64,000 nt of DNA from positions 3,348,001 through 3,412,000 of the forward strand of contig JBLDXI010000024.1 of the NCBI GenBank assembly GCA_047495785.1, in the 5' to 3' direction. Source of the stretch: Lepidodermella squamata (Eukaryota > Animalia > Gastrotricha). The notes under the pieces were generated by a model. That model ran no database searches and was not told where the DNA came from. It saw only the letters and a program-made list of their open reading frames with translations. Positions 1 to 64,000 of the stretch are shown here, one piece after another. The position numbers were made by a program, and so were the translations under genes. Numbering within the stretch: the first letter of the stretch is position 1; each line of letters begins with the position of its first letter.

Positions 1-3000
1 ATATGACCCAGTGCTATCAGTGTAAACAGAACTGGCTTCATACCCACTCGCTCCAACGTAGGAGCTGGAAATCACGCTGTCAGCACAGGCTGATGAATAA
101 GTGCCAGCTGTAAAAAAGATTAATTTGGAAGCCTGCGCGTCGCAATCAAACAAAGGTAATGAACCAACTCTTGATGCACTTGATTGTGGGTGGCAGAGCT
201 GCTTTCTCGCAAAGAGCAATGTCACTGTTCTGCATATCGATATCATTCATTCCAATGCCACAATCCCACCAGAAATTGCCAACGATTTCATTGTTTCCGG
301 CAAAATCAGGTTGTCCTTGTAGCCAGTTCAGATAACCAGTATCGTTCATCCGAGTACCATCGTCCATTTCCCAAAAATCTGGCTTCTCCGGAAAATCATA
401 TATCTTCAAAATAGACATTCCAACATAGACTGGATCGCGCCAGTGCGTCAGGTATCTAGCGAATTTTGCCTCCATGGGATAGTTAGTCGCTACCAGGTAA
501 GAATTCATGAATTCACATTGCTGTCGAGCACTGCGAAACTTATGGCCATTGACAGTCCCGATTTTTTTGTAGCACTTCCCATTGAAGAAGTTCTGAATTG
601 AAGTAAAATTGCTAATAATAAAAGCCCTAACTCAAAACGAAGGTTAATACCCAGCCAATTTCACACTCCAAGCAAGGCAAGGGCCGCTCGCAGATGAAAA
701 ACCCGTTGATTGTGTTTGTGTCGACAGTAGTCCTGACTCTAACAGAAGTGCTGTTCCAGTAAAGATAGGCCCACTTATGGTTATTTTGAGGGAAGCCGTC
801 GGACCAAAACGTCGAATCATTCGCTGCACCAAAAACTCCATTTGGGAAGGGTGCGTTGTTATCAAGATCCCAATCTGGTTCACAATAATAACATTTTCAT
901 TTTATACAAAATGAGAATATCCCTACTTTCATCCGGATCGCCGACTTGAGAGATGTCTGCTGCATCAGGCGTGCGCCTCATCCGAAGACTGTTGTCCAGG
1001 CCAACCCAGATGGCAGAGCCCGTCATAATACTGCTGCTCGAGCTGATGAAAGCAACGAGCTGAGCGAACACTTTGGCATCAGTTATCGATACCAAATTGA
1101 AAGTATTGAAGGCGTCGTAGCAATAGCCTCGAGCGTCGAAAGGGCTTGTTTTTGTGACAGAACTAATTTCCAAAAATGACTTGGATCGACGCATTGATCG
1201 AGCGACAAAAGCCTTACGTGACAAGCTTGTAGCAGGTTGAACCGACTGATGTGAAGCCTTCAGGGCAAAGATCTGAACAGGTGGCAGCCGAAGGCACCGT
1301 ACAAACAGGTATCGAACCGTCTTGGCAATTACGGGTGTGGATGTACTGGTCATTATTGATTCGAGTGCATGGTTGGTACCAATTGTTCGTCCACGGTAGA
1401 TAGCTTAGCCTGTTGTTTGGGTAACTTTCCCAAGTTGATGGCTCGCCCTCCCACTTGTAAGCCGCTATACAAGGAAATTTACTGATTAGACATCTTGAGT
1501 TATGTAGTCTCACTCTTGTTTCTGAGGACCAAATCAAGCCAGAACCCCTCCTTTTGCAGTTCATTCATTGCTCGAGTCATCACTTGGGTCTCGTATCGCT
1601 GCAACAGCGTCAGTGGCCGCAGCCCAGCGGCCTGGCATTTGTTAACCATTTTTGGCCTATCAGCCGTATCACTGAATAGCCAAACGCATTTATTAGGTGC
1701 GACTCGATAGCCAGCATTGAGCTTTGTGAGACCAGAATCATCACTAGGCGCTTGGCACTCTGAATTTGGAATGCCATGACAATTAAAAATTTCATCAAGC
1801 TCGTAGATTTACCCAAGCATGTAGTGGGGGTATTTGCATACTCGCAAATGAAGCGAAATTTCGTCGACGCGTCAAATGACGTGATGTTTCCAGCAGATCC
1901 ACCGGTCGAAACTGTTCTTGTACTATTGCAGAACGGGATGAGCAAGTTGTCGGGTTTCGACATAAGGGCAGCATAGCAATCTAGTGACGTGGGCCAAGTT
2001 GTGTCTCCGATTACCGATTCTTCGAAAATCAACAGTAAAGTATGACTTATTAGGTATGCACTGGCTTACTGCTCAACGTTTGGGTAGCATTGCTCGCCGA
2101 GTTTGGCCATGCCCAAATGCCATATGAATCTGAAAAGCAACCAATTAAAGCGGCAATCTTCTGACTGGCATCCTTACTCAATGATAACGAAGTCCAATAG
2201 TAAGGATCGACAGCTTTCTCGTGGCTTATTAAGGATTGCAGCTTATTCGCATTGTCTGGTACAACAAGATAGGCCCCCATTTTAGAACATGTCCAACTTG
2301 CATCAGCCCATGTTGCCCTTTTTAGAGAATAATATCAACAAATGACTCTGCTCGGATTAGAAAGGAATACCCGCTACAAAGCTCCTAGATATTGTATAAG
2401 AGGGTCAAGTGTCAGAAAACAAGAAGATTGATATTCACCGACGCCCGACAAGTCAAGGGGGATGGTTCAACATTTATCCCTTTTCTGCACCCTCGACATA
2501 TGTAACATTTTCGAAATACGTTTCAAAGTTTCAAAGTTGATCAGCATTTCTGTGTTCCAAAATGCATTTTTAAAACCGCAGACTATTAGTAATATAGATC
2601 TAGACTATAATAATAGATCGTAAATAATACGCATAATAATTCTCTTTTAAAAATAGCTTCGCTACTTTTTAGCAATTCATTCAAGCTTTTTAAAGCTATT
2701 TTCAGCTCCCTGTGAGGATTAATAGGCGAACGCCCTGTAGCCTGTAGAATTGGAACGCTTGTTAAATTTTAGTATTTGGGCACTTCAACCTCTGTGTACC
2801 CAGGTAAAGCAAATAGACCAGTTTATTTTGTAGCCACTGGTGTTAAATCTAATAATTCTGGTGTAACACTTACAGCACAGGTAAGCCAAAATCATCGGTT
2901 CCTCCTTTCTGGCATGGTCCAGGCCTAGTCAACCCTGGCCAATTTAGCCATAGTCACTGAAGTTTCAAATTTTCGAACAATGCCCTTGTGCAACGTGCAC

Positions 3001-6000
3001 TCAGCCAATTATGGTGAAAGGTGGGGAAAGTTGCGTGGCTACTGACCTTGATCCTGATGACTAGGCCTGGCATGGTCAGTATAATATTTAACGGTGACTT
3101 ACGTTTCACTGGAAAAAAACACACAAGTGTCGCTTTTTGTCGAGGGGTCCGAATACCGCAAAAACGGACATTTGCAGCATCCGTCCTGTTAGCTTTCGAT
3201 TTATCACAGAATTGGCTTGTTGGGTGAAAAACTCACATTGACACAATCGGGAGGCGCTTGAGTCGTTACTGCTAGCGTCGAGCCATTGCCGTAACGAGCA
3301 GACTTTTGGCACAATACCCTAGCATTGAAGCCCCAGGTTTGAGTAACCCACATGGTCCATGTTTGATCTAGTGCGCCTGCATATACCCCGTCTCCTGTGG
3401 GCGAGAACGTGTACGTATACTTGCTTCCATCCATCCAGTCCCAGGGAGCTATGTCCAATGCATCACTGACAGCCACGCCTGCGCCGCCCAGCCACGCCCA
3501 AGCCGAGTTGGTAGAAAACAACCCAACAAAATATGGGTTGTACGTTTCCAATAAATTGTTGTGATTCGCAATAACACGTAGCCACATCAGAGCACTCTCA
3601 GTGTTCGGCAAAAACAGATCTCTTGACCCGTAACCATTGCTGCACCAATTTCGGCCATTGTTTAAATCGGTCGGACCCCAGTAAGGATTCTGGTAACACA
3701 TCTTACCCCACTTATACCAGCCAGCACCCGTAGGACAGAACCAGCACGCCGAATTCACTTCGCAGATGTATCGAGCTGAACTGTTAAACATATTGCTACC
3801 GACAGGCAGGTACCATTGAGAGCGAGACTTGCTGTAAGCCATGTATGCGATATAATTGTTGGACCCATCACTATACGCAGTAGGGCGCGTTTGCCAGATG
3901 AGGTAACTCCACGGTGACGGAGAGGGGGTAAATTGATTTGTTGAGATGTCGGTATTTACAATTGGCCCAGTGCCATCTGACCAGTACCATTTACCATCGG
4001 GATCTCCACTATAACTATCGTATCCCCAATTTGGATTCGGAAACTTCCGAGAGCGTCGAACCCAGTCTTGTAAGCCAATGTAGTAGAATTTGTTAGGATT
4101 CAAATTCGCAACACCCCCATTCATTATGAATTTGTATTCATCCAATGAGTTGAAATTCACAAAGGAAGCTCCGTTAGCAAGCTTGAATAACAACGGACTT
4201 TAAATATAACGTGAAATGAGTTTTCTACTTACGCAAATTTTCAGGGCATTCATATAGGTTGTTGAAGTACTGCATGAAGAATTCACCTTAAATTCACATT
4301 AAATGTAAATAAGGAAGTCTTACCTATCCCCAGACACCCAGTAACAAGCATCATAGCACTCAGAATAGACATAGCCAGACGGACAAGTAGCTAAAAATGG
4401 CAATCACAGCGTGGGATCACACAGTTAAACGAGATTACGTTTAGTTGGGCACTTTGAGAATGCGCAGGTCTGTTGGTAACCAAAAGTTCCCGCCATCTGA
4501 CAAACCGCTTTGGCCGTGTCTGTGCTTGAAGCCGCCGTCCATTGAGAAGCTGACTGATCGCTGATCCCCGTAAAGCTATTCGACTTGCTGATGGAGGTGA
4601 CCATATAGGCATATGGCGCTGATCCTGATGACGAGGCCAAGTCGAGGGAATCAGAACTTGACACGCCGGATCCATCAGACCATTCGTAGCCTCCTCCACT
4701 TGCTGTTCCAAGCCCTATCCAAATCTTAGTTCCGCTGGACAACATGCCAACTTGAGCGGTTATCATTCTGACATACATGGTTGTCATTTCATTTTTGGGA
4801 TACCACAAGTCAGCGTTGGCATCCAGGTTTGCACAGACAGTTTTTTTAGCATCATAAGTGCCTTCATCGTCATCCGTGAGTCCTCTGAAGCAATAAGTGC
4901 CGAACTTGAACCACCCAGTCGGACAGATGGTACATGCCGAGTTATACTCGCAAACGTAGGAAGCTTGATAGTTGAAATTGTTATCACTCCCAACAGGCAA
5001 GTACCACACAGAGTTTCGCGTATCCCATCGCAAGAAGGTGATGTATGGGGCACTGTTCTTGTCACCGGAAATTGTCGGCTGCTTTTCCCATATCAAGAAG
5101 TCGTAGGGCTCGGAGCCGGAAACGAAAGATCCGCCAATCGAATCATAAGAAATTGGTTTTTCTGGTATTGTATCATCCTGCCAAGTCCATATTCCGTCTG
5201 CATCGCCCGTGTAGCCATTGATTCCGATGGCAAGATTACCAGTAGATCTGCGAACCCAGTCACCCAGACCGATGAACCAATCCTTTTTCTTATCCAATAA
5301 TGTTGTTACGTATCTGAACTCGCTGCTAGTATTTAGGTTCACTAGAGTTGAGCCAGCTTTTACCTGTTCCATAGATTCAACGTCAACGAGATCTAGCAAA
5401 CGAAGTTTCAACTCACGCAATCAGCAAGTGCGTCCATGTAATTCGCTGCAGTACTGTGGATAGAACAGAGAGATAGTCCTAATTTCTGGGCAAAGGGACA
5501 TCTTGACCCTACCTGACAACTTTGTAACAGGAGTCGAAACATGCCGAGTAAGTAAAACCATCAGGGCAAGTTGCTGCAATGAAATGACTCAATATTTATA
5601 AGAAAAATAGCATCAGAACTCACGGGTGATAGGGCACTTTTTGTAACAGGCGTACTGTGTTGCGGCCGCTGATTGGATAACATCGCCCTCGCATGCGATT
5701 TTCTGTGGTATTCATTTTTACTAACAATCTCGCGAATTTACAAAAGTCTTACGTTTCCACTATTGGAACACGGAGAGTCATGCCAGCCGTCGAACATCAT
5801 AGCAGCACACTGGCTACCGGACTGATCGTTAGGCTCTAAGCCACCAGCAAGTCTCCAGTTCGCGTGGTAAGGGCTAGCCATGACCTTGCCAGCCGTGTCC
5901 CAATAGTAATCAGCTAGCATCAACAATGTGAGACAAACAATTTTAGTAGAAAAGAGCTTACAATCTAGATGGTTGTAGCCGATCCAAGCCTGATAATTCC

Positions 6001-9000
6001 ACATTCGTTGCAAAGTGTCGAGACGGCCATTGCCGGTATTATACCTGACATCGAGCCCCCATGCCCAGTAGAAAGGCTCAAACTGTTGCCTTATAGTAGC
6101 TAGAAAGCCATTCTTCGCCTGGCAAATCTGCTCAGCTTTCAGTCGGTTCACATAATCGTTACCCCAGTTTCCGCCTGTTGAAACACCCGTCGAATAGCAT
6201 CTGTCGAAAATTCTCATGTTTTCGATTTTATCCCGGCTTGTGCCAGGTTTGCAAACAGGCATTGTCGAACACGGATTCCGAATCATGCAAACCATCGGCT
6301 GTTTACTCCACCAGTAGTAGTAAGTCCGCAACATAGGCCGCTTTTTGTGCTATGGAAGTCAGATTAGATTGGCTGTACTCATCAGTCCACTGTCTTACCG
6401 GCAGCATGCAAATAAACTCGATGTCGTAACGAGGCTCGCCGCTGTACCACAGGGTGCTATCGATCTCGACTGGGGGATATGTTTGCCAGTACCATTTATT
6501 ATGCGAGTGATCACGATACCCCCCAATCAATAGGCAAATGTCATTCCATTCGTCTAGGTTCTTGTCTACAGGCTTCTTGTCTAATTGAATGTTTAGCTCG
6601 GTCGCTAACCACTTGACGAAATTCCCCATCTTGGCTTGAGAATCACCGCTCTCGAATGTTGCTAGAGTTCCGCCGGCGTGAGTACAGGATGACATAATTA
6701 AATGAGGCTGGTCCATGTAATCACCGAGATTCCATGAAGTGTGGGGATTAACGACAAAGTAACAATTGTTGTCCTGTAAAAATGTACCGCATGGGCAGCA
6801 GTTCTCGACGTTTTGCGCTTGAAATATTGAAATTGAAAGAAAATTAACAATATCCAGCTCTAATCTTACGGGCTGATGTGAATCCGGACGGATATGCACT
6901 TGGGTCAAGGCTGAATTTCTTATAAACACTGTCAGCCGTCCACGTCTTCGAGTTTTGACTAGTGAAGATTTGATAGCCCGCATAAGAATTTATATCAGCT
7001 AGAAAAAACCTTAGGACGAGCAATAATCAAAATAATGTTTTACTCACGAATAGTGCAATCATTGCCAGTCCAGCCATTAGGGCAGTTACACCTTACACCG
7101 GTTGTATGTTTCACACAAACTTCTTCAAAATTATATTGAAACTTACTGATTTCCACCAGACCACAGGCACGAGCCACCTGATGGGATCAGTCTTTAATTA
7201 CAAACAACCATTTGAATTATTCTAGGTACTTACCGTTCGAGCAATCTGGATGGCAAACAGCTGACACAAAAGAAGTAGGGTATAGGTATATCGATGCGGT
7301 TCGATCATATCCTACCTTGTTCGCAACGAGTACCTCGCCAGTAATATTCATTGCAAGTGCATTGGCTGCAAGTTTAGCTCAGAGTGTGAGTTTGTCTAGG
7401 TATTAGCTGCTACTTACTTCGGACCGCTGCAGTTCCCACCATTTTGACACCACCAATCCTGACAGTACCCTATCACGCAAAGGCAACATGTCAGAAAGTG
7501 TAATTTAATAAGGTTTTTTCACTGACATTGATCACAAGCGTCGCCTTTCCACAAAAAGTCGCAAGTGCAGTTGTTGAGAGCTCTGCAAGTACCATGGCCG
7601 TTGCACTCGTTCAGCGCAGGGCATGAGGCCAGCGAGCAGTTCGCACCTTTCCATCCGTATGCACAGTTGCAAACATCGGGTTGAACGCAAGTTCCACCGT
7701 TAGTGCAACCCATTGAACATACAGCTGCGATGAGATCTTTCAATTAGCGTTTCACCTCTAAAACAGCAGCAGCTTACGTGTTGAACAGGTCGGACCTTTC
7801 CAACCGGTCGGACATTTACACTTGTTCGGGCCGGTACAACTGCCTCCATTCTGGCATAAAGAATTGCAGACAGCTTTAATAAATGCAGTACCCCAGTTAG
7901 TTAAAGAGTATCGCTAATCAACGTTTAACTAACGTATGTCGCAGAGTGTTCCACTCCACTTTGTTGTATCGCAAGTGCATACGTTCGGCGAGTTGCAGAC
8001 TCCGCTATTCTGGCAGACCGGATCGCAAATGGCTGAAAATATATGTTTTAATTCTTGCTGATTAGTCATTTATCGCGCTAGTACCAAGCTCGCATGACGT
8101 CCCATTATAACCTGACGGGCACGTGCATTTATTCGGGGCAGAACAAGTACCACGAACGCAAGCTGGGTTACAGATCGCTGTGAGCGACAGACGAAAGATT
8201 TCGCATGAACGTCATGTGCAGTCACATATTTTTTTTTACCGTTATTGCATGTTGTTCCGGTATAACCGCTCTTGCACTGGCAAATATTAGTCCCTATGCA
8301 CGCTCCGCCGTTACTGCAGCCCGATGCACACACGGCTAGATGATTGCAAATGATTAGAAACATTCAATAAGCATCAAGACAACTCACGAGCTGGCGTCGT
8401 AGCTATAGCTGCCATCAACCGAAAATTGTAGTCTAAGTTATTTATGAAAATAAATTAGCCATATCTTACGTGACTCGCAGTAGCGGCCAGTATAACCAGA
8501 GGGACATGCGCATACCTTGTTAGGGCCGGTCCCGCCGCAAGTCCCACCATTTACACACGGGGGTAACCCATCGTTTGCTGGAGTGCCATCGTCACAGACA
8601 GCACTGGCACCGGATGCTTCACGAACATAATTAAAGCGAATAATTTAATGATTCACGCGGTTCAAATAGCAGCGTGGTGTCATGGATATGCACAACTGAC
8701 CATTTCTCAACTTGCGCTGAAGTTCAACCATTTAATGGTTCGTTATATACCGTTCGTTATATGTCCGTTATATGTTAATGTTCGTTATATACCGTTAAAA
8801 CAAACCTTCAGGGCTAATTGGCCAAAAATTAATGTCTTATTGATTTGGATTTTTAAGCAAAAAATTAACTAGTGGAAAACCGTATGCTGGGGACTCAAAT
8901 TTTGTATTTTGTAGCAGAGTCTTATCGTTCAATCGATTCCATCTTTAATGTGATGAATCATCGTCGCATTTACACTAGACTACCCATAATTATCCAAGTT

Positions 9001-11870
9001 AATTACTTTCACTGTTATGCAATCATTTTCACGAAAAAGACTGAATGCGTGGTTATATCCATTTTTCAAACAAATTCATCATATTTGGCACTTGGTCGAG
9101 AAGAAATATCACATAATCAGCTTGACTGAGGTCTATGCATGCCTATAGCACCTCGCTTCAAGCTTGCTATGAAAAAAATCCGAATTTTGCAAATTTTTCC
9201 GAGAAAAAGTAAAAATAATTTGAAAGCTTGAAAAATAGTATTTAAATCCGACACTTCTAACTAGCGGATCAAAATTGATGTATTCGCGGCGATGGCTATT
9301 CCAATATTATTAAAATAATTTAGGGAGCATTATCTAATAGAAATTTAGAAATTTAAATTTAGGCTCATGTTCATGTATAAAGGAACGGTCAACGAAAACC
9401 ACGAAAATCATGAGAAAATCTCGAAACAATCAATATATTCTGATTTTATTTTTATTTTTTTCAGTATATTTTTTCTTGTTTTTTTACAGTACCTACCGGG
9501 TGGCTGGAAACTGCCCCAGTGGCGCGATTCGTTGCATACTGTATATCTACTAATTTTCGGTGGTCATGGTTTGATCTTCGAATTCGGTGTTTTTGCAAAA
9601 ATATCGAAATTAAAATAACCGAATATTAATTCTAATTAAAAAAAATCGATTTTTTCTTAACAGCCAGCCAAAAACCGAATTAAAATCCACCGAAATTTAA
9701 TGTACAGGCACACATTCTCCAAAACCGAAAATTAATGACCACCGAAAATTAGTAGATATACACTAATTCTTTTCAGGAGGATTTTGGCAACATTTAAGAT
9801 TTTTTATGATTGCGAAATCGATTTTTCATCGATTTTCATTTCAATTTTTCCAGAAAGATAATTTTATATATCACGTTCCAGCCAAAAATGTGATTGCGAA
9901 ATCGCGATTACTTGATACCTCAAAATTTGAGTTTTAAATCACCTTGCTTTGACTTTTAACAGCGCCCATAAAATTTGCACTCAAAAATAATAACAGCGCT
10001 CACTCGAGTTTAAGTAAAAATTATGACGCAACAACCGAAGTAATTAACATCGATAATTACGAAGTAGCTCGTGTAAATGCATAGAGATGATAGAGTGCTC
10101 ACTCGCAGAGTTGCGTTTTTTATGGTGTCCGCGGGCTAATTATGACAATTAAGATCAGATGACACACATAACTTAGCTTATGCTTTTCAAAGCAATCGTT
10201 AAACTTTAAATTCAGAAATATTGAACTACGGATTTTTTGACAAGTTTGGATTCGAAATAATCGCTAATTGACAGTTAAAATTGAGAATTTTCGGTAATTT
10301 TCGAAAAATTTCAAAAAATCAATATTTTCATTTCAAAATTTTCAAAATTTGTAGCGATCAAAATATGGCGTCCCCAGATCTAAGTCAGGTATCAAAATGA
10401 TCGTCTCGACCTGGTGAACGAAATGGCTCCAAAACATCCTTCAATTTCACCTTGTTTTCAGGTGTTAAGTACCTGGAAAGAGAAATGCGATTTTCTCAAT
10501 TTTACTTCTCGGCCACCTATCAACTAGTTCTGAAAAGATTTCTGGACCAAATTTGGTACCAAAAAATCCGCCGTCTTTCAAAGTTTAAATGACCCGACGC
10601 CCAGTTTCGGCCCCAGCAATCGAAGCGAGACGTCGAGCGATAAGGGCAATCGATCGAATTGTAATTAGTTCAGTTTCTTCCCCCAGGACAATGAGTTAAT
10701 CCCCTGCCATCTGGTGCCCATAGCGTTCCACCCTCTTGACTGCGAGTGAGCACTCTATCATCTCTATGTGTAAATGCGACGCATGTCATTATTTTTCATC
10801 CCAATATTTCTTGTGCTATTTCTCAAATTTAGAGCAGATGTCGCCAGTTCATCAGCTAAATTTAATGAAGCTTTTCCTCGTGGTAGCGTTTCGGAAACTG
10901 CGCTAAACACTACTTAGTGATCATAAAAACTTGAACTAAGCCTGAAACTAAACCTGAAAAAACTGTGACTTACAGCTGCAATATTTTCCATATCTCGTGC
11001 TTGTGCATTGACAGTACTGTCCAGCAACACACGTTCCTCCGTTTTCGCAGTTGATATCAGTTCTGCCTTGATCACAGAATGGCACTTCAAAAAGGCTTAT
11101 TGCATGAGCCAGAAAAATAACATAGAAGTGAAGCTTACGTATTTCACAATAACGACCAGTGTAGTACGGTTGGCATGTGCAAGCAGTTTTTGTGCAAGTA
11201 CCACCGTTCCGGCATTTGGGATAATCGTCCAGATTGGAATTAGAATTATCGTCGCAAATAACATTAGCGAAGCCATCTTAAAAGAAATAATTATGTATCC
11301 TTCATGGTGCAGAATAATTTCGCATTTGAGCTCCTTCAAAATATGAATTAGACTGCACCTGGCAATCGCGAAACCCTTGATCATTCAAAAGTCGAAGAGA
11401 TCAGATTTCTCGTCTGATTTAGCCCGTTCGTCGCCCAATACTTATAATTAGACAGAAAAATGTGCCTGGTAGTATATGCGTTCACGAAATACTTTATATC
11501 AGCTTAAAGAGCTTCCTTTTGTAGCCTGCAAATTTTGATATGGACTTAATCGCTTACTTGCAGCTTGCACTATAGAACCGGCGTGGTTTCTATGGATATA
11601 TTTCTAAGGCATTTAAATACATAGTGTGAACTAACCGTTCTTGCATTTTATGCCATAGTTTGGAGCTCTGCAAAAGCAGCGGCGCCAGCCATTCCCACCC
11701 ACGCATGTGCCACCGTTCGCGCATTCGGGATCATTTTCGCAGACATCGCCGTTGTCGCTGTCTTAAACATCTCATGGAGGAAAGCAATTCAGAAGATGTT
11801 AAAGTTTACTTGCAGGAGGAGTCGATTCAACCAAAAAGATGAACAAGACGATTTTAACAGACAGCTTCAT
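1..11870 (-). CDS. Giant secreted mosaic lectin, copy A (5' part: signal peptide, ~12 EGF, ~10 CTLDs, start of first F5/8C); multi-exon, 3' end beyond the left window edge
   Basis: ATG at 11870 opens [20 protein letters not shown] followed by a gtaaac donor. EGF exons lie at ~11635-11765, ~10975-11277 and ~7050-8615. CTLD exons include ORFs 6303-6983, 5738-6334, 4425-5420, 3204-4193 and 146-508. Collinear with copies B and C; window position 1 aligns to 20682 in copy B. Confidence 0.85.
9539..9763. mobile_element. Tc1/mariner-pogo-type MITE
   Basis: 28-bp perfect inverted repeat TGTATATCTACTAATTTTCGGTGGTCAT / ATGACCACCGAAAATTAGTAGATATACA, flanked by TA on both sides. Confidence 0.75.
10080..10768. 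mobile_element. Non-autonomous DNA transposon with 8-bp TSD (P-superfamily-like termini)
   Basis: Perfect 28-bp TIR CATAGAGATGATAGAGTGCTCACTCGCA and a perfect 8-bp TSD TGTAAATG at 10072-10079 and 10769-10776. The CATAG terminus fits the CANRG pattern of P-like elements. Confidence 0.85.
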
Positions 11871-12045
11871 CTGACACGTATTGCATGTATAGGCTCAAGC
11901 CTTGATGAAACGACAATGAAAATACTCGAAACTCGAGCGACTCAAAAGTAATAGAATGCTATCGGCAATATCATTTTAGTAAGCGGCACCTAGATGGAAA
12001 CTTTTTTAAGATACTTCGATGCAAGGCGAAACAGCTATTGTTAGG

Positions 12046-12075
12046 AAATATTTACATTCGTCCCAAGGATACGGC
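12046..12075 (-). promoter_or_regulatory. Conserved upstream motif of copy A (forkhead-like site + CAAGGATACGGC)
   Basis: AAATATTTAC-N8-CAAGGATACGGC, with identical spacing at 31021-31050 and 55927-55956, 164-176 nt upstream of each ATG. Confidence 0.5.
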
Positions 12076-12400
12076 TTGTCGGGTCACCGATCGGCGTGAA
12101 AGTCAACCTTAAACAATGCAAGGCGTGGCATAATTAATTGATCTCGCGTTTATTTTTATCCAAAAAAGTATTGGAAATGCGCATTCACAAATGACGTCTA
12201 GTCCGTTGATACTCGTACAAAAGTACGCATGCCTTGACAATTCAAATACAGCTTCACAGGAATAAGTCGAAATGAATGTGACTGTAAGTTCGAATTCATG
12301 ATTCGCTCAATGTGCCCAATCCATCCTGTGCGTTATCAATGAACTTGATGAAGAGGTAAAACCTGATGATATGATAACATTTAATCTAAAAAGCGCTAAA

Positions 12401-12816
12401 CACTTTAACTGCCAAAAATATCCTGTGAGATCCGATATTGGGATGCAAATCTTGGAGCTGTCAAATTTTCTCTAATTAAAGTTGAAAGACGCGTCGCAGG
12501 GCAAAACTCTTTTGACGGGGAAATGTAGGCCATGTCTCAGAGAAATCAGACTACAGAATTGGACCCAATTATTAGACCCAGATTGTGGCGCAACAATCGA
12601 AAACTCACATTCTTTCAAATTGATTCGTGTGTAATCCATGATGTTTTGAGCCATGAATTTGCTGTCGCCAGAATCCCTGAGACATGACCAACATTTCCCC
12701 GTCAAAAGAGTTTTGCCCTGCGACGCGTCTTTCAACTTTAATTAGAGAAAATTTGACAGCTCCAAGATTTGCATCCCAATATCGGATCTCACAGCATATT
12801 ATTGGCAGTTACAGTG
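12401..12816. mobile_element. Fold-back MITE with long TIRs, piggyBac-like ends
   Basis: Near-perfect inverted repeat of ~125-140 bp (CACTTTAACTGCC...GGAAATGT / ACATTTCC...GGCAGTTACAGTG), flanked by TAAA on the left and TTAA on the right. Confidence 0.85.
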
Positions 12817-13675
12817 TTAATACCACGGAGGCCAATAGGGGCGATGGTGTGACAACGAAATCGAACTTCCCACAACTGCTGATTAAACGCATTTGAAACA
12901 TTTTATTATGAATGATTGATTTGTAATTCATTGTTTCACCAAGATCACAAGTTTTACAATTACAACTCTGGAAACAGACAGCGAGCGTTAACCAGTTTGC
13001 TTTATCGTTATTGACGATAGGAACGGTTTGATCACGTGAGTCAATATCGAGCAAGGCAAGAAAATTTCCGAGCATCGTTGGCATATAGCTTTCGTTTTTG
13101 CCTGAAGGCATGATAATGGGTTGGCTTGCTGGCTGCACAAGCCACTTTTGAATAATTGATAGATAGGAGGTGCACGTGTCAAGCTCCCTGCTATGGTGAA
13201 TGATCAATAATTCATGCTTGCAAACTTTACTAAACGTTACACTTTTTGGTGAGCCAGGTCATGCCAAAAACCGATATACGATTTATAGGTGAAGGTTTTG
13301 TCAATTTTATTTGATCGTTTTGACACGAATAAAAGTCGGTCAAGTGCAATTTGCCAAAACAACATTTCTCTCTTATAGGAGTTCGCCTGAGCGATGGTAA
13401 AACAGAATCAATATGTTTTTTTCGAACTGGATATCAAGACCTATTAGCCGATGCTGCTGCGGCGGATGATGACGAACACTTTTATCGAGTCATAGCACAG
13501 AACCTACTAAACCTGGAAAAAATTGAATGCCTAAGATCAAGAAATTACCAATAACTTACATATCGCATATCGCCACTCATATCCGCTTTGTTCGTGATTT
13601 GCGGTAGAAATAGTTACTAGTAACTTATTAGATGGGTTCCGATAGCGTGAAACAAAATACGAAAAAAACCCAAAA

Positions 13676-13744
13676 GCGGCTCGTCGGTGTCACTTTGAAT
13701 GTGACTCCAGGGAGCACCACGAGGAGGTCAGCCGCAAGTTCCCC
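13676..13744 (-). ncRNA. HDV-like self-cleaving ribozyme fold downstream of the copy B stop codon
   Basis: The minus strand reads GGGGAAC-UU-GCGGCUG-ACC-UCCUCGU-GGU-GCUCCCU-GG-A-GUCAC-AUUCAAA-GUGAC-A-CCGA-C-G-AGCCGC. This gives P1 (G1.U wobble, one A-C mismatch), P2, P3, L3 UCCUCG, P1.1 CC/GG, a P4 hairpin and J4/2 CNRA. Confidence 0.85.
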
Positions 13745-13817
13745 ATAACAAAAATAAAGCGCAAATTATTTTGGAAGCTACCGCAGAATGAATAAACACA
13801 GTACAGTGGTGCATTTT

Positions 13818-16800
13818 TTACAACATGACTGGACTGGCTGCGAATATCACGGGCGAAGTTACCGTTAATCAGCCTTTTAACTTACAAGTACATTTCGACG
13901 GTAACCATGGCTTGCTCCAGCCAGTGTAATTCAGCACTCCCCATGTTTTGTTGGCTTTTAAATTTCAAGCATAATTTAAATTTAGGAAAACAAGTGAATA
14001 CTTACCAACACATGCAATAACAACCTGGCTGTCCCATGATAACGGGTCCAGAGTCTCGATGTCATAACATTCGTATGTGAAATTAGTAGCAAATTCATAG
14101 ATCGCATTTGCCGTAGCCGGAACTACGCCAGATATTTTGACATTGGGATAAATCGGCGGACTGTCGCAATTCAAGGGGATACAAACACCAGGTGTTTTCG
14201 GCTCCCACTGCTGGCTATCGCCGCAGTAGATAGTTTTCGATTTAACATAACTATCACCGTCTTTGAAAGTGTAACCGCGGACACAAGTGTACTCCCAGGT
14301 TGTGTGCGCCCTGTTCTGAACATCATAAGGCAGTGGATCAGGAATGGTGAAATTATTCCATGAATAATCCACAACAGGAGGCATAGGACATCGCGTGGAT
14401 TTGCAGATGATTTCTTCGCCGGTCCAGTTACCGTAAGGCTTGGCGCAGATTCGAACAGGCAAACCGGTTGAAACCATCATGAAGTCATCGGCGCATTGAT
14501 AGAAGAGAGTCATGGTCCCTGCCGAAACTTCGACATTTGGCAGACGAACAGCGCTGCTGTTTGATAAATCGGGATACATACCACACAGTGTCCGGCAATC
14601 CAGCCAATCACCGACCCATCTTTGTGTGCCGCTGTCGCACGTCAGAACAGTAGTATCACCCTGCCACTTTGAGTTTGTGAAACCAGGAAAACAAGTGTAA
14701 TTCACTGAGATCTTCGAAGTGAAGTCCGAGGTGACAATCTCTTGCGAAGTTCCTGTCATAGTGGGCGGAGGTCCACATTGACCTGGGAAATAACCGCAGT
14801 CGTCCATTCTGAAATACGTATCAGTTCCTGTTTCGGGGTCTCCCTCACCCGGGACGCATGTGTCATTTCTTATTTTGCAGTCACCTTGGCTGGAGCTTTT
14901 CAGGGTGAAAACTGCTGTTTTACATATCCAGCTACCATACGCTGTGCAATAACTAGTGCATTCGGTTGCAGTAACTTGCTTGGTAACCGTGTAAGAAATG
15001 CCCTCGTCACAATTGAAATTTGCAATTTTCACGTATCTCCCAGGTTTGGTAGGTCGCCGGACTTTCATGGATGTCCATGATAAATTCGGATCATAGCCGT
15101 TTTTGAATGTGTACCAATACATTTGGGCACTCTCAGGGGATTGCTTGCCATAAATAGCGTTAAGATTGGATGTCTCGGCAGTTGAACTAGACGAGACGCA
15201 TGGGGTAGGTTGGTCGAACCACCAGCCGCCACACAGGTCGAAAATGAAGAAATTTCCATTCAGCGCTTTGAGGGAGTCACCGGCAGTGGAACAAGCCTGG
15301 TAGTTCGCTATGTTCAGTGTGTAGGCATCACTCTCGGTGTAGAAAAGCTTATAATAAGCAAAAGCGTATTCATTTCCGGATCGCATTTCAACCAGCAGCT
15401 CGAAATTAGCAGCGGCCGTCAGGCCTTTGATAAGTCTGTTGCCCATCCAGTAATTGCTAGCAATCGAACCAATCTGATAATCATAACCAGCCAAGTCAAG
15501 CATGAACGTTGTCGTGTCATCAACACGCCGTTGGATTTGGGTCCATCCTCCACCGAAAGTCTCCATATCGCAAAAAGCGTTGAAGGTAATTGGCGACCCA
15601 GCTCCATTTTCTGCAACCATGTCGCTGAAAGTTTGCGACAGATAGCGGCTAGTTATTGGCAGATTGGCTTGCTTCCAAGTGCAGTCATTTGGCACAGAGT
15701 AAGCTTCAAATTCGAGAATGAATTAACTCAAGTTAATTGATGATTTATAGATGAAAATCTTACGTTTGCAAACAAGATCACTTCCAGAATATACTCCGCT
15801 GCGATCGGTCAGCATTAATCTGTTGCGATCACCGGAAATTTGTCTGAAGGCATGATTGCACTTGTGGCTGTAGGTTGCCTTTCTCCAGTGACAAACTTGG
15901 GAAGTTGAAGCCTTAGGGCGATACGGGGTATCGGCAACTTTCGGTTTTATCGCCATTTGTGTAGCTAAACATGACTTGTCCCAGCCCGTTAATGGCGACC
16001 AGTTAAGACCATAACCCCAATTCGTACTGCCCCAATTTGCTGAATTGAGGTTAGCCCACATCCGGCAACCAGGGTTGTTATCAGGCCACGCCCAGCTACC
16101 ATCAATTGGAGGGTACCACCAAGCACCAAAATATTTAGTGTCATGCCAGTTCATGCAAGCCTTCATGGACCCTCTATCAGGTGTTTGGAAAGGTTGGTCG
16201 TTGTGATGCCACACGTCGAATGCATCGCCTGCATATAGGTTACTCGGCGTTGATGAGTCATAATTCTTCAGCTTGATTCGATAATCTTGCTTTTCGGAGT
16301 ATATTTTAACGTCATCATAATAGGCGTATTTCCATTGTGAGTCGATGGGACTTTTGCAACCCACAAGGAGGGCGTACGGCGCTGACATTGTCAAACGGCT
16401 GACTACGTCAAGCCCAAGCCAATAATCTCCATTCAACCCCTTTGTTGGGCTCGAGAAACCTCTTTTATAGTCGTCCCAGCCTCGCCAGAAGTCTGTCTCG
16501 CCATCAGTTCGTCTCTGAATGACAGTCCAACCTGTGCCTCGATTGGGATAATCTGTCGAATTATAGTTGGTTGAGTAATCGCAGTACGCTTGGAATTCAG
16601 TGCCGTCAGATAGCGTCAAAGTACTGACACCAGAGTTGCTGGCAGCCGTAAGGCAGTCTCTATTCCTCATTCGACGCTTGATAGCGATTTGGGTTGCTGC
16701 CATGGAGACTTTATCCTTTCCTAGAGTATACCAGTTTACTCCAACGTAACTACGAGGATCGCCGAAAAAGCCGTTCAAGTCAGCTCTCGTCTGGGAGCAA

Positions 16801-19800
16801 TCTGTTGGCAGCCACCAAGGACCTTGGTTATTCGTAATGATACAACTTTGACTTTGACCCTTGTCAAAAGTGGAAAATGGTTGATAATTCGACGTCCCCA
16901 TAGATTCTCCGGCCGCTTGCTTCAGATCTGTTTGCCAGTCAAACCCTTCAACTGCGATTGCGTAACCATCTTGTTCACTCAACAAGTAAAACTCGTTATA
17001 GTAGGCATAGTATGTCTGATTATCAACAGGATTCTGTAGTGATATCAGAGCTGAGTAAGCTTGAGACTTGGTCAACTGGTAGACAGTTTCCAGACCCAGC
17101 CAAAAGTCGCCATTCAATCCATCTGGGCCCGAAAAGCCGTTTCTATATTCGCCGTAGCTTCTGTTGAAAAGTACATCGAAATTCGTTCGCCTCTGGATGA
17201 CGATCCAACCCAAGCCTGCCGATTTACTTTTCGAAGTGTAGTAAGTCGTCATATCGCAGTAGACCTGAGTTGGCTTCATCCCGTAGGGATAGATGTAGTA
17301 AATTCCATCGTCTGCCATGCCCTGTCCCAGCATATCGACGCAATCGATTGGTTTGGGCCCACGTCTTCTGACCATCATGGTTGCGGACTTCAGGCTTTCA
17401 TATCGACCTTTCCAAGGGGCCCAGTATAAGCCACCTTCCCAAGTGTTGACGTCATAGAGGCCGTTCAGATTGCTCTCGCAACATTTCCCATTATCCCAAT
17501 AGCCGCCATGCCACCACCATCCTGTACTCTTGGAGGCTGAACAGCTGGAAGCAGCTACGTCTTTCGTTCTGAATGGCTGCCAGTTGTGCACACTCAGCCC
17601 GTCTCCAGCCACTTCCATCGCATCGTTCTCTGAATTGTAGCCATAGACAAGAAGTTCGTAACTCGTGTTGCTATGCAGCCAAAACGCGTCATATCTCGCA
17701 GTTCGCTTCTCGCCGTTGTAGTCCTCGAGAACAACAGCCAGTTCGTAAGGAATCCGAGTGTACTCAATGTTGGTCATGGCCCAGATCCATTTGTTTCCCA
17801 AGTAGTAGGCGCCGTTGGGTGAGCCGAAACCTCGAATGTAAGTGGTGAAGTTCTGTTCGAAGCTCACGCTTGGGTCGTTGTATCGACGTTGGATAACTGT
17901 CCATCCACCCTCGAGGGCATTCATCTCACAATATGCTGTGAAACTATCCCCGGTAACAGTATACAGCGTATAAGCTGAGCTCGCAGCACTGGGGTTGGCT
18001 TCTCTGATGTCCAAACAGTCACTTGGATAAGGAAACTGGGGTCGCAATTCTAAAAAGTAAACCATGACATAGCTGATACTTCTATGGCAAGGATCTTACG
18101 CTGCATCAAGAATGGCAAGGGAGATCGTCTAATCATCATCTTTGTTGACTTCATGCTTTCCCAGAAGCCCCGCCAAGTTGCCCACGTGATCATCGATCCC
18201 TCAGTTTTGGCAGAAGCCATTCCGTTTAGGTTGGCCGAAGTGCAGTCTTTCACTTCACTAGCTGGCTTGTACCACCAACCTCCAAATCCTCCTTTCGCAC
18301 AGCCGAATGAGGTCGCACTTCCTGTATCGTTGTCGTAAGTATAGAATCGCTGGTTGTTCGCCTTGGGTAGGAACGAGTCATAAGCAGAGCAGTCGTAACC
18401 AGCCACGTGCAGGGTAAAGCCGCCTGATTCAGGATCGATGTAAAAATCTCTGTAATAAGCCATTTGCTCCACATCATCGATCGAGGTTAGCACGATGATC
18501 ATGTCATAACGGTTCATTGAGGTCGTGATAGTGTTGATGTAATTGTTACCTAGCCAATAGTTGATCCCCAGCTCACCAAACCCGGAGCGATAATCATCCC
18601 ATTTTTGATAGAAACTTCTTTGTGCGTCTAATCGCTGCTGAAAAACTGTCCAGCCTCCGCCGTAGCTGTTCATATCGCAGAACACTGAAATCGGAGCTTT
18701 CGAGCCTGGAGGGTAAATGTTGTAGATTCCATCGGTGAGAGCGGGCTGGCGTAATGCATGGTCTTCGCAATCTACCTGTAGCATTGACCATTGATCTGAG
18801 CAAGAGCTAAGGTAATACCGAGATTCATAGAGTTACTTATCATACCGCAATGAGGCCAAGGGTTTTCTTGATAACCAACTCCAAATGAAGTGGAATAGCC
18901 AACAGGGCACAAGCATTGGCACCCTTTCTCGTACGTACAGCAAGTAGAGCAAGGAGCATGAGGTGGACAACCGTAGACTTTGAAAAAGGATTCGGCCTGA
19001 GGTCCTATGAACGTAACCGGCACAATTCTCAAAGTCTTTGTCCTTATGTTTGGGCAGAAATTCGTTGTAGCATAAAAGGACAAGCTGCGAGCTCCAGGGA
19101 AAACCTTGACACCTGATACAGGATTGGCTTGTTGATTGAGTATCGGGTAAAATAATCTGTCATTTGTCTTTTCAACCAAGAACCACAGCGAGTAAGACGT
19201 GACAAGTCGATCTACGCTCGATCTACTTCTTCCCTTGACTGCTAGAGAGGAAATCGACGTAGATTTTCCAAAATTTATCTGAAAAAATTGACGGCCATCG
19301 TTTAGTGGTGCCGGGGTATAGAAGATGGCGGCATTTTCGACGCTATCGAAGCTGACCCAATCGGTTGGGCCATTTGAAACGCTCAATGATCCGCCCCATT
19401 TCGTCAAGGCCTCTGGAAGCAACTCGTTGTTACAAACTATGTTTAGGATAGGAGATTTAGGAATGTTCGTATCACTGGTGAATATACCTGGCGGTTGAGC
19501 GTCAATGTAGTAGTTTTTTCCCGATGCAATTGTGGAGCAAGATGTACCGGTCCATCTACGGTAGAAATGAAATGAGTTCAGGGTTATCGAGAACCAAACC
19601 CTACTTACCCCACCGGGCAATTACAAGAGCAAATGCCTATCGAGTCACAGCAATCGAAACCTTAACAAAACGATTTGATACATTGGTCATCGACTACATT
19701 AAAATTCACATCTTTTCCCCTTTGCTGAGCAACCGAATATGTCAATAACCATCGTTGGCTTGGTATTGTAGTCGACAGGTATGATTTTCATAGCTTTGAG

Positions 19801-22800
19801 CTTCATTGGAGGACAGAATGTCTGTAGTGTGGGAGCGGTCGCATTCATTGGACCAATGAAAAGCCTCGGAGACTGGTCGATTCCGGTGTAGTAGTTAAAA
19901 GTATACTCGTAGCCTGTATGCGACCATTGAACATAATAGGTTTTGATCCATTCGCCATTCTTTGTTGGATCATTGCTGCCAGTCATGACGAGGCCTGTGA
20001 CAACTTTCAAAATGGCAAACTCGATTTTCCAGAAAGATCGACCGTCGTCATAGGTTCGTGGTGACCAGCCTTTAATTGGGGTATTTCTATCTCCTTGTGC
20101 TAAACCGTTCGCATCATCGGGGGATCCACTGTCAGCAGTTATCTGATGGGTAATGTAAGGATAATAGCTAGCCCCATCAAACAGCTCATGCCAACAGTCG
20201 CACAAGCTGGTAACTGGAAATTTTAAACAAAAATAGAGATAGCATTGAGTGAATAAAGATTCGGATTACATTTGGCGGTGCTAGCGCAACCTTTGATATC
20301 CGCACGAAGGAAAGGCTTCACAGCATAGGACAGGATCCACAATGTTAATTCAGCAGCTTGAAGCCTAGGGCATATTTCTTGAGAGTTTCGAGTTGATTCA
20401 GCGCCATTTCCAGCAAAAATAATCGGTGCCAATTTTGTCCAAAACGCGGTTGATTTGTGAAGATGAACATGAAGTTCTTTGGAGCCAGGTAAGGCGCGAT
20501 AGCTGACGATGTAGTGCAGTATGCGCCCTGAACCGCCGGAAAGTCCCTCAGTTCCGATGGATCGGACGAAGATAGGGCCATTAGAAAACTTGAACCTAAC
20601 CCATGCAGGATCACCAGGGGTGTTAGCGGCAGACAGGTCAGGACACCATCCCAAGTTAGTCTGGGCCAGGTTAGACGGAGGATATGACCCAGTGCCATCA
20701 GTGTAAACGGAACTGGCTTCGTAACCATTCACTCCAACGTAGGAGCTGGAAAGCACGCTGTCAGCACAGGCTGATGAATAAGTGCCAGCTGGGGAAAGCA
20801 ACATTTGGAAGCATGCGCGTTGCAATCAAAAACATTATTTAACAAACTCTTTGTGCACTTGATAGTGGGCGGCAGTGCTGCTTTTTCGCAAAGAGCGATA
20901 TCACTATTCTGCATATCGATATCATTCATGCCGATACCGCAATCCCACCAGAAATTGCCAACGATTTCATAGTTTCCGGCAAAATCAGGTTGCCCTTGTA
21001 GCCAATTCAGATAAACAGTATCGTTCATCCGAGTACCGTCGTCCATTTCCCAAAATTCCGGCTTCTCCGGAAAATCGTACATCTTCAAAAGCGACATTCC
21101 AACATAGACCGGATCGCGCCAGTGCGTCAAGTATCTAGCGAATTTGGCCTCCATGGGATAGTTTGTTGCTACCAGGTACGAGTTCATGAATTCACATTGC
21201 TGCCGGGCACTGCGAAACTTATGACCACCGACAGTTCCAATTTTTTTGTAACACTGTCCATTGAAAAAGTTCTGAAATAAAATTGAAAATTACTTACGCC
21301 CTAATTCGCAACACAAGAATCAACAATACCCAGCCTATTTCACACTCCAAACAGGGTAAAGGTCGCTCGCAGATGAAAAACGCATTGATTGCGTTAGTGT
21401 CCACGGTAGTCCTGACTCTAACAGAAGTACTGTTCCAGTAAAGATAGGCCCACTTATGGGTGTTTTGAGGGGAGCCGTCGGCCCAAAATGTCGAATCATT
21501 TGCTGCACCAAAAACGCCATTAGGGAAGGGTGCGTTATTATCAAGATCCCAATCTGTTTCGCAATAATAAAATGTTCAATATAAAAAGGTAAATATCTCT
21601 ACTTTCATCTGGATCGCCGACTTGAGAGATGGCAGCTGAATCAGGCGTCCGCCTCATCCGAAGACTGTTGTCCAGGCCAACCCAGATTGCAGAACCCGTC
21701 ATCATACTGCTGCTCGAGTTGATAAATGCAACGAGCTGAGCGAACGCTTTGGCATCAGTTATCGATACCAAATTGAAAGTGTTGAAGGCGTCGTAGCAAT
21801 AGCCTCGAGCGTCGAAAGGGCTTGTTTTTGTGACAGAACTAATTTCCAAAAATGACTTTAAGACGCATTGATCGAGCAACAAAAGCCTTACGTGACAAGC
21901 TTGTAGCAGGTCGATCCGACTGATGTGAAGCCTTCAGGGCAAAGATCTGAGCAAGCGGCAGCCGAAGGCACCGTGCAAACAGGGATTGACAGGTCTTGAC
22001 AATTACGGGTGTAGATGTACTGATTATTGTTAATCCGAGTGCATGGTTGGTACCAATTGTTACTCCACGGCAGAGATGCTAGCCTGTTGTTTGGATAACT
22101 TTCCCATGTCGATGGCTCGCCCTCCCATTCGTAAGCCGCTAGCGAGAAAAACGACTTCTTACAAAATATTGAGGCTTGAGTTATGACCTCTCACTTTTGT
22201 TTCTGAGAACCAAATCGAGCCAGAACCCCTCCTGTTGCAGTTCGTTCATTGCTCGAGTCATCACTTGGGTCTCGTAACGCTGCAACAGCGTCAATGGCCG
22301 CAGTCCAGCTGCCTGGCATTTGCTCACCATTTTAGGCCTATCAGCCGTATCACTGAATAGCCAAACGCATTTATTAGGTGCGACTCGATAGCCAGCATTG
22401 AGCTTCGTGAGACCAGAATCGTCAGACGGCACTTGGCACTCTGAAAATTTCACGTGTGATAGGCTCGAATATTATCACAGGGTGTGTCAAAGAAACGCAA
22501 CCGAATTGGGTTGAAAAGGCGAGAATTTGTATGCATGCACGATTTCCGATCCCAAGTTTCCTAGTCTATGTAGTCTGAACAGTGGGAACGCTAGCCAATG
22601 ACTGTACTATTTATGTAAAATGATTCATGCAAAAAAGGCAAACACTTTTTGACCTAAACACCGGATCAACGAGTAAACGGCAATTCGAAAATTTTGTCAA
22701 CGTAAAATTGCATGAAATTGTTTCCTAATTTATGAGGAAATTTTGTAAATCAGTCAGTTATAAATTCTTACCTAGGCAAGTTGTCGGTGTATTTGCATAC

Positions 22801-25800
22801 TCGCAAATGAAACGAAATTTCGTCGACGTGTCGAATGATGTTATGTTACCAGCTGGTCCACTGGTAACAGTTCTTGAATTATTGCAGAATGGAATAAGTA
22901 AGTTGTCAGCTTTTGACAGAAGTGCTCCATAGCAATCTGGCGTTGTTGGCCAAGATGAGTCTCCGATTATTGATTCTGCATAAGACGTCATTTAAGGATA
23001 ATTATGGTACTGCCAATAACTTACTGCTCAAAGCTTGCGTAGCATTGCCCGCCGAGTTTGGCCATGCCCAAATACCATAAGAATCTGAAAGAATTGCTAC
23101 GAATTGCTGCGAAACTAATTTCTAGCTGAAAGCCTTACTTAGAGATAGAGAAGTCCAGTAGTAAGGATCGACGGCTTTGGCATGGTTTATCAAGGTTTGT
23201 ACTTTATCCGCAGTGTCTGGTGAGACAAGATAGGCTCCCATTTTCGAGCATTTCCAACTTGCATCATCCCAGGTAGCCCTTAATCCGATTATTATATGTA
23301 TTTTTGAATGGAGTGGGTAATAGGTAATAGTAATCTCACGTTTCATTGGAGAAATAGACGCAGGTATCGGATTTTGTCGAAGGATCCGAGTATCTTATGA
23401 AGGGGCATTTGCAACATCCATCCTATTGAAAATTATGAACAAATAAGATGGTTACTACCGGGCGTCAAAAATATACAAATCAGGATTTTATTGATATAAC
23501 ACTCGCAGTTCATTCATATCTAGATTTTACGCATTCGGTTTGATCGTCTCCACCAAGATGCGCATCGTTTCGATTTGCAAAGACTCAGATATGGATGAAA
23601 TACTCGTCAGATTTCATAAAATTATAGATTTCAAGAGCGTAGATCGGGAAAGTTAACTTACATTGACACAGTCGGGGGTTGCTTGAGTTGTTACTGTTAA
23701 GGTAGCGCCATTGCCGTACAAACCAGACTTCTGGCACAGTACTCTAGCATTGTGGTAAATATTATTGGTCCACCACATGTCGTCCATGTGATCCAACGCC
23801 CCTGAGTATACGACGTCGACTGACGGCCAAAACATGAATGCATACATATATACACTCAAATTGTCATCTGGATGAACATCTAGGGCATCACTGGCTACCA
23901 GGTAGTTACCGCCCAGCCACATCCACGCTGATGCATACACGACCAACCCAGTGAAATATGCGTTACCAGTCGACAACATGTTATTGTGATTTGCCGCAAC
24001 GCGCAGCCACATTAAAGCAGTCTCGGTATTGGCGAGAAACAGATCAGTTGATGCACCTTTGCACCAAGTACGGCCATTTATTATACCTGTCGGATCCCAT
24101 CCAGGATTCTGGTAACACATTTTACCCCACTTATACCAGCCAGCACCCGTAGGACAGAACCAACACGCAGAGTTTACTTCGCATATGTACCGAGCTGAAC
24201 TGTTGAACATGTTGCTACCGACAGGAATGTACCATTGAGAGCGAGACTTGCTGTAAGCCAGGTAGGCAACAAAGTTGTTGGACCCGTCGCTATACGCAGT
24301 AGGGCGTGTTTGCCATATGAGGTAACTCCACGGGGACGGAGAGGGCGCAAATTGATTGGTGGAGATGTCGGTATTCACAATTGGCCCAGTGCCATCTGAC
24401 CAGTACCATTTGCCATCTGGATCTCCGGTATAGCTATTAGAGTAAGTATAGTAATTGGGTGCAGGCATCTTGCGAGCTCGGCGAGCCCAGTCTTGCAAGC
24501 CAATGAAGTAGAATCTGTCAACATTCAAATTCTGCACACCACCATTCATGATGAACTTGTATTCATCCACTGAGTTGAAATTAACAAAGGAAGCTCCGTT
24601 AGCAAGCTTGAATAACAACGGACTTTAAATAAACTAACACGACGTAAAATGAGTTAGTAACTTACGCAAGTTTTCAGGGCATTCATGTAGGTTGTTGAAG
24701 AACTGCAACGAAAATTCAACTTACGTTAATTGTTATTACTAAGGGAAGTCTTACGGAGCCACCCAGTAACAAGCATCATAGCACTCGGAATAGACATAGC
24801 CAGTCGGACAAGTGGCTAAAAATGGCAATCGTTGCACACAGCTCACACAGCTATAAGAACTTACGTGTAGTTGGGCACTTTGAGAATGAGCACGTCTGTT
24901 GGTAACCAAAGGTTCCCGACATCTGACATACCGCTTTGGCCGTGTCTGTGCTTGAAGCCGTCGTCCATTGAGAAGCTGACTGATCGCTAATCCCCGTAAA
25001 GCTGTTCGACTTGCTGATGGAGGTGACCATATAGGCATAAGGCGCTGATCCTGAAGACGAAGCCAAGTCAAAGGAATCAGAACTTGACACGCCGGATCCA
25101 TCAGACCATTCGTAACCTCCTCCGCTAGCTGTTTCAAGCCCGATCCAAATCTTCGTTCCGCTGGACAGCAAACCAGATTGAGCCGTTATCATTCTAACAT
25201 ACATTGTTGTCATTTCAGTTTTGGGATACCACAAGTCAACATTGGCATCGAGGTTTGCACAGACAGCTTTTTTAGCATCATAAGTGCCCTCATCATCATT
25301 TGTGAGCCCTCTGAAGCAGTAAGTGCCGAACTTGGACCACCCAGTCGGACAAATAGTACATGCCGAGTTGTACTCACAAACGTACGCAGCTTGGTAGTTG
25401 AAGTTGTTATCACTCCCAACAGGCAAGTACCACACAGAGTTTCTTGTATCCCATCGCAAGAATGTGATGTAAGGGGCACTGTTCTTGTCACCGGAGATTG
25501 TTGGCTGCTTTTCCCATATCAGAAAGTCGTAGGGATCGGCGCCAGAAACGAAAGTTCCAGCGATTGAATCGTATGAAATTGGTTTTTCTGGAATAGTATC
25601 ATCCTGCCAGGTCCAAATTCCATCGGCATCGCCCGTGTAGCCATTGATCCCGATGGCTAGATTGCCACTAGACCGGCGAACCCAGTCACCCAGACCGATG
25701 AACCAATCCTTTTTCTTATCCAATAATGTTGTTACGTATCTGAACTCGCTGCTAGTATTTAGGTTCACTAGTGTGGAGCTTGCTTTTACCTTATTTCAAA

Positions 25801-28800
25801 GAGCTGAACGTGAACGAATTCTAGCAACGATATGCTTCAACTCACGCAATCAGCAAGTGCGTCCATGTAGCTCGCCGCAGTACTGTCAATAGAATAAGAA
25901 GATAGCCCGAATTCCTATACGAAAAGACAGCTAAAAGCTAAACCTTACCTGACAACTTTGTAACAGGAGTCGAAACATGCCGAGTACGTGAAACCATCCG
26001 GGCAAGTTGCTGTCATGAAATTACTTACCAACTTTAGAAGAAAACAAAGCGGGAGAACTTACGAGTAATTGGACACTTTTTGTAACAGGCGTACTGCGTA
26101 GCAGCCGCTGATGGGATAACATCGCCTTCGCATGCGATTTTCTGCGATGTTTATTTTTATAGATATCCCGCTGATTTACAAAGTCATACATTTCCGCTAT
26201 TCGAACACGGAGAATCATGCCAGCCGTCGAACATCATAGCAGCACATTGGCTACCGGACTGATCATTAGGCTCTAGCCCACCAGCAAGTCTCCAGTTCGC
26301 ATGGTAAGGGCTCGCCATGACCTTGCCAGCTGTGTCCCAATAGTAATCAGCTAAGAATTTTTAATTGTATTATTGATTGAACACGCAGAAATGAGCTTAC
26401 AATCGAGGTGGTTATATCCGATCCAAGCTTGGTAATTCCAAATTCGCCACAAATTGTCGAAACCTCCATTTCCAGTGTTATAGTTAACATCAAGCCCCCA
26501 AGCCCAGTAGAAAGGCTCGAACTGTTGCCTGATAGTAGCTAGGAAACCATTCTTTGCCTGGCAAATCTGTTCAGCTTTCAGCCGGTTCACATAATCATTC
26601 CCCCAGTTTCCGCCTGTTGAAACACCCGTCGAGTAGCATCTGTCGAAAATTCTCATGTTTTCGATCTTATTCCGGCTTGTGCCAGGTTTGCAAACGGGCA
26701 TTGTCGAACACGGATTCCGAATCATGCAAACCATCGGCTGGTAACTCCACCAGTAGTCGTATGTCCGCAACATAGGCCGCTTTTTGTGCTAATGAAGTCA
26801 GATTAGATGTGCTATAATTATAATCATCAATCCGGTATCTTACCGGAATCATGCAGATGAACTCAAGGTCATAACGAGGCTCGCCGCTGTACCACAAGGT
26901 GCTATCGACTTCAACGGGGGGATAAGTTTGCCAGTACCATTTGTTAATCGAATGGTCCCGATAACCACCAATCAATAGGCAAAGGTCATTCCATACGTCT
27001 ACGCTCTTGTCTACAGGCTTCTTGTCCAACTGAATATTCAGCTCGGTCGCTAGCCATTTCACGAAGTTACCCATTTTAGCCTGAGGGTCGCCCGACTCGA
27101 ACGTTGCCAGCGTAGCGCCGGCATGAGTACAGGAAGCATAAGCGTACATTGGCCGAGTTGTGTAGTCATTAAAATTCCACGATGACGGCGTGTTTACAAC
27201 AAAGTAGCAGTTGTTATCCTGCAGAAAAGTTCCACAAGGGCAGCAGTTGTCTACAGTTTGTGCTGGAAGATTACAAAATTATCAAATAATCCTAGTTCCA
27301 GCTAAAATGTCAAAATACGGGCTGATGTGAATCCGGACGGATAGGCACTAGGGTCAAGGCTGAATTTTTTATAAACACTGTCGGCCGTCCAGGTTTTCGC
27401 GTTCTGACTTGTGAACGTTTGATGACCAGCGTAGGAGTTTGTATCAGCTAGAAAATTGAATGGCATTATCACATTTTTGAACCTTGAAAGAAGTTGATAC
27501 TAACGAATAGTGCAGTCGTTTCCCGTCCAGCCATTAGGGCAGTGGCATCTTTGGGTTATGATGAATAATCACGAGCTTTAAGTTAAAATCAAGCTTACTG
27601 ATTTCCTCCGGCGACTAAGCACCAGCCACCTGGAATATTATTGCCGTAAACAACCGATGAATATTTATATATGATCAATGATCAAATACCGTTAGAACAG
27701 GCCGGGTGGCAGACAGCTGGTATAAAAAATAAGTCACGCTATTTCTATTGATTTTTCTGTCTACTTACCTGTCTCGCAACGTGTCCCTCGCCAGAAGTAC
27801 GGATTGCAAGTACATTGGCTGAAAAGTTGGATTCTAGCTAAACTAGTCAAAACTACACATGGGACCTACTTTGGACCTGAACAGTTGCCTCCGTTATAGC
27901 ACCAATCATCTTGGCAGTACCCTTAGACGCGAAAATGTTATTTTTCCGTGCTATCTGTTAAACTTAGGTTTACTGACATTGATCACATGCGTCGCCTTTC
28001 CACAGAAAGTCGCAAGTACAGTTGTTGAGAGCTATGCAAGTGCCATGGCTGTTGCATTCGTTCGAAGACGGACAGGCGGCCAATTTGCAGCTGGGGCCTT
28101 TCCACCCAAATGAACACTGGCAAACCTCAGGATTAACACAAGTTCCCCCATTAGCGCAACCAGTCGAGCAAACAGCTGTAATACTCAAATATATTCGTGT
28201 GAGACATTGCAAAACTAGGCTAAGTACGTGTTTGGCATTGTGCGCCAGACCATCCAGTCGGGCATTTGCATTTGTTCGGCGCGGTACAGTTGCCTCCATT
28301 TTGGCACGATGGATTGCAAACAGCTGTCGAATGTTCGAGATTATTCATGCTATCAATAGGGCAAGGATCAAACTAACGTGTCGTGCATAGTGTACCGTTC
28401 CACTTTGACGTATCACAGGTGCATACGTTAGGTAAGCTACATGTGCCACTATTCTGGCAGCTTGGATTGCAAACAGCTAAAATTCAGGCGATTTGACGCT
28501 GAACTTGATTTTTAAATGTATATACCTACCGATATCACACACAGTTCCGTTGTAGCCTGATTGGCAGGTGCACTTATTCGGAGCGGTACAATTTCCATTT
28601 ACGCACGCAGGGCTACAGATCGCTATGAATGGAACCTATCCTAGGACAATACTTCGAATTTTACTGAAATATTACGTGTGTTACAGGTCGGCCCGGTATA
28701 ATTGCCTGTACACTGGCATGTATTTAGCGCAATGCATGTCCCGCCATTGTTGCATGTTGGTACGCACGTGGCTGAAAAACGCAGTGATTTTTGCGATTGT

Positions 28801-30856
28801 TTAAAAATTCAATTGGTAAAACTCACGAGCTGGTGTTGTAGGTATAGCTGTGGTAATCAAATTTATATAAATAACTTTCGAGAAAAGAAGGTATTCCTTA
28901 CATGTCTCGCAGTTGCGGCCAGTATAACCAGAGGCGCATGCGCATACCTTGTTAGCGCCAGTCCCGCCGCAAGTGCCACCATTTAGACACGGGGGCAATC
29001 CATCGTTTGCCGGAGTGCCATCGTCGCAGACAGAACTGACACCGGATGCTTCACAAACAAAATTAAAGCAAACAATTTAACCCATCGTTACATTACTTGT
29101 GGAATTACTCGCTGTGGAAAATTGAATACATTTCTTCTTGGGCTGAGGACAGAGGACGATGGTTGGATCCTAATTGTTTTGGAAATACTTAATTTACTTC
29201 AAACCTGAAGAAAACCTTGGCCAACTAAAACGCGATTTTCCGGGGTTGGCACACGGGCAATTAACACTTTAATTTAATTTTTTTGAAACTTTAAGTTTTC
29301 AGAGACCTTAATAATTCAAAAAGTTGGTTAATTCATGTTTTGCTGTTGCTTCCTGCTCTCGGTTCCTCGTAGAATTAAAAGTTTTTCAGTAATGCTTTTA
29401 GGCACCCACGTTGCGATTAATTAGGACATACCGCTGCAGTATTTTCCATATCTCGTGCTAGTGCATAGACAGTACTGTCCAGCGACACAGGTTCCTCCGT
29501 TTTCGCAGTTGATATCGGTTCTGTTTTGATCACAGAAAGGCACTTCAAAAAAGCTTATTGCAAGAGCCAGGAAAATAACATCGAAGTGAAGCTTACTTAT
29601 TTCACAATAACGACCAGTGTAGTACGGTTGGCATGTGCAAGCAGTTTTTGTGCAAGTACCACCGTTCCGGCATTTGGGATAATCGTCCAGATTGGAATTA
29701 GAATTATCGTCGCAAATAACATTAGCGAAGCCAACTTGAAAGAAATAATCATGTATCTTTCATGGTGCAGAATAATTTAGTATTTGAGCTCCTTCAAAAT
29801 ATGAATTCAAATGCACCTGGCAATCGCGAAATCCACGGTCATTCAAAAGTCGAAGAAACAGAAAGGTAACCACCCATTACCACTGTCGGCCTTCGGCCTT
29901 TGACAGTTGACGGGGAAACTTCCCGTTTTTTACGCGTACGCTCATATTCTCCTCGACGTACGCACCGAACGAACGACCGAACGACTGAACACGGGCGACG
30001 ACAACGGGGAGTTTCCCCGTCATAACAGTTGTGCCGTCGTTACATATGTAACCGACAGTACCAGCTGTTAAAATGCGGATATTTAAGCCTTAAATAATTG
30101 TCACTGAATCGAATTTCAAGTGCATGCATCAATGCGAGACAATAAATCACATAATCACATAATAAATCACATAGCTAACAAAGGTATTGTTAGTCACCTC
30201 AAATCCAGTTGCAATTTGCAATTTTTATAAAGCCTGGGTTCAACTAACCGTTGTCGCATAGTACGCCGTAGCTGGGACTTGGGCAAAAGCAGCGTTTGTT
30301 AGATGATCCCCTGCAATTGCCTCCATTGCAATCGTTATCATGGTTGCACGTATCTCCCCCGCCTTGAACATTAAAAGGACAATATAAACTTCCAGTAAAT
30401 AACCAAGGTGAACTCTTCATAGTCAGGTTTTTCCATCGCCAATCGGTGAATTCTAGGGCTTATCTTAGTGGGCTGGAAAGGTTGAAAACTCTATTGCAGG
30501 TGTTGGATACAAGCTAAAACGTAGCAAGCCAGCAAAGTCCACATTTTGAAGTTTGACATGTGATAGACTGTCTGAAAATGTCATTTTTATACAACTTTCG
30601 CCCAACCGAATACAAATTTCACGGCTTTCAAAGGTTGCTCGACGCGACTGGGCTCAATACTTATAACTCATTATAACTTAAGTCATTAGCTACTAGTGCG
30701 AAAATTCCACGAATAGACCGCTTCGGACCAATTCCGATTGGCGATTGAAAAGCCGTGGTAAAATTGTACAGGACCCGCCGTATAACAAAGCTTACTTGCT
30801 AGAGGCGCCGATATAACCAAAAACAGGGCGCAAATCAATCCCCAAGAAGTCTTCAT
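13818..30856 (-). CDS. Giant secreted mosaic lectin, copy B: SP-EGFx~12-CTLDx~10-F5/8Cx3-FReDx5-PAN-CCPx4 (multi-exon)
   Basis: ATG at 30856 (MKTSWGLICALFLVISAPLA|gtaag), then a chain of ORF fragments joined by mostly ~45-60 nt GT-AG introns. The last exons read ANKTWGVLNYTGWSKPWLPSKCT|SSPVML-TAA (stop 13818-13820). No internal signal peptide or TM segment was seen. The single-gene model is inferred. Confidence 0.8.
13965..15695 (-). CDS. Copy B large exon: FReD5 + PAN/apple + 4 Sushi/CCP modules
   Basis: FReD motifs FCDMETFGGGWTQIQRR, YWMGN, GGWWF and NLNAIY. PAN-like CxxxC motif (TECTSYCTAYGSWICK). Four C-x-x-P...Y-x-C...C...W...C sushi units. Confidence 0.85.
   Translation of the reverse strand: MPNDCTWKQANLPITSRYLSQTFSDMVAENGAGSPITFNAFCDMETFGGGWTQIQRRVDDTTTFMLDLAGYDYQIGSIASNYWMGNRLIKGLTAAANFELLVEMRSGNEYAFAYYKLFYTESDAYTLNIANYQACSTAGDSLKALNGNFFIFDLCGGWWFDQPTPCVSSSSTAETSNLNAIYGKQSPESAQMYWYTFKNGYDPNLSWTSMKVRRPTKPGRYVKIANFNCDEGISYTVTKQVTATECTSYCTAYGSWICKTAVFTLKSSSQGDCKIRNDTCVPGEGDPETGTDTYFRMDDCGYFPGQCGPPPTMTGTSQEIVTSDFTSKISVNYTCFPGFTNSKWQGDTTVLTCDSGTQRWVGDWLDCRTLCGMYPDLSNSSAVRLPNVEVSAGTMTLFYQCADDFMMVSTGLPVRICAKPYGNWTGEEIICKSTRCPMPPVVDYSWNNFTIPDPLPYDVQNRAHTTWEYTCVRGYTFKDGDSYVKSKTIYCGDSQQWEPKTPGVCIPLNCDSPPIYPNVKISGVVPATANAIYEFATNFTYECYDIETLDPLSWDSQVVIACVGKYSLVFLNLNYA
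15723..18784 (-). CDS. Copy B exons encoding four tandem fibrinogen-related domains (FReD1-4)
   Basis: The repeated motif set (Y/F)CDM...GWT(V/I)xQ(R/Q)R...F...W..Y..GF...YWLG...WW...C...NLNG...M occurs once in the 244-aa ORF and three times in the 780-aa ORF. Confidence 0.9.
18840..20790 (-). CDS. Copy B exons encoding three F5/8 type C (discoidin) domains with Cys-rich linkers
   Basis: Three repeats of the pattern ASS...W(C/S)P...W/F...(T/K)xG...Y.V.Y/WS...FxG...(L/I)xP/L...R/xDIxGC in ORFs 20223-20825, 19699-20205 and 18772-19620. Confidence 0.8.
20845..27265 (-). CDS. Copy B exons encoding ~10 C-type lectin-like domains
   Basis: Repeated CPxGW...CY...C...L...W(I/V)GL...W.DG...(Y/F)(I/V)CE patterns. 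EPN...WHD occurs in the second domain and QPD...MND in the last. Confidence 0.85.
29865..30023. mobile_element. Short Helentron/DINE-like element interrupting an EGF exon of copy B
   Basis: Inverted repeats TGACGGGGAAACTTCCCGTT / AACGGGGAGTTTCCCCGTCA, a terminal hairpin ACTGTC-GGCCTTCGGCC-TTT-GACAGT and internal GAAC micro-repeats. Absent from copies A and C. Confidence 0.55.
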
Positions 30857-31020
30857 CCGCTTTTTTAGTTCACACGCTCATGCAATTAATTTGTCATAAA
30901 AGCAATTTATCTGTACTGAGCGAATGAAAGGTGGATGAATATTTTTGCAACGCTCAACTTATTGAAACCCAGTTATTAAGAAATGTTTGCCGTTAAACAA
31001 AGGAGCTCAATATTGTTTGA

Positions 31021-31050
31021 AAATATTTACCTTAGTTGCAAGGATACGGC
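31021..31050 (-). promoter_or_regulatory. Conserved upstream motif of copy B
   Basis: AAATATTTAC-CTTAGTTG-CAAGGATACGGC. Confidence 0.5.
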
Positions 31051-34000
31051 CATCCGGCGCGGTCAAAAATCGTCGCGAAAGTCAAACGCGCCTGGAGTAA
31101 AATGTTTCATAATTCATTACCTTTCGCCACAAAATGTGTTATTATTCATCATGCTGTATGCATTACTATCCGCTATTATTATAATATATCCGCCGTTCCC
31201 GAATAGCAGCCACGGATGACTCAGTGATTCAAGAGCTGAAAAATTGCGAACAAATCCCTTCAATAAAATGTATACCCTCTGCGGGGTTTCATTAGGGGTT
31301 GCCTTGTGATACTTGCAAATTTCGTTAACCATATATCGAACATTTGATTTTCCATTTTCCATTTAATGTGATTTTCAAGTTCACAAGGGCCTACTTACTA
31401 CTTACGAATATTTCACAAGTAAATAGATTCTACCTCGCCTCGGATTGGAATGAAATGGAAAATTAAACCAGTCATTTATTGCGACAGCGACAATTTTTTA
31501 AAAGTACAATAAGAACTAGCTACCTGCTAAATAATTAAGTGTTGATCAATGCCTCCATTCTATGATCTTGCATCATAGACGCTAAAACATGCATAAGCCT
31601 ACAACTCCTATTTATTTCCGCACGCTTATTAGCAACCTGGTGCAGTTTTCACCTCCGACAAAAGCCGTGTTTATCGGAATAATCATTTCTGTTTTTTAGA
31701 GTGCGACTTGAACATGTTCAATAATTCAACGGCGATCAACTTCCCCGTCGTATTGGCTTTTTATGTATGACGGACGGTAAACAATGAATAAGTCATCGTA
31801 AACTTTCAAACGAAAAAGCCGTACTTCTTCCCGCTTGGACAATAAATTCGATTTAGATGACGGTTGATAGATTGTCCAAGTTGCAATGCGGGCAATTTAT
31901 AATATATTATAGCTAGTTAGCCATTGTTTGCATTTGAAAAGTTGTTATGCACTTACAAAGTTCGACTTGCAAGTGCATAACAACTTTGCAAATGTCTAAT
32001 ATCGAATATTGGCATTGAGCCTAGATTCATTCACCTGTTCGATATATCAAACGCATAGAAAAAAGTCGCGTGCCTCTTCTTTGGCTAGTACTCAACTTCA
32101 TTGATGGTTCGTTAATTTGAGCTCTGAAAATAACAAACGCCGAGGTCGCGAATGATATGGGCGAAGAACTTTTAGTATCTTTACGAATCCGCGGTGGTTT
32201 CCTCCGGCCGCTTAAAAGCCGTGAAATGCTAGTTTTCCCTTACAATTATTGCTCGCGCGCTATTGGTCGATTCAAAAATGAACGCGGGAGTCGCATTAAT
32301 GCCGCTGCGAAACAAAATAACCGTCGACTTCACAGATTCTTGGCTAATAATGCAGACCGGCCCAAATAAGAGATCTTCATTTTCAGATGGTTTCAAGAAG
32401 ATTTTCTGTGAAAATGATTGGAACAATTTTCCAAAAAAAATCCTAAATCCATCCAGTAAAAAACCATGCTAGGACATTGATTTGGTTCGTTTTGGCAGCT
32501 TTGCGCTGAGCATGAATGGTTAAGTCGGTTGAAATCACTACCCCTTGAAATTCCCCTCCTAGTCATCTTGGAGGGGAACTTTTTTCGCCCCTCCCCAATC
32601 CTCAATATTCCCTCGAGAATGGCAGCAACCGGGATCGATGTCCCAATAACTATATGACTCTATCTACGTCGTGTGACTCGGTTAACTGGCTATCTGGGTC
32701 ATGGTCCGGCTAACCGCGGCGGCGCTAACTTTCATTACCCTCAATATGATTTCATTATTCAGAAGTAATAACGAGGTGCTTTGCTACCTTGAAGTGAGCT
32801 TAAAACGGGGAAACAGGTTTATAACTCAATTTGAACCATGATGAAAAAATCAAAAAAATTAGTTTTCAAAATAAACATGAGCAAAAATTACGGTCGCCTG
32901 ATCTGCGGCAAATCGAATGTCAAATATCAGTTTTTGGTCAATTGCGGCGTCAAACTTCATTGTTTTGACAAATAACCACTCCCATTAAAGCCTGAATAAC
33001 ACAGGCTATCGAATGATATGCGATACTTGAGTGAAACTTGTTTTTATGCAAGCGTGGCAAATTTTGCAAATTTTGACCTTAGCAAAGGGTGGGCTGTCAA
33101 ATGGGTGCGCCTTGTAAACATGAGACATTTACCGTTTGATAGAGCTTCTCGAATTACCCATTTATCATGAAAATTCGCCTCTGAACTCGCATTTGAATAT
33201 GACCCAGGACTGCAGAAGCGATATTTCGAAATTTATAGGGCTTGTTTTTTATCTCAAATTTTACCGCGAGGCTTACGGGCAAAAAATGGCAGCTGATATC
33301 GGCTTGCGGTTTTCACCCGTGGATAGCCAGTGAAATGTTGTACTAGAAATGGCTATTAAATTACGCCCGGTCGCGTCTGTATTGTCGCGAAAAAATTCAC
33401 AAAAACGTCGAAATCTCGAAATTTCAAGTTTTAAGGTGGATCCAGACAAGTTCTACCGCGCCTACTATAGGCATATAACTATGAGGGCTACGACGATGGG
33501 CTTAGTCTTGTTCGGTTCGTCTTGAAATTCTACGTCGGCCGGTGTAATGTGTTTGTGCGCACAAAACTGCTGCATGTGTTTCAAATTTGACTGAAATCAA
33601 CTAGTGTGCGAGCGCCGCCGGCACACTAAAAATAGGCTGAAAATGCGATTTACCGCGCCTCTTGTTTCTCAACCACCATGAGGGCTATGATAAGGAGGTT
33701 GGTCTCTTAAAATTCAGCGCAAAATTCGCTACATTCTACGTGCATTCAAACACGAGCGCTACCAGGATGAGGTGTCAAATAAATTGACGAAACTCGAAAA
33801 AATTGAAATTTGAATTGAAATCGATAATTTAAAAAAATTAGCAAAGGCTGTGAATTTCACCCCAATTTCAACATTTTTGACGCATTAAAATCACCGAAAT
33901 AGATCGCCGAAAATTCAAGAGAAAATCGTCAATAAAAAGCATGCAAAAATTAGACGCAAAATATAGCTGAACTTGATAATGAAAACAAAAGGGTGGTTGT

Positions 34001-34899
34001 TATCACCATCTTCGATCCTGAACATAGCTTTTTTCAGGTGGAATTTGAAATTGGAATATCAATAAATTTTAGATAAAACCGAGATGAATACCAGCCTTCA
34101 ATGAAACGTCCAAGAGCTCGGCTGTTATATTTTTATTTCTCTTATTTTCATGTTACTCTGCTATTTCAACTCAGCAACAAAAAATCAGCAACGTGGCCTA
34201 TGAAGTGCTATAATAAAAATAATAAAAAGGAGGAAAATAGCTGCAAATTCATTTTATCGAATGAAGAGAAAAAACAAGCTCGATTTTATCAAATGTTATC
34301 ATCAGGCCAGCGAGGAAAGTAGGCCGGCCAACCTGCCAGGGACGCAGTATATTTGTAAAAGAAATTTGCCGCTTGCTCGCTATGCTCGCTCGCGAACACC
34401 TATTCTATTTCATATAATCGAGTATCGAGAGCGCTGATTTGCGAATTCCGTTTTCCCACTATTTTTTTGCCCCCGTTTAGCCTTAAATAGCCATTTGATT
34501 GGGAACTTTCCTAACTTTAGTAATAATAACATTTTTTTCTAACTGTGTTTTCCGAGCGAAGCGAGCTATTTCAAGAGATTTTTGCAGCAAGGATGGCCTG
34601 AAAATGCTCAAAATCTCGTACAATTTTAAAAATAAACTACAAAATCGACCTTAATTCGAAGTGAAATCTATAAAGGACTTGAAACTTATCACCATTTAAT
34701 GGAGAAAATTTATTTTTCCAAGTTTGTTACGAATGAAGTTTTCAACTCAAGTTAATACTTCTGTTCTACTCTGAAAGCCGAGCGCAAACTTCAAATTAGC
34801 ATGTGCTGTGGTTATAGCGAGCGAAGCGAGCTTAGCTGAAGACATTTTGCCGTATAAACGGCTGAAAATAGCATTTGCTACACTCATTTTACGATACAA

Positions 34900-35713
34900 C
34901 TACGCTTTACCAGCTAACCTACCGGGGATGGCATAGTTAATAGGCCTGGCCGATCCACTCGCCGGGCGACCTCGCTGCTGGGCTGCTGAGGAGCCAACTT
35001 TGTTGAAGGTGCGCCGCCCAATCGCAGTCGATTGCACGTGAATTTTAGACCCAAACCTTTGATTTCGGCTGGTCGCCAAAGATCGAGCCAAAAATGACTG
35101 GACAGCCGAATTGCCGTCATCCACAGCTTTGCTTGTTCGAAGAGCAAATTTATTCAGCAAAAAGAGGAGTGCGGGATCGCTGGCTGATTTTTTGGCCAAA
35201 TTGAGCAGTTTTTCGCCTAGAACAGCGATATTAGCTCTGACATCTTCAACCTTGGGACCTGAAGAGGGTAATAAAGTTTCATCAATCTCAGGTTCATCGG
35301 CCTCGGGTTGCGGTAATTCGACCAAGGCCGGGTCATTAAAATTGTCACCACCATGTCCCGTTTTAACTGGCTCGGTTTCCGGGCGTGGTAGGTCAGCTGA
35401 ACCGAGAAACAGGTTGGTCGCGTAGTTTTCCCGGTAGCTAAAAAAGCAATGAGCTGTTTCACTTCAGGCGTATCAATTACAAGTTTGCTAGTCGGCAAGG
35501 CAATGTTCAGCTTTTCTGCCGTGTATACTTGGGAACAATAAAATTCAATAAAACAAGTTTCCAAATTTTCCAATTTTTGTTGCGAAAAAGCAATAGTCCG
35601 CATCTCACCAGGTGTTTGCAGAATCTGCCTGTTCGACCCTGGGGGCAGGAACACAGCCAATCTTGTACGTTCACAACGTAGGTATCGTTAGCAACAGTCG
35701 ACAATAAGGCCAT
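34900..35713 (-). pseudogene. C-terminal remnant of the same transposase with a SWIM zinc finger
   Basis: YVVNVQDWLCSCPQGRTGRFCKHL matches CxCx7CxH (SWIM). Downstream fragments carry IHVQSTAIGRR...GRP. Confidence 0.7.
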
Positions 35714-35975
35714 TCACTCGAGGTTCGAAAGACTTCTCTTTGACTGATTTATAACGAATAAAATTCGTCTTAATTTTCCTTGGGGCAGTTGATCGACGGT
35801 TTTTTATGTTAAATTCTTATTTATCAGACGACCTTTATTTAAGGTTTATTTAATCTTAAAACAGTGATAATAAAAGTAAAAAATTCTTTTACGTGCGTAA
35901 TACAACAATTTTTAAGTTACGTAATTTCTGTTTCATAATAATGAATGGATAGTTAACAGAGAGATATCAGGCCTA

Positions 35976-36081
35976 CAGGGTGTTCGTTAAATAATATCCA
36001 GCTTTTAGCTCGAAAACGCTGAATCGCGTGCCGAAAGTAGCAAAGCTATTCATAACTACCTATTATTTTTTGAACACCCTG
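35976..36081. mobile_element. Tiny Tc1/mariner-type MITE (106 bp)
   Basis: TA|CAGGGTGTTC ... GAACACCCTG|TA. Confidence 0.65.
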
Positions 36082-36166
36082 TATATATATCGAGGCTCCT
36101 GGGGGATTAAAATATCGCTTTCATTTTCATCAATTTTTCTACAAGTTCACAACAACTAAAGCATCA

Positions 36167-37067
36167 ATGGCTCGTACCTTGGCCGCCGCTCCGAAGCGAG
36201 CTGGAAGCCGACGATCTCCGGTCAAGCCGCGAAAACACCGGGTTCAACGCAAAACCCGGATTTTCTTCACCAATGATGATAAGCAACGTTTATGTACTAT
36301 CGTAAAACAGCACATTCCGGTCATCGAAGACAAGTCGCTAACGACCGACTCGACGGGTGCGAAAAGTAATTCCTGGGCGGCGATTGCTCGAGAGTACGCA
36401 AAGAAGCGCGGCGTCGGAAAACGCCCCGCTCATACGCTCAGCGATCTCAAGAATCTATGGACCCGCATTGTCTACAAGCTGAAAGAAAAGATCCGTCAAG
36501 AAGCGACAAAGCCGGCCCCTGGTGGTGGCGAAGATAGCAATTTCGTTTTCTATGAACTCTACGAATTAACGATTCTAAATCAGATCAAGCGTGTCACGCC
36601 GACTGCCCTGCGCGGAATCCGGGGTAACTTTTGACTATCCCATGTCAATTTCTTTCAGAGAAAATGTTTAGTATCCGTGCAAAGGTATCCGTGATTCTGA
36701 CATGGCCAGTCACGGCGATTTCAGCGATGAAGACGACGTTATCGACGACGCCGAAGAAGAACAAGAAGAAGATGACGGCGACGATGATGATATCGACTCT
36801 TCGGAAGCTGAAGAAAACCCGTTCGGAGAAAATCACTCTGACCACGCAGACGGACCAGGAACAAGCGGTAACGGAGCTGACGCTGGTCATCAAACTGTTG
36901 CCCAAAAGAAGGCGAAGCTTCAAAGCCTGGCTATTGAGAAAGCCGAACTCGAGAACGAGCTGATTCGCGTTCAAATCGAGGAGTTGCGCCGCAAGACCGC
37001 GAGCAACAGCGCCTCACAAAGCCAGAATTCATTGGACCTGCCCGAAATCGCCATCAAGTACGATTGA
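36167..37067 (+). CDS. Myb/SANT-like DNA-binding protein of a PIF/Harbinger transposon (two exons)
   Basis: Trihelix pattern FTNDDKQRLCTIVKQH..VIEDK...KSNSWAAIAREY...TLSDLKNLWTRI, a probable intron at ~36624-36670/36684, then an acidic tract and coiled coil. Convergent with the HARBI1-like remnant. Confidence 0.75.
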
Positions 37068-37289
37068 GCCGGTTCTGGTCACAACACGTCGAGAACTTGA
37101 AAAGAAAAGACTGAAAACTTTCAATTTTCTACTTTTCTACTTTTCTAACTTTTCTAACTCTAGTGCATTCGTACCCAAGTCCACTATTAGCCATCAGCCG
37201 CGTGATAACTTTTTATTCGAAATAAAACTGTTAAGGTTGCATCATCAGAGATATGTACATGTTCGAGGTTCGAGTTGAGTCAGGAATTT

Positions 37290-37735
37290 TTAGGAAAAAT
37301 ACTGATTGATGATTTTGCGGCGAATTCGCTCGCCCTGATTGACAGAGTGATATTCGTCTTCGTCGCGAGGCTCCGGGGCAACAACTTCATCGTCAAGTTC
37401 ATCTCCGACTTCCGAAAACGGGTTCACGAAGGTTAAGGGCGATATTGTGTAAAACCGCACAGGCAAGAATTACATTAGCGCGTCGATTTGCTTGAAATCT
37501 CAAACGATTATCAACGTTTTGCAAACATCGAAATCGGCTTTTCAAAAGGCCGAAAAGTCGTTCAATGATAGATCGGCGACGATTAAGGGAACGGTTGTAG
37601 GCAATGCGGCGTCAGTTTGAGGGTTTCTTAGCGGAGTTAAGAGTTCTGGAGCCAATTGGTAACCCTTGTCTCCAATAAGCCGGTAATTTTCATAAAGAGC
37701 CGTATCTTGCATTTTCGCTCTGACTCGAGATCATG
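37290..37735 (-). pseudogene. Harbinger/HARBI1-like DDE nuclease, C-terminal remnant
   Basis: Translates YRLIGDKGYQLAPELLTPLRNP / YNRSLNRRRSIIERLFGLLKSRFRCL...ILACAVLHNIA...YFS*. These are hallmark HARBI1 motifs; the remnant is frameshifted and 5'-truncated. Confidence 0.85.
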
Positions 37736-37854
37736 ACTTTAGTTTTCAGGATTTTTCAGAATTTTCAGAGCTTTTGATAAAAAACAATTTCCAGATTTTT
37801 CGAATTACACAAAAACAAATTAATATATAAAAATGATTTGCGAGTTGGAGCAAC

Positions 37855-38255
37855 CTACTTATAGCAGCCTTCGGTTTGAGAAGAGTGAATTGCCGTCGCA
37901 ATAGGCAGGGCCCCGAGTGAAGACCCGCTAACAAGTAAGGTCAAGGGTTTATTGAGTAGTTCACAGCTCGCTGTTGAATCAACAAATGAAGTATCCTAAG
38001 CCTCCTCCACATTTTTCAGGACCCTTTTCATAAGTCCTGTTTGGATAATCAGGCACCAGATATCCTCTTCAGAAGAAGTGCGACTTTTAGAAAAATCAGC
38101 AATATCAGGATGTTGATCGGCGAATTCCTGCAATTTTTCCAACATTGATTCGCCGCCCTGACCGCCATGTTCAGCGACTTGAATGCTCGTAGCCAAATGA
38201 TGCCAGTCTGTTATGGTCGGACAAATCTTTTGGCCGACCAATAAGGTGAGTGCGC
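37855..38255 (-). pseudogene. MULE-type transposase remnant (start of the DDE domain)
   Basis: Translates WCLIIQTGLMKRVLKNVEEA*DTSFVDSTASCELLNKPLTLLVSGSSLGALPIATAIHSSQTEGCYK*. FVDST is the first catalytic-Asp motif of MULE transposases, and there are in-frame stops. Confidence 0.7.
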
Positions 38256-38378
38256 TACATTTTTCATGGTAAACGGCCAATTTCGAGGTTTTTAGCAGCC
38301 GGAGGAAACCACCGCTGGATCCGTAAATGTGCGAAATAAATCTAGCAAACAATACTTTTTTTGTTAGCGCACAAAAAT

Positions 38379-38448
38379 GCGGCTCATCGGTATCACTTTG
38401 AATGTGATTCCAGGGAGCACCACGAGGAGGTTAGCCGCTAAGCTCCCC
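38379..38448 (-). ncRNA. HDV-like self-cleaving ribozyme fold downstream of the copy C stop codon
   Basis: The minus strand reads GGGGAGC-UUA-GCGGCUA-ACC-UCCUCGU-GGU-GCUCCCU-GG-A-AUCAC-AUUCAAA-GUGAU-A-CCGA-U-G-AGCCGC. P1 is a fully paired 7 bp with G1.U, the nested double pseudoknot is complete, and P2 and P4 covary with copy B. Confidence 0.9.
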
Positions 38449-38511
38449 ATAACAAAAATGAAGCGCAAATTATTTTTGAAGCTACCGCAGAATTAATCCA
38501 GTGGTGCATTT

Positions 38512-41500
38512 TTACAACTTGATCGAAACGGCTGCGGTTATCGCGGGAAAACTTACAGTCAAGAAAATCACCCGTTAAACTTACAAGTACATTTCGACGG
38601 TAACCATGACTTGGTCGAGCCAGTGTAATTCAGCACTCCCCATGTTTTGTTAGCTTTCGAATTTCAAGCAATATTTAACTGTAGAAAAACAAAGAAAAAC
38701 TTACCAACACATGCAATCACAACCTGGCTGTCCCATGATAACGGGTCCAGAGTGTCGATGTCATAACATTCGTAGGTAAAATTCGTAGCAAACTCATAGA
38801 TCGCATTAGCCGCAGCCGGGACTACCCCAGATATTTTTACATTGGGATAAATCGGCGGGCTGTCACAATTCAAGGGAATGCAAACACCAGGTGTTTTCGG
38901 CTCCCACTGCTGGCTATCACCGCAGTAAATAGTTTTCGATTTAACATAACTATCACCGTCTTTGAAAGTGTAGCCGCGGACACAAGTGTACTCCCAGGTT
39001 GTATGTGCCCTGTTCTGAACATCGTAAGGCAGCGGATCGGGAATGGTAAAGTTATTCCATGAATAATCCACAACAGGAGGCATAGGACATCGCGTGGATT
39101 TGCAGATGATTTCTTCGCCGGTCCAGTTACCGTAAGGCTTAGCGCAGATCCGAACAGGCAAGCCGGTTGAGACCATCATGAAGTCATCGGCGCACTGATA
39201 GAAGAGAGTCATGGTCCCAGCCGAAACTTCGACATTTGGCAGCCGAACAGCGCTGCTGTTTGATAAATCGGGATACATGCCGCATAACGTCCGGCAGTCT
39301 AGCCAATCACCCACCCATCTTTGCGTGCCGCTGTCGCATGTCAGAACAGTTGTATCACCCTGCCACTTCGAGTTAGTGAAACCAGGAAAACATGTGTAAT
39401 TCACTGAGATTTTCGAGCTGAAATCAGAAGTGATTATCTCCTGCGAAGTCCCAGTCATAGTCGGTGGAGGCCCACATTGGCCCGGGAAATATCCGCAGTC
39501 ATCCATCCTGAAGTACGTATCAGTTCCTGTTTCGGGGTCCCCCTCGCCCGGGACGCATGTGTCATTCCGTATCTTGCAGTCCCCTTGTGTAGAGCTTTTC
39601 AGGGTGAAAACTGCAGTTTTACATATCCAGCTACCATACGCCGTGCAATAACTAGTACATTCGGTTGCAGTAACTTGCTTGGTCAGCGAGTAAGAAATGC
39701 CCTCGTCGCAATTGAAATTTGGAATTTTTACGTATCTCCCAGGTTTGGTGGATCGCCGGACTTTCATGGATGTCCATGATAAATTCGGATCATAGCCGTT
39801 TTTGAATGTGTACCAATACATTTGGGCACTCTCAGGGGATTGCTTGCCATAAATAGCGTTAAGATTGGATGTCTCGGCAGTTGAACTAGACGAGACGCAC
39901 GGGGTAGGTTGGTCGAACCACCAGCCGCCACACAGGTCGAAAATGAAGAAATTTCCATTCAGCGCTTTAAGGGAGTCACCGGCGGTGGAACAAGCCTGGT
40001 AGTTCGCTATGTTCAGTGTGTAGGCATCACTCTCGGTGTAGAAAAGCTTATAATAAGCAAATGCGTATTCATTTCCGGATCGCATTTCAACCAGCAGCTC
40101 GAAATTAGCAGCGGCCGTCAGGCCTTTGATAAGTCTGTTGCCCATCCAGTAATTGCTAGAAATCGAACCAATCTGATAATCGTAACCAGCCAAGTCAAGC
40201 ATGAACGTTGTCGTGTCATCAACACGCCGTTGGATTTGGGTCCATCCTCCACCGAAAGTCTCCATATCGCAAAACGCGTTAAAGGTAATCGGCGACCCAG
40301 CTCCATTTTCTGCCACCATGTCGCTGAACGCTTGCGATAGATAGCGGCTAGTTATCGGCAGATTAGCTTGCTTCCAAGTGCAGTCATTTGGCACAGAGTA
40401 AGCTTCAAATTCGAGAATGAATTAACTCAAGTTAATTGATGATTTATAGTTGAAAATCTTACGTTTGCAAACAAGGTCACTTCCGGAATAGACTCCACTG
40501 CGATCGGTCAGCATTAATCTGTTGCGATCCCCGGAAATTTGTCTAAATGCATGATTGCACTTGTGGTTGTAAGTTGCCTTCCTCCAGTGGCAAACTTGAG
40601 ATGTCGAAGCTTTAGGGCGATACAGAGAATCGGCAACTTTCGGTTTTATCGCCATTTGTGTAGCTAAACATGACTTGTCCCAGCCCGTTAATGGCGACCA
40701 GTTAAGACCATAACCCCAATTCGTACTGCCCCAATTTGCTGAATTGAGGTTAGCCCACATCTGGCAACCAGGGTTGTTATCAGGCCACGCCCAGCTACCA
40801 TCAATTGGAGGGTACCACCAAGCACCAAAATATTTAGTGTCATGCCAGTTCATGCAAGCCTTCATGGACCCTCTATCAGGTGTTTGGAAAGGTTGGTCGT
40901 TGTGATGCCACACATCGAATGCATCGCCTGCATATAGGTTACTCGGCGTTGATGAGTCATAATTCTTCAGCTTGATTCGATAATCTTGCTTTTCGGAGTA
41001 TATTTTAACGTCATCATAATAGGCGTATTTCCATTGTGAGTCGATGGGACTTTTGCAACCCACAAGGAGGGCGTACGGCGCTGACATTGTCAAACGGCTG
41101 ACTACGTCAAGCCCAAGCCAATAATCTCCATTCAACCCCTTTGTTGGGCTCGAGAAACCTCTTTTATAGTCGTCCCAGCCTCGCCAGAAGTCTGTCTCGC
41201 CATCAGTTCGTCTCTGAATGACGGTCCAACCTGTGCCTCGATTGGGATAATCTGTCGAATTATAGTTGGTTGAGTAATCGCAGTACGCTTGGAATTCAGT
41301 GCCGTCAGATAGCGTCAAAGTACTGACACCAGAGTTGCTGGCAGCCGTAAGGCAGTCTCTATTCCTCATTCGACGCTTGATAGCGATTTGGGTTGCTGCC
41401 ATGGAGACTTTATCCTTTCCTAGAGTATACCAGTTTACTCCAACGTAACTACGAGGATCGCCGAAAAAGCCGTTCAAGTCAGCTCTCGTCTGGGAGCAAT

Positions 41501-44500
41501 CTGTTGGCAGCCACCAAGGACCTTGGTTATTCGTAATGATACAACTTTGACTTTGACCCTTGTCAAAAGTGGAAAATGGTTGATAATTCGACGTCCCCAT
41601 AGATTCTCCGGCCGCTTGCTTCAGATCTGTTTGCCAGTCAAACCCTTCAACTGCGATTGCGTAACCATCTTGCTCACTCAACAGGTAAAACTCGCTGTAG
41701 TAGGCATAGTATGTCTGATTATCAACAGGATTCTGTAGTGATATCAGAGCTGAGTAAGCTTGAGACTTGGTCAACTGGTAGACAGTTTCCAGACCCAGCC
41801 AAAAGTCGCCATTCAATCCATCTGGGCCCGAAAAGCCGTTTCTATATTCGCCGTAGCTTCTGTTGAAAAGTACATCGAAATTCGTTCGCCTCTGGATGAC
41901 GATCCAACCCAAGCCTGCCGATTTACTTTTCGAAGTGTAGTAAGTCGTCATATCGCAGTAGACTTGAGTTGGCTTCATCCCGTAGGGATAGATGTAGTAA
42001 ATTCCATCGTCTGCCATGCCCTGTCCCAGCATATCGACGCAATCGATTGGTTTGGGCCCACGTCTTCTGACCATCATTGTTGCGGACTTCAGGCTTTCAT
42101 ATCGACCTTTCCAAGGGGCCCAGTATAAGCCACCTTCCCAAGTGTTGACGTCATAGAGGCCGTTCAGATTGCTCTCGCAACATTTCCCATTATCCCAATA
42201 GCCGCCATGCCACCACCATCCTGTACTCTTGGAGGCTGAACAGCTGGAAGCAGCTACGTCTTTCGTTCTGAATGGCTGCCAGTTGTGCACACTCAGCCCG
42301 TCACCAGCCACTTCCATCGCATCGTTCTCTGAATTGTAGCCATAGACAAGAAGTTCGTAACTCGTGTTGCTATGCAGCCAAAACGCGTCATATCTCGCAG
42401 TTCGCTTCTCGCCGTTGTAGTCCTCGAGAACAACAGCCAGTTCGTAAGGAATCCGAGTGTACTCAATGTTGGTCATGGCCCAGATCCATTTGTTTCCCAA
42501 GTAGTAGGCGCCGTTGGGTGAGCCGAAACCTCGAATGTAAGTGGTGAAGTTCTGTTCGAAGCTCACGCTTGGGTCGTTGTATCGACGTTGGATAACTGTC
42601 CATCCACCCTCGAGGGCATTCATCTCACAATATGCTGTGAAACTATCCCCGGTAACAGTATACAGCGTATAAGCTGAGCTCGCAGCACTGGGGTTGGCTT
42701 CTCTGATGTCCAAACAGTCACTTGGATAAGGAAACTGGGGTCGCAATTCTAAAAAGTAAACCATGACATAGCTGATACTTCTATGGCAAGGATCTTACGC
42801 TGCATCAAGAATGGCAAGGGAGATCGTCTAATCATCATCTTTGTTGACTTCATGCTTTCCCAGAAGCCCCGCCAAGTTGCCCACGTGATCATCGATCCCT
42901 CAGTTTTGGCAGAAGCCATTCCGTTTAGGTTGGCCGAAGTGCAGTCTTTCACTTCACTAGCTGGCTTGTACCACCAACCTCCAAATCCACCTTTCGCACA
43001 GCCGAATGAGGTCGCGCTTCCTGTATCGTTGTCGTAAGTATAGAATCGCTGGTTGTTCGCCTTGGGTAGGAACGAGTCATAAGCAGAGCAGTCGTAACCA
43101 GCCACGTGCAGGGTAAAGCCGCCTGATTCAGGATCGATGTAAAAATCTCTGTAATAAGCCATTTGCTCCACATCATCGATCGAGGTTAGCACGATGATCA
43201 TGTCATAACGGTTCATTGAGGTCGTGATAGTGTTGATGTAGTTATTACCCAGCCAATAGTTGCTCCCCAGCTCACCAAACCCGGAGCGATAATCATCCCA
43301 TTTTTGATAGAAACTTCTTTGTGCGTCTAATCGCTGCTGAAAAACTGTCCAGCCTCCGCCGTAGCTGTTCATATCGCAGAACACTGAAATCGGAGCTTTC
43401 GAGCCTGGAGGGTAAATGTTGTAGATTCCATCGGTGAGAGCGGGCTGGCGTAATGCATGGTCTTCGCAATCTACCTGTAGCATTGACCATTGATCTGAGC
43501 AAGAGCTAAGGTAATACCGAGATTCATAGAGTTACTTATCATACCGCAATGAGGCCAAGGGTTTTCTTGATAACCAACTCCAAATGAAGTGGAATAGCCA
43601 ATAGGGCACAAGCATTGGCACCCTTTCTCGTACGTACAGCAAGTAGAGCAAGGAGCATGAGGTGGACAACCGTAGACTTTGAAAAAGGATTCGGCCTGAG
43701 GTCCTATGAACGTAACCGGCACAATTCTCAAAGTCTTCGTCCTTATGTTTGGGCAGAAATTCGTTGTAGCATAAAAGGACAAGCTGCGAGCTCCAGGGAA
43801 AACCTTGACACCTGATACAGGATTGGCTTGTTGATTGAGTATCGGGTAAAATAATCTGTCATTTGTCTTTTCAACCAAGAACCACAGCGAGTAAGACGTG
43901 ACAAGTCGATCTACGCTCGATCTACTTCTTCCCTTGACTGCTAGAGAGGAAATCGACGTAGATTTTCCAAAATTTATCTGAAAAAATTGACGGCCATCGT
44001 TTAGTGGTGCCGGGGTATAGAAGATGGCGGCATTTTCGACGCTATCGAAGCTGACCGAATCGGTTGGACCATTTGAAACGCTCAATGATCCGCCCCATTT
44101 CGTCAAGGCCTCGACAAGCAGCTCGTTGTTACAGACTAAGTTTAGCATAGAATATTTTTATATCATGCATGAGTCGTGAATATACCTGGCGGTTGAGCAT
44201 CGATGTAGTAGTTTTTTCCGGTAGCTATTGTGGAGCAAGATGTACCTGTCCAGCTATGGACAGTAAGGAATATTAGTGTTGCCGAAGTAATCTTCTGACT
44301 TCTGACTTACCCCACTGGGCAATTGCAAGAGCAAATGCCTATTGAGTCACAGCAATCGAAACCTTTACAAAAGGACTTGCTACATTTGTCATCAACTCAA
44401 TTATAATTTACATCTTTTCCCCTTCGCTGAGCAACCGAATATGTCAATAACCATCGTTGGCTTAGTATTGTAGTCGACAGGTATGATTTTCAATGCCTTC

Positions 44501-47500
44501 AGCTTCATTGGTGGGCAGAATGTCTGGATTGTGGGAGCAGTTGCATTCATCGGACCAATGAAAAGCCTCGGAGACTGGTCGATTCCTGTATAGTAGTTGA
44601 AAGTATACTCGTAGCCTGTATGCGACCATTGAACATAATAGGTTTTGATCCACTCGTCCTTCTTTGCAGGATCATTACTGCCAGCCATAACGAGGCCTGT
44701 GACAACTTTCAAGATTGCGAATTCGATTTTCCAGAAGGATCGACCATCATCATAGGTTCGCGGTGACCAGCCAATAGTTTTGGAGTATCTATCTGACTGA
44801 GTTAACCCATTAGCGTCATTCGGTGAACCACTGTCAGCGGAAATTTCATGAGCGATATAAGGAAAATAGCTAGCTCCATCGAACAACTCGTGCCAACAGT
44901 CGCACAAGGTAGTAACTGGGAATTCAATGTTAAAATAGAGAAAGCATGAAATCAAGAAGTTTCCAGTTACATTTGGCGGTGCTAGCGCAACCTTTGATAT
45001 CCGCACGAAGGAAAGGCTTCACAGCATAGGACAGGATCCACAATGTTAATTCAGCAGCTTGAAGCCTAGGGCAAATTTCTTGCGAGTTCCGAGTTGATTC
45101 AGCGCCATTCCCTGCAAAAATTATTGGTGCTAGTTTTGTCCAAAACGCTGTTGACTTGTGAACGTGAACATGCAGTTCTTTAGATCCAGGCAAGGCGCGA
45201 TAGCTGACGATGTAGTTCAATATGCGCCCTGAACCGCCGGAAAGTCCCTCAGTTCCGATAGATCGAACGAAGATTGGGCCGTTTGAAAACTTGAACCTAA
45301 CCCAAGCAGGATCACCAGGGGTATTTGCGACCGATGGGTCCGGACACCATGCCAAATTACTCTGTGCCAGGTTAGACGGAGGATATGACACACTGCCATC
45401 CGAGTAAACTGAACTAGCTTCGTAACCACTCACTCCGACATAAGAGCTTGAAATCACGCTGTCGGCACACGCTGATGAATAGGTACCACCTGTAAAAAGT
45501 ACAATTTTAAAGCATGTTTATTGCAAAAAACAACACTATTAGACCAACTCTTGGTGCACTTAATAGTGGGCGGCAATGCTGCTTTCTCGCAAAAAGCTAT
45601 GTCACTGTACTGCATATCGATATCATTCAAACCAATGCCGCTATCACGCCAAAAATTGCCAATGATTTCATTATTTCCGGAATAATCGGGCTGCCCTTGC
45701 AACCAATTCATGTAAACACTATCATTCAGCCGGGTGCCGTCGTCCATTTCCCAGTACTCTGATTTCTGCGGAAAATTGTAGAGCATCAAATTGGACATTC
45801 CAATGTAGACTGGATCCCGCCAGTGCGTAATCTGTCTCCCAAATTTCGCCTCCATGGGGTAGTTTGGCGACGCAAGGTACGAGTTCATGAATTCACACTG
45901 TTGTCGAGCGCTGCGAAACTTATTGTTGTTAACAGTCCCAATTTTCTTGTAGCACTTCCCGTTGAAAAAGTTCTGAAAATCAAGCGGGAATGCGGTAATG
46001 CTGCAATTGCAAGAAAGTATATACCCAGCCAATTTCACATTCCAAGCAAGGCAATGGCCGCTCGCAGATGAAAAACCCATTGATAGTGTTGGTGTCGACA
46101 GTAGTCCTGACCCTAACAGAAGTACTGTTCCACAAGAGATAGGCCCACTTATGGGTATTTTGAGGGAAGCCGTCTGCCCAAAACGTTGAATCATTCACTA
46201 AACCAAAAACTCCATTTGGGAATGGAGCGTTGTTATCAAGATCCCAATCTACTCCAAAATTCATGTATTTCTTCGTAAAAAAGGTGATAATTTCTTACTG
46301 TCATCTGGATCGCCGATCTGAGTTATATCAGCTTTTCCATCAGCTGAACGCCCAATTCGGAGACTGTTGTCCAAGCCGATCCAAATAGCCGAACCAGTCA
46401 TCATACTGCTACTCGAGTTGATAAAAGCAACGAGCTGAGCGAACGCTTTGGCATCAGTTATCGATACGAGATTGAAAGTGTTGAAAGAGTCGTAACAATA
46501 ACCACGAGCGTCGAAAGGGCTTGTTTTCGTTACGGAACTGATTACAGCAGTAGATTTAGGATGCGCACATATCAAAAAGAAGGATAGCTCACGTGACAAG
46601 CTTGTAGCAGGTCGATCCGACTGATGTGAAGCCTTCAGGGCAAAGATCTGAGCAAGTGGCAGCCGAAGGCACCGTGCAAACAGGGATTGACAGGTCTTGG
46701 CAATTACGGGTGTAGATGTACTGATTGTTGTTAATCCGAGTGCATGGTTGGTACCAATTGTTACTCCACGGCAGAGATGCTAGCCTGTTGTTAGGATAAG
46801 TTTCCCATGTCGATGGCTCACCCTCCCATTTGTAAGCCGCTGCAAGAAGAAAATCAGTGATTAAAACATATTGAGGTGGCCTTCTCACTCTTGTTTCTGA
46901 GGACCAAATCAAGCCAGAACCCCTCCTTTTGCATTTCGTTCATGGCTCGAGTCATCACTTGGGTCTCGTAGCGCTGCAACAGCGTCAGTGGCCGCAGCCC
47001 AGCGGCCTGGCATTTGCTTACCATTTTAGGCCTATCAGCCGTATCACTGAATAGCCAAACGCATTTATCAGCAGCGATTCGATAGCCAGCGTTGAGTTTG
47101 GTGAGACCGGAATCATCACTAGGCGCTTGACATTCTGAAAATTTCGCATTTGGTATAACCTCATATACTTTTAACTATATGTAACTTCAATGAAGAGTGA
47201 AAAAACGGATTAGAATAAAATGGATAGGACGAGACAGTTTTAGAGTTTAGAGCCTGTAATAGTCTGAGGGTCTAACTTGAGTGAAGTGGGAATTCTAATA
47301 AGCTATAGTAATCGTCGAATTTTCAAAAAATTGATGCCCAACTTGTGAGACAACTTGTCAATCTAACTTCTCACCTAAGCAAGTAGTCGGTGTATTTGCA
47401 TACTCGCAAATGAAGCGAAATTTCGTAGACGTGTCGAATGATGTTATGTTACCGGCAGGTCCAGTTGTAACAGTCCTTGAATTATTGCAGAACGGGATGA

Positions 47501-50500
47501 GTAAGTTGTCAGCTTTTGACAGAAGCGCAGCATAGCAATCTGGCGTTGTTGGCCAAGATGAGTCTCCGATTATTGATTCTGCGAAAGACGTGATTTTCGT
47601 TTAATTACGCTACAGCCAATAACTTACTGCTCAAAGCTTGAGTAGCATTGCCGGCCGAGTTTGGCCATGTCCATATACCATAAGAATCTGCAAGAGTCGT
47701 CACAGCGGCTATAATTTCTCGCTTAAAGTCTTACTGAGAGATAGAGAGGTCCAGTAGTAAGGATCGACGGCTTTAGCGTGGTTTACCAAGGTTTGTACTT
47801 TATTCGCAGTGTCTGGGGCGACAAGATAGGCTCCCATTTTAGAGCATGTCCAACTTGCATCATCCCAGGTAGCACTTATAAACAGACTATTATATGCATT
47901 TTCGGGAGTGAGAGGGTAATATTACGTTTCATTGGAGAAAAAGACGCAGGTATCAGATTTTGTCGAAGGATCCGAGTATCTTACAAAGGGGCATTTGCAA
48001 CATCCATCCTATAGAAAATTATAAATAGATTATATGTTTGTTACCCGGCTTCGAAAATAAACAAATCAGGAAAATGGATTATAATCAGGAAAATAGCACT
48101 CGAAGTTTATTCATATCTCGATACACAACCCGCACTCCATTTCACGAGTTTAATTTGGGAGAGTAAACTTACATTGACACAGTCGGGGGGTGCTTGAGTT
48201 GTTACTGTTAAGGTAGCGCCATTGCCGTACAAACCAGCCTTTTGGCACAGCACTCTAGCAGTGTGGTAAATATCGTCGGTCCACCACATGTCGTCTATGT
48301 GATCCAATGCCCCTGCGTATAAGGCATCGACCGCCGGCCAAAACATGAATGCATACATATTCGTATACAAATTGTCCCAAGGATGAACATCTAGGGCATC
48401 ACTGGCTACCAGGTAGTTACCGCCCAGCCACATCCAAGTCGACGAGTCCACGGCCAACCCAGTGAAATACGCGTTACCAGTCGACAACATGTTGTTGTGA
48501 TTTGCAGCAACGCGCAGCCACATTATAGCACTCTCGGTGTTGGCAAGAAACAGATCGGTTGACCCACCCTTGCACCAATTACGGCCATTAAGTACACTTG
48601 TCGGATCCCATCCAGGATTCTGGTAACACATCTTACCCCACTTATACCAGCCGGCACCAGTTGGGCAGAACCAACACGCCGAATTCACTTCGCAGATGTA
48701 CCGAGCTGAACTGTTGAACATGTTGCTACCGACAGGCAAGTACCACTGAGAGCGAGACTTGCTGTATGCCAAGTATGCAACAAAGTTGTTGGACCCGTCG
48801 CTATACGCAGTAGGGCGCGTTTGCCAGATGAGGTAACTCCACGGTGACGGAGAAGGCGTAAATTGATTTGTGGAGATGTCGGTATTCCTTATGGGCCCAG
48901 TGCCATCGGACCAGTACCATATGCCATCTGGATCTCCGGTATAGCTAGTGTAAGTATAGTAATTGGCACCAGGCATCTTGCGAGCTCGGCGAACCCAGTC
49001 TTGCAAGCCAATAAAGTAGAACCTGTCAATATTCAAATTCTCCACACCACCATTCATGATGAACTTGTATTCATCCAATGAGTTGAAATTCACAAAGGAA
49101 GCTCCGTTGGCAAGCTTGAATACCAACAGACTTGAACAAAATTGACGTAAAATTAGCTTGTAACTTACGCAAGTTTTCAGGGCATTCATATAGGTTGTTG
49201 AGTGGCTGTATCAGACATGTTTTCTTACTTTAAATTTTATCATTAAGAGGAGTCTTACGGAGCCACGAAGTAACAAGCATCATAGCACTCAGAATAGACA
49301 TAGCCAGACGGACAAGTAGCTAAAAATGGCAATCACAGCGTGGGATCACACAGTTAAACGAGCTTACGTTTAGTTGGGCACTTTGAGAATGAGCAGGTCT
49401 GTTGGTAACCATAAGTTCCTGACATTTGGCAAACCACTTTGGCCGTGTCTGTGCTTGAAGCTGCTGTCCACTGAGAAGCTGACTGATCGCTGATTCCTGT
49501 AAAGCTATTCGACTTGCTGATGGAGGTGACCATATAGGCATATGGCGCTGATCCTGATGATGAGGCCAAGTCGAAGGAATCAGAACTTGACACGCCGGAT
49601 CCATCAGACCATTCGTAGCCTCCTCCGCTTGCTGTTCCAAGCCCTATCCAAATCTTAGTTCCGCTGGACAACATGCCAACTTGAGCGGTTATCATTCTGA
49701 CATACATGGTTGTCATTTCAGTTTTGGGATACCACAAGTCAGCGTTGGCGTCAAGGTTTGCACAGACAGTTTTTTTAGCATCATAAGTGCCTTCATCGTC
49801 ATCCGTAAGCCCTCTGAAGCAATAAGTGCCGAACTTGAACCACCCAATCGGACAGATGGTGCATGCCGAGTTATACTCACAAACGTACGGAGCTTGATAG
49901 TTGAAGTTGTTATCACTTCCAACAGGCAAGTACCACACAGAGTTTCTTGTATCCCATCGCAAGAATGTGATGTAAGGGGCACTGTTCTTGTCACCGGAGA
50001 TTGTTGGCTGCTTTTCCCATATCAGAAAGTCGTATGGATCGGCGCCAGAAACGAAAGTTCCAGCGATTGAATCGTATGAAATTGGTTTTTCTGGAATAGT
50101 ATCATCCTGCCAGGTCCAAATTCCATCGGCATCGCCCGTGTAGCCATTGATCCCGATGGCTAGATTGCCACTAGACCGGCGAACCCAGTCACCCAGACCG
50201 ATGAACCAATCCTTCTTCTTGTCCAAAAATGTCGTTACGTATTTGAACTCGCTACTTGTATTTAGGTTCACTAGTGTGGAGCTTGCTTTTACCTTATTTC
50301 AAAGAGCTGAACGTGAGAACGAATTCTAGCAACGATATGCTTCAACTCACGCAATCAGCAAGTGCGTCCATGTAGCTCGCCGCAGTACTGTAAATGGAAC
50401 AGATAGATAGTCCGAATTCCTGGACAAAAGGGACAGCTTGACCTTACCTAACAACTTTGTAACATGAGTCAAAACATGCCGAGTAAGTGAAACCATCCGG

Positions 50501-53500
50501 GCAAGTAGCTGCCATGAAAGTACTTAGTACTTACCAACTTTAGGAGAAAACAAAGCGGGAGAACTTACGAGTAATTGGACACTTTTTGTAACAGGCGTAC
50601 TGCGTAGCAGCCGCTGATGGGATAACATCGCCCTCGCATGCGATTTTCTGCGATGTTTATTTTTATAGATATCCCGCTGATTTACAAAGTCATACATTTC
50701 CGCTATTCGAACACGGAGAATCATGCCAGCCGTCGAACATCATAGCAGCACATTGGCTACCGGACTGATCATTAGGCTCTAGCCCACCAGCAAGTCTCCA
50801 GTTCGCATGGTAAGGGCTCGCCATGACCTTACCAGCCGTGTCCCAATAGTAATCAGCTAGGAATTGTTGACATGAATTATTGATTGAACACGCAGAAATG
50901 AGCTTACAATCGAGGTGGTTATATCCGATCCAAGCTTGGTAATTCCAAATTCGCCACAAATTGTCGAAACCTCCATTTCCAGTGTTATAGTTAACATCAA
51001 GCCCCCAAGCCCAGTAGAAAGGCTCGAACTGTTGCCTGATAGTAGCTAGGAAACCATTCTTTGCCTGGCAAATCTGTTCAGCTTTCAGCCGGTTCACATA
51101 ATCATTCCCCCAGTTTCCGCCTGTTGAAACACCCGTCGAGTAGCATCTGTCGAAAATTCTCATGTTTTCGATCTTATTCCGGCTTGTGCCAGGTTTGCAA
51201 ACGGGCATTGTCGAACACGGATTCCGAATCATGCAAACCATCGGCTGGTAACTCCACCAGTAGTCGTATGTCCGCAACATAGGCCGCTTTTTGTGCTGAG
51301 GAAGTAATATTAGATTTACTATGCTCATCAATCTGGTATCTTACCGGAATCATGCAGATGAACTCAACGTCATAACGAGGCTCACCGCTGTACCACAAGG
51401 TGCTATCGACTTCCACAGGTGGATAGGTGTGCCAGTACCATTTATTTTGCGAATGGTCCCGATATCCACCAATCAATAGGCAAAGGTCATTCCATACGTC
51501 TACGCTCATGTCCACAGGCTTCTTGTCCAACTGAATATTCAGCTCCGTCGCTAGCCATTTCACGAAGTTGCCCATTTTAGCCTGAGGGTCGCCTGACTCG
51601 AACGTGGCCAGCGTAGCGCCGGCATGAGTACAGGAAGCATAAGCGTACATTGGCCGAGTTGTGTAGTCATTAAAATTCCACGATGAAGGCGTGTTCACAA
51701 CAAAGTAGCAGTTGTTATCCTGCAGAAAAGTTCCACAAGGGCAGCAGTTGTCGACAGTTTGTGCTGGAAGATTACAAAATTATCAAATAATCCTAGTTCC
51801 AGCTAAAATGTCAAAATACGGGCTGATGTGAATCCGGACGGATAGGCACTAGGGTCAAGGCTGAATTTTTTATAAACACTGTCGGCCGTCCAGGTTTTCG
51901 CGTTCTGACTTGTGAACGTTTGATGACCAGCGTAGGAGTTTGTATCAGCTAGAAAATTGAATGGCATTATCACATTTTTGAACCTTGAAAGAAGTTGATA
52001 CTAACGAATAGTGCAGTCGTTTCCCGTCCAGCCATTAGGGCAGTGGCATCTTTGGGTTATGATGAATAATCACGAGCTTTAAGTTAAAATCAAGCTTACT
52101 GATTTCCTCCGGCGACTAAGCACCAGCCACCTGGAATATTATTGCCGTAAACAACCGATGAATATTTATATATGATCAATGATCAAATACCGTTAGAACA
52201 GGCCGGGTGGCAGACAGCTGGTATAAAAAATAAGTCACGCTATTTCTATTGATTTTTCTGTCTACTTACCTGTCTCGCAACGTGTCCCTCGCCAGAAGTA
52301 CGGATTGCAAGTACATTGGCTGAAAAGTTGGATTCTAGCTAAACTAGTCAAAACTACACATGGGACCTACTTTGGACCTGAACAGTTGCCTCCGTTATAG
52401 CACCAATCATCTTGGCAGTACCCTTAGACGCGAAAATGTTATTTTTCCGTGCTATCTGTTAAACTTAGGTTTACTGACATTGATCACATGCGTCGCCTTT
52501 CCACAGAAAGTCGCAAGTACAGTTGTTGAGAGCTATGCAAGTGCCATGGCTGTTGCATTCGTTCGAAGACGGACAGGCGGCCAATTTGCAGCTGGGGCCT
52601 TTCCACCCAAATGAACACTGGCAAACCTCAGGATTAACACAAGTTCCCCCATTAGCGCAACCAGTCGAGCAAACAGCTGTAATACTCAAATATATTCGTG
52701 TGAGACATTGCAAAACTAGGCTAAGTACGTGTTTGGCATTGTGCGCCAGACCATCCAGTCGGGCATTTGCATTTGTTCGGCGCGGTACAGTTGCCTCCAT
52801 TTTGGCACGATGGATTGCAAACAGCTGTCGAATGTTCGAGATTATGCTATCAATAGGGCAAAGATCAAACTAACGTGTAGTGCATAGTGTGCCGTTCCAC
52901 TTTGACGTATCACAAGTGCATACGTTTGGTGAACTACATGTGCCACTATTCTGGCAGCTTGGATTGCAAACAGCTATAATTCAGGCGATTATAGCTTGAT
53001 TTTTAAACGTATATACCTACCGATATCACACACAGTGCCGTTGTAGCCTGATTGGCAGGTGCACTTATTAGGGGCGGTACAATTTCCATTTACGCACGCA
53101 GGGCTACAGATCGCTATGAATGGAACCTATCCTAGAACAATACTTCGAATTTTACTGAAATATTACGTGTGTTACAGGTCGGCCCGGTATAATTGCCTGT
53201 ACACTGGCATGTATTTAGCGCAATGCATGTCCCGCCATTGTTGCATGTCGATACGCACGTGGCTGTCGAAACGGAGAAATGTTTGCAATTGTTTAAAAAA
53301 TTCACTTTTTAAAACACACGAGCTGGCGTTGTAGGTATAGCTGTGGTAAATCAAAGCATTAGGAATAAGTTACAAGAACAGATGGTATTCCTCACGTGTC
53401 TCACAGTAGCGGCCAGTATAACCAGAGGCACATGCGCATACCTTGTTAGGGCCGGTCCCGCCGCAAGTCCCACCATTTACACACGGGGGTAACCCATCGT

Positions 53501-55763
53501 TTGCCGGAGTGCCATCGTCGCAGACAGAACTGACACCGCTTGCTTCATGAACATAATTAGAGCGAACAATTCAACGCTACTTAGATTATCGGAATTATTC
53601 GCTGTGGAATAATAGCTACACTTTATTTGTTCTGAGGACTGAGGATGATGATGAAATCCTGATAAATGTGGAATCTTACTCACTTCATACGTTTCCCGAC
53701 TTCCAAATCACAGGAATATTTCCTGAAGAGCAGCAAGATATATTTATATACCGAAAGTTAGTCTTATTTCCAACGAGGCGATTTCGGACACTTCTGACAA
53801 GTGCACAAAGTAGGATCCTCGAACTAATGGGTATTTTCGGCGCCAAAGTTCATGACCAAAGCCCCCCCCCCCCTGTATTTTTTGGAGATTTTCCACTTAG
53901 GGCTGGCGAACATTTTTTATTTTGGCCTTAAATCTGTTCACAAATGCTTATATGACCTTTAAACCGAATATGAATATTCACAGTGAGCTCTCCGACATGA
54001 ACCCAGTTGTGTCCGAAATTATTCGAATCAGGTTTCCTTCAATACCTGGTACAGGAAAAATTTATTTTAGCCGAGTTGGTACTAGACTATTGATGTTATC
54101 AAGGCTTATCTTTTTGCATGTAGCGCTTACAAAAAATTCGGAGCAAAGCATGAAAAACTCGGTTTTGTCCAAAATAAGACCATATCACTTCTTCGTGAAT
54201 TAATTGCTCGATTTCATTCTCGCTTGCAAGATTCGTAAAAATCGCGCGGGCCCTCAAGCAATTGTCTACTTTGTCAGAAAATCCAGTTCTGACGAATTTT
54301 CACAAATTCGGCACACAATTTGGAATACGTAGAATACGCGGAATGATCTATTTTCTATAATTGTATCCAAATCTCTATTCATGCGAAATTATCATATTTC
54401 ACCTGACTCTTTAAAGTACTCTTAATCATCACAATGATAGCTATCGGACCGTGCGATTATTGATCTTATGTACCCAGAATGTGACATGTAATTAAGACAT
54501 ACAGCCGCAGTACAGTCCGTATCTGCCGCTTGGACATCGGCAGTATTGTCCAGCAACACACGTGCCTCCGTTGTCGCAGCTTAAACTGCTTGTGGATTGA
54601 TCACAGAAAGGTGCTTTTAAAAGACATATTGCATGAGCAATAAAAGTAACAAGAAATTGAAACTCACATGTTTCACAATAACGGCCAGTGTAGTATTGTG
54701 GGCATGTGCAAGCAGTTTTTGTGCAAGTTGCGCCATTTCGGCATGATGGGTAACCCCACATGCCAGTAGTGCCATCGTTACATATGTAGCCAACAGTGCC
54801 AGCTGTAAAAATGCGGATATTCAAACCTTAACTAATTGAAACTGAATTAAATTTCAAGCGCATGCAAAAATACGAGACAACAAATCATATAACTAGTCGA
54901 AGTATATCGCTAGCGTCGTTGAATTACTCGGGTGACTAGTAAAAAGCGGTGTTTTTAAATGTCAACGAGAGGCAAAAACAAACGAGAGGCTTTCACTTAT
55001 CTCCTTGAAACTGACGTAAACAATCCTAAATCCGAGTTATTCAACGATGCCAACGAAATCACCCCTAATTCAGTCGCAATTTTTATAACGCCTAGGTTCA
55101 ACTAACCGTTGTCACATGTTACGCCGTAGCTGGGACTTGGGCAAAGACAGCGTTTGTTAGATGATCCCCTGCAAATGCCTCCGTTGCAATCATTATCATG
55201 GTTGCACGTATCGCCCCCGCCTTGAACATTAAAATGACGATATAAACATCCAGTTAAATAACCACGGTCAGCTTTTCAGTCAGGTTTTTCCGTCGCCAAT
55301 CGGTGAATTCGTGGACTTATCTTAGGAGGCTGGAGAGGCTAAAAACTCTATTACAGGCGTTGAATGCTAGCTAAAACGTAGCAAGCTAACAAAGTCCAAA
55401 TTTCGAATATTGACATGCGATGGATTGTCTAAAATCTCCACACACATTACAGGATTTTTAGAGATTTTCAAAGATGCAAGAGTCACCATGAAAAATGAAA
55501 CTTTTCTGCAACTTTTGCCCAACCCAATATAAGTTGTCGAATTCGTCGGCTTTCAAAGGTTGCTCGATTGTTGCCTCATTGAAACTAAAGTTACTATACT
55601 TGTTACAATTATTCCACGAATAGACCGCTTCAGACCAATACCGATTGGCGATTGAAAAGCCGTGGTAAACATATGAAGGACCCGCCGTACAACAAAGCTT
55701 ACTTGCCAAAGGCGCCGATGTAACCAAAAACAGGATGCAAATTAATCCCCAAAAAGTCTTCAT
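38512..55763 (-). CDS. Giant secreted mosaic lectin, copy C: SP-EGFx~12-CTLDx~10-F5/8Cx3-FReDx5-PAN-CCPx4 (multi-exon)
   Basis: ATG at 55763 (MKTFWGLICILFLVTSAPLA|gtaag); same exon order as copy B. The last exons read ANKTWGVLNYTGSTKSWLPSKCT|SVSIKL-TAA (stop 38512-38514). Confidence 0.82.
38664..40394 (-). CDS. Copy C large exon: FReD5 + PAN/apple + 4 Sushi/CCP modules
   Basis: 576-aa ORF nearly identical to 13965-15695. Confidence 0.85.
   Translation of the reverse strand: MPNDCTWKQANLPITSRYLSQAFSDMVAENGAGSPITFNAFCDMETFGGGWTQIQRRVDDTTTFMLDLAGYDYQIGSISSNYWMGNRLIKGLTAAANFELLVEMRSGNEYAFAYYKLFYTESDAYTLNIANYQACSTAGDSLKALNGNFFIFDLCGGWWFDQPTPCVSSSSTAETSNLNAIYGKQSPESAQMYWYTFKNGYDPNLSWTSMKVRRSTKPGRYVKIPNFNCDEGISYSLTKQVTATECTSYCTAYGSWICKTAVFTLKSSTQGDCKIRNDTCVPGEGDPETGTDTYFRMDDCGYFPGQCGPPPTMTGTSQEIITSDFSSKISVNYTCFPGFTNSKWQGDTTVLTCDSGTQRWVGDWLDCRTLCGMYPDLSNSSAVRLPNVEVSAGTMTLFYQCADDFMMVSTGLPVRICAKPYGNWTGEEIICKSTRCPMPPVVDYSWNNFTIPDPLPYDVQNRAHTTWEYTCVRGYTFKDGDSYVKSKTIYCGDSQQWEPKTPGVCIPLNCDSPPIYPNVKISGVVPAAANAIYEFATNFTYECYDIDTLDPLSWDSQVVIACVGKFFFVFLQLNIA
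40422..43483 (-). CDS. Copy C exons encoding four tandem fibrinogen-related domains
   Basis: The 780-aa and 244-aa ORFs are near-identical to copy B. Confidence 0.9.
43540..45490 (-). CDS. Copy C exons encoding three F5/8 type C domains
   Basis: Paralogous to 18840-20790, with the same discoidin motifs. Confidence 0.8.
45545..51765 (-). CDS. Copy C exons encoding ~10 C-type lectin-like domains
   Basis: Paralogous CTLD exons (ORFs 45454-46194, 48107-49189, 49354-50271, 50690-51331, 51174-51698), with EPN and QPD motifs. Confidence 0.85.
52005..55222 (-). CDS. Copy C exons encoding ~12 EGF-like repeats (several split over micro-exons)
   Basis: Repeated C...C.NGG.C....C.C..G(W/Y).G..C units, mostly one per phase-1 exon. 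Confidence 0.85.
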
Positions 55764-55926
55764 CCGCTTTTTTGTTCACACGCTCATGCTATTAATCTGC
55801 CAAAAAAGCAACTGATCTGTTCTGAGTGAACTAAAGGTAGACGTATATTTTTGCAACACTCAACTTATTGGAACAAAGTTATTAAGAAATGTTTGACGTT
55901 AAACAAAGGAACTCAATGTTGTTTGA

Positions 55927-55956
55927 AAATATTTACATTAGTTGCAAGGATACGGC
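55927..55956 (-). promoter_or_regulatory. Conserved upstream motif of copy C
   Basis: AAATATTTAC-ATTAGTTG-CAAGGATACGGC. Confidence 0.5.
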
Positions 55957-57374
55957 CATCCGACATGGTCAACAATCGTCGCGAAAGTCGAACACGCCTA
56001 GAGAGAGATGTTACATAATTTATTACTTTTCGCCATAAAATGTGTCATTATTCATCATGCTGTATATTCCGATCGGTTATTTTTACATCAGGCAATATTG
56101 AGGGCGGCTTCGCTATTCCCGATAGCAACTACCGGATGACAACATTATTTGTTGGTAAAAAATTGGTGACGGCGAAATCGCAATAAAATGATGAAATTGT
56201 GCCTGAACATTTAAATTTGGGGCTATTTATGTCCAAATTTTAATTAATTACAACTTCGTTAGTGATATATTCAAACGTTTTTATTCTCTCAATTTTACGG
56301 TCATAAGGGCGTAAATTCGACAGATATTTTACAAATAGCTACATTCTCTTTCTCATTTTCCTCGGATAGAAGCCAAATCGAAAATCGAACGAATCATGTG
56401 TAGCGCCAATTTAAATATGTTTCGAGTACGATGTGAAGTTCGTCACTTGTTAAATAATTAAAGGGTGATCAATTCCTTCATTCTATCAAGAATTTCTCAC
56501 GTCATGACGCTGAATAATGCATAGAAGCCTGACTCCTATTTGTTTCCGCCTGCTCATTAGCAACCGCAGACAGATGTCGTGTTTATCGGAATAATAATTT
56601 CTTTTTTTTGAGTGCGATGTAAACATGCGTTCAATAATTCAACAGCGATCAACTTCTCCGTCTTATTGGCATTTTATGTATGATGGACGTTGAAGTCAAT
56701 TGTTAACTTCCGAACGATGCGAAGGTTCTACTTCTTCCCGCCTGGACAATAGCTTGTCGATAGAAATGAAGGTCGATAGATCGTAGATGTGCTTGGCGGA
56801 TAATTCTTTTATAGCTAGTAAGCCGTAATTTTGCAAAGTTGTTTTGTACATGGATATCGATATCGAACATTGGCGACACGCCAGGCTTCATTCATTCTAC
56901 TCGATATATCGAACGGATCGAAAGCATAGAAAAAAATAGGTCGCGTGCCTCTCTTGTTGGCTAGTACTCAACTTCATTCTGGGTTCGATAAAGCTCTCAA
57001 AATAATCAACAAACCGCGAGGGATCGCGAGAGATGGAATGAATTAAGGATTTTTAGTATCATGTAGCGTCAAAAACTTAAGCCGATAGGTATCTTTATTG
57101 TTTATTGTAATGTCAGACCATCATTTCAAATAAAATGGAATTCACTTGACACTTGACTTTAACATCTGTCATCCTGTTTTATCTCAAAGGCAAATTTTAC
57201 TGTTTTTTCTGGGGTCCTAGTACATAACGAATGCATAACGAGAAATTTATCTCGGCAGAATTTGTTTAATGTTCTATGTGTTTTCCAGGATTAGCTTGCT
57301 GTTTATTTTCTCGACAGCTGTTTCAACTATAACTCAATTGACCATTCGCACGTGCTCTCTGAGCTCGGTTTGAA

Positions 57375-58302
57375 ATGGATGAAAAACTTGAAAAACAGAA
57401 GCACTCTACCAACGAAATAGGCCATAAAGCTTCGAAAAACGACGAGGAAGAAGGCATGCCGGCATCTGGCAGCAACCGACGGTCCATTCTACCGGTGGTT
57501 TTGAACAACCTCAACACCATCAGCGTTATCCTATGCCACGTCCTTGTCATTGGTCTAGCTTGTAAGAAAAATCATATTTTAATTTAAGAGATTTCGCTAA
57601 ATTTGCTTATTTTTAGGTTTCATGTTCTATATAAACCCTGCCTTAGGGTCTAATTGGTTCTCTTGGCATCCTCTTTTCATGACACTGGCCTTTCTCGGGT
57701 GTTTCACCGAGGCAATTCTGTTATTCAACCCACGAGCTCCCCTGATCGCCGGTTGGTTGTCTAGAAAGAACAAAATTCAGGTCCATTTGTGGCTGCAAGT
57801 TGGCGCCGCTGTTTTCGTTACCTTTGGCTTCCTCGGAATCTATGTTCACCGAGTTATCAACAACAAAGTCCACTTCAAGCCGTTTCATGGCCTCATCGGC
57901 CTCACCGCCTGCATCTTCACCTGGCTCCAGTTCACTGTCAGTCTTTTCTTCGTAGCCCCCGAATCTCTTCAAAGCCGTGTTACGAAAATTATGTCATTTC
58001 ACCAGCTGAAGACGCTTCATACGGCGGCTGGTCTTTTATGCTACCTATCGATGGCTGTTGCTTTTATATTGGGCTTTTCGACGAAATTCTTCGGAAGAGC
58101 TACTGAACAAAGCCAGGCGATATACTACACGTGCTTGGCAGTTTGTGTCCTAATCGCGCTCATAATCATGTTTCAATCGGCCACTTCACTAATGCAGCGT
58201 TTCAAGTTTTGGAGTGTTCACGTTACAAAGTCACCCAGCAACAATTCTGAGTCGATGAATAACAACGTGGAACTCGAGGAAGATGATAATGATGACTATT
58301 AG
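57375..58302 (+). CDS. Cytochrome b561 domain protein (CYB561D2/101F6-like transmembrane ferric reductase), two exons
   Basis: Exon 1 57375-~57561, intron gtaag...ttag, exon 2 from ~57618. The four heme-ligating His are in WFSWHPLFM, IQVHLWLQ, FHGLIGL and KTLHTAAG, with multiple TM helices. AATAAA at ~58394. Confidence 0.85.
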
Positions 58303-58747
58303 CCTACATCTCCTAACTGCCATCCTAATTCTTGCTCACTTGCTCATCCTTGAAATTCTTCCGTGGATGTATTTTTTCGATTGAATTTACTTGAATAAAA
58401 TTGATTCTAATACGTGTTGTTTTAATTTTTAATCATTAGGAAGGAATTAAGGCATTAATGTACTGAAATGGTAGTTGTGAATTGGTAAATGGTTACATCA
58501 CGGTGGCATTAGGAAGCGGTTCCTTCCTTAATACCCATTATCAAATGGAGGCGCATCTTACTACAAATGTCACCCGCGCGCCATTAGACATCCTACTCAA
58601 GTGGCATTAAGACGCCGCGCACCTAATACTGGCGAGCCAGCCATTGTTTAAAATTTCCTCACCTCAAGTTCATTACTCAGAGTTGCGTAAAACACATGCT
58701 GCGACAAAAAACAACTTGCACCTGGTAGTACTAGCTCTCTAGTTCTG

Positions 58748-59969
58748 ATGCTGTTGCATCTAGCTTTTGTAATTAACTGCTTTATTGAATTAACAGCGGC
58801 ATGCTTCGTCAGCAGCCCAGCTTCCAAGTCACCTGCGACTAACACGCCACCTGATAAATACAATCAACTACCACCCGCAGCTCCGAGTCCGACGAATCTG
58901 GCTAAGCAGCCGGATGGAAGTGTCACTGGCTCATGTGGCCACTCGAAATACTGGAATGCTGGCGGGGCCTACGAGTCGGCAATCAAGCAATCATTTTCGG
59001 GTATCGTTGGTGGAGTCACAGCTTTGCCAAATGAATTCCCGTTCCAAGTCCTGGTCGAGTTTCTCTTCAATAGACCATTGATCAGTCTTTGCGGAGGGGT
59101 TGTTATCAACAGTGAGTCTTCACAGAGAAATCATAACAATTGCCTTCATTTAACTCGTAGAATACTGGGTCCTAAGCGCCGCCCATTGTACCGAAGGAGT
59201 CGTTGGGGCTAATCTTTTGTTTGGAGAGCATGATCGAACTGCTTCAGAAATCAAAACGTGGAGGACGTCCAAGCAAATCGTCGTACATCCACTCTACGTT
59301 GCGGCAACTTATGACTACGATTACGCCCTAGTTCAACTGGCAACGCCAATAAACTTCACGGCATGGAACATTCAGCCGATTTGTTTACCAGACAGCTGTT
59401 TAACAGCTTGGTAAGCCGTAAATCACTAGATTGAACATTATTTAATGTAAAAAATAGCATGGAGAATGATATGGGCTACATCAGTGGTTGGGGCACAATC
59501 TCCAGCGGTGGATCTTTGTCGAACATTCTTTTGAAAGGGAAAGTACCCATAGTTTCAACTATCAACTGCGCTCTTTCTGAAATGGGTTACGCCGTGGTTA
59601 GCAGTCGCATGATTTGTGCGGGCTATAGCACCGCATCGGTAGACACATGCCAGGTAGGCATTTTCTTTACTTTTAAAAAGCTCTTTTTTCTAGGCTTAAT
59701 TTATCCATAGGGCGATAGTGGCGGGCCCCTCTTCATCGCTAAGAATGGCTATTTTGAGGTCAGCTTCATTATTTCATTTGAGGGAAAATAAACGAGTATT
59801 TTTACCAGTTATGTGGTTTGACTTCTCATGGCCAGGGATGCGCTGCAGGTAGGATCTTATTTTTCAAACCGTATATCAGTGATCTTTCGGTTTTACAGAG
59901 AGCACTTATGGTATCTACAGCAAAGTTTGCACTGTAAGAAGCTGGATTCAAAACGTAACTGGAACGTGA
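58748..59969 (+). CDS. Secreted S1A trypsin-like serine protease 1 (multi-exon)
   Basis: Signal peptide, pro-region CGHSKYWN, then IVGG, WVLSAAHC, DYDYAL and VDTCQ|GDSGGPL; ends SWIQNVTGT*. Confidence 0.88.
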
Positions 59970-60036
59970 ATCGAGGATTTTATTCAAATGATATAAAGGT
60001 CTAGTGAAAAAATTTTGTATCACAAAATAAAAAAGT

Positions 60037-61417
60037 TCAAGTCCCCGTGACTGACTTTATCCAAGATCTAAAATTGCAAGCTCGCCTGAAAGAGAAATAA
60101 CAAATATAAGTAACAGCAATTCGAAACGGCAAATAAAACTCACGTCATAACGTGAAAATAGTCATCTGAGAACGAATACAATTAATAAAATTAGGAAAAT
60201 TTCGAATTCAAAAAGGCTCACCTTGTCCGCAACGACCGGCTTGGTGGGAAGCGATACCACATAACTTTTAGTGTGACGGTTTTAACATTTATTGAATTCC
60301 AATCTGAAGTGCACTAACCTCAAAGTAACCATTTTTCGCGACAACGAACGCACCCCCGCTATCTCCCTAAGAACAAAAGAATTATTGCTCTAGTACGCGT
60401 TTTTTTCTCAAGGTGTGACTTGAAGTGTTTACATAGCAAACGGCGACAGATGCTGTGTTGTAACCTGCACACATCATTCGGTTGGTTGTGTAGCCAATGC
60501 CCATCTCGATGAGGGCACAATTGATGGGCGAAATTATGGGCATTTTTCCTTTTCGCAGGATCGACTCTTGCCCGCCCGTTTCTGAAGAATAGCCCCAGCC
60601 TGATAGGTAGCCGATATCACCTTCCTGGCTATGCAAATTGAATCGCTTATGGTGAATGGATGCCGGTTGAAAAATACATACCAACTCGTAAAGCATGACT
60701 CGGGCAAGCATATTGGTTGCATGTACCATGTTGTAAAATTGATAGGAGGCGAGATCTTGATCAATGCGATGTCGTTATCGTATTGACCTTTTTTGTAACT
60801 CGGATGCAAGGAAATAGCGCTTGCTAAAGTTGTTCAACAATGTAAGCTATTTTCGCTTTAGTAGAAGCATTACCACTTCTTGTGACTTCGTTCGGCCCAA
60901 CATTATCCAAGTCATGCTCAGCAAAGGTTAGTGTCACTTTTGCAGAGCTCTCAATGCAGTGCGCTGCAGTTAGAACCCATTCTTCTGCACAATAAGGCAA
61001 CGCTGTAATCAATGGCATCATAAGAGAGATTTGGTTACTGTTAATAATTGATCCGCCACAGAAAGTGCCACTGCCATTAGAAAATTCATGAACGATGTAA
61101 ACTTGGTACGGAAACTCGTTTTCCATGGCCTCGACTCCTAAAACAATCCCTTCCGATGAGTATGACCTCCTAATTGCAGCCTCGGGCCCAGAAGCCACAT
61201 TCCAGTACTTGGAGTGGCCGCAACTTGGGGTAGCAGTTCCATCAGATTGAAGGGGCAGGAAAGTTTGAGGGACAGGAACAGCTGCCGGCAATTTGTTGTA
61301 TTCTGACGGTGGAGTATTTGTCGATGGAGCTTTTAGCTCTTGCTGATCAATTAAACAACTGTCGATCGATCGCAAGAATAATACGAAGATGCAAGCAACA
61401 AGCCACTTTAGATTCAT
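60037..61417 (-). CDS. Secreted S1A serine protease 2 (multi-exon)
   Basis: Signal MNLKWLVACIFVLF, CGHSKYWN, IVLG, WVLTAAHC, DNDIAL and VAVCY|GDSGGAF; ends SWIKSVTGT*. Confidence 0.85.
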
Positions 61418-61596
61418 AGTTGAGTTCTGTATTTGGAAGCACAATGCCCATGTTGTCAGACAGGTGCACTTTCTGTTAAGCCCGCTTTTGTAGTATGTGA
61501 GCCGCTTCTAGGTTCACTCTATTTTTCCCAGAACAAAGCGAAGCAAACTAAACTTTCAAATTTATTTTCTTATATCCGTTTGTTGTAAAAAAGTAT

Positions 61597-62857
61597 TCAG
61601 GAACCGGTCCATTCTTTGATCCAGGATCTAACCGTGCATATTCGGCTAATGGTATCAATTGTATCACTACAAAAATTGAGAACGGTTCAAAAAATACCTG
61701 TATACAGCGTATGTGCCAGCTGAAAGTAAAACACGTATATTTTTCCAATTTGAGTAAAATAAATTACTTGTAGCACAGCCGAGAGAATGTGAAACAACGC
61801 CACATAGCTGAAAATTTAAGAAAATTATTCTCTGTTGTTGTTTCATTTTACTCAATTTACCTCAAAGTATCCGTTTTTCGCTATGACCAGGCCACTGCCA
61901 GAGTCGCCCTTTTTAAGAAAAAGCTCTAAGCATTTATCATTATCGTCAGCCTAAAGTCTACTTACATTGCAGGGTGCTAGCGAAGTCGTGTCATAGCCTG
62001 CACATATCATGCGGCTGCTTGCTGGGCTGAATGCCATCTCAGACAGAATGCAATTGAACGGACTAACGATCGGAACTTTGATTTTCAACAGAGCCTCCGG
62101 TTGAGAACCTTCATTGGCAGTCAAGCCCCACCCAGCTAGGTAACCCATATCCCCTTCGACGCTTTAAAAGAAACTGAACATCCATATAAAGAATTACGCG
62201 TGAGCATACCATGATGCTAAACAGGATTCTGGCAGGCAAACTGGTTGCACATTCCAGGAAGTGAAATTCAAAGACGCCGACATCTTGATGAGAGCGAAAT
62301 CGTAATCGAAAGAAGGACGGCTGTAGTTAGGGTGGATAACTATCTGCTCTGATGATAGCTCGAACTCTCCAGAGTCTGTTAGCAGCAAGTAGTGATTCGC
62401 AAACCACGCTTGTATCCAGGTAGCTCCGCTAACGCAATGCGCAGCGGTGACAATCCACCTTTCTGAATTAGGAAAAATTGCCGCTAAAGTCTACTAAGGT
62501 GCTTTCCTCACTATTAACAATAGCTGCTCCACAAGTGAACCCAGAACTTGACAAGATGTATACCGAGTAAGGAAATTCGTTTTGCACAGCTGATACGCCG
62601 CTGATTATTCGACTAGATCTTGGATTGATAAGTGCCCGCAATTCATTGACTGGATCGACGTTGAAATACTTTGAATGTCCACAACTTATTTGATTGGCAG
62701 TGCTAGGACTCTGCTGGGCCGTTGGTAGAGCATTGTAAGCTTCCGGGCTTGTTCCAGGTAATGGAGCCCTAACTATTTGCCTATCGATGAAACAACAGTT
62801 GATAAAGCATGGCAAGGTACAACTAAACCACAAGAACGTGGTTAGCAGACCTGTCAT
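61597..62857 (-). CDS. Secreted S1A serine protease 3 (multi-exon)
   Basis: Signal peptide, CGHSKYFN, SSR|IISG, WIVTAAHC, DYDFAL and LAPCN|GDSGSGL; ends SWIKEWTGS*. Confidence 0.85.
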
Positions 62858-64000
62858 GCTGTGCTGCGATATGAACTAAATGATGCGCTACTTACTTTGA
62901 TATAAAAACAATAATGCGGTCTGTCAGATCTCATGCCAAGTGCAAACAGCTTCATTTGAAGTTTGCTCGTTCTGTTTGCACTGGAATTGTGCAGTAGTTT
63001 AAGTGAGGTAACAAGGCCCGTGCATCGTCTCGTGCCACAAGTGATAGTGTATATTATTTTTTGGCTTAAATTCATCATCTTGAAACAAACCCACTCAGTG
63101 CGCTTTGTTGTTATCTCAGGATTTGACTAGAACGCGTTTTCAAGCGAAATCTACAATTCTCATTTATTTATTTATTTAATGAGCATGATATCCAGGAAGG
63201 AAGCTCGATAGTGAAAAAGAAAGTGCAGCCGCAGTAGAGTAGTCAGAGTGCCATGATAGTTTGTCGGGAAATTATCGTTCAGAGTCACCAATGGTATTCG
63301 AAAAGTTGAACCAAAGAAAAATGGAATGAAAATTGCATTTTCATACATCTACAGCTGCCATTTCCTTGCGGCCCAGACCTAACTTTAAACTTACTTAAAC
63401 CCTCACCTCTAGCATCAACCTTAAATTATGCCTAACCCACTCAGAACTCAATATTGCATTTGAGCCCGAGAAGGAAATTTACGAAAAAAGGGAATTTTTT
63501 ACTTTACGGAGAAGTCATGTGATGTAGATAGGAGAAGTGGGCCGTTGATATATAGTATTCGTAATTCGTAACCGCTGGCCGCTGGTTTCTCCGCTCTCGA
63601 ATTCGTCATACGAACCATTTTCTAACTTATCAGACAAACAACTTGTTATGCACCTGAACATTTCCCAGTGTAAGAGTGTTAGAAAACAGTTGATCTCGTT
63701 TTATGCTCGTTTTTCGTTACTTTGTGGCGCGACAAAAAGTGTGCGAGAGGAGGTTTTTGCTATGTTATGTATAAATCATTTATTCACAGCGCTGCCGCTT
63801 TGCCGGTGTCACCAAGGCTTGCAGAAAACGCAGACAATCGTTAAGCAGCTAAAGGCAGCAGACGTTTTTCGCGCCAGAAAATTCCGAACGTAGCTAATAC
63901 CGAGGATGGCTAGGCAATGCTTTCGTATTAGCTCGATAATGCGTCAGAACATTCTGAATTTAATATGTTCGACCCTTGACTAATGTGGCGCCAAAGTGTG

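What the first reader, a model, noticed from the sequence alone, without database searches (positions are those of the whole stretch)
13676..13744. Second ribozyme copy with two compensatory base-pair changes
Seen in sequence: copy B differs from copy C at few positions, and four of them form two reciprocal pairs. The first pair of P4 is A-U in C and G-C in B, and the P2 pair next to P3 is A-U in C and G-C in B. L3, P3, P1.1 and J4/2 are invariant, while the sequence immediately downstream is unalignable. Copy B also has an A-C mismatch at P1 position 6 and a shorter J1/2 (UU vs UUA). Inference: the fold has been maintained by selection since the duplication, and the P1 mismatch could give B a different cleavage rate, allowing paralogue-specific control.
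Basis: partly seen in the sequence, partly recalled or inferred. Interest (0 to 1): 0.85.

Follow-up and report, generated by a model that had tools for sequence, protein, structure and literature searches.

The report
Self-cutting RNA after unpaired splice donor
Giant lectin genes of a microscopic animal end in a conserved hepatitis-delta-type self-cutting RNA placed about 140 bases after a splice donor that has no consistent partner nearby, so the cut RNA may be half of a message that is spliced onto a separately made second half; this is untested.

Summary
Copy B (13744-13676, minus strand) is a complete HDV-like ribozyme. It differs from copy C by five substitutions and one indel; four form two compensatory pairs (chance about 0.0002-0.004). 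Four homologous genes of another species (about 45% protein identity) carry it with more covariation, so selection on the fold is supported.

The paralogue-specific-rate idea is weakened. In an independent DNA run, B has G at P1 position 6, so the A-C mismatch is not fixed.

Across six genes the cut lies 124-148 nt after a conserved phase-1 splice donor ending the last sushi exon. No acceptor, stop codon or AATAAA is consistently present in that spacer, and no retroelement follows. Best reading (0.45): a poly(A)-independent 5' half-transcript for trans-splicing, as in Drosophila mod(mdg4) or Giardia split introns, but ended by a ribozyme. Main rival (0.30): an atypical mRNA 3' end. No RNA data or partner half were found.

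The scan found this ribozyme before, on copy C of this window and on other lectin genes of this genome; the short notes I could see read it as lying after a stop codon or the coding end.

The parts
13676..13744 (-). HDV-like ribozyme, copy B; predicted cleavage between 13745 and 13744; presumed catalytic C 13687; bulged G 13682 in P2; P1 position 6 (13739) is A here and G in run X1
13745..13788 (-). 44-nt U-rich block just before the cut; 2 differences between B and C, also aligned in the third copy
13789..13879 (-). Variable middle of the spacer. It holds the weak candidate acceptor (+48) and a 6-codon mini-exon with stop; 8 of 20 nt differ from C and it does not align in the third copy
13880..13885 (-). 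Terminal phase-1 5' splice site GTAAGT, 141 nt before the cut; a GT donor sits at the same codon position in all six genes
13886..13954 (-). Last coding exon of gene B (end of the last sushi-like module)
14006..15703 (-). Penultimate exon of gene B (fibrinogen C, PAN-like and sushi domains); query for the homologue search
13886..30856 (-). Host gene B: signal peptide, EGF, C-type lectin, discoidin-like, four fibrinogen C and sushi modules; roughly 4,000 codons in an unvalidated model
38379..38448 (-). HDV-like ribozyme, copy C
38449..38584 (-). Terminal donor (38584) and 136-nt spacer of gene C
38585..55763 (-). Host gene C, paralogue of B
11868..11877 (-). Start of the next tandem copy (A): own signal-peptide ATG at 11870, directly preceded by an acceptor-like CAG, so gene B does not simply continue here

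Best explanation
A host-domesticated HDV-like ribozyme ends the transcription unit of each giant lectin gene inside what is formally its last intron. Steps: (1) the gene is transcribed through the last sushi exon, a phase-1 5' splice site and a spacer of about 140 nt (shown in sequence); (2) the ribozyme folds and cuts 5' of G1, leaving the upstream RNA with a 2',3'-cyclic phosphate and no poly(A) signal (fold and absence of AATAAA shown; cleavage inferred from established HDV chemistry); (3) the released RNA carries an unpaired donor and is joined to a separately made 3' half with a phase-1 acceptor, most simply by spliceosomal trans-splicing, possibly by RtcB ligation followed by splicing (inferred); (4) the likeliest partner is the EGF-stalk and channel part of the polycystin-1-like receptors of this genome, which according to other scan notes follow the same fibrinogen/PAN/sushi head (not tested here).
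For: A GT donor sits at the same codon position in 6 genes of two species about 45% identical in protein, while the neighbouring introns are at different positions in the two species. Donor scores are 7.6, 7.6, 9.0, 3.2, 6.4, 4.5 against a real-donor median near 7.8; background GT reaches 4 in 7.8% and 6 in 2.2%. Donor-to-cut distance is 141, 136, 148, 138, 147, 124 nt, while distance to a stop ranges from 5 nt to none. The best acceptor at normal intron length scores 3.0, 4.2, 0.9, -4.1, 9.0 and none, against a real median of 7.6, 10th percentile 4.0 and background median 1.3. Using each gene's best acceptor gives no stop before the cut in 5 of 6; L001 has no stop before the cut unspliced or with any acceptor at 35 nt or more, in three sequences. 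AATAAA is within about 90 nt of the stop in 6 of 7 neighbouring ORFs and in 0 of 6 spacers. Unrelated genes follow about 45 nt (convergent, L001) and about 220 nt (L002) after the ribozyme. Precedents: mod(mdg4) (PMC6237743), Giardia 5' intron halves cut at a motif (PMC3510501), and the synthetic exon-donor-ribozyme design of StitchR (PMC13685140).
Against: No RNA run holds the locus, so no junction was seen. No partner half and no pairing sequence were found in the window or loci, and no scan note of an orphan 3' half came up. L006 has a strong acceptor at normal distance, and B and C have passable ones followed by a stop, which would compete in cis. Five of six genes have an in-frame stop in the unspliced reading. 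Phase 1 is common to almost all extracellular modules, so frame compatibility is not specific. The splice matrices come from predicted introns, some probably wrong. Only two species and six non-independent genes were examined.
Confidence: 0.45

Rival explanations
1. The ribozyme makes the 3' end of a complete mRNA for a secreted lectin. The stop lies in the read-through or in a tiny last exon, and the cut end is either kept without poly(A) or healed and tailed non-canonically. The donor is kept for the short last intron or as a U1 binding site. The cut also stops read-through into the next gene's acceptors.
For: There is no AATAAA in the spacer or within 360-400 nt after B and C. Five of six genes have a stop before the cut if unspliced, and B and C have acceptors at +48 and +53 followed by a stop. 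A conserved U-rich 44-nt block precedes the cut. Each copy has its own signal peptide.
Against: L001 has no stop before the cut. Stop positions (5-164 nt) look like chance. The B/C mini-exon is more diverged than the previous intron and does not align in the third copy. No conserved protective structure was found: z about 0 or positive in 4 of 5 spacers. This reading does not explain why the cut keeps a near-fixed distance from the donor.
Confidence: 0.3
2. An off-switch like the Clec2 hammerhead: the mRNA is polyadenylated downstream of the ribozyme, and cleavage removes the tail and lowers expression unless folding is blocked.
For: AATAAA occurs 68-158 nt after the ribozyme in species-2 genes. 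Precedent in mammalian Clec2 genes (PMC6765202).
Against: No AATAAA lies within 360 nt after B or 400 nt after C. Species-2 flanks are AT-rich with many chance hexamers. The ribozyme is compact and near-perfect, and upstream anti-P1 pairing is no better than shuffles (P 0.06-0.8). The donor is left unexplained.
Confidence: 0.1
3. A CPEB3-like intronic ribozyme: the donor splices in cis across the cut to a distant exon (next tandem copy or a far constant region), with the exon tethered to the polymerase.
For: The donor is phase 1 like the EGF exons of the next copy, 2 kb downstream of B; L006 is also followed by a signal-peptide/EGF gene.
Against: L001 is followed by a convergent gene and L002 by 9 kb of unrelated genes. 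Typical introns here are 41-70 nt. The next copy has its own start.
Confidence: 0.1
4. A relic 5' end of a retrotransposon with no host function.
For: This is the usual setting of HDV-like ribozymes (PMC6765202), and other scan notes report such elements in this genome.
Against: Here the upstream side is conserved and the downstream side is unrelated, the reverse of the retroelement pattern. No reverse-transcriptase ORF follows. Covariation persists across species whose neighbouring non-coding DNA does not align.
Confidence: 0.03

Closest known systems
HDV-like ribozymes (Rfam RF00094 HDV_ribozyme, RF01787 drz-agam-1)
   Same: Nested double pseudoknot, G1.U, 7-nt L3 with U.G, two C-G P1.1 pairs, J4/2 cytosine; the P3/L3 core matches the drz-agam-1 consensus
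   Different: Scores are below both gathering thresholds. It has a bulge in the P2 3' strand and sits at the 3' end of host genes, not at the 5' end of a retroelement
Drosophila mod(mdg4) trans-splicing donor (PMC6237743)
   Same: Transcription unit ends without poly(A) inside the last intron, behind an unpaired 5' splice site
   Different: There the end is made by terminator sequences, one common 5' part serves many 3' exons, and junctions are proven. Here a ribozyme makes the end, the 5' parts are many, and no junction is shown
Giardia split introns with the 12-nt processing motif (PMC3510501)
   Same: The 5' intron half is cut at a defined site downstream of the donor, with unrelated ORFs further on
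   Different: The motif is not a known ribozyme and the halves base-pair; no pairing partner was found here
StitchR ribozyme-activated trans-ligation (synthetic; described in PMC13685140)
   Same: The layout exon - donor - ribozyme leaving a 2',3'-cyclic phosphate
   Different: Engineered; it needs a second RNA with a 5'-OH end and an acceptor, not found here
Mite sDscam trans-splicing (PMC9258826)
   Same: Many variable 5' cassettes of a surface-protein family are spliced to constant exons in trans
   Different: Guided by RNA pairing; the abstract mentions no ribozyme
Mammalian Clec2 3' UTR hammerhead and CPEB3 intronic ribozyme (PMC6765202)
   Same: Host-gene ribozymes; Clec2 is also a lectin gene
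   Different: Clec2 is a discontinuous hammerhead between stop and poly(A) signal; CPEB3 lies in an ordinary cis intron

Membership tests
HDV-like ribozyme | Helices P1, P2, P3, P1.1, P4 in nested double-pseudoknot order | tested here: met
   23 of 24 pairs standard in B, 24 of 24 in C; covariation in 6 sequences
HDV-like ribozyme | G1.U wobble at the cleavage site, L3 U.G, P1.1 | tested here: met
   Invariant in all aligned sequences
HDV-like ribozyme | Catalytic cytosine opening J4/2 | tested here: met
   C at 13687, invariant column; its role is assigned by position
HDV-like ribozyme | Self-cleavage in Mg2+ | not testable with these tools
   Needs an in vitro assay
Rfam RF01787 drz-agam-1 / RF00094 | Score at or above the gathering threshold | tested here: not met
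   14.2 vs 37 bits and 18.8 vs 50 bits
Retrotransposon 5' ribozyme (R2, RTE, L1Tc type) | Conserved downstream element body with RT ORF, variable upstream sequence | tested here: not met
   Downstream is unalignable and upstream is a conserved host gene
Clec2-type 3' UTR off-switch | Cut lies between stop codon and poly(A) signal | tested here: inconclusive
   Stop missing in L001; no AATAAA within 360-400 nt after B and C; present after species-2 copies
CPEB3-type intronic ribozyme | A downstream exon of the same gene in cis | tested here: not met
   Unrelated or separately starting genes follow; very distant exons not excluded
Split-intron 5' half (mod(mdg4), Giardia) | Conserved 5' splice site without a consistent cis acceptor | tested here: met
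   L006 is an exception with a strong local acceptor
Split-intron 5' half (mod(mdg4), Giardia) | Poly(A)-independent transcript end inside that intron | tested here: inconclusive
   Ribozyme present and AATAAA absent in sequence; no RNA ends observed
Split-intron 5' half (mod(mdg4), Giardia) | A partner 3' half, with or without intermolecular pairing | tested here: inconclusive
   None in the window or fetched loci; the rest of the genome was not available
Split-intron 5' half (mod(mdg4), Giardia) | Chimeric junction in RNA | not testable with these tools
   No RNA run holds the locus

The most novel reading that the evidence does not exclude
A natural ribozyme-cut split-gene system: a family of giant lectin 'head' transcripts, each released by its own HDV-like ribozyme behind an unpaired donor, is joined in trans to membrane-anchoring halves (probably polycystin-1-like channels), giving a combinatorial receptor repertoire. 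This would be a natural counterpart of StitchR or of mod(mdg4) trans-splicing.
Probability: 0.35. Interest if true: 0.95.

Novelty: new variant of a known kind. Interest (0 to 1): 0.74.

Why it matters
The biological role of host-gene ribozymes in animals (CPEB3, Clec2, intronic hammerheads) is still unproven according to the review read here (PMC6765202). This is a multi-copy, cross-species conserved case at a fixed place in one gene family, with natural alleles that differ in P1, so it is directly testable. If the trans-splicing reading holds, ribozymes would be part of mRNA assembly and receptor diversification in an animal. If the rival holds, an animal gene family ends its mRNAs with a ribozyme and no poly(A) signal. 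I found neither described in the papers searched.

Tried and rejected
Rfam at gathering threshold found nothing in the window.

A conserved hairpin in the spacer looked plausible by eye but was rejected by shuffle z-scores of 0.06, -0.12, 2.69, 1.52 and -3.30. An upstream anti-P1 element is no better than shuffles. Complementarity of the spacer or its 44-nt block to anything in the window or loci is at chance level. An Sm-site reading of AUUUUUG in B and C was dropped because species 2 does not share it consistently. Completion of a stop codon by poly(A) works only in some frames. A simple hammerhead descriptor found nothing in the window or six loci.

The ten JGI loci with the same core pattern have no lectin gene and are unrelated contexts, so the core alone does not prove homology. 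Viral and bacterial collections gave nothing. Further homologue searches gave no new genes. The organism could not be fixed by protein search. One duplex scan timed out and was rerun smaller.

Database searches used single exons by reference; the joined spliced model was not sent to any search tool and was used only in local scripts.

Full report
Observation. On the minus strand, 13744-13676 folds as a complete HDV-like ribozyme: P1 with the opening G.U, J1/2, P2 with a bulged G in its 3' strand, P3, a 7-nt L3, two C-G P1.1 pairs, P4, and J4/2 starting with C13687. Rfam places it weakly with HDV_ribozyme and drz-agam-1, below threshold. A generic descriptor and the core pattern each find only this copy and copy C (38448-38379) in 64 kb. 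Two reciprocal pairs among five substitutions have a chance of 0.0016-0.004 by position and 0.0002-0.0015 with pairing required. The ribozyme differs at 7% of sites against 29% at fourfold sites of the adjacent exon, and similarity stops at the end of P2.

Setting. The window holds a tandem array of three minus-strand genes (A partial, B, C; unit about 25 kb) for secreted proteins of roughly 4,000 residues with EGF, C-type lectin, fibrinogen C and sushi domains. Many introns are 41-70 nt. Other scan notes identify the genome as probably the gastrotrich Lepidodermella squamata. The published assembly (122 Mb, 157 contigs, 43% GC; PMC11660948) fits the scan's 1993 windows on 147 pieces, but I did not prove the identity.

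Relatives. The penultimate exon found homologues at 45-47% identity in ENA metagenome contigs of an unidentified second animal. Four genes there (L001 with L004 and L017; L002 with L005; L006; L018) carry the ribozyme directly after the same last exon. L018 is cut off in P4 by the contig end and may be an allele or converted paralogue of L006. Over six sequences, 94% of cells pair and 7 of 23 pairs change on both sides, in P1, P2 and P4; partners slid by 1-3 columns give 21-56%. The sequences are few and related, so this is support and not a probability. The P2 bulge stays in place while its base varies.

Independent DNA. Run X1 (contigs, about 60-fold per copy, about 1.7% different from the window over B) shows three single-copy contigs over the site. 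One carries B's flank, one has C's indels, and a third links the same exon to a ribozyme and a new flank; it could be copy A or another paralogue. Summed depth over the core corresponds to about 10-13 copies. All three long contigs have G at P1 position 6. The B contig has 7 differences from the window, 6 of them located outside the compensatory sites, so at most one compensatory site can differ. The A.C mismatch is therefore an allele or an assembly error and not a fixed paralogue feature. L006 has a C.C mismatch at the same position while L018, 99.8% identical upstream, does not.

What the ribozyme is tied to. The constant landmark is not a stop codon but a 5' splice site one base after the last codon of the final sushi-like module. 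It is present in all six genes, scores like real donors, and lies 124-148 nt before the cut. The two neighbouring introns are at different positions in the two species, so this conservation is not general. No acceptor is shared: at normal intron length five of six genes score at or near the 10th percentile of real acceptors or lower, or have none. Taking each gene's best acceptor leaves no stop before the cut in five of six. L001 has no stop before the cut whether unspliced or spliced. The B/C mini-exon is more diverged than the previous intron and does not align in the third copy. No spacer has AATAAA, whereas 6 of 7 neighbouring ORFs have it within about 90 nt of the stop. Unrelated genes follow closely in L001 and L002, and a new copy with its own signal peptide follows in B, C and L006. 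The spacer has no conserved fold, has a pyrimidine-rich end, and is unalignable between L006 and L018 although both flanks are nearly identical. These matrices rest on predicted introns.

Mechanism. Shown: the fold, its conservation, the donor, the near-fixed spacing, and the lack of a shared acceptor, stop or poly(A) signal. Inferred from HDV chemistry: a cut that leaves the gene's RNA with a 2',3'-cyclic phosphate about 140 nt after the donor. Inferred from the layout: this RNA is a 5' half awaiting a 3' half, as in mod(mdg4), where transcription ends without poly(A) in the last common intron (PMC6237743), and in Giardia, where 5' intron halves are cut at a motif (PMC3510501). The same exon-donor-ribozyme layout is used synthetically in StitchR (PMC13685140). 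Other scan notes describe about 30 polycystin-1-like genes whose head of fibrinogen, discoidin, PAN and sushi modules continues into EGF repeats, and spliced-leader trans-splicing in this genome. I could not test either, but they supply a plausible partner and machinery. I give this reading 0.45. An atypical mRNA 3' end gets 0.30, a Clec2-like off-switch 0.10, cis splicing across the cut 0.10 and a retroelement relic 0.03.

Limits. No RNA run holds the 3' 3 kb of gene B, although other notes had RNA for this genome. That fits low expression or missing poly(A) and decides nothing. No partner was found in the DNA at hand. Database searches were made exon by exon by reference; the joined model was used only in local scripts.

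Verdict. This is a real, selected HDV-like ribozyme in a setting I found in no paper searched. It is a member of the HDV-like class by structure, is not a retroelement leader, and works most like the end-forming signal of a split intron. Novelty: new variant of a known kind; interest 0.74.

Noticed in passing
window 15066-19466 vs about 39765-44165: B and C are 94-100% identical over about 4.4 kb in the middle of the coding region but about 75-92% elsewhere, suggesting recent gene conversion or assembly collapse.
   Followed up: no
L006 3374-3520 vs L018 2799-2922: Two genes or alleles 99.8% identical over 2.8 kb, introns included, switch to unrelated sequence exactly at the terminal donor and converge again at the ribozyme. 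The spacer behaves like a swappable cassette or a conversion boundary.
   Followed up: partly
L001 2227-2660 vs L004: No differences across the last exon end, spacer and most of the ribozyme, against 5 in the previous 57-nt intron and 5 in about 15 nt just downstream.
   Followed up: partly
window about 36100-38300: Broken Harbinger/PIF-like DNA transposon after ribozyme C: a Myb/SANT ORF at 36167-36634 (+) and frameshifted DDE_Tnp_4 pieces near 37400-37710 (-).
   Followed up: partly
window 12399-12818: MITE-like element with 145-nt inverted arms, 96% complementary, between ribozyme B and the start of copy A.
   Followed up: no
window 12036-12106, 31011-31085, 55919-55989: A 70-nt non-coding block conserved upstream of the start codons of all three copies; candidate promoter element. 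Intron 1 of B and C also has conserved blocks.
   Followed up: no
L001 2500-2722: A convergent ankyrin-repeat gene stops about 45 nt from the ribozyme's 3' end, so its 3' region lies antisense to the ribozyme.
   Followed up: no
L007 3323, 6852, 10121; L008 (938-960); L009 3697; L010, L012-L015; L011 and L016: JGI metagenome contigs with HDV-like cores in settings unrelated to lectin genes. L007 has three cores on one contig; L009 has a complete-looking ribozyme in GC-rich sequence ahead of an ORF.
   Followed up: no
window 57622-58302 (+) and about 60382-61444 (-): Neighbouring cytochrome b561 ORF and trypsin-like ORFs, with ordinary AATAAA signals about 90 nt after the stop.
   Followed up: partly

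What the first reader, a model, noticed from the sequence alone, without database searches (positions are those of the whole stretch)
38379..38448. HDV-like self-cleaving ribozyme just downstream of the stop codon of a giant lectin gene (copy C)
Seen in sequence: 63 nt after the predicted TAA, on the sense strand, is a 70-nt RNA with every element of the HDV/CPEB3 nested double pseudoknot. P1 is GGGGAGC/GCUCCCU with the G1.U wobble, P2 is GCGGCU-A/U-(G bulge)-AGCCGC, P3 is ACC/GGU, L3 is UCCUCGU, P1.1 is CC/GG, P4 is AUCAC/GUGAU, and J4/2 CCGA carries the catalytic-position C. Established: HDV-like ribozymes cut 5' of G1, and in animals they are mostly known from non-LTR retrotransposon 5' ends or introns (CPEB3). 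Here I see no retrotransposon ORF behind it, there is no canonical AAUAAA between the stop and G1 (only AAUAAU ~20 nt upstream of the cut), and paralogue similarity ends just past the ribozyme. Inference: the gene may use the ribozyme for 3'-end formation, for termination that prevents read-through into the next tandem copy, or for mRNA destabilisation.
Basis: partly seen in the sequence, partly recalled or inferred. Interest (0 to 1): 0.93.

Follow-up and report, generated by a model that had tools for sequence, protein, structure and literature searches.

The report
Self-cutting RNA ending lectin genes
A well-conserved, hepatitis-delta-type self-cutting RNA sits about 60-130 bases after the stop codon of each of 17 giant lectin-type genes in this small animal, and of their relatives in another species; that points to a use by the host gene at its 3' end, unlike the usual jumping-element setting, though no RNA data yet show what it does.

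Summary
Window 38379-38448 (minus strand, G1 = 38448) has every sequence and pairing feature of an HDV-like nested double-pseudoknot ribozyme. It starts 63 nt after the inferred TAA of a Fibrinogen_C/PAN/Sushi giant gene.

It belongs to a family. I found 17 intact copies on 7 contigs of this genome, and at least 3 distinct ones in another species seen in environmental metagenome contigs. Each lies just after a gene that ends in the same PAN-Sushi module.

Across 19 sequences:
- 98% of cells pair and 15 of 24 pairs show compensatory changes (0 of 500 shuffles reach this).
- G1.U, L3 UCCNCGY, P1.1 and the J4/2 cytosine are invariant.

Upstream gene sequence is homologous between copies. Downstream sequence is not, and it holds no retrotransposon ORF. 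That is the reverse of the retroelement signature. Four copies outside the gene context have decayed.

No AAUAAA or AUUAAA lies between stop and cut site in any of the 17. No RNA data were available, so the role (3'-end formation, termination or destabilisation) stays inferred.

The scan noted the same arrangement earlier on other DNA of this genome (s1-374168, s1-422027, s1-407480, s1-379672).

Verdict: a real ribozyme family in a new, host-gene-linked setting; its function is untested.

The parts
38379..38448 (-). HDV-like self-cleaving ribozyme, copy C (70 nt). The predicted cut is between 38449 and 38448, 5' of G1.
   Evidence: Sequence. RF00094 full-length sub-threshold match. Own covariance models score it 82-95 bits. 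Covariation. Strict descriptor versus shuffles.
38442..38448 (-). P1 5' strand (G1-C7). It pairs with 38412-38418 and has G1.U37 at the cleavage site.
   Evidence: G.U in 19/19 sequences. Two P1 pairs show compensatory G-C to A-U changes across the family.
38432..38438 (-). P2 5' strand. It pairs with 38379-38386, with G at 38385 bulged. This pairing forms the outer pseudoknot.
   Evidence: 6 of 6 counted P2 pairs covary, although P2 was not part of the search model.
38419..38431 (-). P3 (ACC/GGU) closing the 7-nt L3 UCCUCGU. The L3 CC (38426-38427) pairs with GG (38410-38411) to form P1.1.
   Evidence: The string ACCUCCUCGUGGU is identical to the drz-agam-1 consensus core. L3 is UCCNCGY and P1.1 is CC/GG in 19/19.
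38392..38408 (-). P4 hairpin (AUCAC / GUGAU, 7-nt loop).
   Evidence: All 6 P4 pairs covary. Loop length and sequence vary freely.
38387..38391 (-). J4/2 (ACCGA). The C at 38390 is at the position of the HDV catalytic C75.
   Evidence: This C is invariant in all 19 intact copies and lost in the decayed relics.
38449..38511 (-). 63-nt 3' UTR between the stop and the cut site. Conserved blocks: GCACCACUGG (38498-38507), GCGGUAGCUU (38479-38488) and the U-rich UUGCGCUUC...UUUUUGUUAU (38449-38468). AAUAAU lies at 38469-38474.
   Evidence: Alignments. No AAUAAA or AUUAAA in 0/17 members. No consensus secondary structure of its own. The -1 nucleotide is a pyrimidine in 19/19.
38512..38531 (-). Inferred last mini-exon (..SVSIKL) with TAA at 38512-38514.
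   Evidence: Inferred from GT-AG sites conserved in copy B and from frame continuity. No RNA evidence.
38585..38653 (-). Inferred penultimate exon encoding the C-terminal half of the last Sushi domain.
   Evidence: Frame continuity and the W...P..C pattern, conserved in copy B. Sushi hits in the flanking ORFs.
38705..40394 (-). Large exon (576-codon open frame) with the end of a Fibrinogen_C domain, a PAN-like module and Sushi. It is under strong purifying selection.
   Evidence: Pfam. dN/dS 0.049 and dS 0.29 against copy B.
13676..13744 (-). Second ribozyme in the window (copy B, 69 nt). Against copy C it has compensatory A-U to G-C changes in P2 and P4, one A.C mismatch in P1 and a 1-nt shorter J1/2.

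Best explanation
This is one member of a conserved family of genuine HDV-like (nested double-pseudoknot) self-cleaving ribozymes. The family belongs to the 3' end of a host gene family: giant secreted Fibrinogen/PAN/Sushi multi-lectin genes.

Proposed mechanism. As RNA polymerase II passes the stop codon it transcribes a short, unstructured, U-rich 3' UTR and then the 70-nt ribozyme. The ribozyme folds and cuts 5' of G1 (between 38449 and 38448). That would leave the lectin mRNA body with a 2',3'-cyclic phosphate on a U-rich tail, and a 5'-OH on whatever is transcribed further.

My preferred reading is that this cut is the primary 3' cut of these transcripts, in place of cleavage at a canonical poly(A) signal. 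It would define the mRNA 3' end and uncouple it from downstream transcription.

Shown here: the fold, its selection, and its linkage to the gene end in two species.
Inferred: catalysis, the timing of the cut, and the fate of the cut mRNA.

Odds: real ribozyme fold under selection, about 0.9. A cis-acting part of the host gene's 3' end rather than a mobile-element part, about 0.8. The ribozyme makes the primary 3' cut, about 0.45.
For: Fold:
- Every HDV-like feature is present.
- Across 17 genomic plus 2 metagenomic copies, 98.0% of cells pair and 15 of 24 pairs have changes on both sides. 0 of 500 shuffles reach this, and slid controls pair at 29-53% (the 17 alone).
- P2 was not in the search model and covaries at 6 of 6 pairs.
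- G1.U, L3 UCCNCGY, P1.1, the J4/2 C and a pyrimidine at -1 are invariant.
- The strict descriptor gives 2 hits against 4 in 1000 shuffles.

Host linkage:
- All 17 intact copies follow a PAN-Sushi gene end.
- About 25 paralogues in which the PAN-like module is followed by EGF instead have no ribozyme.
- Ribozyme similarity tracks upstream gene similarity (Spearman 0.66).
- Upstream flanks are homologous up to 95%. Downstream flanks are unalignable except in one recent pair.
- There are no RT/EN domains downstream.
- Four copies outside this context have lost L3 bases, G4 and the J4/2 C.
- Homologous genes on metagenome contigs of another species carry the ribozyme at the same place.
- The genes are functional: dN/dS is 0.049.

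Primary-cut reading:
- 0 of 17 have AAUAAA or AUUAAA between stop and G1. Only 7 of 17 have one within 200 nt after the ribozyme.
- By contrast, 10 of 14 actin genes of this genome show one within 400 nt of the stop.
- The UTR sequence motifs directly upstream of the cut are conserved, also in the other species.
Against: - No RNA evidence of any kind. The two runs on offer are assembled contigs, one is DNA, and neither covers the ribozyme informatively.
- Self-cleavage is untested. No Rfam family reaches its gathering score (29-35 bits against 50).
- Ribozyme-ended, non-adenylated mRNAs are usually unstable or poorly exported in other eukaryotes (established knowledge from reporter work). The UTR shows no conserved stabilising structure.
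- In the metagenome relative an AAUAAA lies about 70 nt after the ribozyme, and 7 of 17 local copies have one within 200 nt. A poly(A) site downstream of the ribozyme, as in Clec2, is therefore quite possible.
- The absence of a hexamer in a 60-110-nt interval is what chance alone would give.
- The stop codon and last exons are inferred from splice motifs only.
- Covariation counts on paralogues are inflated by shared ancestry, and P1, P3 and P4 were fitted by the model.
Confidence: 0.6

Rival explanations
1. Expression damper or switch of the Clec2 type. The true poly(A) site lies downstream of the ribozyme. Self-cleavage removes the tail signal from part of the transcripts and so lowers, or conditionally tunes, the output of these lectin genes.
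For: - The ribozyme sits between the stop and the nearest canonical hexamers where these exist. Seven of 17 have AAUAAA or AUUAAA within 200 nt after it, and the metagenome relative has one about 70 nt after it.
- The precedent is a hammerhead ribozyme in the 3' UTR of mammalian Clec2 lectin genes that cuts between stop and poly(A) signal and lowers expression (PMC6765202, PMC2950038).
- Copy B tolerates a P1 mismatch, and so does one metagenome copy.
- The conserved upstream block GCACCAC is complementary to GUGGUGC in the P3/P1 3' strands and could act as an attenuator (my reading; no covariation to test it).
Against: - Ten of 17 have no canonical hexamer within 200 nt downstream, and nothing downstream is conserved, even between copies 89-95% identical upstream.
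- A fast constitutive ribozyme would waste most of a transcript of 17 kb or more from genes under strong purifying selection.
- There is no ligand-binding or switch element in the fold beyond the standard core.
Confidence: 0.25
2. Fail-safe terminator or insulator. The mRNA is polyadenylated at a non-canonical site in the U-rich stretch just upstream of G1, for example after the conserved UUCA. The ribozyme only cuts the leftover nascent RNA, which promotes termination and protects downstream genes.
For: - AAUAAU lies 21-26 nt before G1 in copies B and C, followed by a CA and a U/GU-rich tract that looks like a downstream element.
- Ten of 17 copies are in same-strand tandem arrays.
- In the metagenome relative the next same-strand ORF starts only about 220 nt after the ribozyme.
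Against: - The AAUAAU is not conserved in the other members.
- Seven of 17 copies are not in arrays.
- An HDV-type cut leaves a 5'-OH, a poor substrate for the 5'-3' 'torpedo' exonuclease unless a kinase acts first (established biochemistry, not tested here).
Confidence: 0.15
3. Relic of a retrotransposon 5' end that inserted once behind the ancestral gene and is merely carried along, or a fold kept for a non-catalytic role such as protein binding or localisation.
For: - HDV-like ribozymes in animals are mostly retrotransposon heads (PMC6765202).
- This genome has ribozyme-headed 28S elements according to earlier scan notes (not tested here).
- Four decayed copies share a downstream flank, which resembles the retroelement pattern.
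Against: - A neutral relic would not keep 98% pairing through compensatory changes, an invariant catalytic core and a -1 pyrimidine across paralogues below 50% protein identity and across species.
- The shared downstream flank of the decayed copies occurs at only those four places, and they also include about 25 nt upstream of G1. That fits DNA-level duplication.
- No RT/EN lies downstream.
- A non-catalytic role does not explain conservation of exactly the catalytic positions (G1.U, the J4/2 C).
Confidence: 0.07

Closest known systems
HDV-like self-cleaving ribozymes (HDV genomic and antigenomic, CPEB3, drz families; Webb et al. 2009 as cited in PMC6765202 and PMC2950038)
   Same: - Same nested double-pseudoknot order, P1-P2-P3-L3-P1.1-P4-J4/2.
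- 7-bp P1 starting with G1.U37.
- L3 UCCNCGY as in HDV.
- J4/2 reads C-U-A-A in most members, as I recall for HDV C75-A78 (from memory, not checked here).
- The P3-L3 string is identical to the drz-agam-1 consensus.
   Different: - Sequence outside the core is unrelated, and no Rfam model reaches its threshold.
- The position is new: directly after the stop codon of a host protein-coding gene family. It is not in a virus, an intron (CPEB3) or a retrotransposon 5' UTR.
Ribozymes at the 5' ends of non-LTR retrotransposons (R2, RTE, Baggins, L1Tc)
   Same: Same fold. The same expected co-transcriptional cut that separates upstream from downstream RNA.
   Different: The signature is reversed. Here upstream sequence is conserved and downstream sequence varies. 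Only 17 copies, no RT/EN ORF, and divergence in step with host genes.
Discontinuous hammerhead ribozyme in the 3' UTR of mammalian Clec2 (C-type lectin) genes (Martick et al. 2008, as described in PMC6765202 and PMC2950038)
   Same: A self-cleaving ribozyme kept in the 3' UTR, after the stop codon, across a family of lectin-type genes. A cis effect on the mRNA 3' end.
   Different: - Different ribozyme class (hammerhead, split by hundreds of nt) and different animals.
- A known poly(A) signal lies downstream and a reporter effect has been measured.
- Here the ribozyme is compact and contiguous, no conserved poly(A) signal is seen on either side, and no expression data exist.
Poly(A)-independent or cleavage-coupled 3' ends (histone stem-loop/U7, MALAT1 RNase P cut with triple helix, beta-globin CoTC element). 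These are analogies from general knowledge.
   Same: An RNA 3' end, or termination, set by a structured RNA element downstream of the functional RNA body.
   Different: Those use protein or RNP nucleases and have defined stabilising structures. Here the cut would be autocatalytic, and the UTR shows sequence motifs but no conserved helix.

Membership tests
HDV-like ribozyme class | Nested double pseudoknot with helices in the order P1, P2, P3, P1.1, P4 | tested here: met
   All five helices can be drawn on the sequence. 98.0% of 455 cells pair in 19 sequences and 15 of 24 pairs have compensatory changes. Slid controls pair at 29-53%.
HDV-like ribozyme class | Cleavage-site G1 forming a G.U wobble at the base of a 7-bp P1 | tested here: met
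   G.U in 19 of 19. P1 is 7 bp, with single mismatches only in copy B and one metagenome copy.
HDV-like ribozyme class | 3-bp P3 closed by a ~7-nt L3 (U..CG), two of whose bases form P1.1 with the two bases after P1 | tested here: met
   ACC/GGU or GCC/GGC (a compensatory change). L3 is UCCNCGY and P1.1 is CC/GG, invariant in 19 of 19.
HDV-like ribozyme class | Catalytic cytosine in J4/2 (C75 equivalent) | tested here: met
   The C at 38390 is invariant in all intact copies and lost in the decayed relics. Only its presence was tested, not its catalytic role.
HDV-like ribozyme class | Mg2+-dependent self-scission giving 2',3'-cyclic phosphate and 5'-OH ends | not testable with these tools
   Needs an in vitro cleavage assay. 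No raw RNA reads were on offer.
Rfam RF00094 (HDV ribozyme proper), RF00622 (CPEB3) and RF01787 (drz-agam-1) | Score at or above the family's gathering threshold | tested here: not met
   RF00094 scores 29 bits here and 35.3 bits at L022, against 50. drz-agam-1 gives a partial 15 bits against 37. There is no CPEB3 match. So this is a new family within the class, not a member of these curated families.
Retrotransposon 5'-end ribozyme (R2/RTE/L1Tc type) | Conserved downstream element with RT/EN ORF, variable upstream flanks, many dispersed copies | tested here: not met
   Downstream flanks are unalignable and upstream flanks homologous. No RT/EN in the 1.5 kb downstream of 10 copies, nor in window 34-38 kb. 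17 intact copies only.
Clec2-type 3'-UTR ribozyme | Ribozyme cut site between the stop codon and the functional poly(A) signal of a host mRNA | tested here: inconclusive
   The position after the stop is met (the stop is inferred). A downstream canonical hexamer is present in only 7 of 17 and in one metagenome relative. Poly(A) sites are unmapped.

The most novel reading that the evidence does not exclude
A family of animal protein-coding mRNAs gets its 3' end by autocatalytic RNA cleavage instead of the cleavage/polyadenylation machinery. The conserved U-rich and GCACCACUGG motifs left at the 2',3'-cyclic-phosphate end would stand in for a poly(A) tail in stability or translation. That would be a third route to metazoan mRNA 3' ends, beside polyadenylation and the histone stem-loop.
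Probability: 0.25. Interest if true: 0.92.

Novelty: new variant of a known kind. Interest (0 to 1): 0.75.

Why it matters
HDV-like ribozymes are widespread, but outside viruses and retrotransposons almost none has a demonstrated host function. CPEB3 is the main studied case.

Here a whole gene family, in at least two species, keeps an intact HDV-like ribozyme at a fixed place just after the stop codon. Compensatory evolution shows long-term selection on the fold. That gives about twenty natural replicates with which to ask what a self-cleaving RNA does for a host mRNA: 3'-end formation, termination or dosage control.

The decayed copies outside the gene context serve as internal negative controls.

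If the cut makes the mature 3' end, this would be a new mode of mRNA 3' processing in animals. If it is a damper, it would be an independent, convergent parallel to the Clec2 hammerhead in mammalian lectin genes.

Tried and rejected
- Rfam at gathering thresholds found nothing. Only sub-threshold RF00094 matches appeared.
- MFE folding of the 70 nt gives a non-native nested fold (z = -2.1). This is uninformative because pseudoknots are not modelled.
- RNA evidence failed. The look-up of sequencing runs offered only two runs held as assembled contigs. X2 is DNA (it has a 130-kb contig). X1 is a low-depth run of uncertain kind with no cover at 38373-38766. No transcript end, strand or splice could be read.
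- X1's higher depth at about 36994-38332 is explained by a dispersed repeat, not by a downstream RNA.
- The search for homologous proteins with the C-terminal exon was blank. The cause was its length window; the exhaustive search did find relatives.
- The metagenome-wide pattern scan for the core returned only generic HDV-like sequences scoring 21-36 bits with my model. They are not relatives.
- P0006 is not on record, and P0027 is a distant Sushi protein without a ribozyme.
- A stabilising stem-loop in the 3' UTR is not supported: RNAalifold finds no consensus pairs.
- RNAalifold proposed that the upstream GCGGU pairs with the P2 3' strand. The two copies with a different P2 do not maintain this, so I rejected it.
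- I first took an apparent covariation between an upstream ACGCCG and the ribozyme in L014 as evidence of pairing. It turned out to be the conserved coding end of the last mini-exon, so I rejected it.
- The retroelement reading was rejected on flank homology, ORF content and copy number.
- The loose HDV descriptor was not specific. Only the L3-constrained one was.
- Complex prediction, structure prediction and fold searches were not relevant and were not used.

Full report
**1. The observation**

On the minus strand G1 is at 38448 and the element ends at 38379.
- P1 is 7 bp with G1.U37.
- J1/2 is 3 nt.
- P2 is 7 bp with one bulged G.
- P3 is ACC/GGU, closing L3 UCCUCGU.
- P1.1 is CC/GG.
- P4 is a 5-bp hairpin.
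- J4/2 is ACCGA, with a C at 38390 in the catalytic position.

The inferred stop also holds. Two short introns of 51 and 53 nt have GT-AG ends that are conserved in copy B. They keep the reading frame through the second half of a Sushi domain and lead to TAA at 38512-38514, 63 nt before G1. These splice sites are inferred; no RNA supports them.

Rfam finds nothing at gathering thresholds. In E-value mode the HDV model RF00094 matches end to end at 29 bits (threshold 50). The drz-agam-1 model matches the P3-L3 core exactly.

A strict descriptor hits the window exactly twice, at this copy and at 13677-13744. It requires P1 with G.U, P3, L3 UYCNCGY, P1.1 and a 6-bp P2. It gave 4 hits in 1000 dinucleotide shuffles. 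A descriptor without the L3 constraint is not specific.

**2. A family, not a single motif**

Copy B (13676-13744) differs from copy C by five substitutions and one indel. Four of the substitutions are two compensatory A-U to G-C changes, one in P2 and one in P4. The fifth is an A.C mismatch in P1.

I built a covariance model from five BLAST-found copies. Searched over the whole 121-Mb genome, it returned 21 places on 8 contigs. Seventeen look intact and four are decayed. A second model built from the 17 found the same set. There is a wide score gap between them: 71.7-90 bits for intact copies against 37 or less for decayed ones. Only 150 first-look candidates are scored per search, so the count is a lower bound.

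On the 17:
- 98.3% of cells pair and 15 of 24 pairs have changes on both sides. No shuffle out of 500 reaches this, and slid controls pair at 31-52%.
- P2 and P1.1 were not in the search model, so they are not fitted. P2 covaries at 6 of 6 pairs.
- G1.U, L3 UCCNCGY, P1.1 CC/GG and the J4/2 C are invariant. The nucleotide before the cut is always a pyrimidine.

The sequences are paralogues, so the shuffle counts overstate independence. Even so, the number of distinct pair types per helix is large.

**3. What the ribozymes are attached to**

Every intact copy lies about 60-130 nt after a gene end built from the same PAN-like module, Sushi repeats and a tiny last exon (Pfam).

The window's genes are giant Fibrinogen_C-rich mosaics. 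The last 576-codon exon of copies B and C has dN/dS 0.049 at dS 0.29, so both genes are under strong purifying selection.

About 25 further paralogues of the PAN-like module have no ribozyme within 1.5 kb. In the two I examined, the module is followed by EGF instead of the terminal Sushi.

Ribozyme similarity rises with upstream gene similarity (Spearman 0.66 over 136 non-independent pairs). Model scores fall in the same order as protein identity. This points to vertical co-inheritance rather than repeated insertion.

**4. Not a retroelement head**

The upstream 1.5 kb is homologous among members, up to 95%. The downstream 1.5 kb is unalignable even for pairs 89-95% identical upstream, with one recent pair as the exception. 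This is the reverse of the pattern described for retrotransposon ribozymes, which have conserved downstream and variable upstream sequence (PMC6765202).

No RT or endonuclease domain is found in downstream ORFs of ten copies, nor in window 34-38 kb.

The sharp loss of homology probably reflects gene conversion. Conversion would homogenise the transcribed unit up to its last selected element, while intergenic DNA turns over. This is my inference.

In copy C a dispersed repeat starts only 46 nt after the ribozyme, at 38332. Its ends look like terminal inverted repeats.

The four decayed copies lie in unrelated contexts. They have lost L3 bases, G4 and the J4/2 C. They share a roughly 450-nt downstream flank found only at those four places. 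They act as a natural control: outside the lectin-gene end the fold is not maintained.

**5. Conservation in another species**

An exhaustive protein search with the C-terminal 300 residues found two exon ORFs, 50% and 44% identical, on environmental metagenome contigs.

Five contigs from three assemblies carry Fibrinogen_C and PAN/Sushi ORFs. Each has a model hit of 53-71 bits on the same strand, 370-435 nt after the ORF end. These hits represent three distinct ribozyme sequences.

The contigs have no near-identical DNA in this genome; the best match is 72% over 123 nt. They therefore come from another organism. Adding two of them leaves the covariation picture unchanged, at 98.0% paired.

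The UTR motifs recur there in variant form, as GCAUACCACCUG and UUGCUUUUUAU before G1.

**6. How it most likely works**

What is shown: a fold with all catalytic hallmarks, under selection, fixed to the gene's 3' end.

What follows from established HDV ribozyme chemistry: a cut 5' of G1 would leave a 2',3'-cyclic phosphate upstream and a 5'-OH downstream.

Evidence on the role is indirect:
- No member has AAUAAA or AUUAAA between stop and G1.
- Seven of 17 have one within 200 nt after the ribozyme.
- Actin genes of this genome mostly show canonical hexamers: 10 of 14 within 400 nt of the stop.
- The UTR is predicted to be unstructured but carries conserved sequence blocks and a U-rich end.

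I therefore favour the ribozyme as the primary 3' cut, at about 0.45. The main rivals are a Clec2-like damper upstream of a downstream poly(A) site (about 0.25) and a fail-safe terminator behind a non-canonical poly(A) site (about 0.15).

Against my preferred reading:
- Non-adenylated mRNAs are usually unstable.
- The metagenome relative has AAUAAA about 70 nt after the ribozyme.
- A missing hexamer in so short an interval is expected by chance.

No RNA data could be obtained.

**7. Comparison with what is known, and novelty**

By its features this is a member of the HDV-like class. It belongs to none of the curated Rfam families.

The closest functional precedent is the discontinuous hammerhead in the 3' UTRs of mammalian Clec2 lectin genes (PMC6765202, PMC2950038). 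That is a different ribozyme class.

In the literature I could search, HDV-like ribozymes are described in retrotransposons, in an intron (CPEB3), in viruses and in bacteria. None is described as a conserved terminal element of a host gene family. Two key papers, Webb et al. 2009 and Webb and Luptak 2011, are not held. An earlier isolated mention therefore cannot be excluded.

Earlier notes of this scan report the same arrangement at other places of this genome. I re-found and checked three of those places.

Noticed in passing
window ~36994-38332: A dispersed repeat begins 46 nt after the ribozyme, at 38332. Its terminal ~45-55 nt occurs at 35 or more places in the genome, often as inverted pairs 1.25-1.37 kb apart, like the ends of a small DNA transposon. 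It explains the high read depth and the loose ends at 38332. No matching inverted end was found inside the window copy.
   Followed up: partly
window 36167-36634 (+): A 155-aa ORF on the opposite strand with a Myb/SANT-like DNA-binding domain (PF13873, E = 7e-7). It is possibly transposon-derived.
   Followed up: no
window 38498-38507 and 38479-38488 (-); same blocks in L006-L013, L018, L021: The 3' UTR sequence blocks GCACCACUGG (right after the stop) and GCGGUAGCUU are conserved without predicted structure. GCACCAC is complementary to GUGGUGC in the ribozyme's P3/P1 3' strands, so it could be an attenuator. A variant, GCAUACCACCUG, occurs in the metagenome relative. No covariation is available to test pairing.
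   Followed up: partly
L019 (C24:3717768), L024/L025 (C54:2166771 and 2168721, an inverted pair), L026 (C54:2150960): Four decayed ribozyme copies. They include about 25 nt of the lectin UTR and share a ~450-nt downstream flank that occurs only at these places. They sit next to a weak RVT_1 ORF and homeobox ORFs. They look like DNA-level duplicates of one lectin-gene 3' end.
   Followed up: partly
L006/L008 versus L007/L009 versus window copies (L010/L011): The ribozymes at C24:4.55 Mb and 3.34 Mb are 83-88% like those of the diverged 3.43/3.46 Mb genes, but only 73-76% like the window copies. Yet their coding sequence is 81-89% like the window copies and about 65% like the 3.43/3.46 Mb genes. 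This suggests either gene conversion that stops short of the ribozyme or faster ribozyme change in the window copies.
   Followed up: no
L150/L151, L159/L160 (actin loci); L022/L023: Pairs of nearly identical loci, including their flanks, lie on different contigs. They may be uncollapsed haplotypes or homeologous copies. The 17 ribozyme loci may therefore be fewer independent loci.
   Followed up: no
L200:4581-4800 (also L197): In the metagenome relative, AAUAAA lies about 70 nt after the ribozyme. A 424-aa same-strand ORF with no clear family starts only about 220 nt after it. This is a very compact arrangement and could mean co-transcription.
   Followed up: partly
L012:1933-2132 (-): A 200-nt long hairpin lies 350-550 nt downstream of that copy's ribozyme. 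It gives a sub-threshold match to a plant miRNA precursor model (48 bits against 119). It is probably a small inverted-repeat element.
   Followed up: no
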